From a virus (lineage: Duplodnaviria > Caudoviricetes), in IMG/VR virus record IMGVR_UViG_3300032360_000014, positions 1 through 50,380 of that record: DNA of 50,380 nucleotides; one strand, given 5' to 3'. The position numbers were made by a program, and so were the translations under genes. The notes beneath the pieces are model-generated. The model was not told the DNA's origin. It searched no databases and saw only the letters and a program-made list of their open reading frames with translations. The number at the start of each line of letters is the position of its first letter. Positions within the stretch are counted from its first letter, which is position 1. Of the stretch, positions 1-50,380 are shown in pieces.

Positions 1-127
1 GCACCGTGCACAAGTAACTTATACAGTTAAAGTGCAAACGTCTTTTTTATAAAGTGCCTGCGCACTGTTATAAAGTGCAAAATTATTTACAGCTAACTAG
101 ATACAACTAATTTATTGATACGCACAG
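1..127. repeat. Terminal direct repeat, copy 1 (circular-assembly overlap)
   Basis: 1-127 is identical to 50254-50380; 127 bp matches a common assembler k-mer overlap, so the element is circular. Confidence 0.95.
28..78 (+). repeat. Three TAAAGTGC repeats at 21-22 bp spacing; likely RepA binding sites in the origin downstream of the IncFII-like repA
   Basis: TAAAGTGC at 28, 50 and 71; across the circular junction they follow repA (ends 50117) and a DnaA box (50220-50228). Confidence 0.5.
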
Positions 128-573
128 CAAGCTGTGTATAAATGAAATCCGCTTCGACGAGCTAACGCCCGTGGCGGTATAATTAGATGATGTAGCCCAT
201 CTAGCAACAAAAAGACGTTGCTGGGGCTCCCCTGCCCCGTTCTTAGCCTTCGTGGATCACTTATCCTTTGTGTGGCCTTAGCCCTAGTGCATTTTTTGGT
301 TTATCAAGGGGGCAATTGCAATCCGCATTCCAAGCTTGCGCTGTTTTGCCCGTTCACATTGAGAACAATTAACTGCATCGCACAGGGTTGCGGGCGCTGC
401 CCTTTCATGGCCTGCGGCCATTGAGTGCCCGTCGATACAGCGGGGGTCTATGTAAGTGTTTGCATGTATTCCTGCCGTGTCACTTCATCGTGTAAGGGCT
501 GGTGTTTTTGTAACCGTTCTTTTAAAGTAAGTTGCAACAAAAATTATCAGTAAAGCGATAAGGACTATCAGCC

Positions 574-840
574 ATGGTAACAAAAGCCTATGACCTGGGG
601 CGGCGCGCCCGCGCGTATTCTGACAACCCCTACGAAATAGATTCAGCCGAGTACAACGACTTTGAGCGGGGCCACACCCAAAAAATCCGCGCAGGGGGTA
701 CAACGGGTAGTAATGCCTACGCCCATTTTGGTAGTCAGTTCGACAGCGCCGTAGAATGGTCAGACTTAAAACGCAGTCGGCCCGTTAAAGACAAGCCTGC
801 GGTTAAAGTAAACAGTTACGCGCAAGCAAAAAAGAAATAA
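574..840 (+). CDS. Small hypothetical protein, possible RMF/CrpP-like fold
   Basis: AGGA RBS upstream; AYxxGxxA...NPY...Y..F..G pattern. Confidence 0.6.
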   Translation: MVTKAYDLGRRARAYSDNPYEIDSAEYNDFERGHTQKIRAGGTTGSNAYAHFGSQFDSAVEWSDLKRSRPVKDKPAVKVNSYAQAKKK

Positions 841-851
841 AGTGCCAGATC

Positions 852-1265
852 TTAACTCATTTTTCTTTGCAAGCTTGAATTGTTTCGAAACAAGCGCACA
901 GAAGAGATCACAACGCCTTCTAGCTGAAAGTTATCGCATTCGCCAATGCTTACCGGGGCGTAAATCGAAGAGGCTGATCTCAAAACCCGATGCTGAATAT
1001 CTAGCAGTTTACACACAAATTCATTGTTGTAATTGGCAACGATCACATCATTTTGTTGTGGCATTACCGCTCTATCAACCACCAGTACATCGCCATCAAA
1101 AATGCCAACGCCTTGCATCGAATCACCAGCGGCCAGACCAACAAACGTGGCGCTTGGGTGTTTAATTAACAACTGATCTAGTGTTAGCTTAAGCTCTTTG
1201 TATTCAGAAGCCGGAGACTCAAAACCAGTAATACCGGCTTGCGCCTTAATAGGAATAACTTTCAT
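852..1265 (-). CDS. umuD: UmuD-like S24 peptidase (standalone, no umuC)
   Basis: GFESPA cleavage region, GDSM catalytic Ser, FVCK catalytic Lys, IFDGDVLVVDR. Confidence 0.9.
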   Translation of the reverse strand: MKVIPIKAQAGITGFESPASEYKELKLTLDQLLIKHPSATFVGLAAGDSMQGVGIFDGDVLVVDRAVMPQQNDVIVANYNNEFVCKLLDIQHRVLRSASSIYAPVSIGECDNFQLEGVVISSVRLFRNNSSLQRKMS

Positions 1266-1283
1266 AAAATCGAACCCAAAAAA

Positions 1284-1299
1284 CTGTTCATATATACAG
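1284..1299. promoter_or_regulatory. LexA (SOS) box upstream of umuD
   Basis: CTGTTCATATATACAG fits CTGT-N8-ACAG, 18 bp from the umuD start. Confidence 0.9.
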
Positions 1300-1421
1300 T
1301 ATAAATGAGTTGTAAGTGCTTTGCTATTGTGGGTTTGTCACTCGTGTCTTTTCAATATGGCCCATTTTTAAAGGGCTGGCGCGAAATTTTAAAAAAAAGT
1401 TAAAAAAGATTAATAAATAAC

Positions 1422-1450
1422 TTGCTTTTGTTCGCGATTGCGAACATAAT
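1422..1450 (+). promoter_or_regulatory. acr promoter with Aca2 operator (IR1)
   Basis: -35 TTGCTT (1422-1427), 17 bp spacer, -10 CATAAT (1445-1450); perfect inverted repeat TGTTCGC-GATT-GCGAACA (1429-1446) between them. Confidence 0.85.
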
Positions 1451-1460
1451 TTAACTCGAA

Positions 1461-1495
1461 GCTTACGCAATAGTGCGAAGCAACTCTAAAGAGAG
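1461..1495 (+). promoter_or_regulatory. 5' UTR stem-loops (IR2 and RBS hairpin) of the acr mRNA
   Basis: GCTT-a-CGCA-atag-TGCG-AAGC (1461-1481) and CTCT-aaag-AGAG (1484-1495) over the RBS; Aca2 is known to also bind leader RNA hairpins. Confidence 0.6.
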
Positions 1496-1502
1496 ATTCA
1501 AA

Positions 1503-1895
1503 ATGACTACATCTAATGCATTTGAACAAGCTAAAAAGTTCTACACAGACAATAAAGAAGTGCTCTTAAACGTGATGCTTGAAGAGTTCACCGGCTCTAT
1601 TGACTTCCAAGAAGAATACAATCAAGTAGCTGTATGGTTTGATGGCTTCGTTATTTGCTTTCAAGATAGCGATATGAACGGAGACGGAAAAGGTAAGGCG
1701 CACTGGGATAATGAAGGTGCAAATTCTGGGCTTGATGATTTGCTCGATATTTTAAAGCTGGATGAGAGATTTTCTCTGCTAGTTGCTAGCGATGAGTATT
1801 GGGAAAATGAGTATTTGAGAACTCTAATTAATGATTTCTGTTCTAAATACGCAGAAATAAACGATATAGAGTCAATGTTTTCAAACGAAGAGTAA
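1503..1895 (+). CDS. Candidate anti-CRISPR/anti-defence protein (130 aa, very acidic)
   Basis: Small D/E-rich ORF directly between an Aca2-operator promoter and aca2; ATG 1503 follows a GAGAG RBS. Confidence 0.75.
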   Translation: MTTSNAFEQAKKFYTDNKEVLLNVMLEEFTGSIDFQEEYNQVAVWFDGFVICFQDSDMNGDGKGKAHWDNEGANSGLDDLLDILKLDERFSLLVASDEYWENEYLRTLINDFCSKYAEINDIESMFSNEE

Positions 1896-1904
1896 TTATA
1901 TTTT

Positions 1905-1923
1905 AGCGGCTAAGGCCGCTTTT
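1905..1923 (+). terminator. Weak intrinsic terminator between acr and aca2
   Basis: AGCGGC-TAAG-GCCGCT followed by a short T run. Confidence 0.6.
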
Positions 1924-1936
1924 ATATGGAGTTTTT

Positions 1937-2425
1937 ATGAGTTGGTCAAAACTAAACAACTTTGAATTGCAGGCGTTGCGTAAATTACTGTGTCTTGATG
2001 TAAGCGAAGCGGCTGAGTTCGTTGGTAAAGTAGCTAATAGAACGTGGCAGTACTGGGAATCTGGCCGCAGCCAAGTGCCAGTAGATATTGATTCTACGAT
2101 GTATGGTTTACTGTCACAAAGAAACCAAGTGATCACTGAAATATTGTTAGAAACGCATGAGAAAGGCTGCGTGGGAGTTTTAAAGTGGTATCACACATTT
2201 GATGCTTTTGCTGTTGATTACCCGCATTGCACAAAGCTTATGTGGCGCTTACACCAGAGCGTGTTGGCGCATTTCTTTGCTGAGGGTGGCGAAGTTGGCT
2301 TAGAAGCTGATATACCGGTCAATAAAGAGTCATATATTTATAAATGGTTCAATGGCTTAACAGAGCAGCAAATTGAAGATGCCAAGGACGAAGAAATATT
2401 TAGAAAAAAAGGGATTATTGATTAA
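1937..2425 (+). CDS. aca2: Aca2/YdiL (DUF1870) HTH regulator, anti-CRISPR-associated
   Basis: ELQALRKLLCLDVSEAAEFVGKV..RTWQYWESGRSQVP and WRLHQSVLA closely match phage Aca2 proteins as I recall them. Confidence 0.88.
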   Translation: MSWSKLNNFELQALRKLLCLDVSEAAEFVGKVANRTWQYWESGRSQVPVDIDSTMYGLLSQRNQVITEILLETHEKGCVGVLKWYHTFDAFAVDYPHCTKLMWRLHQSVLAHFFAEGGEVGLEADIPVNKESYIYKWFNGLTEQQIEDAKDEEIFRKKGIID

Positions 2426-2564
2426 GTTATGGCAGGAATTGAAAGCGACTACTCGGGCTGTCGCTTTCACGTGCTTACTGTTCTTCACTTAGTTGGTACA
2501 GTAAAACGCGGTCGTAATAACGAAATAAGTTGCATTAATAGCGCCTTTTTTATGGGCTGAGTTA

Positions 2565-2843
2565 TTATTGCTCGTCATTGATACCTAGAAATTCACCCAG
2601 CGTCATGTCTCGCAATTCTGGGTATTTCTCAACAAACAACCCTAAAAAATCAAGCCCCGGATTGCCTCGCCCTACCCTTATTCTGTTTGTAAACGCGTTC
2701 AGTTCGCTTTGACTCGTAGGCTCTCGGTCATAGAGCTGTTTGAACAAGTCTCGATTGCTGCCTTGCCCTTTTAAGCTGATTAATATTTTCAAGCCCGCTT
2801 CAATGTGCTGCCTGTTTATTTCTGTCTTTGCCATTTTATGCAT
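2565..2843 (-). CDS. Small helical DNA-binding protein (probable repressor), divergent from operator array
   Basis: HTH-like helical pattern; transcribed away from the 4-operator array at 2885-2976. Confidence 0.6.
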   Translation of the reverse strand: MHKMAKTEINRQHIEAGLKILISLKGQGSNRDLFKQLYDREPTSQSELNAFTNRIRVGRGNPGLDFLGLFVEKYPELRDMTLGEFLGINDEQ

Positions 2844-2884
2844 TCTTTTTTGTCTTTGGCTGGATGATAAGCGCCTAAAGCAAT

Positions 2885-2976
2885 TAAGTCAAAAAAGATT
2901 TAAATTAATTCAAAAAAGACTTTACATTAAGTCAAAAATGATTACCATTAAGCTTAGTTAAGTCAAAAATGAATTA
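2885..2976. promoter_or_regulatory. Operator array 1: four palindromic TAAGTC-N6-GACTTA-like sites
   Basis: Sites start at 2885, 2906, 2928 and 2959; they overlap a TTTACA...TACCAT promoter-like pair. Confidence 0.8.
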
Positions 2977-2990
2977 ATAAGGATGTACAA

Positions 2991-3320
2991 ATGGCCGTTC
3001 GCTCTACAGTTTCAGCAGACATTTCTAAACACATAATTTGGATCAATTCGACTGATTTTAAATCGACAATCAGGGTCGTAAAAATCCACCGCATATTAAT
3101 GAGAGATTGGGGTTATGAAGACGGGTTTATGATTGAAGAGCACAGTAGGGGTCAGGGTATCTGCCTGACGGTTACTGACTTTAATACCATTAAAGAAATG
3201 CGTGAGCATTACGCATACGCCAAGGAAGATGAAAAAACAGAACCAACGACGCCAGAGGATATAGCCAAAGCTAGAGAGTATTACAGCCTTTACTTTGATG
3301 ATTTGGACGAAGTGGCTTAG
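2991..3320 (+). CDS. Hypothetical protein (109 aa, acidic C-terminus)
   Basis: AAGGA RBS; first gene behind operator array 1. Confidence 0.8.
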   Translation: MAVRSTVSADISKHIIWINSTDFKSTIRVVKIHRILMRDWGYEDGFMIEEHSRGQGICLTVTDFNTIKEMREHYAYAKEDEKTEPTTPEDIAKAREYYSLYFDDLDEVA

Positions 3321-3364
3321 CCACTTCATTTTTAACTCGGTTAAAATTTATTTTGGGTGTCAAT

Positions 3365-5497
3365 ATGTGGAAAATTAAAGCAAACGGTCATAATCATATA
3401 TGTGCAGATGCGTTGGTGGCTAAGCTCAATGATGTTGCGGTGTCTAATGATGAAAAGGCGCAGGCATTCAGTGAGCTTAGCTTAAAGCAAGTGGTACTTG
3501 AAGCGGCTAATGGCTTTGATATGCGTAGTCATGTGCGGGCAATATCAGAGCAAGCTATCGGCAGGATGCAAGCGCTGTTGTTAAAGGGCCACCCGCTTTT
3601 GGTGTCGATCTCTTGGGGTAAAGATTCAACGGTCTGTTTGGTGTTGCTGCTTGAAGCAATGAGGCGCATACAAGACGCGGGTATGACGTTACCTAAATGT
3701 TATGCAATAAATTCTAACACCGAGTTAGAAAACCCAGCGCTAGAAGACTATTTCGAGTGGATGCAAAATAACTTAACTGTTTTTGCGTCTAGTAATAATT
3801 TACCGCTTGAGTTTTTGCAAGCGACCCCGCCGATCACCTCAAGCTTTTTTTATACTACCATCGGGCGCGGAAAACTGCCGCGCTATCCAGGTATGAAGCG
3901 TGATTGTAGTGTTGACTGGAAAATAAACCCGATCATCAAAGTTAAGAAGTCTTTGCCTGTCACCGACATGACTAAAATATCGGTGGTTGGTACGCGTATC
4001 AATGAATCAGAGGAGCGTAAAAAGCGCATGTCTGAACGCGGTGATAACGCCATTGATATTTTAACGAATGATGATGGCGATGAATATATCACTCCAATTG
4101 CTGATTGGGAGTTAGAGGACGTGTGGGGGTTGCTGGCTTACTGTGACCAACGAACTGAGCGCACGCTATACCGCACATTTGTAAATAACTTTGATGAATG
4201 TATCGAGATTTACAAAGATGCAAACGCGGGCGAGTGTGTGGCTGCGCTGGGTGACAAAGATTTAAATGGCGCAGCGTGTGGCGCGCGGTTTGGTTGTTGG
4301 AATTGCGTTGCATCAGGTGAACAGGATAAATCAATGCAATCTATGATTGCCAGTAATCCAGATAAATATGGTCATCTTGCGCCTGTTGCTAAGCTGCGCG
4401 ATTGGATTTATTCACTTAGATTTGATTTAAAGCGACGTACATGGCTCGGCCGTAGCTATGACAAAGAAACCAAGTACATTGTATTGCACCCTGATTATTT
4501 GGATTTTTACACCCGCCGTGACTTATTGCGTTATATGTTGACCATTCAAGCCGAGGAAAACGAATGGGCCAATGAGCATAATGAAGAAATTGTGCGGTTT
4601 AACCTATTCAAGTTCAAACACATTATTGCCATTGATTTTATGTGGTCAATGTACTGCGATGCCCCGCACGCTTTTAGCGCTTTGCATGAGTATTATCAAA
4701 TTATGTATTTAGGCAGGCGCTACCCTTTGCCAGAAGTTATTTATCAGCCAGCAAAAACGAGCGTGCCACCAAAGCGCTGGTTTAAGTTACCAGAGGGGTC
4801 GGTCGTGCCTTGGACTGGTATTGCTGGTCTAAATGACCCCTACGAGATACACATTGGCAAAAAAATACGCGGTAACGCCGAGCCTACTTACATCAAAGAT
4901 CGTACCACAGGAGAGCAAAAGGAAATCATTCCGTTTGATGTAGCACCTGCAATGGAGGTCGATATTATCGAGGCTTGCACAATGATAAGTCGTTATTGTG
5001 AAACTAAAATGGCGATTGAAACCACGGGGAGCACGGCAATTGAAGGCGCAATGTATTATCTTAATATGGGTATTATCAAGCTGGGTCGAGCGCAAGCCTC
5101 GGGTTTAGATGAAATGCTACAGAAAGCACAGTTTTGGAGTCAATTAAGAGATAAGTTAAATTTACTGAATGTAGAAAAGTACGCGCTAGATAACAGTATC
5201 AGCGACGAAGAACACACCGCCTTAAAACAGCATAGCCGCAATGTCATTCCGATTAAAATGGTTGAGGAATTAGTCGACTCTAAAATCAAACCAGTCGCGG
5301 CAGATGTAAGCAAAAGTCACGCTGCTAAAGGTGCATACGTCACGCATAAAATCAGAACAGAAAAAACAGCATTAAAAATCCAAGCCGCGATAGCGCAGAT
5401 AAAACGAAAAGGCGAACCAATCACGCGCACTGCTGTTGCTCAAATAGTTGGTATATCGAGAGAGCAAATATCAAGACGATATAATCACTGCTTTTAA
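3365..5497 (+). CDS. DndC-like PAPS reductase/PP-loop family protein with C-terminal HTH
   Basis: SWGKDS PP-loop, RDCSVDWKINP, GTRINES, PIADW, CGARFGCWNC cluster motif; C-terminal ITRTAVAQIVGISREQISRRY HTH. Confidence 0.85.
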   Translation: MWKIKANGHNHICADALVAKLNDVAVSNDEKAQAFSELSLKQVVLEAANGFDMRSHVRAISEQAIGRMQALLLKGHPLLVSISWGKDSTVCLVLLLEAMRRIQDAGMTLPKCYAINSNTELENPALEDYFEWMQNNLTVFASSNNLPLEFLQATPPITSSFFYTTIGRGKLPRYPGMKRDCSVDWKINPIIKVKKSLPVTDMTKISVVGTRINESEERKKRMSERGDNAIDILTNDDGDEYITPIADWELEDVWGLLAYCDQRTERTLYRTFVNNFDECIEIYKDANAGECVAALGDKDLNGAACGARFGCWNCVASGEQDKSMQSMIASNPDKYGHLAPVAKLRDWIYSLRFDLKRRTWLGRSYDKETKYIVLHPDYLDFYTRRDLLRYMLTIQAEENEWANEHNEEIVRFNLFKFKHIIAIDFMWSMYCDAPHAFSALHEYYQIMYLGRRYPLPEVIYQPAKTSVPPKRWFKLPEGSVVPWTGIAGLNDPYEIHIGKKIRGNAEPTYIKDRTTGEQKEIIPFDVAPAMEVDIIEACTMISRYCETKMAIETTGSTAIEGAMYYLNMGIIKLGRAQASGLDEMLQKAQFWSQLRDKLNLLNVEKYALDNSISDEEHTALKQHSRNVIPIKMVEELVDSKIKPVAADVSKSHAAKGAYVTHKIRTEKTALKIQAAIAQIKRKGEPITRTAVAQIVGISREQISRRYNHCF

Positions 5498-5529
5498 TCT
5501 TTAGCGGGCGCAAATGCACCCAAGCAAGT

Positions 5530-5623
5530 TAAGTCAAAAAAGATTTTATATTAATTCAAAAAAGACTTTTAATTAAGTCTTAAATGAATTAACATCACCC
5601 TAAGATAAGTCGAAAATGACTTG
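5530..5623. promoter_or_regulatory. Operator array 2: four TAAGTC-N6-GACTTA-like sites
   Basis: Sites start at 5530, 5552, 5574 and 5606; same order and near-identical spacing as array 1. Confidence 0.8.
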
Positions 5624-5651
5624 CCACATGCTTTTTGCTTAGGATAAAAAA

Positions 5652-7097
5652 ATGCTCTTACCAAATGAAATAGTGGTCGATAACTTTGCCGGGGGCGGCG
5701 GTGCGTCAACTGGCCTTGAGCTGGGGCTTAATCGTCATGTTGATATTGCGATTAATCATGACCCTGCGGCCATTGATATGCACAAGAAAAACCACCCAGA
5801 GACAAAGCACTATTGTGAATCAGTGTGGGACGTTAATCCGGTTGATGTATGTGCGGGTCGTCCTGTTGGTTTGGGGTGGTTTTCACCAGACTGCAAGCAT
5901 TTCTCTAAAGCTAAAGGCAATCGCCCCGTTGATAAGAATATACGCGGTTTAGCATGGGTTGTGGCACGTTGGGCGGCATTGGTGCCAATGCGTGTGTTTA
6001 TGCTTGAGAACGTAGAAGAGTTTTTGACGTGGGGGCCCGTGGTGGAGGTTTCACCTGGTAAATTTAAGCCATGCCCCGAGCGAAAAGGTGAAACGTTCGA
6101 AGGCTTTAAAAAGGCGCTCTCAACGGGCTTAGAATTAAGCCACCCAGCATGGAAGGAAATTTATCAAAGCTTATTCAGAGCGAATTTTAATTTAAAAGAA
6201 AAGCTGACCATTTTTAAACGATTAAAGGCGGGCTTAGGCTATGACTTAGAGCATCGCATTTTGTCTGCCTGTGATTTTGGCGTACCTACAACGCGCAAGC
6301 GCTTGTTCATGGTGGGTCGAAATGATGGCAAGCCGGTTGTTTGGCCTTCGCCTACGCACGGCCCAGCGGGCAGTGGTTTAGCATCGTACAAAACCGCCGC
6401 TGACATTATTGATTGGTCTATTCCTGTGCGCTCTATCTTTGGTCGCAAACGCCCATTGGCTGACGCCACAATGCGCCGTATTGCTAAGGGGATCGAGAAA
6501 TTTGTTAATTCAGATAAGGCGTATATTGTGCCGCAAAATAAAGTGGTGCCATTTATCACTGAACACGCCAATGCATCGAGCCAGCGTAATATGGATGCAA
6601 ACGAGCCTCTGCGTACCATTTGCGCGCAAGTTAAAGGTGGTCACTTTGCACTTGTGACCAGTCACATAGTTAAATTACGTGGTGATAACGTGGGTCATCG
6701 CACCGACGAGCCACTGCATACTATTTCAGCCGGTGGTAATCATCTTGGCGAAGTGCAGGCTTTCTTAGTGAAATATTACGGCACAAGTGACGCACAAGCG
6801 GCAAATGATCCATTAGGTACTGTTACGACTAAAGATAGATTCGGGCTTGTGACTATCAAGGGCGACAAATATCAAATTGTTGATATCGGCCTCAGAATGC
6901 TAGAGCCTCACGAGTTGTTCGCAGCAATGGGGTTTCCTGAGTATTACGAAATCGCCACAGACACGAATGGTAAAAAGAATACTAAAGCTAATCAAGTTTC
7001 CCGTTGTGGCAATGCCGTATGCCCGCCATTAGCGCAAGCATTGGTTGTGGCGAATATGGACGAAGACAATCAATTTAACCGCCGCATAGCGGCTTAA
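5652..7097 (+). CDS. dcm: C5 cytosine DNA methyltransferase (orphan)
   Basis: FAGGGG (motif I), SPDC (catalytic Cys, motif IV), ENV (VI), TTRKRLF (VIII), GNAVCP (X). Confidence 0.95.
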   Translation: MLLPNEIVVDNFAGGGGASTGLELGLNRHVDIAINHDPAAIDMHKKNHPETKHYCESVWDVNPVDVCAGRPVGLGWFSPDCKHFSKAKGNRPVDKNIRGLAWVVARWAALVPMRVFMLENVEEFLTWGPVVEVSPGKFKPCPERKGETFEGFKKALSTGLELSHPAWKEIYQSLFRANFNLKEKLTIFKRLKAGLGYDLEHRILSACDFGVPTTRKRLFMVGRNDGKPVVWPSPTHGPAGSGLASYKTAADIIDWSIPVRSIFGRKRPLADATMRRIAKGIEKFVNSDKAYIVPQNKVVPFITEHANASSQRNMDANEPLRTICAQVKGGHFALVTSHIVKLRGDNVGHRTDEPLHTISAGGNHLGEVQAFLVKYYGTSDAQAANDPLGTVTTKDRFGLVTIKGDKYQIVDIGLRMLEPHELFAAMGFPEYYEIATDTNGKKNTKANQVSRCGNAVCPPLAQALVVANMDEDNQFNRRIAA

Positions 7098-7128
7098 TTT
7101 TAAGTATTGGAATAATTGAGAGGGGTTC

Positions 7129-7461
7129 ATGAAAGCTAGAATTGAAAAAAAGTTATGTAAAAAACTTGTTCAACTCGCACCTAAAATTTTTAACGACGCT
7201 TGGATTGATAAAGACGTTTCAGAAAAAGCGATCAGGCAAGGTTCAAGCGTTTCTCATGTTTATTCTGTTGGCGGAGGCATTGACTATTGGGGTGAGGGTG
7301 AAGATGAATATACTGCACTTGAGCTTATGAAAATGAATTGGATGTGGTTTGGTGACTTTGACGTGCATGAAGAGGGCCATAAGTTCGAAGGTTATCCCGA
7401 CACGGGAAATTTTAAACCGACCTCTCGAAACTTATTGAGAATTGCCTCAGCGCATGGCTAA
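7129..7461 (+). CDS. Hypothetical phage protein
   Basis: GAGGGG RBS, 110-aa ORF in the co-oriented early cluster. Confidence 0.75.
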   Translation: MKARIEKKLCKKLVQLAPKIFNDAWIDKDVSEKAIRQGSSVSHVYSVGGGIDYWGEGEDEYTALELMKMNWMWFGDFDVHEEGHKFEGYPDTGNFKPTSRNLLRIASAHG

Positions 7462-7516
7462 AAAATATATGGGAAATAATCAAAGTCAGCGTTGAAAACT
7501 TAGTTGGTACGAATTC

Positions 7517-7714
7517 ATGAGTAAAAAGTTACAAGAACAGCTAGCAGCTCAAGAGGAGCAAATTGCCGCTTTAAAGTATCACAATATTAGTTTAAGGCAG
7601 TTACTTGAAGTTGTAATCAATCATTCAGAAGATCCTAGAAATGGGTTATTTGAATGTATTGGGGTGGCAATAAAGCAAGGTGAAAACCTTTGTTCAACAA
7701 TAATTAAAGTTTAA
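7517..7714 (+). CDS. Hypothetical protein
   Basis: Co-oriented 65-aa ORF with coiled-coil N-terminus. Confidence 0.6.
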   Translation: MSKKLQEQLAAQEEQIAALKYHNISLRQLLEVVINHSEDPRNGLFECIGVAIKQGENLCSTIIKV

Positions 7715-7723
7715 GGAAAGGTT

Positions 7724-7888
7724 ATGTATGTAGCGATAGGTAGAACAGTAAAATGGCAAGGAACAGTGCACACAACTATCGGTGTGGCTCCTGCTTGTAG
7801 GGTTGGTCTGGGTGAGGGTTATGCTTCACTAATTTTGATAGGCGGCACATCAAAATACGTTAATACAAAAGAACTTGAATTAATCTAG
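7724..7888 (+). CDS. Small hypothetical protein (54 aa, not in ORF track)
   Basis: AAGG RBS; MYVAIGRTVKWQG...KELELI; fills the gap between neighbours. Confidence 0.6.
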   Translation: MYVAIGRTVKWQGTVHTTIGVAPACRVGLGEGYASLILIGGTSKYVNTKELELI

Positions 7889-7899
7889 TTGGAATAATT

Positions 7900-8316
7900 A
7901 TGGATGCACTAACAAAAAAACTTAATGAATTTCACAGTCAAGATGATGGGGCATTGCTCGATCACATAAATCATGATCTGCTTTCTGGTGATTTTGGAAT
8001 TAGTCGCATACAGAGAGTATTACGAATTGGTTACAACCGCGCTGCGCATTTGGTTGATAGATCAATTGAAAGTGGCACTCTTGTACGTCCTGATGGCTAC
8101 CCACACATGGTTCGCTTTAATGATGAAATACGCAAGAAAATGGACATTAAAATGTGCGTTGTCGAGTGTTTGGAATGTGAAAAAGAGTTTGAAACCTCGC
8201 AGCGAAAACAAGGTGTCGAAACAGTTGCTTGTTCACATTGTAACTATGAACACGATATTGATACCGATGATCATGGTGATGGTCAATTTTGGTATCTTTG
8301 CCATAAAAAACAATAG
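7900..8316 (+). CDS. FtsK gamma-domain protein with C-terminal zinc ribbon
   Basis: ISRIQRVLRIGYNRAAHLVD is the FtsK-gamma signature; CLEC...CSHC. Confidence 0.8.
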   Translation: MDALTKKLNEFHSQDDGALLDHINHDLLSGDFGISRIQRVLRIGYNRAAHLVDRSIESGTLVRPDGYPHMVRFNDEIRKKMDIKMCVVECLECEKEFETSQRKQGVETVACSHCNYEHDIDTDDHGDGQFWYLCHKKQ

Positions 8317-8530
8317 TTTGAATATATATGAAGTGGCCGACAGGAAAATATAACGGGCGAAAAGTATCGGGTTTTAGGGTTTTATTTCGAGTTCGGGTTT
8401 TCCGGTGCTTTTGGATTCCTAAATTTGAGTGGAACTTTGGAGAGCCCTATCTTTTCTGGCTGGTTTTCATGATTCATTTTGAAACCGAATATAAATAGTG
8501 GAATAAAGGAAACCATAGGAAATTTTTAAA

Positions 8531-8839
8531 ATGCTAAATCCATACGATAAAAGCAGTATTACTTATGTTGTCGATAATAGCGCGGGTAAGCTGCCATTTA
8601 ACCCCGTTTTAAATGTAGAAGGTAAACAACTAAAATTGTTAGCAGCTAGTGTTCAAAACGAGGTTCTGTATTCTCAACGACTGAGTCAGTTGTTGAAGTG
8701 CTTAATCATTGAGTCTGATATTGATGTGACTGTGCTTAACGAAGTTGGATTCTCAAAAACTGACGCTGATAGTTTGGGGCTGAGTATTAACGGCTTAGAA
8801 AATATTAATGTGCCGAGCGATTGGCAAAATTACCTTTAG
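8531..8839 (+). CDS. Hypothetical protein
   Basis: AGGA RBS, 102-aa ORF. Confidence 0.65.
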   Translation: MLNPYDKSSITYVVDNSAGKLPFNPVLNVEGKQLKLLAASVQNEVLYSQRLSQLLKCLIIESDIDVTVLNEVGFSKTDADSLGLSINGLENINVPSDWQNYL

Positions 8840-8851
8840 CGAGCACTTTTC

Positions 8852-9007
8852 ATGTTTACCAAATTAAGAAAATACTTTTTTAATATTTGCAGTAAGTGCG
8901 AATGCGAAGTTCAACACACTGTTTACGGTGTACGCTATTGCACTAAGCATTTGAACAGTGAATACCAAAGAGTGATGGATATAGAAGCAGAAAAAAGAGG
9001 TGTATAA
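8852..9007 (+). CDS. Small Cys/His-rich protein (51 aa, not in ORF track)
   Basis: MFTKLRKYFFNICSKC...YCTKH; its stop abuts the next ATG. Confidence 0.55.
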   Translation: MFTKLRKYFFNICSKCECEVQHTVYGVRYCTKHLNSEYQRVMDIEAEKRGV

Positions 9008-9268
9008 ATGAAAAGTTTGCCCATTGATGTTGAATTAGCAAACGCATTTGAATCATTACCAGAGGTGCCGAGCTTGCAAGTATTATCACTTTTAAGAGAG
9101 TCGGCTAGTGTAGTACCTGGTGATTTACCCCTTTGGGAAAAAGGCAAAGAGCTACAGCAAAAATATGGCTGTGATGTCGTGCCGCCAACAAGTGAAATTG
9201 AAAGTGCGGCGGGGTTGTGGTTTTTTATCCGGCAATCTATTTTAAGCCAAAGAGTAAGGGAGTCATAA
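9008..9268 (+). CDS. Hypothetical protein
   Basis: GAGG RBS; abuts both neighbours. Confidence 0.7.
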   Translation: MKSLPIDVELANAFESLPEVPSLQVLSLLRESASVVPGDLPLWEKGKELQQKYGCDVVPPTSEIESAAGLWFFIRQSILSQRVRES

Positions 9269-10021
9269 TTGACCACAATCGCTTATTCAGAAAAACACAA
9301 CCAGATTGCGTGTGACTCACGAACAACCGAAGGCAATGCTATTTTAAACGAACATGCACAAAAGTGGTTTGTTTTAGCGTGTGGTTCTAAAGTGTTTTGC
9401 AGCGGGGCCACGCTTGATATTGAGCAGCTTAAAAAGCGCCTGCAGCACGGAGAGCTGTTTTCAAACATTGGATTGGTAAAGTTTATTCGAGTTGGTTCTA
9501 AAGGGGTTTTTTATGGTGAAGCGAATAATGATCATATAAAAGAAGAGCCTTTGAATCATGATCACGCAATCGGTAGCGGTGCCCCTTATGCGCAGGCAGC
9601 AATGGAGCGTGGTGATATCGCCCAACAAGCAGTAGAGTGCGCTGCACGACGAGATTCAAAGACAAACAATATAATCCATGTTTTTAATACGTTGCCCAGC
9701 GATTGGCCGTACTCTGAATTACACGCCCTTGCTGATCAGTTTGATGAACTCGCAAAACAGGTCAGTGCGTTAGATAAGCGCTTAACTGTCAGCGAGCTTT
9801 CATCGCTACAAAGCCGCTTTGCAAATCTAAGTAATACAGTAAAAAATATGCGGGCTATGCTCCACTTTCCAGCTACCAACCAGCTTGCGCGCCTTTCTCT
9901 GGGTTATAGTGAGTTAGATGCATTAGAAAGCTATTTCAAAGAGAACGAAGTAAGTTATCGACTCATTAGTAACCCGCCCTCTATCCTAGATAACCTCGAC
10001 GTACAAATACAATTTCGGTAA
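9269..10021 (+). CDS. Ntn-hydrolase (proteasome beta/HslV-like) protein with C-terminal helical extension
   Basis: N-terminal (M)TTIAY nucleophile Thr, CDSRTT, AIGSGAPYA, AVECAARRD. Confidence 0.75.
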   Translation: MTTIAYSEKHNQIACDSRTTEGNAILNEHAQKWFVLACGSKVFCSGATLDIEQLKKRLQHGELFSNIGLVKFIRVGSKGVFYGEANNDHIKEEPLNHDHAIGSGAPYAQAAMERGDIAQQAVECAARRDSKTNNIIHVFNTLPSDWPYSELHALADQFDELAKQVSALDKRLTVSELSSLQSRFANLSNTVKNMRAMLHFPATNQLARLSLGYSELDALESYFKENEVSYRLISNPPSILDNLDVQIQFR

Positions 10022-10028
10022 CTGACGA

Positions 10029-10472
10029 GGTGTAGTGCAAACGGGAAACCCTTTTTAAGCTTGATGTAGAGCAATAGTTATGGGAATCAGCTTAAGTTCA
10101 CGGTGGCATTTTGGTCAATTGGGTGTAGTGCAAACGGGAGGCCCTTTTTAAGCTTGATGTAGAGCAATAGTTATGGGAATCAGCTTAAGTTCACGGTGGC
10201 ATTTTGGTCAATTGGGTGTAGTGCAAACGGGAAAGACCATTTTAAGCTTGCTGTAGAGCAATCGCTATGGGAATCAGCTTAAGTTCACGGTGGCCTTTTG
10301 GTCAATTGGGTGTAGTGCAAACGGGAAACCCTTTTTAAACTTTATGTAAAAATCATAGCTATGGGAATCAGCTTAAGTTCACGGTGGCATTTTGGTCAGT
10401 TGGGTGTAGTGCAAACGGGATGCCCCTTTTAAACTTTATGTAAAGCAATCGCTATGGGAAACACCTTAAGTT
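10029..10472. repeat. About 4.7 tandem 93-94 bp repeats, each containing one Rep iteron (copy-control/incompatibility array)
   Basis: Units start at 10029, 10122, 10215, 10309 and 10403; the four full units carry TATGGGAATCAGCTTAAGTT, the reverse complement of the origin iteron, and the fifth a variant. Confidence 0.9.
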
Positions 10473-11179
10473 TCATCTACGATTGAAAATACAAACTTTT
10501 CAACCTTTGAGCCTTGAAAAGTCGTTGAGCAAGCCACTTTAAGTGGGGTTTCTTTGTTGATCCGATTAATAGCCGGTTCAATAAAGCTGCGCTTCATTTC
10601 TGCTGCATTTTCTTTTTGTGAGTCTGGTAATTGGTAGCGTTCAGCAAGCCACTGTGGTGTTACAGTCCAAATGCCGGTATTGCGCCATTGGCACAAGTTT
10701 TCGTATAACCTAATCGTTCTGCTATTCTTTATGGTCCCGCATTCGTGCAAATAAAATTTTGTGAATTGTTGTGTCAAACCAACAATGTAAGGCAATAAAC
10801 GGGGGTTAAAATCAACGCGGTACGACCCTCTCCCTACTCGTGTTGATTGTTCTATTAACCAGGGGCGTACGGTTTCTTCAAACTCGCCTTCCTTGGGGTA
10901 AAACTTTACTGTGCTTTTAAGGATTTCTTCTAAACCCTTTTTAACGTCTGTCGAAGCTGTTTGCACACTAACAGAAAATAAATTTTGATAATCTGATACA
11001 TGCACATCAAATTGACCATTTGAAATGTCTATGTGTTCGTCTGTCACGGTATCTTTTATTTGCGAAAAACACATCCAAAGTACACGTTTAGCTTTTAAAG
11101 AGAGGTAATAAGCCGCTTCGCTGATCTCGTTCGATTGAGTAACTAGGTTCTTTTTATTCTTCTTAGCAAGTTTGGTCAT
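10466..11179 (-). CDS. repB: Rep_3/RepB family plasmid replication initiator
   Basis: LVTQSNEISEAAYYLSL, FNPRLLPYI, FTKF, TIRLYENLCQW, FIEPAINRIN; start placed at MTKLAKK (track start 11212 lies in the operator). Confidence 0.92.
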   Translation of the reverse strand: MTKLAKKNKKNLVTQSNEISEAAYYLSLKAKRVLWMCFSQIKDTVTDEHIDISNGQFDVHVSDYQNLFSVSVQTASTDVKKGLEEILKSTVKFYPKEGEFEETVRPWLIEQSTRVGRGSYRVDFNPRLLPYIVGLTQQFTKFYLHECGTIKNSRTIRLYENLCQWRNTGIWTVTPQWLAERYQLPDSQKENAAEMKRSFIEPAINRINKETPLKVACSTTFQGSKVEKFVFSIVDET

Positions 11180-11187
11180 GGGCGAAC

Positions 11188-11213
11188 TATGGGAGTATTT
11201 AATTATACCCATA
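11188..11213. promoter_or_regulatory. Inverted half-iteron operator (Rep autorepression)
   Basis: TATGGG-N14-CCCATA just upstream of the rep start, built from the iteron core. Confidence 0.6.
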
Positions 11214-11245
11214 ATAGCATGACAACCCTGTTAATAAAGCAATTT

Positions 11246-11461
11246 AACTTAAGCTGATTCCCATAGTAACTTAAGCTGATCCCCATACTTACTTAAGCAA
11301 ATTCCCATAGGAAGTTAATGTGATCCCCATAGTAACTTAAGGTAATTCCCATGTGCTTGCTCTACAGCCCTTTATATATAAGGCTTTGCGTGAGTCTAAA
11401 AAGGTTTAAAAGGTATAAAAGATATAAAAGTTTTAAAAATACTTTGTGGATATGTGGATAA
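11246..11461. other. Iteron origin of replication (5 iterons, AT-rich repeats, DnaA boxes)
   Basis: AACTTAAGCTGATTCCCATAG-like iterons at 11246, 11268, 11290, 11312 and 11334 (22 bp period); AAAAGGTAT-like 9-mers at about 11399-11443; TGTGGATAT/TGTGGATAA at 11445-11461. Confidence 0.92.
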
Positions 11462-11501
11462 AGCACATACATGATGCGCTTTAGATTGTGTATTAACTAA
11501 C

Positions 11502-11672
11502 TTAAACGAAACACAAAATCATTGGCGCTATAGAGCGTGCAACATTAGCAAAAGAGTTAACCAAATTTGCTCGTGAATTGTTAAGCTCAGCTAGAGCTTT
11601 CACTTTTTCAACTTCTAGCTCATGTTTATCTACTATCGTCCTGCGCTTTTCCGAGCCTGTGTTATAGTCCAT
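11502..11672 (-). CDS. Small hypothetical protein (56 aa, not in ORF track)
   Basis: AGGAG RBS; MDYNTGSEKRRTIVDKHELEVEK...APMILCFV. Confidence 0.55.
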   Translation of the reverse strand: MDYNTGSEKRRTIVDKHELEVEKVKALAELNNSRANLVNSFANVARSIAPMILCFV

Positions 11673-12026
11673 ATAGAACTCCTTTTTTCATCGATTGAGG
11701 CGTTTTAATTAAAATGGTCAAGGTTGCAGCCTTGGCCATTGTCATTTTGGCGCTTGAGTGAAGCTGGGTAAAACAATTATTCTGTCAATACTAGAATAAT
11801 TCGTTTTACTTAACTAAAGGTTAGACGTGAACTTCAATATTTACTCAAAAAGTCTGGTCTGCTTTTTACTGTCCACTTAAATCTCGTTACTGCTAACGCC
11901 CATTTCAATGATATTAACGTATTTTTTAAAATTCGAACGCTGAGTAAAAAAATTAATTTTTCTGCTCTTTTCTTACCTTGGCCTGTTCAAGTTCACTTTC
12001 TATTCATGCTTATCAAGAGCTAGCGG

Positions 12027-12734
12027 CTAAAGCGGTATAGTTTTTAAAAAATATTTTACTTCTGTGATACTCATGCCCTTTTGATAAATGTCTCTATCTC
12101 GGGCTAGACAAATTAACTCGTCGCGTTTGTTTAGCCAGTTGTCGAGCGTTGTAGGCGATACATGAAGCTTGCGCGCTATCTCGCTTTTTGTCACATCTTG
12201 AGATAACCAAAATAACACCTGATTTTCGTGCTTATCTAGCTTACTGGTGATGATTGCCCCCTTCGCCCTGCCCGTTGGTAGGCTGGCTCTTTTTCTACGT
12301 TCAGCGGCCTCTTTGGCCTTTAAGCTTCGTTGTTTGCTAAAGTCTTGTGCAGCAAAGGCTTTGCCTATGGTCATAAAAAAAGTGGCTAAATCGTTTTTGT
12401 GATCGGGGGTAAGAACGTCAGCGTTTAAACAAAAGTGTAATTCAGCGCCGTTATTTATCACCCTTGTGATAATTTCTAGAATGTCACTGACAGAATCACG
12501 GCCCAGTCGCTCTATATCATTTACGAGTAACCGATCACCTTTTTTAAGCAGTTCGATGATCTCTATCAGGCCCCTTTGCGCTTTGTTTGTTTTACTGCCG
12601 CTCAGTTCGTATTCAAACCATTTACTAATATATAGCCCATGTTCATCGGCATATTTATTAATGCGGTCACGCTGGCCTGTGGAGTCTTGTTTGTTGTGAT
12701 CACTAATGCGGATATAAGCGTAATTTTTAGCCAA
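12027..12734 (-). CDS. Serine recombinase (resolvase) with C-terminal HTH
   Basis: YAYIRIS catalytic Ser, SGSK..R, GDRLLV..IERLGR, TGR, KSEIARKLHVSPTTL. Confidence 0.93.
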   Translation of the reverse strand: MAKNYAYIRISDHNKQDSTGQRDRINKYADEHGLYISKWFEYELSGSKTNKAQRGLIEIIELLKKGDRLLVNDIERLGRDSVSDILEIITRVINNGAELHFCLNADVLTPDHKNDLATFFMTIGKAFAAQDFSKQRSLKAKEAAERRKRASLPTGRAKGAIITSKLDKHENQVLFWLSQDVTKSEIARKLHVSPTTLDNWLNKRDELICLARDRDIYQKGMSITEVKYFLKTIPL

Positions 12735-12749
12735 AACTCAACAATCCAG

Positions 12750-12835
12750 TCTAGAGTTTAAATGATTGGCTAGAGTGTAAAGTTATTAACTTTTTAAGCG
12801 TTAATATTTAATGTGCCTAGGGTTTACCCTAAAAT
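12750..12835. promoter_or_regulatory. Candidate res site upstream of the resolvase
   Basis: Palindromes AAAGTTA-T-TAACTTT and TAGGGT-TT-ACCCTA and two CTAGAGT repeats directly upstream of the gene. Confidence 0.4.
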
Positions 12836-12851
12836 GGATTTTTCGGGCAAT

Positions 12852-12876
12852 AAAAAGCCGCTAATCAAAGCGGCTT
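12852..12876 (-). terminator. Intrinsic terminator after the peptide gene
   Basis: Minus strand reads AAGCCGC-tttgatta-GCGGCTTTTT. Confidence 0.8.
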
Positions 12877-12888
12877 AAGTATCATAAA

Positions 12889-13011
12889 TTATGGTTTATT
12901 TTTGTAATAAGTAACCACTGCGTTTCTGGCTTGTGGCTGGCCGCCTCGATCACCAGTGCCAGCGCCACCACCTACTACTGTTTTAATCACGTCTTTCGAT
13001 AACACTATCAT
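12889..13011 (-). CDS. 40-aa double-glycine-leader peptide precursor (not in ORF track)
   Basis: MIVLSKDVIKTVVGG|GAGTGDRGGQPQARNAVVTYYKNKP; GAGG RBS 6 nt upstream; terminator immediately downstream. Confidence 0.8.
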   Translation of the reverse strand: MIVLSKDVIKTVVGGGAGTGDRGGQPQARNAVVTYYKNKP

Positions 13012-13068
13012 TTTAAGCCTCGTTTATTTTGAGTTTCTACAACTATTTTGCTTATATATGATTAAAAA

Positions 13069-13740
13069 TCAATGAGAAATCCCAGCTTTTATTCTCTTAT
13101 TTACAATGCCGTCGATACTCATTGCAGCAAGGCCAAGTATCATCAACCCAGTGGTGCACATTTTTAAATATGGGTATGCATCAAAAACAAATATGTACTT
13201 CATTAATGTTGGGTCAGCGGCAATAGGGTATATGCTCATATTGAAGTAATCTAACAATGGCACTAACTCAAGTTTTTCTATAGCTATATTGAAATACTCA
13301 GGGTGCCTGATTAAGTGTTCAATCATTAATAAAGCATTAAAGAATATACTAGCAACCAGCGCAATTCTTATCGCATATTCTTGTTTGGTCGCTTCAACAT
13401 TTTTGAGAACTTTTATGGCAAAAGTATCTTTTTTAGGCCTAAAAATATCAAATGCTCTAAAACAAATGTCTATACGAAAGTACAATAATAAAATTGTCAA
13501 CGTATCAATTGCGCAATAAGCTGCTTGTCTAATGAGGAGTTCTTCAGGTAAATGAACTCTCACTAGAAACAAATCAATTGCGTTGGCGCAGAGAAAGACA
13601 GACGCTATCCAAATCCTATTAGGGTCTTTCATGTTGCAAATAAGCGTAAGGATTAATGCTGTTAAAAAGATAAAACCCATCCATTCGGCGAGTGCATTAT
13701 CACTAGAAATGGCACTAAAAACATTGAAAATTATATCCAT
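13069..13740 (-). CDS. Multi-pass membrane protein (about 5 TM), candidate peptide receptor or immunity protein
   Basis: About five hydrophobic stretches; no kinase domain; start abuts the stop of the HTH gene. Confidence 0.8.
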   Translation of the reverse strand: MDIIFNVFSAISSDNALAEWMGFIFLTALILTLICNMKDPNRIWIASVFLCANAIDLFLVRVHLPEELLIRQAAYCAIDTLTILLLYFRIDICFRAFDIFRPKKDTFAIKVLKNVEATKQEYAIRIALVASIFFNALLMIEHLIRHPEYFNIAIEKLELVPLLDYFNMSIYPIAADPTLMKYIFVFDAYPYLKMCTTGLMILGLAAMSIDGIVNKRIKAGISH

Positions 13741-14070
13741 CTATTTGTCCTCATCTTCTGACTTCAAATCCTTGATAAACCGCTCTTTATCACTTGTTGA
13801 TAATTTATTGAATTGCTTGCGCAAATATACAATAGTTGAACCACTCATAAGAAAAGAGCTACGCTTTTTCTTTACTAACTCTTGCAGCTTTCGCCATTGT
13901 GTTACGGTTGGTTCGTTCGTGAGTTCAGGATCTTCCCAGTGCTTTATGGTATTTGGTGATTTCACACCTAGTTTTTTTTGAAGTCCTGTTTTATTTAGCC
14001 CTAGCTCAAGCCGCATACTTTTAATTAACGCAGCTGTTTCACGGGTTTCGTCGTCAGGGTATTTACCCAC
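13741..14070 (-). CDS. XRE/Cro-type HTH regulator
   Basis: IKSMRLELGLNKTGLQKKLGVKSPNTIKHWE..P; GTG start at 14070 with AGGGAGG RBS (track start 14145). Confidence 0.8.
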   Translation of the reverse strand: MGKYPDDETRETAALIKSMRLELGLNKTGLQKKLGVKSPNTIKHWEDPELTNEPTVTQWRKLQELVKKKRSSFLMSGSTIVYLRKQFNKLSTSDKERFIKDLKSEDEDK

Positions 14071-14244
14071 ATCTACCTCCCTGCATATATTTTTTGCTAA
14101 TTTTGGAACAATTATATTTGTAAAATAATTGAAAAAAAACTCCATTCATTAACATATCCGCATTTTTTTGCATCTAAGCCTTGTTATATTCCCTTCACTG
14201 TTCAGCAATCAAGAAGTTTGCTGCTATTAATAAAAGGACAAGTT

Positions 14245-14481
14245 ATGTTACCTCTCGCGCTGCTGTTATTGCTAACTTTATGCTTATGCACCTACCACAT
14301 TATCAATCGTTTCATAGAGCGCCGCTGCTTAAATCGGGCTTTTAAAAAAGCAAAGCGTGAGCTAAACAGCGCATACTCACAAGCCGAAAAAAACAGTGCA
14401 CAAGCTGAGTGTGAGGTATTACAAGTTTTGTTAACTGCGTGTGACTCAAAAAAATTAGTTAATGAACATAAGGCCAGCTAA
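14245..14481 (+). CDS. Small membrane-anchored protein
   Basis: AAGGA RBS, N-terminal hydrophobic helix; divergent from the HTH gene. Confidence 0.6.
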   Translation: MLPLALLLLLTLCLCTYHIINRFIERRCLNRAFKKAKRELNSAYSQAEKNSAQAECEVLQVLLTACDSKKLVNEHKAS

Positions 14482-14642
14482 TGAAAAATTTAACTACACA
14501 TCAGCTGGCAAAATTAAAGCAAGCACAAGCCGAAGCTCTGGAGTTGTCCGCGTCGTCGGTTGAGTTCGGCGAAAACCACGCGGCTTGTGCTGCACGTCAA
14601 ATTGCTAAGCTGATCAGTGAGGCGCTTGGCGAAGAAAGTTAA
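14481..14642 (+). CDS. Small helical protein (53 aa, not in ORF track)
   Basis: TAATG overlap with the previous stop; MKNLTTHQLAKLKQAQAEALE... Confidence 0.55.
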   Translation: MKNLTTHQLAKLKQAQAEALELSASSVEFGENHAACAARQIAKLISEALGEES

Positions 14643-14776
14643 ATATCCCTTTCCGTGTTTTCATCGGCTTAGATGCTATCCACTCTATGAGCTCATTAAT
14701 CGGTGCTGCAGGGGTTTTGTCTAGTGTGTTAGTATGTGTATGTAACATAAGTGTTCCTTAAGGTGTTTATGTTGCA

Positions 14777-14810
14777 TGTGACCGACTAGCTCTGAACCTA
14801 GTCGGTCACA
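14777..14810. repeat. Perfect 13-bp inverted repeat
   Basis: TGTGACCGACTAG-N8-CTAGTCGGTCACA. Confidence 0.85.
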
Positions 14811-14820
14811 GTTTGTTTTA

Positions 14821-14850
14821 GGTAATACGTACGTATTACCCGCGTATTAC
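14821..14850. promoter_or_regulatory. Partition centromere-like site (downstream copy)
   Basis: Perfect palindrome GGTAATACGTACGTATTACC plus a further GTATTAC. Confidence 0.7.
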
Positions 14851-14858
14851 ATCTGTAT

Positions 14859-15128
14859 TTATATTTTACCCATCATTACTTCACCAATGGCTTTAGATAA
14901 GGCTTTGTCACTACTTGTTTCTGCAAGTTTAATGCATGCCCTTATAAGCTTGGTTCTGTCTAAGTTATTAAATTCAGGTTTCCATTTTTCTACCATATTA
15001 TCGATCTTTTTTATTTCAGAAGGGTAAAGCCTGATAGGTGTTACTTTGGCTCTTTCTGACTCTTTTGCTTTCTCAACAATTGAGTGTTCTTTTGTTGGGT
15101 TATTGACTCTATTTCCTAGCCTGCTCAT
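14859..15128 (-). CDS. Ribbon-helix-helix partition adaptor (type Ib ParB/ParG-like)
   Basis: Overlaps the parA stop; flexible N-tail, beta-strand VTPIRL, then two helices (DRTKLIRACI). Confidence 0.75.
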   Translation of the reverse strand: MSRLGNRVNNPTKEHSIVEKAKESERAKVTPIRLYPSEIKKIDNMVEKWKPEFNNLDRTKLIRACIKLAETSSDKALSKAIGEVMMGKI

Positions 15129-15937
15129 TGTGCTTTACCTGTTATTGCTGGGTGGTTTATTAATTCATTAGCAAGCGCCTTGTAGTTCGCTGCTGCAATC
15201 GACCCTTTTGATTTATGCAAAACGCTAACTTTCTCAATTTCCGCATTTGCTACTTGTTGGTCTTTACTTATTTTTGTTTTCAACAGGTATTCGGACACAT
15301 GCTTCATTTCATTTTCTAAGTGCGCATTTATTATCTTATTACCCTTTCCATACTCATTTCTGAATATGCCCATGGGAGCATTTTCGCCGTCTTTTATTTC
15401 TTCAATTAAATCTAGTAAGTCGGCTATGCCATCTGCGGAGTAAGTTGAACCATCAATAGGCACTAAGATAAAGTCGGACACTAGAATTGAATTTATGGTC
15501 CCCAGCCCTACATCTGGTGGGCAATCTATTATGACGAAATCAAATGAGTTATCTAATTTTTTAAGGTGTTTGGAGAATATCTTTTCTCTGTGCACAGTTG
15601 AGATTTTCTCTTCATATACTTTTTGTAAGGTCGGGTGACTTGAAATTAAGAATAAGTTGTCAACGTTTTTATCCCCCATGATAACGGGTTGTATTAGCGC
15701 GTTTATGTTTGCGGTTCTGTCTCTGAGTAACTTTATAATTGTTTCGTCTTGGGTCAATTCGTAAGGCGGTGTTTTCCCTAATGTCTCACTAGAGTTTGCT
15801 TGTCTATCAGCATCAATCACAAGGACTTTATTCCCTTTCATTGATAACGCATGGCTTAGGTTTACAGTTGTTGATGTTTTACCACATCCACCCTTTTGAT
15901 TTACTACTGTTATTATTACAGCCTTACAATCAGTCAT
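15125..15937 (-). CDS. parA: ParA Walker-type partition ATPase
   Basis: NQKGGCGKTST deviant Walker A, VLVIDADRQ, IIDCPP. Confidence 0.95.
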   Translation of the reverse strand: MTDCKAVIITVVNQKGGCGKTSTTVNLSHALSMKGNKVLVIDADRQANSSETLGKTPPYELTQDETIIKLLRDRTANINALIQPVIMGDKNVDNLFLISSHPTLQKVYEEKISTVHREKIFSKHLKKLDNSFDFVIIDCPPDVGLGTINSILVSDFILVPIDGSTYSADGIADLLDLIEEIKDGENAPMGIFRNEYGKGNKIINAHLENEMKHVSEYLLKTKISKDQQVANAEIEKVSVLHKSKGSIAAANYKALANELINHPAITGKAQ

Positions 15938-15951
15938 TTATATAGCCTTAT

Positions 15952-16172
15952 GTATTACTTTTGTATTACCAAGGTATTACATTTATAGGTGTAATACGAG
16001 TGTATTACATTGAACTTTATATGCTGCTTACTTATAAGTCAAGTATTACGTCGGTATTACGCGCGTAATACGTTTTGGTACGCTTTTATGTGGGTTATAG
16101 GTGGGGCGTTGAGAGAGTTATATACTGTTTATTTATAGTTAAGGTATTACGTATGTATTACCAGTGTAATAC
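15952..16172. promoter_or_regulatory. Partition centromere/operator: clusters of GTATTAC heptads
   Basis: About 11 direct and inverted GTATTAC/GTAATAC heptads, mostly at 11 bp spacing, upstream of parA. Confidence 0.75.
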
Positions 16173-16253
16173 GTTTAAGTGTTCTTTTTTGACTCTGATT
16201 TTTGAGGTGATTTTCTGTTTATGTCGTCTTAAGGTATGATTTAGAGCAGGGTT

Positions 16254-16907
16254 ATGAAAGGACTACATATGAGATATTTAGGAGTGTTGGCGCTGTTGCT
16301 ATGCGCCTCTGCACAAGCTAGCTTGGCAGATAAAATAAATGCATGTGCTACGCATCAAGATAAAACACGGCGCTTGCAGTGCTTTGATCGTATTGCAATC
16401 TACGTGATGATTGATAGTGTTACACAAGAAGGTAAAAAATCTGACGCTATGCCTTCACCCAAGCCGCTGGTAAAAGCGGGGTCGTGGCAGCTAAAAGAAT
16501 CGGTGTCGGTGATGGATGACAGCAAAAGTTTGTTGCTCAGCTTAGAAAGTATGAAATCAGTTAACACCATGTTTGGGCCTGCTAAACCTGTGCTGGGTAT
16601 TATGTGCCAGGCGCGATCTGGCTTGTCTTTGTATGTGCATTTTGGGGCTTATTTAGGTATTGGTAATATCAATGTGCAAACACGGCTTGATAAGTTGCCT
16701 GCGCATGATGATGTTTGGCAAGCTGCAACAAGTGGCCAAGCGGTGTTTGTTGTGCAAAAAGTAGAACAGTTTATTTATAGCTTGGTGCGGCATGGCTCTT
16801 TACTTGTTGCAACTAGGGCGGTGGATGGTACAGAGCTTATTGCTGATTTTAATGTTGAGGGCTTGGCGCAGCAGATCAAGCCCTTAGAGGAAATGTGTAG
16901 CCGGTGA
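16254..16907 (+). CDS. Exported VasI/TagO-like protein (moron)
   Basis: Signal peptide; C-x9-RLQCFD; WQL..SVSVMDDSK; PVLGIMC; VQTRLD. Confidence 0.7.
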   Translation: MKGLHMRYLGVLALLLCASAQASLADKINACATHQDKTRRLQCFDRIAIYVMIDSVTQEGKKSDAMPSPKPLVKAGSWQLKESVSVMDDSKSLLLSLESMKSVNTMFGPAKPVLGIMCQARSGLSLYVHFGAYLGIGNINVQTRLDKLPAHDDVWQAATSGQAVFVVQKVEQFIYSLVRHGSLLVATRAVDGTELIADFNVEGLAQQIKPLEEMCSR

Positions 16908-17780
16908 TTAATAATTGTGATTGACGGGGATCATATCTTCTTCTAATACTTCGCCGTTTTGCAGTTCGTTGACTTTATAAAGCCATGCTTCTACAAATTC
17001 GAGCGTTTCTTTGTTCGGTCTTAGTCCACCTTTGGGGGCTGCGCACAATTGCGCGCCTTTTTCTGGGTCTCGACTGATAATCGCACCACGGCCGCTTTGG
17101 TCCATATAGAGCAAGCTGGTGCTGGTATAAATGGTGCCATCTTCGCGCTGCATTTTTGTTTGTTGCGGCCAGTATATAATGTGGTGTGAGCCGTTGTGAT
17201 AAAGCCCTGTACCATTTGAAAAAGCCAGGCGCTTCTCTGTTGAGAGTAGCTTGTCTCCAATATCGACAATTTGCGTTTTGTAATGTGTGATTTCTTTTCT
17301 GTATTCTGCGGCTTCTTGCGTTTGCTTTTTGTTGCGTAAAGTGAGCTTTTCGTTTTGGTCTTTCAACCGTTTAATTTGCTCTTTTAAGCGCCTTGGGTTT
17401 GCCTCGTTGTATTGTTGCTGGGTCGCTTTTAGCTGGTTTTTGGCGTGAGTGAGTTCTCTTTGTAGTGCTGTTATCTGTTTGTTCTTTTTTTCAACTGCGC
17501 GATGTGCGTCAGTTAAAACATTTTCAACGTCAGATTCTTGCTTTTTATATTCGGCATTTTCAGTTGTCAGCGCGTCTAGTTCGGCTTGCTGTTCTATAAG
17601 CTGTTTGTGTTGCTCATTAGCTTGGTTTTTGTATGCGTTGAGCTGGCTGGTTAGCAGTAAGTTTTGTTGCTCGTTTTCGTCGCTCTCGGCGCTTAATTTG
17701 TTGAACCCTAAAATTGCCAATTCAAGCAAAGTATGGGGTGGTTTATTGAGTGCAAAAAGCTGTAATTCGGTCTCTGTCAT
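16908..17780 (-). CDS. Long coiled-coil protein with C-terminal globular domain
   Basis: Heptad-rich residues about 30-185; co-oriented with dam. Confidence 0.85.
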   Translation of the reverse strand: MTETELQLFALNKPPHTLLELAILGFNKLSAESDENEQQNLLLTSQLNAYKNQANEQHKQLIEQQAELDALTTENAEYKKQESDVENVLTDAHRAVEKKNKQITALQRELTHAKNQLKATQQQYNEANPRRLKEQIKRLKDQNEKLTLRNKKQTQEAAEYRKEITHYKTQIVDIGDKLLSTEKRLAFSNGTGLYHNGSHHIIYWPQQTKMQREDGTIYTSTSLLYMDQSGRGAIISRDPEKGAQLCAAPKGGLRPNKETLEFVEAWLYKVNELQNGEVLEEDMIPVNHNY

Positions 17781-17784
17781 TTGA

Positions 17785-18429
17785 TTATGCCTGTTGTAAT
17801 TGTTTGTTTAATGCTGTTTGAAGCGCGGCTTGGCCACGCGCAAAAAGATGGTCTTTGCGTATATGCGTATATTGCGTTGGTTGGCCTAGCATGCTGGGGT
17901 TAAATTCTATTAAGCACATGGGCTTATTGAGTTCGTGTTTGCTTTCTTGGCCTGTTTTTGCATCAACGAACTTAATACCGCCGCTGCACCATTTTTTGTA
18001 TGCAGTGTCTTTTTTTGGCCCCGATGCATACACTTTGTCGGTGTAGTAACCCACGATGTCGATCACTTTCACGCCAAGGCCCGCGACCCACCACTGTGCG
18101 CGGTTTTCACGGGGGACAAATAGGGTGGTTGTAAAGCCTTTTTCTTGTTCTTCTAAGCATTTTTGTTTCCATGGCAAAATGTCGCTAAACGGCGGATTTA
18201 ACCAGCCGGTTGGCTTTTGTATATGTGCTAGGTCGTTGCGCCAATTTTGTTTTAGCGCGTCTATTTCTGGGGTGTAGTATCGGCTGCAATGTGCGCTTTG
18301 TGGCAGTGCGGCAAGGTCAATGTCGTAATGATATAGCGAATTAAACGCGGCAAATAGCCAGGGGGGAGTTTGTGTTAAGTCGCGGTATGCTTTGTCGGTT
18401 GTGCTTTTGTGATTGCTGGGCTCTGCCAT
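17785..18429 (-). CDS. dam: Phage N6-adenine DNA methyltransferase (phage Dam family)
   Basis: QTPPWLF, DIDLAA, YYTPEIDALKQNW, WLNPPFS; start at MAEPS with AGGA RBS. Confidence 0.88.
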   Translation of the reverse strand: MAEPSNHKSTTDKAYRDLTQTPPWLFAAFNSLYHYDIDLAALPQSAHCSRYYTPEIDALKQNWRNDLAHIQKPTGWLNPPFSDILPWKQKCLEEQEKGFTTTLFVPRENRAQWWVAGLGVKVIDIVGYYTDKVYASGPKKDTAYKKWCSGGIKFVDAKTGQESKHELNKPMCLIEFNPSMLGQPTQYTHIRKDHLFARGQAALQTALNKQLQQA

Positions 18430-18458
18430 TGTTAAGTCCTGTGATAAATTATAAATAA

Positions 18459-18473
18459 ATCTCAATTTGTGAT
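18459..18473. promoter_or_regulatory. ATCAC-N5-GTGAT-type operator upstream of dam
   Basis: ATCTCAATTTGTGAT, exact reverse complement of the site at 23817-23831. Confidence 0.65.
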
Positions 18474-18504
18474 AGTTGAGGGCGAAAAAAAAGCACATTA
18501 ATGC

Positions 18505-19125
18505 TTAGTTTTCTGCCCATGTGAAATGGCCAACGAGTTTGCCGATCACCTTTATATTTGCAAATTCTTGCTCAGTCAGCGCTAAATCTCGGTAATCTGC
18601 GTTTGTTGCAATGAGTGTGTATGTGTTATCAAACTCTTTGCGAACGCGTCTAAGTGTTGCTTGCCCGTCTTTTTCTATTAAGTAGACCGACTCAGTATTA
18701 ATTTGCTTTTTGTTGGTATCAATCACGGCGGTGCTGCTTTGCGGAATGTGTGGGCACATTGCTGCGTCTGTTACTTTATGCTCAATCAAAGAGTTTGGTT
18801 TGCAGTTTTTGTCTGCTAAGCGTTCGCGATTGATGGCTAATTCGCTATTCGTATTTAGTGCGTGATGAAGTGTGTCGCCGTTAATTTCGTGCGTTACACC
18901 CACAAGCCACTCAAAAGGCACATTTAATGTTTCGGCAATAAGCTGAATTTTATCAATCGCTGGCGTACGCTCAGCTTGCTCGATCATGCTGATGCTATTT
19001 TGTGCCAAGCCGACGATCTTGGCAAATTCACCCTGTTTTAAACCAAGTTCTTTACGATGCGAATTGATTCGTTGACCTAAAATTTTTGCGCGCGATATTT
19101 TTGGGCTTTTTTTGGCCTGTGTCAT
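18505..19125 (-). CDS. cI: CI-like repressor (XRE HTH plus degenerate S24 domain)
   Basis: LGLKQGEFAKIVGLAQNSISMIE HTH; S24-like C-terminal domain with DAAM in place of GDSM and TLRR in place of TxKR. Confidence 0.88.
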   Translation of the reverse strand: MTQAKKSPKISRAKILGQRINSHRKELGLKQGEFAKIVGLAQNSISMIEQAERTPAIDKIQLIAETLNVPFEWLVGVTHEINGDTLHHALNTNSELAINRERLADKNCKPNSLIEHKVTDAAMCPHIPQSSTAVIDTNKKQINTESVYLIEKDGQATLRRVRKEFDNTYTLIATNADYRDLALTEQEFANIKVIGKLVGHFTWAEN

Positions 19126-19160
19126 TTCTCTGTTTCCGCCGTGCTTTATAGCGTTAGAGT

Positions 19161-19238
19161 AACACAAAATGTGCTAAATAATAGAATAAATCTAATTTTT
19201 ATCGCCGAATGTGATTTTAATTTATCACTTAAAGTGAT
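19161..19238. promoter_or_regulatory. Lysis-lysogeny switch operators (three ATCAC-N5-GTGAT-like sites)
   Basis: AACACAAAATGTGCT 19161, ATCGCCGAATGTGAT 19201, ATCACTTAAAGTGAT 19224, between divergent cI and cro. Confidence 0.75.
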
Positions 19239-19269
19239 ACTGTTTTAAAAAATCACAAGGCTTTAAGTA

Positions 19270-19512
19270 ATGAAAAAGACATTTCCAGAGTATTGCAAAG
19301 CGCGCTTTACCACTGCCCGAGAGGGGGCTGAATTATTTGGGCTAGATCAAAGTAGTTATGACAAGTACATGCAATACGTACGGTTTCCAAGAACCAACCG
19401 GCTAGAGCATATTTTACGCAATAGTGAGGGGCAAATTTGCGTAGAAAAGTGGATGACAGCGTTTAATCAAAAGCGTGAAAGTCGCAAAAATCCGGTAGGG
19501 GGTAAAGCGTGA
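19270..19512 (+). CDS. Cro-like HTH protein
   Basis: Divergent from cI; TAREGAELFGLDQSSYDKY..RFP. Confidence 0.75.
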   Translation: MKKTFPEYCKARFTTAREGAELFGLDQSSYDKYMQYVRFPRTNRLEHILRNSEGQICVEKWMTAFNQKRESRKNPVGGKA

Positions 19513-19913
19513 TCATTGTATTTATTGGCAAGCTAAGCGCTGCAAAAACCATGCTGATTGCGATGCGTAAATTGCACATCGGTAATGTGGCTCACAAGGT
19601 TTTGTCGGCATGTAAATTCTCACAAACTCGCAGCGCTTATATTGATTCGTTAAGCCCTGCAGGGTGCGAGCATACCGTACATTTTATTGTAAACCCGCAA
19701 TCAGCCTGTGAGCTTGAAGCGTTACGAAATAAAGGGGCGGTGGTGTGTCATGAATACGGCGCGCTTTCATCGGTGTACAACGAGGTGGTGATTGAGTGTG
19801 GTGATCTGATGGTTTCTGCTTTATCTGAGTGCCCTAACCCCGCCGTCATTTTGGCCCCTGAAATACTCAGTGAATGTGTAATAAAGCATCGAAAAAACAA
19901 ATCGGGTGAATGA
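19509..19913 (+). CDS. Hypothetical protein
   Basis: GTGA overlap with cro. Confidence 0.75.
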   Translation: MIIVFIGKLSAAKTMLIAMRKLHIGNVAHKVLSACKFSQTRSAYIDSLSPAGCEHTVHFIVNPQSACELEALRNKGAVVCHEYGALSSVYNEVVIECGDLMVSALSECPNPAVILAPEILSECVIKHRKNKSGE

Positions 19914-19916
19914 ATT

Positions 19917-20297
19917 ATGCCAGGTTCTTTAGACGAGCAATTAGAGCTATGGGCGCGCTGGGTCGTCGGTGGGGAGCAATTGCAAGCATCATCTATTATG
20001 CAAAAAATCATGGATGGCAAAGCGTTTGAAGGAACAGGGGGAGCCGCACAGCCGCTTATTCAGTGCTGTGAGTCAGAGATTGAAGCCTTTTTACTTTCGA
20101 AGGTGGGCAAAGAACAACAGGCCGTTGAAATTCTGCGGGTTGAGTGTGGGGTGAAGCGTTTAGGTGCGCTGCCGCTTGATGCGAGTCAGTCAACGCGGGC
20201 GCTGAGAATGGGGATCAGCTTGCGAACATATCGCCGCAAATTAAGTGGCTTAAAAGGGCAGCTAAAACAGCATTTGCAAGGACGGGGATTTTTATGA
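19917..20297 (+). CDS. Q-like antiterminator/late regulator
   Basis: LELWARW N-terminal motif and C-terminal HTH (ALRMGISLRTYRRKL). Confidence 0.7.
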   Translation: MPGSLDEQLELWARWVVGGEQLQASSIMQKIMDGKAFEGTGGAAQPLIQCCESEIEAFLLSKVGKEQQAVEILRVECGVKRLGALPLDASQSTRALRMGISLRTYRRKLSGLKGQLKQHLQGRGFL

Positions 20298-20440
20298 ATA
20301 CGAAAAATAAAGAGGGTAAAAAGCCCAAAAGAATGAGCCGTCATTATACCGAGCTGAGGCGAAAAAGGGAGGCTGAACGCGATTTAAAAAGCGCGGTTGA
20401 TCAGTTTGATATGACGCATCCTGATTATTTCAATCAATAG
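20294..20440 (+). CDS. Small basic protein (48 aa, not in ORF track)
   Basis: ATGA overlap with the Q-like gene; MNTKNKEGKKPKR... Confidence 0.5.
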   Translation: MNTKNKEGKKPKRMSRHYTELRRKREAERDLKSAVDQFDMTHPDYFNQ

Positions 20441-20474
20441 TTATCCACAGATTTTGTTAAGAAGCGGTGATTAA

Positions 20475-21698
20475 GTGGCGACAAAAAAAATAAAGATCTC
20501 TGACGCAGTGATCAAGGCGCAGCTAAAAAACAACGAGATAACGAGGCTTAGAGATACTCGTTACCCACTTTATTTGCGCTTTCATAAAAACCGAACGGGC
20601 GGTACTTGGTATTTAAGAGGCTTGGCGCAGGGTAAAGAATGGCATGTGCTTGCACAGTGGCCCGCTGTGCCCAGCGCGACGGTGTTAAAAGATATACCTG
20701 CATTATTACTACGCTTTGCTTTTGATGATCCAATTGTGACCGATAATTTTGAAACCTTTGGTCAGCTTTTAAAGTGGTATCTTGAACGTAGCCAAAGTGA
20801 TGCGTCTTTGTCAGATGACAGAAAGCGCACTGTGAAATCATTACTTAGTAAACACTTGATCCCAGCATTGAACGATATTCCCTTAATTGAGTTTAAAAAA
20901 TCAGCATTAGAAAACGTATTGCTCTGGCCGCTGCAGGAAAGTTATACAGCGAGTACAGTTCGTCAGATATTCCAGCTATTAAAACGAGCCCTGTCTCAAG
21001 CGGTAAAATCGGGTAAGTTAAATCATGATCCGCTTGCGGGAATTAGGTTCGGAGACATTATTGACGCCCTAATATCTCCTAAGCCTTCAAAAATAAAAAA
21101 ATCAGATGAACCTTTGATCGCAAGCCATGTATTGGGGTCGTCATCTTTACTGTGTCAATTAATGTTATTACACGGTACCCGCATCGGTGAGACCAGAAAG
21201 TCACAGTGGTCATTTATAGACTCTAATCATAAAACTTTGACGCTACCGGCGACGATCACTAAAACCAAACAACACGTTATTTATCTCAGTGATTACGCCT
21301 TTAATTTGCTGATCCAAGCCCATCAAAATCAGGTTAAAAGTGGTTACAGAGGGGACTTAATGTTTCCGAGTTCTAAAGGCCGCACTTGTATAGATCAGAA
21401 CACTGCCAACGACTTGGTACATGAGATAAGCAAAGGCGCTTATACATCGCATGACTTTCGCAAGCTTTGCCGCGTTCGCTGGCTAGAACTAGGCATTGAT
21501 TCAATGGTTGCTGAGTTGATGCTCAATCATGAGCTAACCCCAGTCCAAAAAACCTATGTTGAGTCGCTTGGGCTTAACGTGGGCGCTGAACGTAGACAGG
21601 CCGCTTGGCAGCTTTGGGCGGACCATTTACAAGCGCAGAAATTAGCGTTTGAGAATGAGACCCAGCCGAGATTGTATGATTTTTCGTGTGGTGCTTAA
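20475..21698 (+). CDS. Tyrosine recombinase/integrase
   Basis: Arm-binding-like N-terminus; GTRIGE (R), TKT (K), HDFRK (HxxR), LNH, KTY (Y). Confidence 0.9.
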   Translation: MATKKIKISDAVIKAQLKNNEITRLRDTRYPLYLRFHKNRTGGTWYLRGLAQGKEWHVLAQWPAVPSATVLKDIPALLLRFAFDDPIVTDNFETFGQLLKWYLERSQSDASLSDDRKRTVKSLLSKHLIPALNDIPLIEFKKSALENVLLWPLQESYTASTVRQIFQLLKRALSQAVKSGKLNHDPLAGIRFGDIIDALISPKPSKIKKSDEPLIASHVLGSSSLLCQLMLLHGTRIGETRKSQWSFIDSNHKTLTLPATITKTKQHVIYLSDYAFNLLIQAHQNQVKSGYRGDLMFPSSKGRTCIDQNTANDLVHEISKGAYTSHDFRKLCRVRWLELGIDSMVAELMLNHELTPVQKTYVESLGLNVGAERRQAAWQLWADHLQAQKLAFENETQPRLYDFSCGA

Positions 21699-21731
21699 GC
21701 AGCGCTATATATGGCTTTTGGCTGTTTTTAA

Positions 21732-21914
21732 ATGTTTTACATAGAGGAAAATATTTTTATGGTATTTACGAGTGGTTTTAGTTTGTTTGTAACCCTTGGC
21801 GCACTGGTTTTTTTAATGCTGGGTATGTTTACGCTGGGGTGTTACGTCTGTTCTGGCAGTGGTGTTAGCGGCTTAAAAATGGCCCAACGTTGGCGTCATG
21901 GGTTGGCTGAATAA
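21732..21914 (+). CDS. Small membrane protein
   Basis: Hydrophobic helix; GAGG RBS before the internal MVF start. Confidence 0.45.
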   Translation: MFYIEENIFMVFTSGFSLFVTLGALVFLMLGMFTLGCYVCSGSGVSGLKMAQRWRHGLAE

Positions 21915-22203
21915 GGGGTGTAGAGTGTCTTTGATTTATAAAGGTTTTAATGTGCACCAAATGCTTAATTATATAGACGAATATTGTACCAGTGTATCAC
22001 TGATTGGCTCAGGCGGTGGTTGGGTTTTGGTTGTTCATAGTGAGGATTTTGGGCGAGAAGAGTATAGGGGGGCACTAGGTTTTATTGTTATGCAGGCATT
22101 TCGGCCATTCTTGGATAGAGCCAAGCGAGACCGCAATAATTTTTTATTGAATCTTGGGTTGGATTGCCCATCGACTGATAAGTCTAATCGAATGTTTTTG
22201 TAG
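21898..22203 (+). CDS. Hypothetical protein
   Basis: Co-oriented ORF; start uncertain. Confidence 0.55.
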   Translation: MGWLNKGCRVSLIYKGFNVHQMLNYIDEYCTSVSLIGSGGGWVLVVHSEDFGREEYRGALGFIVMQAFRPFLDRAKRDRNNFLLNLGLDCPSTDKSNRMFL

Positions 22204-22294
22204 TGTGGCCGCAGTTATCAAGCTAAGAAGTGGTGGGTCAAAGCCTGGTGTCGTGTCAAATGGCCAACAGTTAATTTGAACCTAAAAATTATAT

Positions 22295-22531
22295 TTGAAT
22301 ACGAGGATAATTTACATGCGCACACCTGCACCAAGAGCGCCGACAAGGCATTGTAGGGCAAAGCTATCCGAAGAAGTGTATGCGACAACTCACGGGAATA
22401 TTTCGCTTTATATTTCTACGAACAAACGGTGGTGGCAATTTTGGAAGCCTGCGGAAATTACAGTTATTGTGAGCGCTACAGTTAATCGTGATCTTGGTGT
22501 TTCTCTATCACCAAAATCAATAAATTTTTAG
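22295..22531 (+). CDS. Hypothetical protein
   Basis: GAGG RBS before the internal MRTP start; KRWWQFWK motif common in phage proteins. Confidence 0.55.
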   Translation: MNTRIIYMRTPAPRAPTRHCRAKLSEEVYATTHGNISLYISTNKRWWQFWKPAEITVIVSATVNRDLGVSLSPKSINF

Positions 22532-22546
22532 CATTGGAATACGAGA

Positions 22547-22876
22547 ATGAGCGACGTTATAGATTTTACAGCTAAAGCAAAAGAAACGGTCATGACTCCC
22601 GTAAAGTCTTATAGTCGTGGCTGCTCTCATACAGCAATCACACTAGATGAACACCGCAGGCAAATTGAGTGTCAAGATTGCGGGAAAGTATTTGAGGCGT
22701 TTGATTACCTGTTTGCTTGGGCTAATGGCCAGCAGCGAATAGTTTGGCATTTAAGAAGTGTTGAGAATGAAGTTAAGCAGTTGGAAGAGAAAGTTGAAGA
22801 GCTGAAGCGAGTAAAAAGCAATCTTCAAGCTCAAGTTCGCAAACTAAAAAGTAAAGTTTCAATATCTGGAGAGTAG
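22547..22876 (+). CDS. Zinc-ribbon plus coiled-coil protein
   Basis: CSH...ECQDCG followed by heptad repeats. Confidence 0.75.
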   Translation: MSDVIDFTAKAKETVMTPVKSYSRGCSHTAITLDEHRRQIECQDCGKVFEAFDYLFAWANGQQRIVWHLRSVENEVKQLEEKVEELKRVKSNLQAQVRKLKSKVSISGE

Positions 22877-22880
22877 GTAA

Positions 22881-23138
22881 GTGATGAGTAATATAGTAAC
22901 GGCAATGACGTTGGATATTAAATCATGCAGGCATAGATTTAGTTACGAGGGTTTTAATTTTGCTTACAACACAGCCAAAGAGTTGGCTCAGCTAATGTAC
23001 ACCAACTGTGAAAATGTAAAAAACCCGTACGAGCCAGATAGCTCAGATTATGAAGATTTCAACGAGACGGTGTATTCATTGCAAAGTAAGCTATTAATTG
23101 GCGAGCTATTAATTGGCGAGGAAGATTGGCCCATATAA
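22881..23138 (+). CDS. Hypothetical protein sharing an NPYE-x-DS-x-x-Y-x-DF motif with 574-840
   Basis: NPYEPDSSDYEDF versus NPYEIDSAEYNDF. Confidence 0.6.
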   Translation: MMSNIVTAMTLDIKSCRHRFSYEGFNFAYNTAKELAQLMYTNCENVKNPYEPDSSDYEDFNETVYSLQSKLLIGELLIGEEDWPI

Positions 23139-23221
23139 ACAAGGGGAGGCTTTTAAAATTGAAAAGGGTGTTTTGCGCCGCGCGCATAACTGGTATTCGA
23201 TTTATCGGAAGGGTGATAAAA

Positions 23222-23479
23222 ATGAAATTGTTACACAAAGGTCAGCAAAGCGCAGTTCGGCTCGCGGCGTTGATAAAGTTAAGTGGTATAACGAGTGACG
23301 AGATTATCGGGGCATTGGAGGATTATTTAGTAAAAGGTATGAGAAAAACAGTGGCCGCGCGTTTAAATCAGGTTCCACCAGGTAATTTAACGCGGGCGCT
23401 AGATGCTTTAGAAGTGGTTGCCGCTGAGGTTGAAGTTATTAAAGAGGACGACTGGGCCCGAAATAGGGGGGTTGTATGA
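23222..23479 (+). CDS. PapB/FocB-like regulator
   Basis: LIKLSGITSDEIIGALEDYLVKG...AARLNQV fits the PapB family pattern. Confidence 0.75.
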   Translation: MKLLHKGQQSAVRLAALIKLSGITSDEIIGALEDYLVKGMRKTVAARLNQVPPGNLTRALDALEVVAAEVEVIKEDDWARNRGVV

Positions 23480-23817
23480 ATGCTGTGTCAAGTGACCCTA
23501 GCACCTTGTTTGTTGAGCGCATTAACAAAGGTGAGCAGCATGTGGGCTATATACTTAAAAGCCCTCGGGGGGATTATGTTGTTGTTAACGCAGACGAGTG
23601 TGTAAACATTAAAAAGCGGCACTTTGATGCGTTTGTTGAAAGCCAAGGGCAGACACAAATGGCGACGGTGAATGTTGTGATTGGTGAGTTGTGCACTACA
23701 AGGCAGATTAAAAAGGCTGCATTGCGTTGGCGTGAATTGGCATGGTATCAGCGTATTTTGCGGTGTGTTTTTTACCGTGATCCGCTGGGTATTAATGATT
23801 TTTTATCGTCAAAATAA
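23476..23817 (+). CDS. Hypothetical protein
   Basis: ATGA overlap, GGGGG RBS. Confidence 0.7.
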   Translation: MNAVSSDPSTLFVERINKGEQHVGYILKSPRGDYVVVNADECVNIKKRHFDAFVESQGQTQMATVNVVIGELCTTRQIKKAALRWRELAWYQRILRCVFYRDPLGINDFLSSK

Positions 23818-23886
23818 TCACAAATTGAGATTATTTTAAATAAAATCACTTTTTGTGTTGCAATTTTTGGCAGCTTGCTCTATTGT
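23817..23886 (+). promoter_or_regulatory. Late (PR'-like) promoter with two repressor-type operators
   Basis: TTGCAA (23858)-17 bp-TATTGT (23881); ATCAC-N5-GAGAT at 23817 and ATCAC-N5-GTGTT at 23845. Confidence 0.65.
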
Positions 23887-23944
23887 TTTGCGTATGGTGG
23901 GTTTGTTACGTCCACTTGCAGTTTCCTTTCCCAATTTGTATTAG

Positions 23945-23974
23945 AGGCCCTTAGCGTTTTAAGGGCCTTTTTTT
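23945..23974 (+). terminator. tR'-like terminator before the lysis genes
   Basis: AGGCCCTTA-N6-TAAGGGCCT plus T run. Confidence 0.85.
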
Positions 23975-23989
23975 ATTTAAGAGCCTGTC

Positions 23990-24433
23990 ATGATGAATTT
24001 GATCGCAATGATAAAACGTCATGAGCAGTTTATTGCGACTGAATGCTTGACTGATTTTGCGTTGTTTGGCTTTGGTCATCGCCCTGACGAATACCCCACT
24101 TTAAAAGAATTACAGCGTGATTTGAGCTTAAACCCGCTTAGCGAAGAAGAGGCCGAGCAGCAGTTGGCCGCAGATTTGATGTATTTGTTTGAGCGGCTTC
24201 ACGCCAAAATTCCGATTGAAAAATTTAGCTACGAGCGCCAGCAAGCAGTGATAGCAATTGCGTATTGGTTGGGCCGTGATGTTTTTAACGACTCAGTGTT
24301 TTTGACGCGGGCGTTATGCAATTTTGATTTTGAAGTTGCAGCGCGCTGCGTGTTAAACCATTGGCCACAGTGGCGCGCAGAAGTGTACGCCGCCCAGCTT
24401 TTTACTGGAGAATATAATGCAACTAACTATTAA
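23990..24433 (+). CDS. Lysozyme-like (GH24-like) protein, apparently degenerate
   Basis: MIKRHE...GFGH...SEEEAEQQL..DL...RQQAVI; the Asp/Thr of the catalytic triad are not evident. Confidence 0.6.
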   Translation: MMNLIAMIKRHEQFIATECLTDFALFGFGHRPDEYPTLKELQRDLSLNPLSEEEAEQQLAADLMYLFERLHAKIPIEKFSYERQQAVIAIAYWLGRDVFNDSVFLTRALCNFDFEVAARCVLNHWPQWRAEVYAAQLFTGEYNATNY

Positions 24434-24833
24434 GCGCCGATACTTTGACCATGGCACGTTCGGTGATTTATTTATGTTTGATAAGTTGATTTGCGTGACA
24501 GCTGAGCGCGAATGGAATAATAACCTGCCATTTGTTAGTTGTGTGCCCGAGGGGCGCTATAAGCTTGTGCCGCATAACTCACCAAAATATGGTAAATGCT
24601 TTGCGCTGGTTGCCCCGTCGCTGGGGGTGACAATACGCGATAGGTCGCTACGTACACATTGTTTGTTTCATGTTGCGAACCGACCTGAGCAGTTAGCCGG
24701 TTGTGTTGCACCAGGTATAAATTTTGGTGTGACGAGTGGCCAGTGGTCAGTGGTAAATAGTACCCGAGCTTTTAATGACTTGATCGAGTTGCTTGGCGAA
24801 GAGGCGCACGACTTGGAGATAACAAGGGCATGA
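24417..24833 (+). CDS. DUF5675 family putative endolysin
   Basis: GTFG, SCVPEGRY, HVAN...LAGC motifs. Confidence 0.8.
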   Translation: MQLTIKRRYFDHGTFGDLFMFDKLICVTAEREWNNNLPFVSCVPEGRYKLVPHNSPKYGKCFALVAPSLGVTIRDRSLRTHCLFHVANRPEQLAGCVAPGINFGVTSGQWSVVNSTRAFNDLIELLGEEAHDLEITRA

Positions 24834-25309
24834 GTTTAATTAATGTTCTGTCAGGTGGTTTGGCTGAAAAGTTGGTTGATAAAGTTTCAGAGTATTTCCC
24901 GCCGTCTATGTCTGACGCTGAAAAGGCAAAGCTACAGATTAATATTGAACGCACCGCAAATGAGCAGGAAAGATTGCTATTAAAAGCGGCAGTCGAGCAA
25001 ACCGCAGAGTTTAATCGCCGCATTGCAGAGATGGAAGGCACAGCCAAAGACCTCAAGTCTATTCCTTTTTTAGGTGCGTTCATTTTGTTTTTACGTGGAG
25101 TGCAGCGCCCCGCATGGGGTTTTGCAACAATGTATATGGATGCGATGTGGTTTAGTGGGAAGTGGGGAGCGCTCACGCAAACACAAGAATCGGCATTGTG
25201 GTTGATAAACCTATTAGTGCTTATCTTTTTGTTTGGCGAGCGGGCGTTTAAAAATGTAGCCCCGTTGCTTGAAAACATGATTAAAGCGAGGTTTGGTGAT
25301 GCAAAGTGA
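24830..25309 (+). CDS. Holin-like membrane protein (3TM/GTA-type)
   Basis: VDKV..FP, RP plus two TM helices, FGER. Confidence 0.65.
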   Translation: MSLINVLSGGLAEKLVDKVSEYFPPSMSDAEKAKLQINIERTANEQERLLLKAAVEQTAEFNRRIAEMEGTAKDLKSIPFLGAFILFLRGVQRPAWGFATMYMDAMWFSGKWGALTQTQESALWLINLLVLIFLFGERAFKNVAPLLENMIKARFGDAK

Positions 25310-25628
25310 AACAGGGTTACTAAAGCAGCTTATTGAGCACGGTTATGGGTATTTTTGGTTTGTGTTGCTCGCTGTTTGGGGTGGAACTGCTAACTATATA
25401 TCACGCAGAAAGACAGACTCCATGCCGTTTAGTTTTGTAGAACTAATTGGTGAATGGACCATTTCAGGCTTCGCGGGGGTTATTACCGTTTTAATATGCC
25501 AAGAGTTTGGTATAAGCCAAATGATGACTTATGCCGCTGCGGGCATTGCAGGTCATATGGGTGGTCGTTCAATCTTTATATTAGAGCAGCACTTTCTAAA
25601 TAGAATCAACAGCAAAAGTATTAAGTAA
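25299..25628 (+). CDS. Phage holin (LydA-like)
   Basis: WGG..NY, ELIGE..ISGFAG, AGIAGHMG. Confidence 0.8.
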   Translation: MQSETGLLKQLIEHGYGYFWFVLLAVWGGTANYISRRKTDSMPFSFVELIGEWTISGFAGVITVLICQEFGISQMMTYAAAGIAGHMGGRSIFILEQHFLNRINSKSIK

Positions 25629-25635
25629 AGCATTA

Positions 25636-25770
25636 GCTCACTGTCAACACTGTAAGCGTTCATCTAATTAGGTTTGTATCTGTCAAGCTATGGTTGCGGC
25701 TTCGCCGCTGCGGTACTTGCGCTTGAAGTGCGGCCAATACTTTGTAGGGCAAAACAGTACGACAGTGAGC
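25636..25770 (+). ncRNA. Candidate structured RNA in the late transcript
   Basis: Closing stem GCTCACTGTC/GACAGTGAGC extended by ACTGT/ACAGT; internal hairpins GCGGC-TTC-GCCGC and GCGCTT-G-AAGTGC; no ORF in the track. Confidence 0.45.
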
Positions 25771-25830
25771 GCCTTATATTTAAAGTGTATTCAAAGAGTA
25801 TTTTTTAAATATGTGTTGAATAAAGAAAGG

Positions 25831-25925
25831 CCGTGAGTAAGTGCTACCAACACTTACCCACGGTTGATACACATGAGTTGCCATGTGAACCAACTTTGCC
25901 CTCCTGCCTCGCGCGAGACAGGGGG
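25831..25925 (+). promoter_or_regulatory. Three-hairpin leader upstream of the D12 methyltransferase
   Basis: Hairpins at 25831-25863, 25863-25894 and 25900-25925. Confidence 0.55.
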
Positions 25926-25960
25926 ATTATCCCATTTTATAAAATCAAGTAAAGGTTCTT

Positions 25961-26719
25961 ATGAGCAAACCTATTATTCCTTGGATGGGCGGCAAGCGTC
26001 GTCTAGCAAAACATATCATCCCTAATCTCCCTGAGCACACCTGTTATGTTGAGCCTTTCGCCGGTGGTGCAGCAATATTCTTTATGAAACCTCAGTCTAA
26101 GGTTGAAGTGATTAACGACGTAAATAACGAGCTGATTAACTTATACAGGGTCGTACAGCATCATTTAGAAGAGTTTGTTAAGCAGTTCAAATGGTCGCTT
26201 GTTAGTCGTAAAGTTTATGAGTGGGCCAATCTCACTTCACCTGAAACGCTCACCGATATTCAACGAGCCGCACGGTTTTATTATTTACAAAAAATGGCGT
26301 TTGGCGGAAAGATAATTGGGCAAACTTTCGGTACATCAACAACTAAGCAGCCATCATTAAATCTATTAAGAATAGAAGAAGAATTAAGTGCGGCGCACCT
26401 TCGGCTGTCTCGTGCAACAATTGAGAATTTAGACTGGGTGAAGTGCATACAGAAGTATGACCGAGAGCACACATTATTCTATATTGATCCGCCTTACTTA
26501 GATACAACGGGTTACGGTGTAGAGTTTGGTATCGAGCAATATATGATCATGGCCGAGCTGATGAACTCGGTTAAAGGTAAGGTGGTACTGAGTATTAATG
26601 ACCATCCAAAGATAAGAGAAATATTCCAAGGCTTTAGGGTTACTGAGTTGCCAATCAAATACACAGTTGGCGGTGGTGCGGGTACTAAAGCGCAAGAGTT
26701 AGTTTTTTATAATTGGTGA
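25961..26719 (+). CDS. D12-class N6-adenine DNA methyltransferase
   Basis: PWMGGK, YVEPFAGG, INDVN, FYIDPPY. Confidence 0.95.
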   Translation: MSKPIIPWMGGKRRLAKHIIPNLPEHTCYVEPFAGGAAIFFMKPQSKVEVINDVNNELINLYRVVQHHLEEFVKQFKWSLVSRKVYEWANLTSPETLTDIQRAARFYYLQKMAFGGKIIGQTFGTSTTKQPSLNLLRIEEELSAAHLRLSRATIENLDWVKCIQKYDREHTLFYIDPPYLDTTGYGVEFGIEQYMIMAELMNSVKGKVVLSINDHPKIREIFQGFRVTELPIKYTVGGGAGTKAQELVFYNW

Positions 26720-26722
26720 TTT

Positions 26723-27175
26723 ATGCCAGCAGCAACACCTAAGCGATGCCGCGAACGCGGTTGTGTTAACAGAACAACAGAGCGCCATGGCTACTGCAAG
26801 CAGCACGAATCTAGGGCGGGTTGGGGTAGCTATCAGCAGCAACAAAGCCGCAAAGGTAAGCGGGTATATCAAACGAAAGAGTGGCGAACTGAGATAGCAC
26901 CACAGGTCAAAGCTGATGCTAACCATTTGTGTTTGAATTGTTTACTTGGTACTCCCTCAATTGTTAAACCTGGTACCGTGTGTGAGCACATTGTTCCGGT
27001 GTCAAAAGGTGGTACTGAGTGCCGTAAAAACCTGTCTTGTTTCTGTAAATCCTGTGCTGATTCTAAAACAGCGTGGGAGAGGAACAAAACAGTTGCCCAA
27101 ATACGTCAAAAATACGCGCATACATCAATAGAAACGTACGTTTCAGGGGGTATGGGGGTCAAATTGTCCAGATGA
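26723..27175 (+). CDS. HNH endonuclease (packaging-associated)
   Basis: CLNC, EHIVPVSKGG, NL..FCKSC, directly before terS. Confidence 0.88.
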   Translation: MPAATPKRCRERGCVNRTTERHGYCKQHESRAGWGSYQQQQSRKGKRVYQTKEWRTEIAPQVKADANHLCLNCLLGTPSIVKPGTVCEHIVPVSKGGTECRKNLSCFCKSCADSKTAWERNKTVAQIRQKYAHTSIETYVSGGMGVKLSR

Positions 27176-27225
27176 AACCACTGTTCTAAGTACCGCCATC
27201 CTCCAATATTTTTATACGCAAATAA
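27146..27225. other. Probable cos region
   Basis: GGGGGTATGGGGGTC...ACCGCCATCCTCC...TTTTTATACGC between HNH and terS, a layout typical of HK97-like cos phages. Confidence 0.5.
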
Positions 27226-27295
27226 TAAGAATCCCGTTTTGATCAGGTTGTGATCATATTCCGATCATCAAATTAACATTTGTTGCAGGTTAAAA

Positions 27296-27739
27296 ATGGC
27301 AGAAATTAGAGCGTCCGGCGGTGGTCGTCCAAAGTCAAACATGGCCGTTGGTGATCCGAACATTAAAGGCAAACCGAAATGCCCTAAAGAGCTTTTGAAC
27401 CACGACGCGCACGCCATTGATGCTTGGCACTCTAATTTAGCAATCATGTTCGAACGAAAGTCATTCTCAGCAGAGGATATACCGCACCTTATCCACTACT
27501 GCAACGCAATCAGTAAAGTGATAAAAATTGAAGCCGAACTGACCGACACATCAAAGTTTGTCGATGTGGCGGGCACTGGCGGTTTAAAAGTTCATCCGTT
27601 TGTCACTGCGCATAATATTTTCACTAACCAATCTTTAAAGCTTGCTGATCGCTTAGGTCTTACACCTATGGCGCGTGCGCGCATTATGAGTGGCGGCGGT
27701 AAAGGTAAGGATGAAGAAAACGAGTTCGACGAATTTTAA
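27296..27739 (+). CDS. terS: Terminase small subunit (P27 family)
   Basis: GGGRP, YC, KVHP, LGLTPMARARI. Confidence 0.92.
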   Translation: MAEIRASGGGRPKSNMAVGDPNIKGKPKCPKELLNHDAHAIDAWHSNLAIMFERKSFSAEDIPHLIHYCNAISKVIKIEAELTDTSKFVDVAGTGGLKVHPFVTAHNIFTNQSLKLADRLGLTPMARARIMSGGGKGKDEENEFDEF

Positions 27740-27757
27740 TTAGAGATAAGTTAATGC

Positions 27758-29503
27758 ATGTCAGCCAAGTCAACAGCATACAAAGCGCCGAATTACGAGA
27801 ACGTAAATGCGGCCAACAAATATGCGCGTGACGTATGCGCGGGCAAAATTCCAGTATGTCGTTTAACGCGCTTAGCATGTGAACGGCATCTAAACGACCT
27901 CAAGCGCGCCAAAGAAAACAAAAAGTTTGCTTATAAATTTGATAAAGACAAAGCCGAGCGCGTGTGTCGTTTCATGCAAAAGCTACCGCATACCAAAGGT
28001 GAGTGGTTAAAGAAAAAGCTAAAAATCACGCTTGAGCCATGGCAGTTATTCTTTTTTTGCTGTGTATTTGGCTGGGTAAATAAATCAGATGGCAACCGCC
28101 GTTTTAGAGAGGTTTATTTAAAAGTACCGCGTAAAAATGGTAAATCCATTATTGCGGCAGGGATTGGTTTATTTAGCTTTGTAGCTGATGGTGAATTTGG
28201 TAGCGAAATTTACTGCGGGGCGACAAACGAAAAGCAAGCATGGGAAGTGTTCAAACCCGCAAAGTTGATGGTGTCGAAACTGCCTACGCTACGCAAGCGC
28301 TTCGGCATACAAATCAACGCCAAAAAGCTGGAGCTTAACGACGGTTCAAAGTTTGAGCCGGTGATCGGTCAGCCAGGCGACGGTAGTAGCCCACATTTAG
28401 GTATCATCGACGAATATCACGAACACCCAACCAGCGATCAGTACGACACATTCGATACAGGCATGGGGTCGCGTGAGCAACCTATGATGCTAGTTATCAC
28501 CACCGCAGGGGATGACATAACAGGGCCATGTCACGACCTTGAAGAACGCTGCAAATCCATGCTCGAATCTGACGACGACGACGGCTTATTCGCACTCATT
28601 TATGGTATAGATGACGGCGACGATTGGACCGACCCCGAAATCTTAAAAAAAGCCAATCCAAATTATGGCATAAGCGTTAAAGCAACATATCTACTTGCAC
28701 AGCAACAAAAAGCCATAAAGAATCCACGCTTTGCCAACCGATTTAAAACCAAACACTTAAACATTTGGGTGAGTGCAAAAACCGCCTTTTTTAACATGGA
28801 AGATTATAAAAAGTGTGAAGATAAAAACCTCAAGCTAGAACACTTTGCAGGCAAAGACGCGGTGATCGGCCTAGACCTTGCGCGCAAGCTCGACATGAAC
28901 GCAGGGCCGCGCGTGTTTTGGCGCAACATCAAAGGCAAAGTCCACTGGTATTGTATCAGCCCGCTTTTTTGGGTGCCGTACGATCAGGTATACAGCAACC
29001 TAGACAAAAACCTGGGTGAAAAATATATCAAGTTCGCCGAGCAAGGTTTGCTCAATATTACCGACGGGTGCGAGATAGACTATCGAGAAATCAAAGCCGA
29101 TATACTCGCCGCCCGTTTAGAAACGCCGTTTCTCAGCGTACCGATAGATCCGCACGGCGCGACTAACTTAGCGCATGACTTAATAGACGAATCGCTCGAT
29201 GTCGTCACCGTCACGCAAAACTACACCAATTTATCAGATCCAATGAAAGAGCTAGAAGCCGCTATATCAAGCGGGCGCTTTCACCATGACGGCAACCCCG
29301 TCATGACATGGAACATAAGCAACGTCGTTGGCAAAAACTTACAAGGCAACGACGACGTAGTGCGGCCAATTAAACAAAAAGCCATCAACAAAATAGACGG
29401 TGCTGTGGCGCTAATAATGGCAATGGGTGAAGCCATGCTACAAATGCGAACCCCAACAGAAGACACCGAATCAGTTTACGAATCAGGAGAAGTCGGATGC
29501 TAA
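27758..29503 (+). CDS. terL: Terminase large subunit
   Basis: LEPWQ, PRKNGKS Walker A, IIDEYH Walker B, ITTAG, GLDL, KIDGAVA. Confidence 0.97.
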   Translation: MSAKSTAYKAPNYENVNAANKYARDVCAGKIPVCRLTRLACERHLNDLKRAKENKKFAYKFDKDKAERVCRFMQKLPHTKGEWLKKKLKITLEPWQLFFFCCVFGWVNKSDGNRRFREVYLKVPRKNGKSIIAAGIGLFSFVADGEFGSEIYCGATNEKQAWEVFKPAKLMVSKLPTLRKRFGIQINAKKLELNDGSKFEPVIGQPGDGSSPHLGIIDEYHEHPTSDQYDTFDTGMGSREQPMMLVITTAGDDITGPCHDLEERCKSMLESDDDDGLFALIYGIDDGDDWTDPEILKKANPNYGISVKATYLLAQQQKAIKNPRFANRFKTKHLNIWVSAKTAFFNMEDYKKCEDKNLKLEHFAGKDAVIGLDLARKLDMNAGPRVFWRNIKGKVHWYCISPLFWVPYDQVYSNLDKNLGEKYIKFAEQGLLNITDGCEIDYREIKADILAARLETPFLSVPIDPHGATNLAHDLIDESLDVVTVTQNYTNLSDPMKELEAAISSGRFHHDGNPVMTWNISNVVGKNLQGNDDVVRPIKQKAINKIDGAVALIMAMGEAMLQMRTPTEDTESVYESGEVGC

Positions 29504-29679
29504 AAGACATATTCAGCATGATCATAGGCTGGTTAGGCTTAGCTGTTTTATTTTATGGCGCATGGCTATTTAGCCCCGCGCTGGGCTTTTGTGTGCTAGG
29601 TGCGGCACTCATTGCCTATTCGTACCTATTCGCACGTTTTAACGCCTACGCGAAACAGCCAGCTAAAAGGGTCGAGTAG
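29497..29679 (+). CDS. Small two-TM protein between terL and portal
   Basis: Two hydrophobic helices; common position in HK97-like phages. Confidence 0.75.
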   Translation: MLKDIFSMIIGWLGLAVLFYGAWLFSPALGFCVLGAALIAYSYLFARFNAYAKQPAKRVE

Positions 29680-29681
29680 CC

Positions 29682-30944
29682 ATGTTTACAACAGGTTTTT
29701 TTAGTACCAACACAACCAACACGACCATAGGCGAACATTGGCCCATAGGTGGCAGCTCAGCGCGTGGTAGTCAGTCAGGTATTATTGTCACGCCAGAAAC
29801 AGCCAAGGCAAACAGCGCAGTTTATCGTTGTGTTACTTTGCTGGCCGAATCCGTCGCCAGTATGCCGTGCGAATTGTTTATGCGCGAAGGTGAGCACAGA
29901 GTAAAAGCTAAAGGCCACTCGCTTTACAGTGTGCTTAGATACCAACCAAACAAAAAAGACACCGCCTTTGAATACTTTGAAACAGGCCAAGGTTTTTTAG
30001 GTACCAACGGCAATCACATTGCGCTTATTCAGCGCAATAAACAAATGCAGGTTGAAGAACTGATCCCCATACATCCTGACAAAGTACGGGTGCTAAAAGG
30101 CAGTGACGGTTTACCTTATTATCATTTACCGAGCGAAAATAAAACGCTTAGTATGGACGACGTACACCATGTAAAAGGCCCATCAACTGATGGCTTCTTA
30201 GGGTGTTCACCGCTGCAAATTGCCGCCGATACAGTCGGCCTTACATTGGCAACTGAAAAACATGCTGCTTATAGCTTCAATAACAACACGGTTTTAACTG
30301 GCGTTATCGAGCGCCCAAAAGAAGCCGAAAAGCTCACCACACAAAACGCAGTTGATAATATTGTCAATTCATTTGCCGAACGGCATTCAGGCTGGCGCAA
30401 TATGTTTAAAGTCGCCCTGTTACAAGAGGGCATGACCTACAAACAAGCCGCTATGACCAACGAGCAAGCACAGCTAATAGAAGCGCGGCGCATGGGCATT
30501 GCCGACATAGCAAGGCTGTACGGCATACCGCTTAACATGTTGCAAGAAACTGCAGGCGAGTCGTATAAATCGCTAGAGCAAAACACCCTCAACTTTTTAG
30601 TGTTTGCATTATTACCGTGGATCAAGCGCTGGGAAAGCGCCATGCACCGCGACTTACTACTTATGAGCGAACGCGCCGACTACTTCATAGAGTTTAACTT
30701 AAGCGCCTTAATGCGCGGCGACTTAAAAAGCCGTTACGAATCCTATGCATTAGGCCGTCAGTGGGGCTTTTTATCGGTTAACGACATACGCCGCCTAGAG
30801 AATTTACCGCCACTGGGTCCAGAGGGCGACATTTACCTGTCACCGCTCAACATGGTCGACAGCAAAAACGCCGAAATTAACCAGCAGTTAAACACCGCGT
30901 CAGCAAAGCAAATAGAAGAGATCAAAGCAATATGTCAGCGATAA
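29682..30944 (+). CDS. Portal protein (HK97 family)
   Basis: SAVYRCV, PN, GCSP, IARLYGIP, SVNDIRRLENLPP. Confidence 0.95.
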   Translation: MFTTGFFSTNTTNTTIGEHWPIGGSSARGSQSGIIVTPETAKANSAVYRCVTLLAESVASMPCELFMREGEHRVKAKGHSLYSVLRYQPNKKDTAFEYFETGQGFLGTNGNHIALIQRNKQMQVEELIPIHPDKVRVLKGSDGLPYYHLPSENKTLSMDDVHHVKGPSTDGFLGCSPLQIAADTVGLTLATEKHAAYSFNNNTVLTGVIERPKEAEKLTTQNAVDNIVNSFAERHSGWRNMFKVALLQEGMTYKQAAMTNEQAQLIEARRMGIADIARLYGIPLNMLQETAGESYKSLEQNTLNFLVFALLPWIKRWESAMHRDLLLMSERADYFIEFNLSALMRGDLKSRYESYALGRQWGFLSVNDIRRLENLPPLGPEGDIYLSPLNMVDSKNAEINQQLNTASAKQIEEIKAICQR

Positions 30945-31840
30945 ATTACCCACACATTGCCGCAATGGCGTTTAACACCCCATTGCTCGCAACCGGCACA
31001 CTGGCGCAAACCGTCAGTGAGTTTTTACATAAGCGTTTACTGGGCAGTGCCGAGCTCACGACCCAGCCGAGCATGGCCGCTAAAAAAACCAAAGAGTATG
31101 TGGTCGGCGACCCAGAGCAAGGCGACAAAGTAGCGGTTATAGCCGTGCATGGTTTGTTGGTCCCGCGCATGGGGTATATAGATAGCGGCTGCGAAGAAGT
31201 CATGAGCTACGAACGATTACAAAGTCAAATCAACACCGCGCTCAAAGACGACAGCGTACAAGAGATCGTACTCGATATAAATTCAGGCGGCGGCAGCGCC
31301 CAAGGCGGGTTTGAGTGTGCCGACTTCATCAAACAAGCAAAAAGCAAAAAGCCCATACGCGCCATCGTCAACATGAACGCCTACAGCGGTGCGTACCTTA
31401 TTGCCTGTGCCTGTACTGAAATCATCATTTCTAAAACAGCAGGGGTCGGCTCAATTGGCGTGTACTTAAAACGTCTTGATCTCACCGAGCATTACGAGCA
31501 GCAAGGTGCAAAAATTCACACCTTTTTTCGCGGCGCTACTAAAGTCGACTTTCACCCCGACATGGCACTAAGCGACGCCGAAACCGCCCGCATAAATACC
31601 AGCATCGACGAAACCTATCAAATGTTTGTCGACTACGTGGCCGACAACCGCAATTTAAGCGCCGACAAGGTAAAAGCCACACAAGCCGACACCTACTTAG
31701 GCCAAAAGGCCATCGACTTAGGTTTAGCTGATCGCCTTGCCACCCCGCAAGACGCCATCAACAGCATTGTTGGCAACATTGCACAGCAAGCCAGCAACCA
31801 GCGCATGATTGCACAAGCCAGCGCCTTACAATCACTTTAA
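30932..31840 (+). CDS. S49 family head maturation protease
   Basis: LDINSGGG, AYSGAY, VGSIGV, GLAD. Confidence 0.92.
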   Translation: MSAINYPHIAAMAFNTPLLATGTLAQTVSEFLHKRLLGSAELTTQPSMAAKKTKEYVVGDPEQGDKVAVIAVHGLLVPRMGYIDSGCEEVMSYERLQSQINTALKDDSVQEIVLDINSGGGSAQGGFECADFIKQAKSKKPIRAIVNMNAYSGAYLIACACTEIIISKTAGVGSIGVYLKRLDLTEHYEQQGAKIHTFFRGATKVDFHPDMALSDAETARINTSIDETYQMFVDYVADNRNLSADKVKATQADTYLGQKAIDLGLADRLATPQDAINSIVGNIAQQASNQRMIAQASALQSL

Positions 31841-31914
31841 AACTAAAATGAATGCAATTAAGAATCAAAATAAAATTATTTTAGAACTATTTTAAAATCA
31901 AAAACCCAGTCTTA

Positions 31915-31940
31915 AAGGTCGCCGTGTGCGGCCTTTTTTT
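31915..31940 (+). terminator. Intrinsic terminator before the capsid gene
   Basis: AAGGTCGC-cgtgt-GCGGCCTTTTTTT. Confidence 0.6.
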
Positions 31941-31962
31941 ATGTCAAAACAAAGGTAAAGCC

Positions 31963-33270
31963 ATGTTTAAACTATCTGACCTTAAAGCCGCGCACAACAC
32001 CAAAGTTGAGCGTGTAAAGCAGCTTGCAAGCAAGCTAGAAACCGACGGCCAGCTAAGCGCCGACGACGAAAAAGAGTTTGCACAACTGCAAACCGAAATC
32101 ACCGAGCTAAAAGGCAAAATCACCAGCCTTGAATACGCACAAGGCTTGGCGATTGCAGAAGCAACAGACGTTACAGCACCAGCAGGTCAAGGCGCGCCAT
32201 CAGTGCATGTTAAAAAAGCACCAAAAGACTATCCGGGCTCTAAAATCGCCCGTTTCGGCATGGCAATCGCCGCAGGTAAAGGCGATTTAAACCTAGCTGA
32301 AAAGTTTGCACTAAACGAAATCGGCGACAAAGACGTCGCAATGGCCGTATCAACTGCCGAGGGATCGGGCGGTGCATTAGTGCCAGAAGCGCTAAGCAGC
32401 GACTTCATTGAGCAATTACGACCTAAAACCGTCGTGCGTGCCCTTGGCGCACAATCAGCACCGTTAGTGAATGGTACTTTAACCATGCCACGCCATACAG
32501 GCGGCGCAACTTCTGGCTATAAGGGCGAGAACGAATCACGCAACGCTGAAACGCAAACCACCGATGACGTAAAACTGTCAGCAAAAACGCAAATGACCAT
32601 AGTGCCAATTTCAAACGAATTGATTGGTTATGCAGGTTTTGATGTAGAGAAAATTTTCTTAAACGATATGCTGCAAGCCACAGCAACACGTCAAGATAAA
32701 GCGTTTTTGCGTGACGACGGCACCAACAACACACCAACGGGTATGCGTCCAACGGCACAGGCTAATGGCCGCGCTGTGCCATTCACCGGTGATATGTCAG
32801 ATCCGTCGCAAGTTGCCTACATTGTCGATAAATACCTAGACAGCCTAATTCTAGCGCTTGAAAACGCCGACAGCGCCATGGTGCGTTGTGGTTGGGCGCT
32901 ATCGCCACGCACTGCCATGTTTTTATATGGTTTGCGCGATGGTAATGGCAACAAAATTTACCCTGAAATGGCGCAAGGCACATTAAAAGGTTATCCGTTT
33001 GGTAAAACCACCAATATACCAAGCAACCTTGTTAATGACTCTGATACGGGCCTTTCAGAGATTTACTTTGCTGACTTTAACGATGTGATCATTGGTGAAA
33101 CCAACAACATGACCATCGACTTTAGCCGCGAAGCAACTTACAAAGACCGTAACGGCCAACTGGTATCTGCTTTCTCTAGCAACCAATCTGTTTTACGTGT
33201 TGTGACGGCCAATGATATTGGATTCCGCCATTTAGAAGGGCTTGTTGTGGGTACTAACATCAAGTTCTAA
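31963..33270 (+). CDS. Major capsid protein (HK97 fold, N-terminal delta domain)
   Basis: Coiled-coil N-terminus, GGALVP, ISNEL, DKAFL..DG, FADF; ATG 31963 with AAGG RBS. Confidence 0.95.
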   Translation: MFKLSDLKAAHNTKVERVKQLASKLETDGQLSADDEKEFAQLQTEITELKGKITSLEYAQGLAIAEATDVTAPAGQGAPSVHVKKAPKDYPGSKIARFGMAIAAGKGDLNLAEKFALNEIGDKDVAMAVSTAEGSGGALVPEALSSDFIEQLRPKTVVRALGAQSAPLVNGTLTMPRHTGGATSGYKGENESRNAETQTTDDVKLSAKTQMTIVPISNELIGYAGFDVEKIFLNDMLQATATRQDKAFLRDDGTNNTPTGMRPTAQANGRAVPFTGDMSDPSQVAYIVDKYLDSLILALENADSAMVRCGWALSPRTAMFLYGLRDGNGNKIYPEMAQGTLKGYPFGKTTNIPSNLVNDSDTGLSEIYFADFNDVIIGETNNMTIDFSREATYKDRNGQLVSAFSSNQSVLRVVTANDIGFRHLEGLVVGTNIKF

Positions 33271-33281
33271 TTCTGCCAGTT

Positions 33282-33313
33282 CGCCAAGGTGTAGTTTTGC
33301 CTTGGCGCTTTTT
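33282..33313 (+). terminator. Terminator after the capsid gene
   Basis: CGCCAAGG...CCTTGGCG plus T run. Confidence 0.75.
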
Positions 33314-33328
33314 ATTTAGGGTAATGCT

Positions 33329-33778
33329 ATGAGCATCGAATTATTAAAAGACAGCTTGGTTGAGCCAAGTTTTGAACAGGTAGAGCAGTCAGGGGTTGAT
33401 TTAAGCCAATGTCCTGAAGCCATCCTATTTTTTGTCGCCGCACTAGCGGTGGCAAAACCAGTAGAAAAGCCAAAAGTCGACGACTTAGAAGTGCTGGTGT
33501 TTGCTGACGACGGTCAAACGAAAAAGCGAAAGCCAAGCGCCAAAGAGCGCGACGACGCCTTTGCTTTTTATCAATCTCTAACAACGGTAGCAGACCTCGT
33601 AAGCGCAACCGAAGCCGAGCAAACGCTAAGCTTTATCGATGGCGAAGAGGTATTTTTAGACTTTTCAGCACCGCATGGTCGATATGCAAAAGGTGACAAG
33701 GCGTGTTTTAATGGCAAAGATGCAACGCGCATTTTAGCGTTTCAACCACCCGTTGCTAAGCAATACACCCCTGAATAA
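33329..33778 (+). CDS. Hypothetical head-region protein
   Basis: Located between capsid and connector; followed by a terminator at about 33796-33818. Confidence 0.75.
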   Translation: MSIELLKDSLVEPSFEQVEQSGVDLSQCPEAILFFVAALAVAKPVEKPKVDDLEVLVFADDGQTKKRKPSAKERDDAFAFYQSLTTVADLVSATEAEQTLSFIDGEEVFLDFSAPHGRYAKGDKACFNGKDATRILAFQPPVAKQYTPE

Positions 33779-33840
33779 ACCAATCGAGTAAACCTAAGCC
33801 GCCGCGTGCGGCTTTTTTATGCTTTAAAAAAGAGGCGACC

Positions 33841-34179
33841 ATGCTGATCTCACTCGACCGCGCCAAGCAGCAACTTGTCATTGACGACGACTTAGACAAC
33901 GACAAAATCAGCGCTTTAATACCGCAAGCCATTGGCCTTGTCATTGCCGACCTTGGACGTGACATATATCACACGGCCAGCGAAGTACCCGACACCGCCG
34001 AAGCGCCGATCATCTTAGACACATTAAGCGTTTATCAGCGCGCCAATTTAGAAACCGCCGCGCTATTGCAGCTCAGTTCGCTTTGGCAAACCACCGAGGC
34101 CGACAGCCACAAGGTGAGCAATGCAACGCTCGCGTATAAAACGGCCATTAAGCCATTTATTCGTGTGTTTGTGGGGTAA
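33841..34179 (+). CDS. Head-tail connector (HK97 gp6-like)
   Basis: ISLDRAKQQL..DDD.D...I, AALL..LW; position. Confidence 0.85.
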   Translation: MLISLDRAKQQLVIDDDLDNDKISALIPQAIGLVIADLGRDIYHTASEVPDTAEAPIILDTLSVYQRANLETAALLQLSSLWQTTEADSHKVSNATLAYKTAIKPFIRVFVG

Positions 34180-34185
34180 CTAACT

Positions 34186-34509
34186 ATGCGATTAAAACCC
34201 AGTGAAAAACGCCATCGCGGTATTTTGTATAAAACAATAAAAGTGCAAGGGGAGTTTGGCGACCGCAGCGAGCTTAAGCAAGTTGCAACCGTACGCGGCA
34301 GTTTTAAAAAGCGTCGTGGCGGGCTGGTTAATCATGAAACATTAGAAATAACCACCGCCTTGGCCAGCTTTGCCCTTGATCACCGCCCCGAGTATAGCAA
34401 GGGTATTGAGTGCATCGAAATCGACGGCCAAAAATACCAGGTAAACGACGTGACCAATGTTGATTTACTTAACCGAACCTTGATTTTTGACTTGGAATCA
34501 AACACATGA
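34186..34509 (+). CDS. Head closure protein
   Basis: RHR, IDGQKYQV..V; position. Confidence 0.75.
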   Translation: MRLKPSEKRHRGILYKTIKVQGEFGDRSELKQVATVRGSFKKRRGGLVNHETLEITTALASFALDHRPEYSKGIECIEIDGQKYQVNDVTNVDLLNRTLIFDLESNT

Positions 34510-35048
34510 TCAACGCCGAGGTAGAAGGGTTTAAAGCATTAGAGGCATCGTTAAATAAGCTTGAAAGCAGTCTTGCGCCTAAAGTCCTGCGGGCTTCGCT
34601 GAGAAAAGGCGGAGAGCTTGTAAAAGACAAAATGCAACAAGGCGCAAGGCAAAGTTTTGAAACGCAAACGGGCGTGTTAGCCGAATCAATTAAAGTAAAA
34701 ACCACCTTAAACAAACGGCAAAACCATAAATTATTTGATGCTGCCGTATACGTCGGGGTTTATAACGTCAAAGCATTACAGCGCGCCGCAGGTCGTGATA
34801 TACCCGCGAATTTAATCGCCTACTGGATAGAAACAGGGGTAAAACCGCATGATTTAAATGCCAAGTCAAAACGTAGCCGTGGCAAAGTGGGAGAGGGAGT
34901 AAACAACTTTCACCCAGGCTTTGCGGCGCAACCTTTTATTCGCCCTGCGCTGTTAAATCACACTAACCAAGTTATTGATGTCACGCGGGCTGAGCTTAAA
35001 AAGCAAGTAAACCGCGCAATAAAAAAAGCCAATGGTAAAAAGAGGTAA
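34506..35048 (+). CDS. HK97 gp10-like tail-completion protein
   Basis: TGVLAESI, WIETG, AQPFIRPA. Confidence 0.88.
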   Translation: MINAEVEGFKALEASLNKLESSLAPKVLRASLRKGGELVKDKMQQGARQSFETQTGVLAESIKVKTTLNKRQNHKLFDAAVYVGVYNVKALQRAAGRDIPANLIAYWIETGVKPHDLNAKSKRSRGKVGEGVNNFHPGFAAQPFIRPALLNHTNQVIDVTRAELKKQVNRAIKKANGKKR

Positions 35049-35050
35049 GT

Positions 35051-35428
35051 ATGCTCGAAAGTGCTTTAACAGCGCTATTACGTCATGATGATATTGCAAG
35101 CCATCACCGCGGCATATGGCCCAACGAAATCCCCAGCGGCAGTGAACTCCCCGCACTCAGTTATAAGGTGATCACTGACCGACCAATTAACACAATAGAT
35201 CAAACAGGGCCACGCCAAGCCACGGTACAAGTTAATTGCGTGGCAAGTGACTTGCAAAGCGCGCAAAACTTAGCCGTGGTCGTGCGTAACACTTTGCCCA
35301 CTCAGCGCGGCACAGTGGCAACTCTCAGCATTAAAAGCATTGTTGAGAGTAGCACTTTGCCGAGCGTCGATAGTGACAGCAATACACACCATCGCATGCA
35401 AGACTTTACCATTCATTATTCAGAATAG
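35051..35428 (+). CDS. Tail terminator (DUF3168-like)
   Basis: LPALSY, VQVNC, DF.I.Y; position. Confidence 0.8.
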   Translation: MLESALTALLRHDDIASHHRGIWPNEIPSGSELPALSYKVITDRPINTIDQTGPRQATVQVNCVASDLQSAQNLAVVVRNTLPTQRGTVATLSIKSIVESSTLPSVDSDSNTHHRMQDFTIHYSE

Positions 35429-35436
35429 AGGTTTTT

Positions 35437-35853
35437 ATGATTTTTCCAGAAGGTACACAGTTATTTATTGCCGATGCCACAGGAGATGCGGCGACCCTCA
35501 TTGAGGTGCAAGGGTTCTCAGAAATCGGTGATATAGGCCTAGCCACTGAACTAATAGACGTCACGGTCATATCCGATAAAAGCCCAAAATCACGAGCCAG
35601 CAACCGTAAAACCGACACAAACCGAGACCTAATTTGTCGGTATGAGCCTGATGATCAGGGGCAGGTGCATATTATGGCAGCGTGTAATGCGAAAGAGGTA
35701 AGAAAGTGCGAGATAAGATTACCTGATATTGCAAAGCCTTGGGCTTTTTCGGCATATTTCGGCGGTTTCAACCACAGCAAATTAGAAGAACAAAAATCAC
35801 TCACCTTGGTTGCAAAAATCAATATAGAAGAAGAAACAGGAGTATTAAGCTAA
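35437..35853 (+). CDS. Tail tube protein
   Basis: GTQL, IDVT, P.DQGQ, F.AY; position. Confidence 0.8.
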   Translation: MIFPEGTQLFIADATGDAATLIEVQGFSEIGDIGLATELIDVTVISDKSPKSRASNRKTDTNRDLICRYEPDDQGQVHIMAACNAKEVRKCEIRLPDIAKPWAFSAYFGGFNHSKLEEQKSLTLVAKINIEEETGVLS

Positions 35854-36209
35854 TGAGCGCAGCATTTGATAAAAAAGCCCTTTTTAAAGCCATAGGCATT
35901 GGCGTAAACAAACCCGTCACAATTGACGGGTTTGGCACTGTCTTTGTAAAGCCGTTAACTTTAAAAGAACAAGAAGAGTTTGAGGGCAGTTTAATTGACG
36001 ACCAGGGCAACCCGCGAGAGGGGGTAAGTGTCATGAGTTCTTTATTAATCAAAGTGGTCGTTGATGAGCATGGCAATCATGTGTTTGATAAAAGTGACAT
36101 CCCCACACTTGATGCCAGCCAAGCAGGCCCGCTTAAACATGTGTTTAATGTCGCCCAAAGTATGAATCTCTTTAGCTCAGAAGATGTTGAGCGCGCCGAA
36201 AAAAACTAA
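35853..36209 (+). CDS. Tail assembly chaperone (G-like)
   Basis: TAATG overlap and AGGAG RBS give start MSAAF; ends AEKN on a slippery site. Confidence 0.85.
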   Translation: MSAAFDKKALFKAIGIGVNKPVTIDGFGTVFVKPLTLKEQEEFEGSLIDDQGNPREGVSVMSSLLIKVVVDEHGNHVFDKSDIPTLDASQAGPLKHVFNVAQSMNLFSSEDVERAEKN

Positions 36210-36421
36210 AGAAAGACGGCTTACGTACCTTTGTCATTAAGCTTGCGCTTGACCTAGGCCGTTTGCCGTCGGAACTTAAACAACAGCTGACTAATGCTGA
36301 GTTGGTTGAATTACTTGCCTTTCACAACCTGCAATTAAATGCGGCGTCAAACCCCAAACCTACGATGACGAACGAACAAGCTGAACAGTTTTTATCTTCC
36401 ATGGGAGCAAGAAAAGCATGA
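36200..36421 (+). CDS. -1 frameshift extension of the tail chaperone (GT-like)
   Basis: Slippery A AAA AAC at 36200-36206; the -1 frame is open (LKKDGLRTFVIKLALDLGRLPSEL...) to a TGA overlapping the TMP ATG. Confidence 0.85.
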   Translation, partial: KKLKKDGLRTFVIKLALDLGRLPSELKQQLTNAELVELLAFHNLQLNAASNPKPTMTNEQAEQFLSSMGARKA

Positions 36422-38727
36422 GTAATAGCACCCTTGCTGCGTTAAATATCATGATCGGCGCTAACTCCGCCATTTTGCGCAAAGAACTAACCCGTGCAAA
36501 AAAAGCCACAGGGCAGTTTGTTAATAATGCCAAAAAGCAGTTCAGCGCATTAGCAAAAAGCTCAGCCAGCATGGGTAAAAATATGGGGCGCGGCATTTTA
36601 GCCGGTACTGCCACGCTCGGTGCGGGGGTGTATGCGGTTAAACGCACCCTTAAATCTATTGACGAAATCCGCCGCCAAGCGGCCAATGTTAGTATGCCTG
36701 TTGAACAGTACCAGGCGTACGCGTTTGCCACGCGCGCGGCGGGGTTAGAGTCAGAGCAATTTGCAGATGTAATAAAAGACCTCAACGCCAAAGTGAGTGA
36801 TTTTTCGCTCACAGGCGGCGGGGCCATGGCCGACTTTTTTAAAGTCTCAGGGCAAAGTGTGCAGCAGTGGCAGCAGTTACAACCCGCCCAGCAATTTGAA
36901 CGATTCACCCAAGAAATCAATAAAATGAGTCAAAGCCAAGCGCGTTTTTGGCTTGACGAGATCAACGACTCAGCCAGCCAAATGTTTGGCACCCTCGTCG
37001 GCAACAAAGGCGAATTTGCGGCTAACGTAAAAATGGCCCAAGACTTGGGCTTAGTCATGAGTCAAGACGTACTAGCAGGCGTGAAAGCCACGCACCTTGA
37101 AGTCAATACCCTCGGTGCTATGCTCGGCGGGGCGTGGCAACACCTCGTAGCCGCCGCAGCCCCCGCCATTAAGTATGTAACCGAAAGTTTAAGATCATGG
37201 CTTACCGACACCGCCAACGCCAATGGCGGCTTTGCAAACTTAGGTAAAACCCTCGCAAATTCTATTTTAAGCGCGGTACAAACCAGCATACACAGCTTGT
37301 CGCAGTTGTTTTATCAAGTGAACAGCGCCACCTATAAAATCTCAGGTGAGCACAGCGCGGCTTACATTGTTATGCAGCGCAATGTACGCAACCTAAATAA
37401 CGTGTATAACCAGCAAGCCCGCGATTATGAAAATAATGTCGCCGCTTATCAAAAAACCAAAGCAATTTTAAAAGAGGTCGAAAACGGCACCCGCAGTTTA
37501 TCGCAAGTGCAGCAACAGGAGGCCCGAAAGTTTATTGCAGGGCACGAACAAAGCTTATACGCTATGGGCCGCACTGGAATGCAGCTTGAAAATTTAGAAC
37601 AGCAGCTCACCGAGTTTGAGCAACAACAAGGCATTACCGCCCCATTTACAAATGCCCTTTCAACCATCAAAAAGCTTAAAAGCGAAATTGCCAATGTAAA
37701 AGTTGACTTGTCAGGCTTTACTCCCCCAGTAACCCCCGATGCACCAGATTACAAGCCACAAACTGTGGTAGTAAACCCGTTTGCCGCGCAGATCAAGCAA
37801 GCCCAGCAATACTACGAAACAAAGCGCTTAATGCGTGAGCAAGACTGGAGCGAAGAAAGAGCCCAGTTAGCAATTAAGCTCAGCGAATATGCGAAAGCAA
37901 ACAGCCAAAAGGTGATCAACGACGAACAATATCGACTACTCGCAACTCAAGCCACCGAGCAATATAACGCGGCGCAGTTACAGCAAAACCAAGGCTTTTT
38001 AGCGCAACTAAAAGCGCAAGTGGCGCAAACATCAACCGACTATCAAACCATGTGGGGCAATACATTTGACCGCTTCACCCAAGGTATAGGGCAAAGTGTC
38101 GCCAATGCGGTAATGACCCAGAAAAGCTTTAGCGACAGCATGAAAGGCATGTTGCGCGGGGTACTACAAAGCACCATTGCAGCACTTGCTGAAATGGGCG
38201 CAAAGCGCTTGGCGCTATGGGCCGTTGAAAAAATGCTTAATAAAGCCACGGCGACTGGCGCAGCGGGGTTATTTACAGTCCAAGCCCAAGCAATGGCAAT
38301 GATGGCGGGCTTAAATGCCTTTGCCAGCACCGCCGCGATTCCCATTGTTGGCCCGCCTGCAGCGCCCGCAGCTATGGCGTCAGCGCTGGCCGTTACTCAA
38401 CCGATGGCCGCAGCTATAACGGGTATAAGCGCGGGCATGGTGGGTATGGCCCACAGCGGTATTGAGTCAGTACCGCGCGAAGGGACTTGGTTGCTCGACA
38501 AAGGCGAGCGAGTCTATACCAATGAATCTGCCGACAAGCTCGATGCCATGTACGACGCTATCAGCACACTGGCAAGTCAACAACACACTGGCCCCGCCAC
38601 GTCACCCACAGTGAACGTGTCGTTTAACGTACAAGCAGGAAACGTAAACGGTTTTGAACAGTGGTTTGAAGAAAATCAAGACAGCGTGATCCGCACAATA
38701 CAAGAAAACATGGACCGACCAATTTAA
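36418..38727 (+). CDS. Tape measure protein
   Basis: 769 aa, Ala/Gln-rich helical, C-terminal AHSGIESVPREGTWLLDKGERV. Confidence 0.95.
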   Translation: MSNSTLAALNIMIGANSAILRKELTRAKKATGQFVNNAKKQFSALAKSSASMGKNMGRGILAGTATLGAGVYAVKRTLKSIDEIRRQAANVSMPVEQYQAYAFATRAAGLESEQFADVIKDLNAKVSDFSLTGGGAMADFFKVSGQSVQQWQQLQPAQQFERFTQEINKMSQSQARFWLDEINDSASQMFGTLVGNKGEFAANVKMAQDLGLVMSQDVLAGVKATHLEVNTLGAMLGGAWQHLVAAAAPAIKYVTESLRSWLTDTANANGGFANLGKTLANSILSAVQTSIHSLSQLFYQVNSATYKISGEHSAAYIVMQRNVRNLNNVYNQQARDYENNVAAYQKTKAILKEVENGTRSLSQVQQQEARKFIAGHEQSLYAMGRTGMQLENLEQQLTEFEQQQGITAPFTNALSTIKKLKSEIANVKVDLSGFTPPVTPDAPDYKPQTVVVNPFAAQIKQAQQYYETKRLMREQDWSEERAQLAIKLSEYAKANSQKVINDEQYRLLATQATEQYNAAQLQQNQGFLAQLKAQVAQTSTDYQTMWGNTFDRFTQGIGQSVANAVMTQKSFSDSMKGMLRGVLQSTIAALAEMGAKRLALWAVEKMLNKATATGAAGLFTVQAQAMAMMAGLNAFASTAAIPIVGPPAAPAAMASALAVTQPMAAAITGISAGMVGMAHSGIESVPREGTWLLDKGERVYTNESADKLDAMYDAISTLASQQHTGPATSPTVNVSFNVQAGNVNGFEQWFEENQDSVIRTIQENMDRPI

Positions 38728-38752
38728 CTCATTTGCAAAAATAAGGGTTACA

Positions 38753-39367
38753 ATGCTTTTTCCCCCTGAATTTATCGACCCACAAACCGCAAAGCTCGGC
38801 AGTAAAACACACACTCAATTTAACGCAAGCCATGGCGGTAATGGCTACGTGAATCAGTTGGGCGATCCGCATATATGGACCCTCGATCTAACAACGCCCA
38901 CGCTGGTATATACGCAAAGCATGGCGCTTTATGCGTTTGCGTGTTCGCTTGAAGGCCGCTTTAAAAGCTTTCAGTTAGCCAACCCATTGCCGCCGCTCGG
39001 CCACGGCATTGGGTCGCAAAGTTCAGCGCGCTATGTACACATGCCAGGTGACAACAAAGTCAGTATAAAAAACGCCCCCGCCAATCAAATGGGCGCACTG
39101 CAGGCAGGTGACTTTATTCAGTTTTTATCACATTCCAAAGCTTACATGATCACAAAGCCTGTCAATACCAACGGCGTAGGTGAAACCACCGTGTTTTTTA
39201 CGCCCTCACTGCGCCAGCGCATTGAGGTTGGCACCGTGATCCGCACCGGCTCAAACGTAAAATTTAATTTAGCCATGACCACCGACAAGCACGGCATTAT
39301 GTTTGATGCCCGCAAAGCCAGTGAACAAAAAGTTGTACTCACTTTTGAGGAGCGCCTACATGATTAA
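38753..39367 (+). CDS. Distal tail protein
   Basis: Follows TMP; L.GR..SF, GDFIQF, F.PSLR. Confidence 0.75.
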   Translation: MLFPPEFIDPQTAKLGSKTHTQFNASHGGNGYVNQLGDPHIWTLDLTTPTLVYTQSMALYAFACSLEGRFKSFQLANPLPPLGHGIGSQSSARYVHMPGDNKVSIKNAPANQMGALQAGDFIQFLSHSKAYMITKPVNTNGVGETTVFFTPSLRQRIEVGTVIRTGSNVKFNLAMTTDKHGIMFDARKASEQKVVLTFEERLHD

Positions 39368-39977
39368 ACTCAGTCAAGCATTGCTAAAGACCCTTGCAGG
39401 CCCGCATAGATACAGCCATACCCTCACCATTTTGTTACCCAACACCCCCGCGCTTAGGCTCACCGACGCCCCCCACGACATTGTGCTAAATAATGTGACA
39501 TACCAAAGCGGCCACTGGTTTAAAGCCCCGCACATTGAGGTTATGAGTGAGCCCAAGGTCGGAGAGTTAGCGATCCGCTTGCAAGCGAACAACAACGCAT
39601 TAAACGCCTTGTTTTTTAATACCAATTGGCTCAACGCCCCCGTGTCAATCAAGCGTGCTTACTACAACCAAGACAACCAGCATCAAGGCACCATGGAATT
39701 ATGGCGCGGGTCGATCAGCGGTAAATCGGGTACCGAAAGTCAAAAAGAAGCCACGCTCGATTTAAAAGCCGCGTCTATTTGGGCCGACTTTGCCGCCAAG
39801 CGCGGCCGAAAAACCAACCCAGAAAGCCAGCATATTTATTACCCCGATGACAATGGCTTTGAATTTAGTGGGGTGCTTATCAACGACATTCCTTGGGGCC
39901 GAGAAGGCAAAACCCCAGCGCTGGGAAGTGGTGGAGGGCGCAGTGGGCGCGGCAATATGAAGCAGGTACAAAAATGA
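39360..39977 (+). CDS. Baseplate hub/minor tail protein
   Basis: LRLTD, W.G, S.WADF...GR.TN, D.GFEF, WG; start MIKL with GAGG RBS. Confidence 0.75.
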   Translation: MIKLSQALLKTLAGPHRYSHTLTILLPNTPALRLTDAPHDIVLNNVTYQSGHWFKAPHIEVMSEPKVGELAIRLQANNNALNALFFNTNWLNAPVSIKRAYYNQDNQHQGTMELWRGSISGKSGTESQKEATLDLKAASIWADFAAKRGRKTNPESQHIYYPDDNGFEFSGVLINDIPWGREGKTPALGSGGGRSGRGNMKQVQK

Positions 39978-42900
39978 GTTTGTGGACAGAAATTAGAGAC
40001 TTTGTAACGTTGCGCTGGTTAGTGCCAGAGCAGCCCCAAGCAGCAACCGGCACGCTACTGACCAAAGCGGCATCCGATGAACATATTAAAGTGGTGTACG
40101 GGCGGCGTACAATTTCGGGGACGATTGTATTTAAGAACATCACAAACCCCAACGACAACGATGATGTAAAAAACGACTTATTGCACTTGGTGATCGTGTG
40201 GTCAGAGCCCGTCACCTGTATTGAGCAAATTTGGCTTGGCGATCATCCAAGCCAAGACGCCCGCTATAACAAAGTCGTGTCGATGGCGCATTTCATCAAC
40301 GGCATGAGTAACTACCAAGATCCGCACCTTTTAGCAGCAGGGTGGGACCCTGTGGCCAAAAAGCACCAATTAACAGGGTTAGCATGTAGTTATGTGCGCC
40401 TAGAGTGGCTAATTGGCGAAGATAACCCGTGGAGCGGTGTGCCCAATATCAAAGCCACGGTACTGGGCGGGCAAGTAAAAAAGCTTATTGGCGTTGGTAA
40501 ACATGCAAGCAGCAACCCCGCCGAATGTTTGTTAGATTATTTACAAAATACCCGATATGGCAAAGGCCTTGCCGATCAGTACATAGACATTGACTCATTT
40601 AAACGCGGGGCGCGAATATGTAACACCCCTGTGCCTATTCACCAAGACACAACCGAGACCAAGCCTTTATTTACCGCCAACATAGCGCTTGATACGTCTA
40701 ATCGCGTGCTGGATAACGTCAACAGTTTATTAAAAGCCATGCGGGCCACGCTGCCCGTGATCAACGGCAAACTTACTTTATTAATTGAGCAAGACGACCC
40801 CGCCGTAAATAAGCCGATCACCGCCGACATGATCCGCAAAACACTCAAGCACAGCGAGGGCGGCAAATCGTCACGCTTTAACCGCGTGATCGTCGAGTTT
40901 GACGACGCACAAAAAAAATTCAGTGCACAGCAAGCTGTATACCCACCGCCTGAGAGCGAACTGGCTAAAACATGGTTGGCACAAGACAACGGCGAAGTAT
41001 TAGAGCAAAGCGTTAAAGTCAATGCCATTACAGACTATTACGAAGCCCGCCAAATGGCGCGCATTATTGCGATGTTAAGCCGTGAGTCGCTCAATGTAGA
41101 AATAGAAGTGTGCCCGCTGGCGTTGCAATATACCCACGGCGACGTGATCCCACTGTTTTACGAAAAGCTCGGTTTTGCAGGTAAGCCGTTTCGTTTAGTG
41201 CAATCAACCATGTTGGCCGACGGCTGGTTTAAATTAACCTTGCGAGAGCATCAACCGCACATTTATAACTGGCACAATAGCAATGTGCGCCCGCCCATAC
41301 CAGACAGCACATTACCCAGCCCAACCAACGTGGCCACACCGACAGACTTAACGTTTATCAGTGTCAAAGATGGCGGTGTGTTGATCAGTTGGCAATCGCC
41401 GTATTCGTCGTTTGATTTTGAGTTATACAAAAATACCAGGCGCATTAAACTGGGTACCCTCGCGCAACCTGAATACTTAATTAATACGCTAAGCAAAGGA
41501 GACTACAGCTTAGACATACGGGCCCGCTCGGCATTAGGGTTTAGCAGCCCATGGGCCAATATTGATTTTAGTGTTACTTTGCCAGAAAAGCCCATTATTA
41601 GCGTACACTCGCGCACCGTGTCGGCGGTAACATTAAGCGCGCACGTACAAAGCGCAGGCTTAAACACCCAATTTGAATGGCAATTTGCGGGCAATGGCGC
41701 TCAAAAAAATGCCACTGGCGCACAGCTCACCATGGCGGGCTTACTGCCCGACACAGAGTACAGTGGGCAGTGCCGCACACACAATATTGCGGGCAAAAGC
41801 CCATGGCAAGCATTCAGAGTTAAAACCATGGCGCTCAGCGCGTCAGAGCGTGTCACAGGGCTGGTCTTTGAGCTAAGTCAGTCACCAAACTGGCTCAGCT
41901 TGGGCGACACATGGCAGCCCGCCACGCTTGAACAAAATTGCGCGGTGGTACTCAACGATGCGAAGTCACAAACGCAACTGGCGCGCCACTCGTTTAGCGT
42001 AAATTTAGACGGTGAAAGCGGGGTACTAACGGCACAATTAAACGACGATGCAACCAACGACAGCGGCGAACCGCTGTTAATTACATTCGACGGCCAAGGC
42101 ACCCCCAATTTAACCGCCACGGCTACACATGGCCTACTCGTGCAGCGGCAACTATTTAGTGTCACGGGTGTTAATTTACAAGACATCAAAGACATTAAAA
42201 AAGGCATAAGCGAGATAGACGAACTCGCCGAGTCGGTGCTTGAACAAGCATTAGACAGCGAACAAGTATTCGACGCTGACTTAAAAAGCACCCTGCACTT
42301 AGAGCAAAAAACCGATACCACCAATGCGGTAGTAAGCGAAGCCGCCGCCGCACAAGCAAGTGAAAACGAAGCCATAGCAACGCGTATTAAAAACGTAAAA
42401 TCCGCAGTTGAAAACAGTAGTGCGCAAATTGTCGAAGTGTCACAAACCCTTGCGAGCACCAAGCAAGCACTATCAACCAAAATCACACAACTAACGTCTA
42501 CAGTGGGTGAAAACCACAGTGAAATTAAAACCTATTTCATCACAAAAGCAGACTCACAAAGCGCTATTTCACAAGCAAAAAACGCATTAACCAGTGAGTT
42601 TAATGACAACCTTGCTAGCTTAGACCAAACGTTTTATACCAAAGCAAACACTGACGAAGCCATTGCAGCCGAGAGTACACGACTTGAAGCCAGTATTAAT
42701 GGACGCTTGGGGGCGGTTAACGAATCAATTAATCTCGTTAAAAGCGACGTGGAAGGCAATAACTCAGCATTGAATACGCTCACGCTGCGCGCAAACAGCA
42801 TTGATGGCAGCGTGTGGGCCGTAAATAACAGGGTCGATACAGCGCAAACCGATGCAAACAACAACAGCCGCGCCATTTCAGCGCTAAATTTACGTGCTGA

Positions 42901-43936
42901 AAACATAGAGAAAGGGGTCAATGCCAACACCAGTCAAATCTCAGATGTTAAAACCACCGCCGAGGGCGCAGCAACGGCTACGCAAAATCTCACAACGCGG
43001 GTCAGTAATTCCGAGGGCCGAATTAGCAGTGCAAATTTAACGCTACAATCTCATGCGGGAGCGCTGGGCCAGCTCAATGCCAGAGCTGCGCTGCAAGTAA
43101 ATGCCGACGGCAAAATAACGGGTCTTGATATTACACCGGGCAAGATGAAATTTGATGCTGACTCGTTTGAATGGCACACCCATGCATCGTATTCACCATG
43201 GAAAAGTGTAATAAAGGCTAGAGATGGAGGTATAGCTGGGTATCGAAATGAATCTTGGCGTTGGTATATTAGCAGCGGCGGGAGATTTTCAGGCAATAGT
43301 TTTCAAGGTCATAGCATTGAATTAGGTAGTGAAACAGGATGGTCAGCACTTGCTATTAGCGCTTATTCGGGTCACACCGGTGCGAGGGTATACGGAAAGT
43401 TTAAAGCATTTGAAGGCAGAAGCCGCGATTGGGCTTTTTATGCAGCCGAAGGCGAAATAGGCCCCCACACCTCTGCACATGAAACCTTACTTCCCAAAGA
43501 ACTCACGCCAATTGAAGGCGACATTCTATGTGATGACGAACTCATGCACATTGCCAATATCTCCAATGCCATTTGTACAGCAAAGCTATCTAGTAGCCCC
43601 ATGGACGTTACGGCCCGAGGCATTTACACCCGCCGACGAACGCTTACAGACGAAAAGCCCGCAGGCTTAGAGGGTTTTGAAGAGTGGGAGCAACTGGCCT
43701 ACTTATACGACATAGCCTCAATCAACGCCGGTGGCGAAGGCGCAATGAACGTGTGCGGTGAAGGCGGTAATTTGCAAACGGGCGACCTCATTTGCTCAAG
43801 CTCTATGCTCGGCAAAGGCATGCGCCAACCCACGCAAAGCGAGGAACGTTACACCATAGCCCAAGTGCGCCACAACGTCACTTTTGACTCCCCCGACCAA
43901 GTAAAAATGGTCGCAGTAATTTACAAACGAGGTTAA
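39974..43936 (+). CDS. Tail tip/central fibre (J-like) with FnIII and coiled-coil regions and a C-terminal chaperone-like domain
   Basis: VVYGRR, SNPAECLLDYL..RYG, FNRV.V.F, FnIII-like segments, heptads, GEG..NVCGEGG..GDLI.SS..GKGM; ATG 39974 overlaps the previous gene. Confidence 0.9.
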   Translation: MSLWTEIRDFVTLRWLVPEQPQAATGTLLTKAASDEHIKVVYGRRTISGTIVFKNITNPNDNDDVKNDLLHLVIVWSEPVTCIEQIWLGDHPSQDARYNKVVSMAHFINGMSNYQDPHLLAAGWDPVAKKHQLTGLACSYVRLEWLIGEDNPWSGVPNIKATVLGGQVKKLIGVGKHASSNPAECLLDYLQNTRYGKGLADQYIDIDSFKRGARICNTPVPIHQDTTETKPLFTANIALDTSNRVLDNVNSLLKAMRATLPVINGKLTLLIEQDDPAVNKPITADMIRKTLKHSEGGKSSRFNRVIVEFDDAQKKFSAQQAVYPPPESELAKTWLAQDNGEVLEQSVKVNAITDYYEARQMARIIAMLSRESLNVEIEVCPLALQYTHGDVIPLFYEKLGFAGKPFRLVQSTMLADGWFKLTLREHQPHIYNWHNSNVRPPIPDSTLPSPTNVATPTDLTFISVKDGGVLISWQSPYSSFDFELYKNTRRIKLGTLAQPEYLINTLSKGDYSLDIRARSALGFSSPWANIDFSVTLPEKPIISVHSRTVSAVTLSAHVQSAGLNTQFEWQFAGNGAQKNATGAQLTMAGLLPDTEYSGQCRTHNIAGKSPWQAFRVKTMALSASERVTGLVFELSQSPNWLSLGDTWQPATLEQNCAVVLNDAKSQTQLARHSFSVNLDGESGVLTAQLNDDATNDSGEPLLITFDGQGTPNLTATATHGLLVQRQLFSVTGVNLQDIKDIKKGISEIDELAESVLEQALDSEQVFDADLKSTLHLEQKTDTTNAVVSEAAAAQASENEAIATRIKNVKSAVENSSAQIVEVSQTLASTKQALSTKITQLTSTVGENHSEIKTYFITKADSQSAISQAKNALTSEFNDNLASLDQTFYTKANTDEAIAAESTRLEASINGRLGAVNESINLVKSDVEGNNSALNTLTLRANSIDGSVWAVNNRVDTAQTDANNNSRAISALNLRAENIEKGVNANTSQISDVKTTAEGAATATQNLTTRVSNSEGRISSANLTLQSHAGALGQLNARAALQVNADGKITGLDITPGKMKFDADSFEWHTHASYSPWKSVIKARDGGIAGYRNESWRWYISSGGRFSGNSFQGHSIELGSETGWSALAISAYSGHTGARVYGKFKAFEGRSRDWAFYAAEGEIGPHTSAHETLLPKELTPIEGDILCDDELMHIANISNAICTAKLSSSPMDVTARGIYTRRRTLTDEKPAGLEGFEEWEQLAYLYDIASINAGGEGAMNVCGEGGNLQTGDLICSSSMLGKGMRQPTQSEERYTIAQVRHNVTFDSPDQVKMVAVIYKRG

Positions 43937-43938
43937 CA

Positions 43939-45306
43939 ATGACCTATTCAATCGGCACAATCTCAATACAAAAAAATAGCGCAATCATTACAGGTTCAAA
44001 CACGCTATTTGAACGGGTGGCAAAAGTCCAAAGCGGCGATTTATTCTACTTTCGCACAGGTGAGCAAGACCACATTTTACAAGTGGTTGAGGTTATAAGC
44101 GATACGCAAATAAAAGCCAGTATGCTCGATGGCACCGCGTTTAATCCCGCAGCCAATGCCAGCAACATTGGCTATGGCTTAGTGCAAAACTTTGCGGCCA
44201 CTACCCCCGCAAAACTGGCTAAGGGCATTGCTGAGCTTCAAGCAAAATGGCACCGCCGAGAAAGTGAATTAACCGGCTGGTTTACAAGCACCGCTGACAC
44301 TCATGCTATTACCAATTTTTTAGGTGAAGCCTCAGCCATTCCCACGCCCTCGAAAATTGCCGAACTCGCGCAAGTAGCCATGACTGCCAGCAGCGACTTG
44401 GCAAATATGGCGCAAGAAATAGCAACTAATCAACAAAGCTTAGCGAGCGTTGCACCGCGCATTAATGCCTTTGATGCAGTTTATCCGCAAGTCATAAGCG
44501 CGAATAACAACGTCATTACTAAGCACGATGAAATAGTGCATACACATAATGAGGTTATGGCCAAAGCCAGTGACGTACACGCAAATGCAGAGCAAATCGC
44601 AGCGCATAAACAAGCTGTGTTTGAGCTTAAACAAAGTGTACTGCAAGCCGCCGAGCTGGTGAGCCTCGACAAAACCCACAGTCACGCTGCAGCCGCCATT
44701 TGTGCGACGGCCCAAGCGCAAACACACGCCGATGTGCAGCAAGTGCAATCAGATAAAACACATATTGAACAGGTCAAAAATGACCTGAACGCATTGGGTG
44801 ATTCTCTGAGCAATGCTGTCACAAACGCTAAGCAAACAATCAACGAAAAAGCCCACACCACAGAGCAGCACATTAATCATGTAAGTGCGCAAATAAGCAC
44901 GCATGCAGACAGCATAAAAGCAGCGATTACCAGCACCGCACAGCAGTTTGATGCCAACACAGCAAAGCGAGCAAACAGCACAGCACAACATGCGCACAGT
45001 GCGATACGGGCAAACAATCAGGTGACCATGACACATGACCAAGTGGTGCAAACCGCGCAGCAGGTCAGCACTAATGTAGCCCAACTAACCACGCTTAAGA
45101 ACCGCGCCGAGGATGCACAACAGCAAACTGAACGTCACAGCGCACAAACATCGCTAGATGCGCTACACAGTAAAGCAAACGCGGCATTGTGTGCGCTGAG
45201 TATTAACACGCTGGCACAGCAAAACATCAAGCTAAACACAGCACTCAATGCAGCATTAAACAACACGCTTACAGCGCAGCAAATCAACCAACTGTTCCCA
45301 GTTTAA
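43939..45306 (+). CDS. Tail fibre-like coiled-coil protein
   Basis: Y..GTISI..NS..ITGSNT.F N-terminal anchor, then long Ala/Gln/His heptads. Confidence 0.75.
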   Translation: MTYSIGTISIQKNSAIITGSNTLFERVAKVQSGDLFYFRTGEQDHILQVVEVISDTQIKASMLDGTAFNPAANASNIGYGLVQNFAATTPAKLAKGIAELQAKWHRRESELTGWFTSTADTHAITNFLGEASAIPTPSKIAELAQVAMTASSDLANMAQEIATNQQSLASVAPRINAFDAVYPQVISANNNVITKHDEIVHTHNEVMAKASDVHANAEQIAAHKQAVFELKQSVLQAAELVSLDKTHSHAAAAICATAQAQTHADVQQVQSDKTHIEQVKNDLNALGDSLSNAVTNAKQTINEKAHTTEQHINHVSAQISTHADSIKAAITSTAQQFDANTAKRANSTAQHAHSAIRANNQVTMTHDQVVQTAQQVSTNVAQLTTLKNRAEDAQQQTERHSAQTSLDALHSKANAALCALSINTLAQQNIKLNTALNAALNNTLTAQQINQLFPV

Positions 45307-45341
45307 CTTCGAATAAATACAGAAAAATACAAAGGCACATT

Positions 45342-48245
45342 ATGACCACAGAACTCACCAATGCAGTTACCGCGCTTAATGACGTAACGCAAAAACATGA
45401 GCAGCTAAACGAAAAGTACCAAGGCACGCATGACGCTTTATCAAGTAATTCTAAAGCCATGACCGATTGGCAGACCCAGCAAGGTACGGTTGAACTCACC
45501 GACCAACATGGCAACAAACACCTAACGCCGACACTCAAAACACTGGTAGAACAAGCGCAAAGCGTCAACCCTCACCCACACGCCATGACCAAAGCCCAGT
45601 TCGATGCACTGCGTGAGTTGCGCAAACAACAATATGCAGGCAGTGGGTTTGTTGAGTGGGGCAAGCACTTTGATTCGGTTATTAAAGATGGGGTAGCAAT
45701 TAATGAAGGCATGTGGTGTCGTGATTTGGGTGATCGGGTTGCATCTAAATTTATTCATCTAGGTCGTAAACAGAAGTTTTCCAAACCCTGTTCTAGTCGT
45801 ACGGATGATCCTATCGCAATCGTAGACGGTACAGCACAGCTTTTATACGATGGAGTAAATGTAGGACAAGGGTCAACATCAGGTAAGGATTATGAGTCTA
45901 TTCAAGTACCGTTCCCCCCAGCCCCAGACGGTACAAAAACTTACGACTCGGCCACAGGCACAGTAACCCAGCACACCAATGCTGAGGTGGCATTCGCGTC
46001 TGAAACGGCCACCAATAAAGTGATTACCTCGCGTAAAGACCTGGTGTTTTTAGAGTCATGGCATGAAAAAATCGCTGATAAAGATGTGGTTTATCCGCTG
46101 GGCAACGTGCAATACGGCGCAAGCGGCTATGAGGGTGTCACACTGCTCAATAACTTAGTTGCGCAAGGCTATTCCGCCTTTGGTGAGTGGGACGAAAATA
46201 CTAAAGGCTTTGGCGCAAAATGGTCATCACTAACCGACGCACAAAAAGCGCTGTTTTTAAGTGAACCCGAGCATAATATTTATTTTGACCCGCGTGCCAA
46301 TGCGTATATTCAAGTGCGTTACAGAATACGGGTTGTTGAAGGGTTTGGGGATGATTGGGATTTAGCTGCACCAGCAGGTAGTCCACTAATGATGTCATAT
46401 GATAACGCTTATTCGCGTATTAAAACGCGAGGGGCATTTTCGACTTGTCATGATTATGGCAATGGTATCGGGGATGGGTTCATTGGCTGTAAGAGTACCG
46501 ATCGTAAAATAATTGATTCAGCACTTTGGGATGTAAGAGGAGAATATTCATCTGACAGAGCGCACGAGAATCAAATACGTGCACTGTCCATCGCCCTCGT
46601 CCAACGCTTGAACCAAGGTGCTTATCACCCAAGTTATAATCCGATGGGATGTGATAGATGGATTAAGCAAGATGTTGTTGCGGGTAATTGGTATATAAAC
46701 TCCGAATTTATTAACTCTTCAACCCGTAAATCATTTTATGAAGCCATCAGTTCAGGTGAAACGGGGCGGCAACGTTCTGGCGATATTGGCTCTGGTATCA
46801 GTGGTCGCTCAGACCAATACAAGTTCCATGACGCTATCTACGCGGGACAAGTTGAAGATTTGCGTTTAAATGCCAACAAGCTTGACGTAAATAAACTGCG
46901 TGAAGACACCATGCGTAAAGCAGTAGCTGGGACTTTGCGAGGTAAACAAAAATTAATGGTCACTAAGTTTGACTCAAAAGTGTATCAAACAGGTGGGACT
47001 TCGCTAGGTTACGTGCAAATAGACAGCAATGGTTGGGCAAGACCTTATTCATCAAACGAGAAAATCAAAGGCTGGAATTTAACAAAAAATAAGCCCGTTA
47101 CAATATCAAAAAGTACCACAGCACAACATGTATTTAACGTACAGATGGACGACAGTACGGTTATAAATGTAGATGATAGAATCATGATTTCGTATTATAG
47201 AACCGACTTTAATGCCGAATATGATTCACTCCCCTGGGTAGATATAATCGGAAGCCCAGAACGAATTGCCGCCACATTCCCTGATGGGGTTGTTGGTCAG
47301 TGGGTTCCTCAGGTTCCTGATGGCGCTAGTAAAAATTATCAAAGTAATCGTAAGTTTATACAAGAAGGGACGCGAACAATAACTGATAATGACGGGTCAA
47401 GTTGGACTTTCTTCTCTAATTGGGATGGACAAACAGGAGGTGATTTAATTACAAATACGTTAGCAGATGGTCCTGTGCCCGCTGCTAGAGTTGTGCTTAA
47501 CTTTTACGAATCCCTTTCAAATTTCACAGAGACTTCTAACAACGCGCAAATAGTTGGAACGCCCGGTAATGTATATCAAGGTAACTTTCATCACATTGAT
47601 CGAGGCAATCGTTTAAACTCAAGTGTAAGCGGCGTCATCGCAAAACAGGGGAGCGCGCATAAAGGTGTTGGTTTTTTAAACACTAACGGTTTTTCATACG
47701 AATCGTGGTCTATAGCACCACATAAACTAACAGCGGCAGCCCAGCCTGAACATCAGCGAGTTGATCTTGCTTCAGGCAATGAAAGTGGTGGTATGAAAGC
47801 ACTCTCAACCATCACCGAAAAAAATGGCTTGTATTATTTGCAGCTACACGGCGCTGAATTGAAATATACACCTCGCACAATAGCTGACATGACTGTAATT
47901 AATGCGGGTTCTCATACAGGGGCTATTACGAAAGGACATGTTTACTTATTTCAGGGATTTGATAACTCATTAATAAATAGGCCGATGATCGCATTAGCAA
48001 ATAACGCAGGAACTACTTGGAACGCTCATTCTTACAATAGTTTTACCTTAAATGATATGGGTGAAATTATTACTCACACTGGCACTAAGTATACTTTACT
48101 ACGAGCGTTCGAGAGCCGCTGGGGTGATGACCAAACAATCCCCATTGTTGATGGCGAAAACGTCAAAACCGACCTCAACGGCAACACGGTGAAAGTATTT
48201 TGCCACCACACACAAATCCCGCTTGGCATAGCGCATAACGACTAA
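45342..48245 (+). CDS. Large tail spike/receptor-binding protein
   Basis: 967 aa; YAGSGFVEWG, SRKDLVFLESWHE, VQRLNQGAYHPSYNPMG, WGDD; followed by a fibre-assembly gene. Confidence 0.75.
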   Translation: MTTELTNAVTALNDVTQKHEQLNEKYQGTHDALSSNSKAMTDWQTQQGTVELTDQHGNKHLTPTLKTLVEQAQSVNPHPHAMTKAQFDALRELRKQQYAGSGFVEWGKHFDSVIKDGVAINEGMWCRDLGDRVASKFIHLGRKQKFSKPCSSRTDDPIAIVDGTAQLLYDGVNVGQGSTSGKDYESIQVPFPPAPDGTKTYDSATGTVTQHTNAEVAFASETATNKVITSRKDLVFLESWHEKIADKDVVYPLGNVQYGASGYEGVTLLNNLVAQGYSAFGEWDENTKGFGAKWSSLTDAQKALFLSEPEHNIYFDPRANAYIQVRYRIRVVEGFGDDWDLAAPAGSPLMMSYDNAYSRIKTRGAFSTCHDYGNGIGDGFIGCKSTDRKIIDSALWDVRGEYSSDRAHENQIRALSIALVQRLNQGAYHPSYNPMGCDRWIKQDVVAGNWYINSEFINSSTRKSFYEAISSGETGRQRSGDIGSGISGRSDQYKFHDAIYAGQVEDLRLNANKLDVNKLREDTMRKAVAGTLRGKQKLMVTKFDSKVYQTGGTSLGYVQIDSNGWARPYSSNEKIKGWNLTKNKPVTISKSTTAQHVFNVQMDDSTVINVDDRIMISYYRTDFNAEYDSLPWVDIIGSPERIAATFPDGVVGQWVPQVPDGASKNYQSNRKFIQEGTRTITDNDGSSWTFFSNWDGQTGGDLITNTLADGPVPAARVVLNFYESLSNFTETSNNAQIVGTPGNVYQGNFHHIDRGNRLNSSVSGVIAKQGSAHKGVGFLNTNGFSYESWSIAPHKLTAAAQPEHQRVDLASGNESGGMKALSTITEKNGLYYLQLHGAELKYTPRTIADMTVINAGSHTGAITKGHVYLFQGFDNSLINRPMIALANNAGTTWNAHSYNSFTLNDMGEIITHTGTKYTLLRAFESRWGDDQTIPIVDGENVKTDLNGNTVKVFCHHTQIPLGIAHND

Positions 48246-48254
48246 GGAATACCC

Positions 48255-48962
48255 ATGACTCAAGAACAAATAGAAGCACCAACCAACGACGAACCGGCAC
48301 TACAGCCGGTTGTCACATATCAAGACGTACATACTAAAATCGCGCTGCGTCACCCGCAAACGCAAATTAATGAAGCCCTTACAGCGGCCATTGCACATGA
48401 GCAAGCCACCTTTGATGACGCCCATGCAAACTGGGTAATTGAATGTGAACAAGTGCAGCAAGCAATTGAAGCGGCCAACTCACACAATGAAGTAAACCCA
48501 GAAGACCTAAACCCTATCCCCGAGTTACCTGCCGAGCCGGTGATTGATTTAGCACGACGCCGCGCGTGTTACCAGGTTGAATATGTGACCGTTGATTTAG
48601 CGCTTACCACCGCAGCGACCCCCGCCAAAGTGGTCTATGACGACCAGGCATTAATTGCCTATCACCACCCTGCTACTGAGGCGCACAGCACTGAACACAT
48701 TGAACAAGTCAAACGCGAACGCTTTAAAGCCCAGCGCGCCATTGACGTTGCGGCCATTACCGTTGAGGTTGAAGGGCTGGTATTTGATGGCAATGAAACA
48801 GCACAAACCCGTATGGCCCGTGCGGCGCTGGTAATGGACGACACCGAAAGCACCTTATGGGTGTTGGCTGATAACCGTGTTGTGAGTGTGAGTAAAGCGC
48901 AGTTATTGGCGGCGTGTAAAGCCTCGGGCTTGGTCCAAACCAAGCTGTGGAGCGGTGCATAA
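48255..48962 (+). CDS. DUF4376-like tail fibre assembly protein
   Basis: ITVEVEGLVFDGNETAQTRM, WVLADN. Confidence 0.8.
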   Translation: MTQEQIEAPTNDEPALQPVVTYQDVHTKIALRHPQTQINEALTAAIAHEQATFDDAHANWVIECEQVQQAIEAANSHNEVNPEDLNPIPELPAEPVIDLARRRACYQVEYVTVDLALTTAATPAKVVYDDQALIAYHHPATEAHSTEHIEQVKRERFKAQRAIDVAAITVEVEGLVFDGNETAQTRMARAALVMDDTESTLWVLADNRVVSVSKAQLLAACKASGLVQTKLWSGA

Positions 48963-49015
48963 AAGCGGGCCACGTTTTAGTGCCAAGCGTTAATTGATCT
49001 TAATAGCTGGATTTT

Positions 49016-49030
49016 ATCATAAATAGTGAT
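49016..49030. promoter_or_regulatory. Repressor-type operator upstream of the repA leader
   Basis: ATCATAAATAGTGAT, one mismatch from ATCAC-N5-GTGAT. Confidence 0.55.
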
Positions 49031-49038
49031 ATATACTC

Positions 49039-49221
49039 TTTGCTGTCGTCTGACACATCGGCGGCAAATTTAGGGTATGATTGATAAATCGCAGGCACAA
49101 AAAAACCAACTTCGCCAAAAGTTGGTTTTTAAAGCGACCCACACAAACCAAAAAGCTTAGGAACCGCGTACATTTCTAAGTTTACGTGGGTCGCCCGTGC
49201 TTTGCAAATTTTTGCAAAGGA
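49039..49221. ncRNA. Structured repA leader/antisense RNA (CopA/CopT-like)
   Basis: 12-bp stem 49101-49130 with loop CGCCAA; stem GCGACCCAC/GTGGGTCGC at 49134-49194; stem 49200-49219 occluding the AAGGA RBS. Confidence 0.6.
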
Positions 49222-49226
49222 TTTTT

Positions 49227-50117
49227 ATGAAAACAACAAAAAGACGGGGGGCGGTAGATTATTGCAATCAAGTCGCGAACCCCAGCCCGCGCTTTGACGT
49301 GCCACCAACGCACGTCAGTCGCCTGGCGTTTATTAATGACGCAGTAAAGAAAAGTCATCAAGTAAATGTGCTTTTATCAGATGTAGCGCAATGGGCTCGC
49401 AGTAACAACGATCGCAAAAAAGCATTTTATAAAGATCGCGCTAATGCAATTAAAGCGCTGGTGTCGTGCTTTGCAGAGCATTACAACGTGATCACCGGGC
49501 AAGTGCAAATCTCACTGCGTAACGCCGCCGACTTGTGCGGTTTAAGCACCATATCACAGCGTGAAAAAGACAAAGCCGAGGCTGATCCAACATACGCCCC
49601 GCGGCCCAGCATCAGCCGCGTCTCTCGCGCATTTAAAGACATGTGCGAGTTAGGTTGGGTAAATGCCCCGCAAAGCTGGCAAATCTGGGACAAAGCAGCC
49701 CACCACTGGATAGATAAAATATTTGAACTCACCCCACTGTTTTTCAAAGCGCTGGGGATCACCCCTGAACGCGTTGAACGTGTGCGCCAAGCGCGCCTTA
49801 AGTATCTTGCGAAAAAGCAGTATTTGGGGCTTACAGAGCAGCAGCTTGCAACCACGCCCTTGGCCGAGATTAAACGCATTGCCCGCCATGTTTATGCGCG
49901 AACAATTCGTGAGCGCCGCGAAAGCAAACAAGCGCTGTCAAAGCTTAAGCGTCAAGCGTTAAATAAAACCCCTGCAGAGCAGCGCGCAGTAGCCACAGAG
50001 CGCGTGATCAAGCGCTTAGGAGCGCGGGTTAAGCATTTATCTGAGCAATTATTTAGTCAAGAAGTCAATCAAGAAGTGGCGCTGATCAGGCGATTACTCA
50101 CCCCAGCACCCGCCTAA
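49227..50117 (+). CDS. repA: IncFII-type RepA replication initiator
   Basis: RANAIKALV..F.EHYN, ADLCGLST, SISRVSRAF..M.ELG, WDK..WIDK..LTPLFF. Confidence 0.85.
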   Translation: MKTTKRRGAVDYCNQVANPSPRFDVPPTHVSRLAFINDAVKKSHQVNVLLSDVAQWARSNNDRKKAFYKDRANAIKALVSCFAEHYNVITGQVQISLRNAADLCGLSTISQREKDKAEADPTYAPRPSISRVSRAFKDMCELGWVNAPQSWQIWDKAAHHWIDKIFELTPLFFKALGITPERVERVRQARLKYLAKKQYLGLTEQQLATTPLAEIKRIARHVYARTIRERRESKQALSKLKRQALNKTPAEQRAVATERVIKRLGARVKHLSEQLFSQEVNQEVALIRRLLTPAPA

Positions 50118-50136
50118 CCATTCTAACGGCCATGAC

Positions 50137-50159
50137 AACCACGCAATCGCGTGGTTTTT
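50137..50159 (+). terminator. Hairpin/terminator after repA
   Basis: AACCACGC-aatc-GCGTGGTTTTT. Confidence 0.7.
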
Positions 50160-50219
50160 GTGCTGCCTGCCTTTTTAAAATAGTTCCTGTCAGCGCTGCC
50201 CAGCGGCTTTATAGCGATG

Positions 50220-50228
50220 TTATCCACA
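50220..50228 (+). promoter_or_regulatory. DnaA box of the RepA origin
   Basis: TTATCCACA about 100 bp downstream of repA, as in IncFII oriR. Confidence 0.7.
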
Positions 50229-50253
50229 CCCCCTAACTAAACTCCCCCTAAAA

Positions 50254-50380
50254 GCACCGTGCACAAGTAACTTATACAGTTAAAGTGCAAACGTCTTTTT
50301 TATAAAGTGCCTGCGCACTGTTATAAAGTGCAAAATTATTTACAGCTAACTAGATACAACTAATTTATTGATACGCACAG
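50254..50380. repeat. Terminal direct repeat, copy 2
   Basis: Identical to 1-127. Confidence 0.95.

Follow-up and report, generated by a model that had tools for sequence, protein, structure and literature searches.

ORF130, a candidate for a new type I-F anti-CRISPR family, in an aca2 operon of a marine Pseudoalteromonas phage

ORF130, an acidic protein of 130 amino acids encoded directly upstream of aca2 in a temperate marine Pseudoalteromonas phage, is a strong candidate for a new family of type I-F anti-CRISPR proteins (Acrs). The kind of system is known, the member is new. The window analysed here, a stretch of 50,380 nucleotides, is the complete phage record (IMG/VR record IMGVR_UViG_3300032360_000014). 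On balance we consider it probable that positions 1422-2425 are an acr-aca2 operon and that ORF130 represents a new anti-CRISPR family with type I-F systems as its most probable target. A preliminary description, made from the DNA alone, had already read the region as an acr-aca2 operon. This reading holds, as a true Aca2 is encoded downstream, operator and leader are as published and the upstream open reading frame (ORF) is unmatched in the libraries searched. The anti-type I-F reading is drawn from a gene slot and a regulation as in the acrIF8-aca2 operon of Pectobacterium phage ZF40, conserved linkage to aca2, mobility of the cassette, targeting of the phage by a type I-F array and self-targeting in bacteria that carry the cassette. 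Moreover, ORF130 is small, acidic, domain-free and without a fold match, properties typical of Acrs, which we counted for the Acr reading. PMC6765145, PMC13551039 and PMC8434428 are cited throughout from excerpts.

Promoter, leader and aca2

All parts of the operon lie on the plus strand. An A/T-rich stretch of about 37 nt, nearly free of G and C (1384-1421), precedes the -35 hexamer TTGCTT (1422-1427), which is followed after 17 nt by the -10 hexamer CATAAT (1445-1450). Judged by its composition and place, the A/T-rich stretch is possibly an UP element. The ZF40 acrIF8-aca2 operon, in which the acr gene likewise comes first and aca2 second, has the same -35 hexamer and N17 spacing, and its promoter is experimentally strong (Birkholz et al. 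2019, PMC6765145). TTGC or TTGA is kept at the -35 place in the five aca2-linked loci compared. The promoter of ORF130 had been called strong beforehand. The consensus, matched at 8 of 12 positions, does not show this, and the promoter is absent from the sites listed by a promoter/terminator scan of the window; the likeness to ZF40 and the A/T-rich stretch upstream speak for it.

Between the two hexamers, and overlapping the -10, lies the predicted Aca2 operator (1429-1446), an 18-bp palindrome of IR1 type, TGTTCGC-GATT-GCGAACA. The preliminary description had pointed to this palindrome, and it is indeed perfect. Its core is TTCG-N6-CGAA (TTCGCGATTGCGAA, 1431-1444). IR1 of ZF40 has the same TTCG...CGAA core with N6 spacing and also overlaps the promoter; the other repeat, IR2, is less symmetric, has N8 spacing and folds as a hairpin in the 5'UTR (PMC6765145). 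With one occurrence in the window and 0.56 expected, TTCG-N6-CGAA alone is not beyond chance, and it is present in all five aca2-linked loci. The weight of the operator therefore comes from its position and its conservation rather than from the rarity of the motif. A search for a second operator in the window gave three further matches with one or two mismatches; four sites against 2.1 expected are within chance, and 1429-1446 is the sole exact one.

The leader had been described as containing hairpins, and two are found. Hairpin 1 (1461-1481, GCTTACGCA-ATAG-TGCGAAGC) contains half-sites of the form TT(A)CG/CGAA and is the counterpart of IR2, the Aca2 RNA site. Hairpin 2 (1484-1495, CTCT-AAAG-AGAG) covers a Shine-Dalgarno-like AGAGAG. 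The leader RNA folds with a minimum free energy of -11.7 kcal/mol (z -1.92; 8 of 200 shuffles were as stable). Both hairpins are predicted in all five aca2-linked loci, and a small hairpin over the Shine-Dalgarno sequence, equivalent to hairpin 2, appears in five of five loci when each is folded singly. For hairpin 1, 36 of 40 cells are paired and two pairs show compensatory changes, in an alignment of five sequences only. It is the conservation across five loci that makes the leader hairpins credible. An Rfam scan of 1200-2600 gave nothing relevant. Binding of 5'UTR hairpins by Aca2 is published (PMC13551039). Operator and leader thus match the published DNA and RNA sites of Aca2, and binding of Aca2 at both is predicted here.

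Downstream of ORF130 lies aca2 (1937-2425), encoding a helix-turn-helix (HTH) autorepressor of 162 amino acids. Its product matches PF08965 (Aca2_YdiL, DUF1870) over residues 6-120 (E 1e-27, 97.1 bits against a cut-off of 23.8) and the Aca2 chains 8w35, 7vjo, 7b5j and 7ezy of the PDB over residues 5-119 (8e-26 to 2e-22), the level of likeness to solved Aca2 being about 1e-25. By these matches it is a bona fide Aca2, as had been proposed. A terminator had also been noted between the two genes. The scan lists it as a stem-loop at 1905-1920; together with its T run, the GC hairpin AGCGGC-TAAG-GCCGCT extends over 1905-1924 and is terminator-like. It is kept in five of five aca2-linked loci, with 30 of 30 cells paired and two compensatory pairs (five sequences only). 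This hairpin is likely an attenuator between ORF130 and aca2, and its conservation suggests an extra layer in the Aca2 circuit. Concerning differences from ZF40, a conserved terminator-like hairpin between the genes is not described for that phage in the excerpts of PMC6765145 and PMC13551039, Aca2 of the window has about 45 extra residues at its C-terminus, and the first gene is unrelated by the searches reported below.

ORF130 and its homologues

ORF130 (1503-1895) is acidic, as the preliminary description had stated: the isoelectric point is 4.05 and the net charge -20, with 29 aspartate and glutamate residues against nine lysine and arginine residues. The start at ATG 1503 agrees with the N-termini of the homologues; a GTG at 1473 disagrees with them. 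No match was found in Pfam, PHROGs, NCBIfam and PADLOC. Among 177,635 distinct PDB sequences there was no meaningful match, no E value being lower than 0.08 for the single sequence or than 0.89 for the profile, and tblastn at E up to 1 gave no match in 50,697 GenBank phage records or 72,556 plasmid records. Sequence similarity was not detectable to named Acr families for which structures or curated models exist (AcrIF1-14, AcrIF24 and others). ORF130 had been said not to resemble AcrIF6, AcrIF8, AcrIF9 or AcrIF10; solved AcrIF8 chains, if contained in the PDB copy, gave no match.

The predicted structure is confident (pLDDT 86.5). Foldseek with this model against PDB and BFVD returned nothing at E <= 0.001, and the ESM Atlas held no usable match by features and by structure only TM values up to 0.37. 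VIA-align against 48,161 chains gave a best Z of 4.6, and Z below 8 may be chance according to the tool. Within this noise, at rank 10, stands AcrIF10 (6anw_A; Z 3.9, rmsd 4.5 A, 87 aligned of 96 residues, 6% identity), a type I-F Acr of acidic, DNA-mimicking character that is encoded beside aca2 in a Shewanella prophage. Both proteins are small and acidic. They differ in length, 130 against 96-97 residues, and in that AcrIF10 was not matched in the PDB searches by sequence or profile. A complex prediction for the P. luteoviolacea homologue with Cas8f and Cas7f of the same bacterium, with alignments as input, scored 0.01 against a mark of 0.32 and speaks neither for nor against binding.

The family of ORF130 is small, with about 30 clusters at 50% identity, and is found in phage or prophage DNA. 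For the 10 proteins whose net charge was computed, it ranges from -8 to -21. Residues 52-73 form a loop, C-[YF]-Q-x-[SG]-D-M-N-G-x-x-K-G-x-x-H-[WY]-x-N-x-G-A, that is nearly invariant even among members of only about 30% identity. Pfam gave nothing usable on 36 family members including six longer fused forms (one YhdB match, E 0.009), and no source offered a name for 10 clusters of the family. Two giant repeat proteins among the matches of the search of representative proteins, P0025 (18 stretches) and P0040, were rejected as compositional matches. By eye these are acidic repeat proteins, cadherin/VCBS-like and PEGA-like.

A lack of linkage between the homologues and aca genes had been named as a possible refutation. 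Among the 17 loci with a readable downstream side, the family gene lies directly upstream of aca2 in five (the window, L001, L002, L005 and L028), whereas 12 are without aca2, which counts against the Acr reading. Protein identity in the aca2-linked loci is 36-88%, and all five loci have operator, leader hairpins and intergenic hairpin. No downstream regulator was recognised in seven of the 12 others. Linkage to other Aca families is not claimed, the RHH match at L004 (E 3.5e-4) and the HTH_3 match at L039 (22.3 bits against a cut-off of 23) being sub-threshold in Pfam. The neighbour at L030 is a Rha protein, and Pfam gave nothing on 10 further neighbours in loci without aca2. In upstream sequences of other family loci, read by eye, a promoter-like site precedes the gene, which again comes first, and the leader contains palindromes or hairpins.

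Mobility of the cassette and type I-F targeting

By blastn, 1392-2432 is all that the window shares with contig C50 of an isolate, Pseudoalteromonas luteoviolacea MMG020, where the cassette is 88% identical (L001), and with contig C36 of a Parashewanella metagenome-assembled genome (MAG). When 24 proteins of the window were compared by tblastn, only ORF130, Aca2 and UmuD were common to C50; for C36 the shared proteins were ORF130 and Aca2, besides a tail-J-like protein at 24% identity and a weak match to ParA. Since the cassette is the sole DNA shared with these otherwise unrelated elements, we regard it as a mobile accessory module. In the window, a DndC-like PAPS reductase and a C5 methyltransferase are encoded 1-3 kb downstream of the operon, and the phage carries three methyltransferases in all. 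PAPS reductases and such genes have been noted near Aca-regulated operons (PMC13551039). These neighbours make the surroundings of the operon a counter-defence neighbourhood, which was likewise counted for the Acr reading.

The phage is a heavy target of the type I-F array of another Pseudoalteromonas genome, G318. Its type I-F locus comprises cas1, cas2/3, cas8f, cas7f and cas6f between two arrays. Eight of its 35 spacers match the window, five perfectly, two with one mismatch and one with two, and a 5'-CC PAM is present in all eight cases.

A search for self-targeting spacers in hosts, suggested beforehand as a check, was run and revealed type I-F self-targeting in two carriers of the cassette. 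In P. luteoviolacea MMG020 the ORFs for Cas1, Cas2/3, Cas8f, Cas5f, Cas7f and Cas6f are uninterrupted. Five spacers are perfect matches to the isolate's genome, with a CC PAM in four cases, and two more match with one mismatch and CC. Most of these self-matches fall on a prophage contig, C40. The genome has exactly one Aca2-family gene, which follows the ORF130 homologue, and the cassette is located at the start of C50, a contig otherwise chromosomal. No overlap was found between C50 and the start of C40, so that a shared prophage is unsupported, and none of the 69 spacers matches C50 or the window. The self-targeting of this isolate shows only that some inhibitor or defect exists; the ORF130 homologue is a candidate cause, and another Acr, linked to a different aca family or to no aca gene, is conceivable.

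In the Parashewanella MAG, six of 33 spacers match C36, the contig that carries the homologue; four are perfect, and the protospacer is CC-flanked in five of the six. The cas2/3 gene by the self-targeting array is read in three frames with two apparent frameshifts, one of them at a T5 run, in what is a MAG assembly. There is also another aca2 locus in this genome, where the small ORF is a different one. A family member is present in a third genome as well, G303, a MAG of 2.2 Mb in which Cas7f was not found. Taken together, cassette mobility, targeting by a type I-F array and self-targeting carriers support, at the level of a candidate, the earlier proposal of a new Acr or other anti-defence family. 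The association of ORF130 with type I-F is circumstantial, consisting of phage targeting and carrier self-targeting.

Proposed function, alternatives and significance

In the mechanism that we propose, the putative sigma-70 promoter TTGCTT-N17-CATAAT behind the A/T-rich stretch would fire upon entry of the DNA, and ORF130 would be made first and in excess. The conserved GC hairpin with its U run, acting presumably as an attenuator, would end some transcripts after ORF130 and keep Aca2 below ORF130. With the accumulation of Aca2, its dimer would, by analogy to ZF40, occupy the TTCG-N6-CGAA palindrome over the promoter and turn transcription off. On the same analogy Aca2 would also bind the two leader hairpins, of which hairpin 1 carries the operator half-sites and hairpin 2 lies over the Shine-Dalgarno sequence, and block the ribosome binding site. 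ORF130, with its net charge of -20, would act as a stoichiometric inhibitor on a positive nucleic-acid-binding surface of Cascade (Cas8f/Cas5f/Cas7f) or of Cas2/3, perhaps as a DNA mimic, and loop residues 52-73 would be the likely contact site. It counts against this part of the mechanism that the loop is kept even at 30% identity, which a fast-evolving protein acting purely by stoichiometric binding would not usually show. One could combine the observations otherwise: ORF130 would be a protein of new fold with a catalytic or metal-binding loop at 52-73, inactivating type I-F sub-stoichiometrically like enzymatic Acrs, and attenuation at the hairpin would fix a high ratio of Acr to Aca2, adding to the repression of promoter and translation by Aca2 a third layer of control not described so far for acr-aca2 operons. 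We regard this joint reading as improbable.

ORF130 might instead be an Aca2-controlled counter-defence protein with a target other than CRISPR-Cas, e.g. an acidic DNA mimic against restriction-modification, BREX or Dnd-type systems. Ocr and ArdA, strongly acidic small early proteins of phages or mobile genetic elements, are DNA mimics that block restriction systems. The charge of ORF130 would suit such a role, and so would the adjoining DndC-like PAPS reductase and C5 methyltransferase, with three methyltransferases amounting to a heavy anti-restriction investment. No fold or sequence likeness to solved proteins, those of Ocr and ArdA type included, was seen at E up to 10 or Z of at least 5; in further difference from Ocr and ArdA, ORF130 is under predicted Aca2 control. 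Aca-regulated genes do include non-Acr anti-defence genes, and among those regulated by Aca1 and Aca2 many are non-Acr candidates, less than half of 450 being annotated (PMC13551039). The named genes of aca2 operons, by contrast, are the type I-F Acrs AcrIF9 and AcrIF8 (PMC13551039, PMC6765145), and the association seen here is specifically with type I-F targeting and self-targeting. A target other than CRISPR-Cas thus appears unlikely to us, while retaining some weight. A more distant alternative, which we hold to be quite unlikely, assigns ORF130 no part in defence evasion at all and makes it an early phage or moron gene (for host takeover, superinfection exclusion or lysogeny regulation) that came by chance under an Aca2/YdiL-like repressor. 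Aca2-like regulators are found in diverse biological contexts (PMC8434428), aca2 is missing from the majority of the readable loci, and catalysis or metal binding outside defence could explain the conserved polar loop. This accords poorly with an operator and leader of the specific acr-aca2 type, a cassette that travels as a unit among unrelated elements, self-targeting by type I-F in carriers, and the place of the family gene behind promoter-like sites with palindromes or hairpins in the leader at other loci too.

The protein might also belong to a family already named, such as AcrIF15-24, AcrIE or AcrIC, that has neither a solved structure nor a Pfam or NCBIfam model and is thereby invisible to searches of Pfam, NCBIfam, PHROGs, PADLOC and PDB. 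PMC13551039 clusters Aca-regulated proteins from RefSeq and IMG/VR, and the window, an IMG/VR record, may be among these. Like the genes of that catalogue, published in 2026, ORF130 lacks annotation and directly follows Aca2 motifs of both DNA and RNA type in a viral record of IMG/VR, and such genes are proposed there as anti-defence candidates (PMC13551039). The catalogue differs in that the excerpts of its main text name no ORF130-like family, and the evidence of type I-F targeting and self-targeting comes from the present analysis. Against a named family stand the silence of Pfam, NCBIfam, PHROGs and PADLOC for the query and 36 members, the lack of PDB and tblastn matches and the 10 nameless clusters; a literature search on Aca2 and anti-CRISPR with Pseudoalteromonas, word-based and thus blind to other protein names, gave only an unrelated vibriophage. 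We consider this origin very unlikely.

The concepts of the field would be unchanged by an anti-type I-F role of ORF130, since acr-aca2 operons, their control at DNA and RNA level and many unannotated Aca-regulated genes are already published. P. luteoviolacea MMG020 offers a natural test bed, since its type I-F cas ORFs are intact, several of its spacers are perfectly self-targeting and it has one aca2 operon only; G318 is a related immune genome in which eight spacers are directed at this phage. Should ORF130 inhibit type I-F, the known Acrs would be extended by an inhibitor family of new structure, originating in phages of marine Alteromonadales. Acrs of new fold have more than once exposed where Cas complexes are vulnerable, and they have been used as off-switches.

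The operon and its regulatory elements

The preliminary description had placed an acr-aca2 operon with an unrecognised acidic anti-CRISPR (Acr) candidate at 1422-2425, and all the elements it listed (promoter, palindrome, hairpins, ORF, terminator-like hairpin and aca2) are found there. Read from the sequence, the -35 hexamer TTGCTT (1422-1427) and the -10 hexamer CATAAT (1445-1450) are spaced by 17 nt and accompany the perfect palindrome TGTTCGC-GATT-GCGAACA (1429-1446). The promoter had been called strong; its elements are present, but the word needs qualifying, as 4 of the 12 hexamer positions depart from the consensus (8 agree) and the site is absent from the scan listing. Fold prediction places two hairpins in the leader, TT(A)CG-N8-CGAA at 1461-1481 and a second at 1484-1495 over a Shine-Dalgarno-like AGAGAG. 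The leader fold has a minimum free energy of -11.7 kcal/mol (z -1.92; 8 of 200 shuffles equally stable).

In the available text of Birkholz et al. (2019, PMC6765145), the acrIF8-aca2 promoter of phage ZF40 consists of -35 TTGCTT, N17 and TATAAT, with two inverted repeats of common core TTCG, IR1 (N6) over the promoter and IR2 (N8) in the 5'UTR. The -35 hexamer and the N17 spacing are identical here; IR1 corresponds to TTCG-CGATTG-CGAA (N6) within the palindrome between -35 and -10, and IR2 to the first leader hairpin. Since -35, spacing and both repeats equal the published Aca2 circuit, the regulatory half of the operon reads as a textbook case. A single TTCG-N6-CGAA site is present in the whole window, where 0.56 would be expected, so that its significance comes from position and conservation and not from rarity.

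A GC hairpin with a T run, listed by the terminator scan, lies at 1905-1924 and is followed by aca2 (1937-2425). The product of the latter matches PF08965 (E 1e-27) and solved Aca2 chains (8e-26 to 2e-22 over residues 5-119), and by sequence its identity as Aca2 is beyond doubt. Some 45 C-terminal residues (about 118-162; 2282-2425) are without counterpart in the solved proteins (115-125 aa) and are missing in the 118-aa Aca2 of two family loci, L005 and L028. The extension is kept in Aca2 of the window (162 aa), of the Pseudoalteromonas luteoviolacea locus L001 (172 aa; 576-1094) and of the Parashewanella locus L002 (161 aa; 6596-7081).

ORF130, its family and a mobile cassette

The acidic 130-aa product of 1503-1895 (ORF130) is read from ATG 1503 and not from GTG 1473, because every homologue begins at the equivalent residue. 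Its acidic residues outnumber the basic ones by 29 to 9 (pI 4.05), and acidity is general among the family members computed (net -8 to -21). A word-indexed search gave 10 family clusters at 90% identity, none of them named in any source, and an exhaustive HMMER search 32 representatives at E up to 0.001; two of these, P0025 and P0040, are giant proteins with acidic repeats and were dropped because they match through composition. ORF130 matched nothing in Pfam, PHROGs, NCBIfam or PADLOC, no PDB sequence directly or by profile, and by tblastn none of 50,697 phage or 72,556 plasmid records; none of all 36 family members, six longer fused forms included, matched Pfam. Among 140 Pseudoalteromonas genomes a homologue is present only in P. 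luteoviolacea MMG020. Judged by these searches, ORF130 represents a small orphan family. Its strikingly conserved stretch is C-[YF]-Q-x-[SG]-D-M-N-G-x-x-K-G-x-x-H-[WY]-x-N-x-G-A. Six members (P0013, P0020, P0022, P0024, P0028 and P0030) measure 188-234 aa and carry added N- or C-terminal regions without Pfam match; the core domain thus appears to be reused in fusions.

An AlphaFold2 model built on a 10-row alignment is confident (pLDDT 86.5, pTM 0.82). In it a long helix forms the N-terminus and four helices the C-terminal part; between them lie a sheet of three strands and the conserved loop, which is modelled at lower confidence. Foldseek found no match in PDB or BFVD at E 0.001 or below, VIA-align nothing similar among 48,161 chains (best Z 4.6), and the ESM Atlas TM 0.37 or lower. 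AcrIF10 (6anw) ranked 10 in VIA-align, with 87 of its 96 residues covered at Z 3.9; this modelled likeness is within noise and only a lead.

Besides the window, 17 distinct loci carry the family gene (L032 duplicates L007, and L038 duplicates L001). The downstream side is readable in 17 loci, window counted; L029, which ends right after the gene, was left out. In five of these aca2 follows directly: the window, L001 (88% identity to ORF130), L028 (60%), L002 (50%) and L005 (46%), the last of which is a viral contig with a gene that reads as Mor-like. All five have the operator GTTCGC/GGTCGC-N4-GCGAAC/GCGACC between -35 and -10, two leader hairpins, and a GC hairpin with T run before aca2. Across the five sequences, leader hairpin 1 is paired in 36 of 40 cells, the four unpaired cells coming from the two loci with the upper stem in another register, and the intergenic hairpin in 30 of 30; each shows two compensatory pairs. 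The other 12 readable loci lack aca2. Downstream they show a sub-threshold RHH ORF, a sub-threshold HTH_3 ORF and a Rha protein (one each), 55-60-aa ORFs without assignment (two) or nothing recognisable (seven).

By blastn, 1392-2432 is the only stretch common to the window and the two cassette-bearing bacterial contigs, C50 of P. luteoviolacea and C36 of Parashewanella. At the protein level C50 has only ORF130, aca2 and umuD in common with the window; for C36 the list comprises ORF130, aca2, a weak match to ParA and a tail-J-like protein of 24% identity, and nothing else. On this evidence the cassette behaves as a mobile accessory module. A gene for a UmuD-like S24 peptidase adjoins it in the window (852-1265, minus strand) and in L001 (2534-2947, minus strand), on opposite sides and with 57% identity, and may travel with the module.

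The phage as a type I-F target, and self-targeting hosts

A 127-nt direct terminal repeat (1-127 = 50254-50380) marks the window as a complete viral record of 50,380 bases, position 1 of which is therefore arbitrary. PHROG scans identify large terminase (27758-29503), portal, major head protein, tape measure, tail J-like protein, a CI-like repressor (18505-19167), an integrase (20475-21698), a ParA-like protein (15125-15937) and a replication initiator (10466-11212, minus strand), which indicates a tailed phage that is temperate and also equipped with maintenance genes of plasmid type. Repeats of two types flank the initiator gene: 93-94-nt tandem units, in five copies, and 22-nt iteron-like units, in four (10043-10472 and 11246-11352). 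These two repeat types have the motif GGGAATCAGCTTAAGTT in common, in opposite orientations. The repeats together with ParA suggest, at the level of gene content, a phage-plasmid lifestyle alongside the integrase.

Three lines of evidence point to type I-F as the defence that would be countered. One Pseudoalteromonas genome, G318, carries cas1, cas2/3, cas8f, cas7f and cas6f between two arrays (C27:838298-850978; repeat GTTCACTGCCGCACAGGCAGCTTAGAAA). Of its 35 spacers, eight have a match in the window; five of the matches are perfect, two differ at one position and one at two (24235-24266, 24706-24737, 26751-26782, 38164-38195, 40375-40414, 41296-41327, 41924-41955), and all eight matches have 5'-CC beside the protospacer. 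CC is the type I-F PAM. These matches fix the host genus as Pseudoalteromonas, the genus of MMG020, and imply repeated CRISPR encounters; the phage is evidently targeted by type I-F. Searching 140 Pseudoalteromonas genomes with 20001-40000 turned up prophage segments related to it in 9 of them, at identities of up to 77%.

Self-targeting spacers, which the preliminary description had proposed to look for in hosts, occur in the type I-F genomes of both MMG020 and the Parashewanella MAG. By comparison, a sample of 301 genomes of the order contained 44 with Cas7f. G303, a 2.2-Mb MAG whose family member is a fused form, showed no Cas7f. In the isolate assembly of MMG020 the ORFs for Cas1 (337 aa), Cas2/3 (1120), Cas8f (500), Cas5f (392), Cas7f (329) and Cas6f (211) are all uninterrupted, and there are two arrays of 50 and at least 20 repeats. 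Five spacers match the genome itself perfectly (four with CC) and two more with one mismatch and CC. Six of the seven matches fall on C40, a prophage contig where tail genes are accompanied by a C5 methyltransferase and by a homologue of window ORF 2565-2843 (66% identity). The single Aca2-family gene of this genome directly follows the ORF130 homologue. C50 opens with the cassette, and the remainder of this contig is chromosomal (RecR, HtpG and others); no overlap joins the cassette end of C50 to the start of C40, and none of the 69 spacers matches C50 or the window. The cassette may be located on the self-targeted prophage.

In Parashewanella, six of the 33 spacers of one type I-F array match C36, the contig with the ORF130 homologue, four perfectly and five with a CC-flanked protospacer; one imperfect match falls inside aca2. 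The cas2/3 beside this array (L019 14967-17707, on C41) reads in three frames, with one shift at a T5 run, and cas7f of the other type I-F locus (C1:290492-291476) is interrupted by TGA; either these genes have decayed under self-targeting, or the breaks are indel errors of long-read sequencing. A second aca2 locus (L107 on C38, 2-710, minus strand), preceded by a different 83-aa ORF (459-710) without PDB sequence match, possibly another Acr candidate, confounds the argument in this genome. Self-targeting shows that a system is blocked or broken by something; it does not identify the agent, which in MMG020 could also be another Acr.

Proposed role of ORF130

We read ORF130 as an Aca2-controlled anti-CRISPR candidate, most likely directed at type I-F. 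The promoter at 1422-1450 would yield a burst of ORF130 that Aca2 then shuts down at operator and leader RNA, with the conserved intergenic hairpin acting as an attenuator that holds Aca2 below ORF130. Its charge makes it most likely that ORF130 occupies a surface with which Cascade or Cas2/3 binds DNA or RNA. As functional site the conserved loop is the foremost candidate; because this loop is so unusually conserved, an enzymatic mode is conceivable too. The regulatory steps would follow, by analogy, from established knowledge of Aca2; we infer the attenuator role and everything that concerns the target.

The main rival, that ORF130 is an anti-restriction or other non-CRISPR counter-defence protein, is plausible, because non-Acr genes under Aca control are reported in the available text of PMC13551039 and because the phage itself carries a DndC-like PAPS reductase (3353-5497; the match to TIGR03183, at E 1.5e-36, falls below the cut-off) as well as three DNA methyltransferases (5652-7097, C5; 17785-18498; 25961-26719). 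This is a heavy investment in modification-based counter-defence near the operon. The spacer matches and PAMs are what direct the anti-CRISPR reading, which we prefer, to type I-F.

Two intergenic regions, one upstream of ORF 2991-3320 (2891-2941) and one upstream of the C5 methyltransferase (5515-5609), contain repeats of an A/T-rich 22-nt unit, AAGTCAAAAA(A/T)GA-like. A shared regulator may use these as operators, for example the 92-aa ORF 2565-2843 (minus strand) with its homologue on C40.

An acr-aca2 operon under Aca2 control at the DNA and RNA level is of an already known kind, and PMC13551039 (2026), as far as its available text extends, describes hundreds of Aca-regulated genes, some from IMG/VR, as unannotated candidates. 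The ORF130 family, its new fold, its association with targeting and self-targeting by type I-F, and the conserved terminator-like hairpin are absent from the available main text of that study. ORF130 is no conceptual surprise, but as a candidate it is well supported, and a system in which to test it already exists.

What the first reader, a model, noticed from the sequence alone, without database searches (positions are those of the whole stretch)
12852..14070. Candidate phage peptide-communication module: HTH regulator, membrane protein and hidden double-glycine peptide
Seen: three co-oriented genes in an AT-rich cassette. The XRE HTH gene abuts a roughly 5-TM protein with no kinase domain, followed by an unannotated 40-aa ORF with its own RBS and terminator: MIVLSKDVIKTVVGG|GAGTGDRGGQPQARNAVVTYYKNKP. 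Known: LSxxxLxxVxGG leaders are cut and exported by C39-peptidase ABC transporters and mark bacteriocins and pheromones; no such transporter or modifying enzyme is on this element. Inference: the phage borrows host export to release a polar, non-amphipathic peptide of about 25 aa sensed by the membrane protein and relayed to the HTH. This would be a density-sensing system unrelated to arbitrium, on a Gram-negative phage whose CI cannot self-cleave. The alternative is a microcin/immunity pair.
Basis: partly seen in the sequence, partly recalled or inferred. Interest (0 to 1): 0.88.

Follow-up and report, generated by a model that had tools for sequence, protein, structure and literature searches.

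The report
Peptide-sensor-regulator gene trio on phage-plasmid
A marine Pseudoalteromonas phage-plasmid carries a small regulator, an unclassified membrane protein and a secretion-tagged mini-peptide that recur together in many host genomes, most likely as an undescribed peptide-signalling switch in Gram-negative bacteria.

Summary
On the minus strand lie an XRE-HTH gene (13741-14070), a 223-aa 5-TM protein (13069-13740) and a 40-aa ORF (12889-13011) with RBS and terminator.

The trio is a conserved module. The membrane protein founds a family with no Pfam, NCBIfam, PHROG, PADLOC or PDB match. It occurs in at least 34 of 140 Pseudoalteromonas genomes and in related genera.
- A same-strand HTH lies upstream in 29 of 32 loci; the other 3 are cut at a contig end.
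- A double-glycine-leader peptide with a Gly/Pro-rich core lies adjacent in 31 of 32.
- In four genomes the HTH is fused to the membrane domain.

Three sister phage-plasmids share terminase at 93-96% identity, but their cassette alleles are only 38-60% identical, and the divergent block has sharp boundaries. The element has no C39/ABC exporter. All 34 module-bearing host genomes have true C39 transporters.

Best reading (about 0.5): a host-exported peptide is sensed by a split transmembrane regulator. A microcin-immunity pair (about 0.2) is not excluded. No link to lysis-lysogeny is shown, and nothing is tested experimentally. The literature searches found no description.

The parts
13741..14070 (-). 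XRE-type HTH regulator, 109 aa from GTG 14070. The longer 134-aa ORF runs to 14145.
   Evidence: ORF. GGGAGG RBS. A 109-aa, 99%-identical protein on a 50,301-bp contig. HTH_3 19 bits, below cut-off. Homologues pass the cut-off. Alignment A3.
13069..13740 (-). 223-aa polytopic membrane protein, the founding member here of an unclassified family. Proposed peptide sensor that controls the HTH.
   Evidence: ORF. Hydropathy. AF2 pLDDT 88.5. 10 relatives among 1.84 billion representatives. 0 of 39 family members hit Pfam. No NCBIfam, PHROG or PADLOC hit. No PDB relative.
13012..13068 (-). Intergenic spacer with the peptide gene's RBS (GAGG, 13018-13021) and a weak promoter-like site.
   Evidence: Sequence. 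Promoter-like site at 13039-13010 (consensus match only; 7 sites found against 11.4 expected).
12967..13011 (-). Leader part of the 40-aa ORF (15 codons ending in Gly-Gly).
   Evidence: By inspection L-12, S-11, I-7, V-4, G-2, G-1. The consensus used for comparison is recalled.
12889..12966 (-). Predicted mature 25-aa polar peptide (Gly-rich start with G-D-x-G-G-x-P) plus the stop codon.
   Evidence: the motif is found only in peptide frames next to membrane genes. GRAVY -1.19 and pI 9.99.
12855..12876 (-). Terminator-like stem-loop with a T-run, directly after the peptide ORF.
   Evidence: 8 pairs, 5 of them G-C, tail TTTATTG.
14071..14188 (-). Upstream control region of the cassette. It holds a 10-nt-arm palindrome at -61 and is conserved among the three sister elements although their HTH proteins differ.
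   Evidence: I24; 92% identity to L002 at 14188-14129.

Best explanation
The cassette is a three-part peptide-signalling module of a kind not yet described.

- Step 1 (inferred): the 40-aa pre-peptide is cut after its Gly-Gly leader and exported by a host C39-peptidase ABC transporter. This releases a polar, Gly/Pro-rich peptide of about 25 aa.
- Step 2 (inferred): the peptide is bound at the periplasmic face of the 5-TM protein. The family-wide invariant E141, with R145 nearby, sits at that face.
- Step 3 (inferred from the fused forms): the membrane protein controls the small XRE-HTH regulator by holding or releasing it at its conserved, positively charged cytoplasmic face. This changes transcription.

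The gene pair HTH plus membrane protein is the split form of a transmembrane transcription regulator, which exists as a single fused protein in paralogues. The module is native to Pseudoalteromonas and relatives. One lineage of about 50-kb phage-plasmids has captured it and carries three strongly diverged alleles. That pattern would allow allele-specific (kin-specific) signalling. What the regulator controls on the phage is unknown.
For: Shown:
1. The membrane protein has real relatives: 10 at E<=1e-3 among 1.84 billion representatives. The family matches in 34 of 140 Pseudoalteromonas genomes and in 35 of 401 genomes at family level, 26 of them under new handles.
2. A same-strand HTH lies upstream or is fused in 29 of 32 loci. 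The 3 misses are cut at a contig end.
3. A regex for a GG-leader plus Gly/Pro core hit 30 of 5314 frames in 186.6 kb. Of these, 23 lie within 400 bp of a membrane gene on the same strand, and 2 of the other 7 are further tandem copies. With the loci read by eye, 31 of 32 loci have such a peptide.
4. The motif G-[DE]-x-G-G-x-P occurs in six-frame translations only in peptide frames beside the membrane gene. Of 8 hits, 6 are distinct.
5. The HTH_3 domain is fused to the membrane domain in G139, G140, G094 and G098, always next to a split trio. The fused forms have about 6 TM spans, so both ends are cytoplasmic. This agrees with an N-out/C-in 5-TM stand-alone form.
6. Sister elements share terminase at 96% and 93% identity and resolvase at 97.9% (W against L002). 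Their peptide, membrane protein and HTH are 60%, 46% and 38% identical. The low-identity block runs from about 14128 to about 12934, which is exactly the cassette.
7. Predicted mature cores are 9-37 aa long. Their first 14 residues are 27% Gly and 12% Pro, and the window core has GRAVY -1.19. This does not look like a membrane-active toxin.
8. All 34 module-bearing genomes have a strong C39 match. 6 of 6 transporters inspected keep the catalytic Cys motif.
Against: - There is no experimental or expression evidence of any kind.
- No binding between any two parts is shown.
- The exporter is unlinked and only assumed. The C39 co-occurrence is confounded. By my count, 48 of the 51 listed genomes of 5 Mb or more have a strong C39 match whether or not they carry the module (28/28 with the module, 20/23 without).
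- GG-leader peptides next to polytopic membrane proteins are also the classic layout of bacteriocin plus immunity. Tandem peptide copies (L006, L007) are common in bacteriocin loci.
- The conserved Gly-rich motif spans the proposed cleavage site, so 'GG' might be part of a functional motif and not a processing site.
- The window peptide matches no curated leader model.
- The cassette's upstream region is conserved among elements whose HTH proteins are only 38% identical. This argues against simple autoregulation at that site.
- The neighbourhood is mosaic in any case: parA is replaced and rep is absent in G522. The divergence may therefore reflect recombination and not selection for specificity.
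Confidence: 0.5

Rival explanations
1. Microcin/bacteriocin-immunity cassette. The GG-leader peptide is a small secreted toxin exported by a host C39 transporter. The membrane protein protects the producer, and the HTH regulates expression. The phage-plasmid uses it for addiction or competition.
For: The leader is GG-type. The leader of the L046 peptide gives sub-threshold hits to three bacteriocin families. Peptide genes occur in tandem in L006 and L007. Alleles are strongly diverged on mobile elements. Many paralogous membrane genes per genome could be orphan immunities. C39 transporters are present in all module-bearing genomes.
Against: The same membrane domain occurs fused to an HTH in four genomes, which is not expected of an immunity protein. 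Predicted mature peptides are 9-37 aa, Gly/Pro/Asp-rich and polar, and some are acidic 15-mers. No export or accessory genes lie beside the module on the element. An HTH accompanies the module in 29 of 32 loci.
Confidence: 0.2
2. The membrane protein is a dedicated maturation/export protein for the adjacent peptide, in the manner of AgrB with AgrD. The peptide acts back on the HTH directly or through another sensor.
For: The size (about 190-230 aa), the 5-6 TM topology and the tight adjacency to a 40-60-aa peptide gene recall AgrB/AgrD. No exporter is linked to the module.
Against: 0 of 39 members hit any Pfam family. Only R89 and E141 are invariant across the family, and no Cys or His is. The leader looks like a C39 substrate. 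The HTH proteins (81-134 aa) have no room for a ligand-binding domain. Fusing an HTH to a processing enzyme is hard to explain.
Confidence: 0.08
3. The module is not a secreted-peptide system. The small ORF encodes an intracellular mini-protein, or is not translated. HTH plus membrane protein would then be a toxin-antitoxin, abortive-infection or exclusion pair of the mobile element.
For: XRE-HTH proteins are common antitoxins. NCBIfam gives weak MqsA- and HipB-like hits, all far below cut-off. The cassette sits in the accessory/maintenance arm beside the rep, par and resolvase genes. No expression data exist.
Against: The peptide ORF with its leader-like N-terminus is kept in 31 of 32 loci despite gene-order changes and low sequence identity. 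There are no PADLOC hits. Fused HTH-membrane proteins argue for a regulator and not a toxin.
Confidence: 0.1

Closest known systems
Double-glycine-leader peptide pheromones of Gram-positive bacteria (ComC/CSP, BlpC) exported by C39-peptidase ABC transporters
   Same: A short pre-peptide with a leader ending in Gly-Gly. Cleavage and export by a C39 transporter are presumed. The peptide gene sits beside its presumed sensor, and peptide and sensor have diverged into alleles.
   Different: The sensor here is a 5-TM protein of about 200 aa without a kinase, paired with an XRE-HTH and not a response regulator. The host is Gram-negative and the exporter is unlinked. My knowledge of the ComC/BlpC systems is recalled; abstracts were seen in the listings.
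Transmembrane transcription regulators such as BcrR and BreG (one-component, membrane-bound HTH sensors)
   Same: Fused paralogues in G139, G140, G094 and G098 have an N-terminal HTH_3 domain followed by a multi-span membrane domain. BcrR (bacitracin resistance) and BreG (bacteriocin synthesis) are listed as characterised TTRs in Table 1 of PMC10269533 (passages read).
   Different: The window's version is split into two genes. The membrane domain is an unclassified family, and homology to BcrR was not tested because no BcrR sequence was at hand. A dedicated ribosomal peptide gene is part of the module.
Arbitrium (AimR-AimP) and other RRNPP systems of Firmicutes and their phages
   Same: A peptide gene beside a regulator on a temperate mobile element, with allele diversity between related phages. 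The concept of phage-borne peptide signalling is shared.
   Different: RRNPP receptors are cytoplasmic TPR proteins that bind re-imported peptide. The abstract of PMC10075063 (listing) places them in Gram-positive Firmicutes. Here the HTH has no TPR domain, the presumed receptor is a membrane protein, and the leader is GG-type. There is no homology: the only AimR hit is 17.9 bits against a cut-off of 70, over the HTH alone.
Class II microcins / class II bacteriocins with membrane immunity proteins
   Same: A GG-type leader, an adjacent polytopic membrane protein, dependence on a C39 transporter, and carriage on mobile elements.
   Different: The mature peptides are short, polar and Gly/Pro/Asp-rich. 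No transporter genes are adjacent. The membrane domain also occurs fused to an HTH. The typical microcin properties used for comparison are recalled; see also the abstract of PMC10233263 (listing).
agr system (AgrB-AgrD) and LytTR regulatory systems (HdrRM/BrsRM)
   Same: A small polytopic membrane protein next to a short peptide gene (as in agr). A regulator paired with a membrane protein that controls it (as in HdrRM/BrsRM).
   Different: There is no AgrB Pfam match, no conserved Cys/His, no kinase and no LytTR domain. Both comparisons rest on recall and were not tested with sequences.

Membership tests
Double-glycine leader peptide (C39/PCAT substrate) | N-terminal leader of about 15-30 aa ending in G-G (or G-A/G-S) | tested here: met
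   The window leader is 15 aa and ends in GG. For 26 of the 30 catalogued peptides a start codon gives a 12-32-aa leader ending in G-[GAS], with a median of 23.5. For 4 no start was assigned within that range.
Double-glycine leader peptide (C39/PCAT substrate) | Conserved hydrophobic positions -4, -7 and -12 (consensus LSxxELxxIxGG, recalled) | tested here: met
   By inspection: L-12, S-11, I-7, V-4. Position -8 is V and not E (D is at -9). L046 shows the full consensus.
Double-glycine leader peptide (C39/PCAT substrate) | Match to a curated leader or bacteriocin model | tested here: inconclusive
   The window peptide has 0 Pfam, PHROG or NCBIfam hits. The L046 peptide gives three sub-threshold bacteriocin-family hits over its leader.
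Double-glycine leader peptide (C39/PCAT substrate) | A C39-peptidase ABC transporter with catalytic Cys is available | tested here: met
   None is on the element. In the host genus, 102 of 140 genomes match, and all 34 module-bearing genomes have E<=1e-31. The Cys motif is kept in 6 of 6 inspected. G047, the host of a sister element, has one.
Double-glycine leader peptide (C39/PCAT substrate) | Cleavage after GG and export demonstrated | not testable with these tools
   This needs mass spectrometry of supernatants.
RRNPP / arbitrium | Cytoplasmic receptor with TPR repeats joined to the HTH | tested here: not met
   The HTH proteins are 81-134 aa with HTH_3 only.
RRNPP / arbitrium | Propeptide with a Sec-type signal peptide | tested here: not met
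   By inspection the 15-aa leader has no long hydrophobic core.
Class II microcin/bacteriocin with immunity | Hydrophobic or amphipathic mature peptide (typical feature, recalled) | tested here: not met
   The window core has GRAVY -1.19. Cores are 9-37 aa, and their first 14 residues are 27% G, 12% P and 8% D.
Class II microcin/bacteriocin with immunity | Dedicated transporter and accessory genes in the same cluster | tested here: not met
   There is no C39 or ABC domain on the 50.4-kb element. In genomes the nearest C39 gene is 30-46 kb away or on another contig.
Class II microcin/bacteriocin with immunity | Killing activity and protection by the membrane protein | not testable with these tools
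   This needs a bioassay.
Transmembrane transcription regulator (BcrR type) | DNA-binding domain and membrane domain in one polypeptide | tested here: not met
   In the window these are two genes, with the stop codon directly followed by ATG. Paralogues in four genomes are fused, with HTH_3 at 25.5-32.8 bits against a cut-off of 23.
Transmembrane transcription regulator (BcrR type) | Homology of the membrane domain to a characterised TTR | not tested
   No BcrR or BreG sequence was available from a tool. The profile found nothing in the PDB.
agr (AgrB/AgrD) | AgrB family match and catalytic His/Cys | tested here: not met
   0 of 39 members hit Pfam. Only R89 and E141 are invariant.

The most novel reading that the evidence does not exclude
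A lineage of Gram-negative (Pseudoalteromonas) phage-plasmids uses allele-specific, ribosomally made GG-leader peptides to talk to kin. The peptides would be exported by the host's C39 transporter and read by a split transmembrane HTH regulator. The signal would feed into the lysis-lysogeny or maintenance decision of a phage whose CI-like repressor appears to lack the self-cleavage residues. This would be a functional counterpart of arbitrium with unrelated parts. It would also be one face of a wider, undescribed peptide quorum-sensing family in marine Gammaproteobacteria.
Probability: 0.2. Interest if true: 0.95.

Novelty: new variant of a known kind. Interest (0 to 1): 0.8.

Why it matters
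Peptide-based cell-cell signalling is textbook for Gram-positive bacteria and their phages, but it is nearly unknown in Gram-negative bacteria. Here a testable candidate is defined by three conserved parts, a natural culturable host of a sister element (P. peptidolytica DSM 14001, as the tool's record title names it), and three natural alleles in near-identical phages for cross-talk tests. Even if the peptide proves to be a toxin, the membrane protein family (tens of paralogues, no annotation) and its fusion to HTH domains define a new class of membrane-linked regulators in marine bacteria.

Tried and rejected
**Searches that found nothing**
- blastn of the 3.2-kb region and tblastn of the membrane protein against the phage and plasmid collections: no match.
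- Word-indexed protein search: only the query itself for the membrane protein. For the HTH, only a near-identical copy.
- PADLOC: 0 hits for 6 proteins.
- Fold searches on the AF2 model: the best Foldseek hit has E 0.09 and TM <= 0.34. The best VIA-align hit has Z 9.5, to designed helical bundles, which is below the tool's stated noise for helical proteins. The Atlas gives only unnamed clusters below 0.9. No fold assignment was made.
- Profile against PDB sequences: 0 hits at E<=10.
- Six literature searches found no description of such a module. One search gave the TTR paper. Paper supplements were not consulted.

**Jobs without a verdict**
- Complex prediction, membrane protein with HTH: no verdict (median score 0.09, runs 0.03/0.47/0.09). 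This is not evidence either way.
- The look-up of sequencing runs: no RNA holder listed.

**Tool errors and what followed**
- The search for related loci with alignment A1 failed because no conserved stretch was found. P0008 found no locus. Relatives cannot be drawn for a virus record.

**Ideas dropped**
- An intramembrane metalloprotease or CPBP-like enzyme, suggested by 'EHxxRH' and 'QExxxR'. The His residues are not conserved in the wider family and there is no Pfam hit.
- An RTX-like Ca-binding repeat in the peptide. The spacing does not fit on inspection.
- A shared operator upstream of the HTH and peptide genes. No common palindrome was found.

**Weak or abandoned statistics**
- The codon counts (peptide 5 synonymous and 16 non-synonymous changed codons; resolvase 42 and 5) are not a valid dN/dS at this divergence. 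I do not claim positive selection.
- The C39 co-occurrence (Fisher p = 1.4e-10) is confounded by clade and genome size.
The statement that the cores are polar therefore rests on the window peptide, the composition, and reading the list.
Full report
**1. What the window is**

The window is a complete 50,380-bp virus record with direct terminal repeats.
- Phage genes: terminase, portal, integrase and a CI-like repressor.
- Plasmid-type genes: Rep3 initiator, ParA and a serine resolvase.
It is therefore a phage-plasmid-like temperate element. Two sister elements were found. One is an IMG/VR record of 53,002 bp (G522). The other is a 51,281-bp contig whose title, as given by the tool, reads Pseudoalteromonas peptidolytica DSM 14001 (G047:C33). 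Their terminases are 96% and 93% identical to the window's. The host is therefore Pseudoalteromonas.

**2. The observation**

On the minus strand lie three genes:
- an HTH gene at 13741-14145;
- a 223-aa hydrophobic protein at 13069-13740, whose ATG follows the HTH stop codon directly;
- after a 57-nt spacer with GAGG six bases before the ATG, a 40-aa ORF at 12889-13011, followed by a stem-loop and T-run at 12876-12855.

The HTH most likely starts at the GTG at 14070, giving 109 aa. A GGGAGG lies 5 nt upstream. A 99%-identical 109-aa protein is on record. The same RBS context is kept in the P. peptidolytica element.

GC falls to 0.345 across the cassette. The element carries no C39 peptidase or ABC domain. 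The exact 40-aa product is already in the public gene-call collection, so it is not strictly unannotated.

**3. Is it more than chance?**

A single leader-like motif is not. My regex also hit three unrelated frames in the window. The comparative data are decisive.

The membrane protein found nothing in a word-indexed search. A full HMMER scan of 1.84 billion representatives gave 10 relatives. The named ones are all 'hypothetical protein' of Pseudoalteromonas.

A profile of these (A1) matched 34 of 140 genomes of the genus. A wider profile (A2) matched 35 of 401 genomes sampled at family level. Of these, 26 are under handles not seen in the genus search, and some genomes have seven or more copies. 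It also picked up five genus genomes that A1 had missed, so 34 of 140 is a lower bound.

I examined 32 distinct loci (the window, L002, L003, L005-L033).
- **HTH:** a same-strand XRE-HTH lies just upstream or is fused in 29. The other three are cut at a contig end at that point.
- **Peptide, by regex:** the pattern (hydrophobic-x-x-hydrophobic-x-G-[GSA], then a core with at least 2 Gly and a Pro) hit 30 of 5314 frames in 186.6 kb. Of these, 23 lie within 400 bp of a membrane gene on the same strand. Two of the other seven are extra tandem copies.
- **Peptide, with loci read by eye:** this adds L002, L003, L005, L018, L020, L021, L024, L026, L032 and L033. In all, 31 of 32 loci have such a peptide. 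The exception, L019, is truncated.
- **Beyond the genus:** the trio recurs in genomes outside the genus set (L044-L047, L052, L053, L065, L066). One of them, L046, has a textbook leader.
- **Gene order:** it varies between HTH-peptide-membrane and HTH-membrane-peptide, but the association survives.

**4. The peptides**

Thirty were catalogued.
- Leaders: for 26 of the 30 a start codon gives a 12-32-aa leader; 4 have no assigned start (median 23.5).
- Predicted cores: 9-37 aa (median 29.5).
- The first 14 core residues are 27% Gly, 12% Pro and 8% Asp.
- Close relatives share G-[DE]-x-G-G-x-P. In six-frame translations of all loci then held and of the whole window, this motif occurred only in these peptide frames.

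The window's predicted mature peptide has GRAVY -1.19. Several loci carry two or three tandem peptide genes or repeats. No curated model matches the window peptide. The L046 peptide gives three sub-threshold bacteriocin-family hits, all over its leader.

**5. The membrane protein**
- 0 of 39 family members hit Pfam. There is no NCBIfam, PHROG or PADLOC hit, and no PDB sequence relative.
- The AF2 model is confident (pLDDT 88.5, pTM 0.83), but it has no informative structural neighbour.
- Hydropathy and K/R distribution suggest five spans with the N-terminus outside and the C-terminus inside, plus a strongly basic cytoplasmic loop at 65-122.
- Across the wide family only R89 (cytoplasmic side) and E141 (periplasmic end of TM4) are invariant.
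- The close subfamily also keeps N36, D39, R42, K119-Q120-E121, R145, H146 and Y189.
- The His residues are lost in distant members, so I dropped an enzyme reading.

**6. The link between the HTH and the membrane domain**

In four genomes (G139, G140, G094, G098) paralogues encode a single protein of about 270-312 aa. An N-terminal HTH_3 domain scores 25.5-32.8 bits against a cut-off of 23. The family's membrane domain follows it. These fused genes always sit next to a split trio. They have about six spans. The HTH is therefore cytoplasmic, and the rest of the domain keeps the orientation inferred for the stand-alone form.

This is the architecture of transmembrane transcription regulators such as BcrR and BreG (PMC10269533, Table 1, passages read). 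It is the main reason I read the membrane protein as the sensing half of a regulator and not as an immunity protein. A predicted-complex job for the split pair gave no verdict. I do not count it either way.

**7. Allelic block in the phage lineage**

| Feature, window against L002 | Amino-acid identity |
|---|---|
| Resolvase | 97.9% |
| Terminase | 96% |
| Peptide | 60% |
| Membrane protein | 46% |
| HTH | 38% |

The third element is about equally distant for the three cassette genes. A 60-nt sliding comparison shows at least 92% identity on both sides and 45-70% from about 14128 to about 12934. The block starts in the HTH 5' region and ends inside the peptide's C-terminal codons. The three genes thus behave as one exchangeable unit.

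This pattern is what specificity groups of pheromone-receptor pairs look like, but bacteriocin-immunity pairs look the same. The surrounding arm is also mosaic: parA is replaced, and rep is absent in G522. I make no claim of positive selection.

**8. The exporter**

C39 domains occur in 102 of 140 genus genomes. All 34 module-bearing genomes have a strong match. The six best keep the catalytic Cys motif in open frames of at least 644 aa in the fetched loci (708-743 aa in the genome table). The necessary condition is therefore met, including in G047.

The association is not specific, despite Fisher p = 1.4e-10. By my count, 48 of the 51 listed genomes of 5 Mb or more have a strong match whether or not they carry the module. 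The transporters are also unlinked, lying 30-46 kb away or on other contigs.

**9. Mechanism and rivals**

Best reading (0.5): the pre-peptide is exported and cleaved by the host transporter. The mature peptide is sensed at the periplasmic face of the membrane protein, which governs the HTH. The fused paralogues are the one-protein version. The genetic architecture, the conservation and the fusions are shown. Export, binding and output are all inferred.

Rivals:
- microcin-immunity (0.2);
- AgrB-like processing (0.08);
- a non-secreted mini-protein or a TA-like pair (0.1).

The cassette's upstream region is conserved among the three elements even though their HTH proteins differ. Control of the operon may therefore lie partly with conserved phage or host factors. 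The HTH's targets are unknown.

**10. Novelty**

Six literature searches found no description. No database names the family. RRNPP and arbitrium systems are described as Gram-positive (abstract of PMC10075063, listing). The concept of a secreted peptide, a membrane sensor and a regulator is known. The parts, the split/fused HTH-membrane design with a dedicated GG-peptide, the Gram-negative host and the phage-plasmid carriage are new. I rate it a new variant of a known kind, with interest 0.8. The interest is tempered by the complete lack of functional data: no RNA run holds the region.

Noticed in passing
window 18505-19167 (-): The CI-like repressor has HTH_3 plus a Peptidase_S24-like domain (48 bits). 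Where I recall LexA's catalytic Ser (G-D-S-M) and Lys it reads D-A-A-M and R-R-V-R-K. RecA-type self-cleavage therefore looks impossible, and induction must use another route.
   Followed up: partly
window 16254-16907 (+): A 217-aa protein with a signal-like N-terminus matches the T6SS VasI family (PF11319, 30.7 bits against a cut-off of 26.5). A homologue sits in L002 at 2236-2784. This is an unexpected cargo gene for a phage-plasmid.
   Followed up: no
window 10466-11212, 12027-12734, 15125-15937, 20475-21698: Rep3 initiator, serine resolvase, ParA and a tyrosine integrase sit together on one complete phage genome. The sister element G522 lacks the Rep3 gene and has a different ParA. The maintenance arm is therefore mosaic.
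   Followed up: partly
window 14071-14188; L002 4490-4648; L005 2434-2600: The region upstream of the cassette is conserved in all three elements, although their HTH proteins are only 38% identical. It includes a GCAAAAAAATGC element and TTTTACAA(A/T)TATA. It also faces two small divergent ORFs (14218-14481, 14481-14642) that are 66-74% conserved.
   Followed up: partly
L020, L025/L042, L048, L049, L050, L051: Arrays of a split trio followed by one to three HTH-membrane fusion genes. Some genomes hold seven or more family members. This suggests large paralogous sensor repertoires.
   Followed up: partly
window 3353-5497, 5652-7097, 17785-18498, 9269-10021: A PAPS-reductase-like protein of 714 aa, two DNA methyltransferases and an HslV-like peptidase. 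These are possible DNA-modification or anti-restriction cargo.
   Followed up: no
L009-L012 peptides: In four related genomes the peptide cores are identical up to G-G-G-G-Q-V-D-P and differ directly after it. Specificity may lie in the tail that follows the conserved D-P.
   Followed up: no
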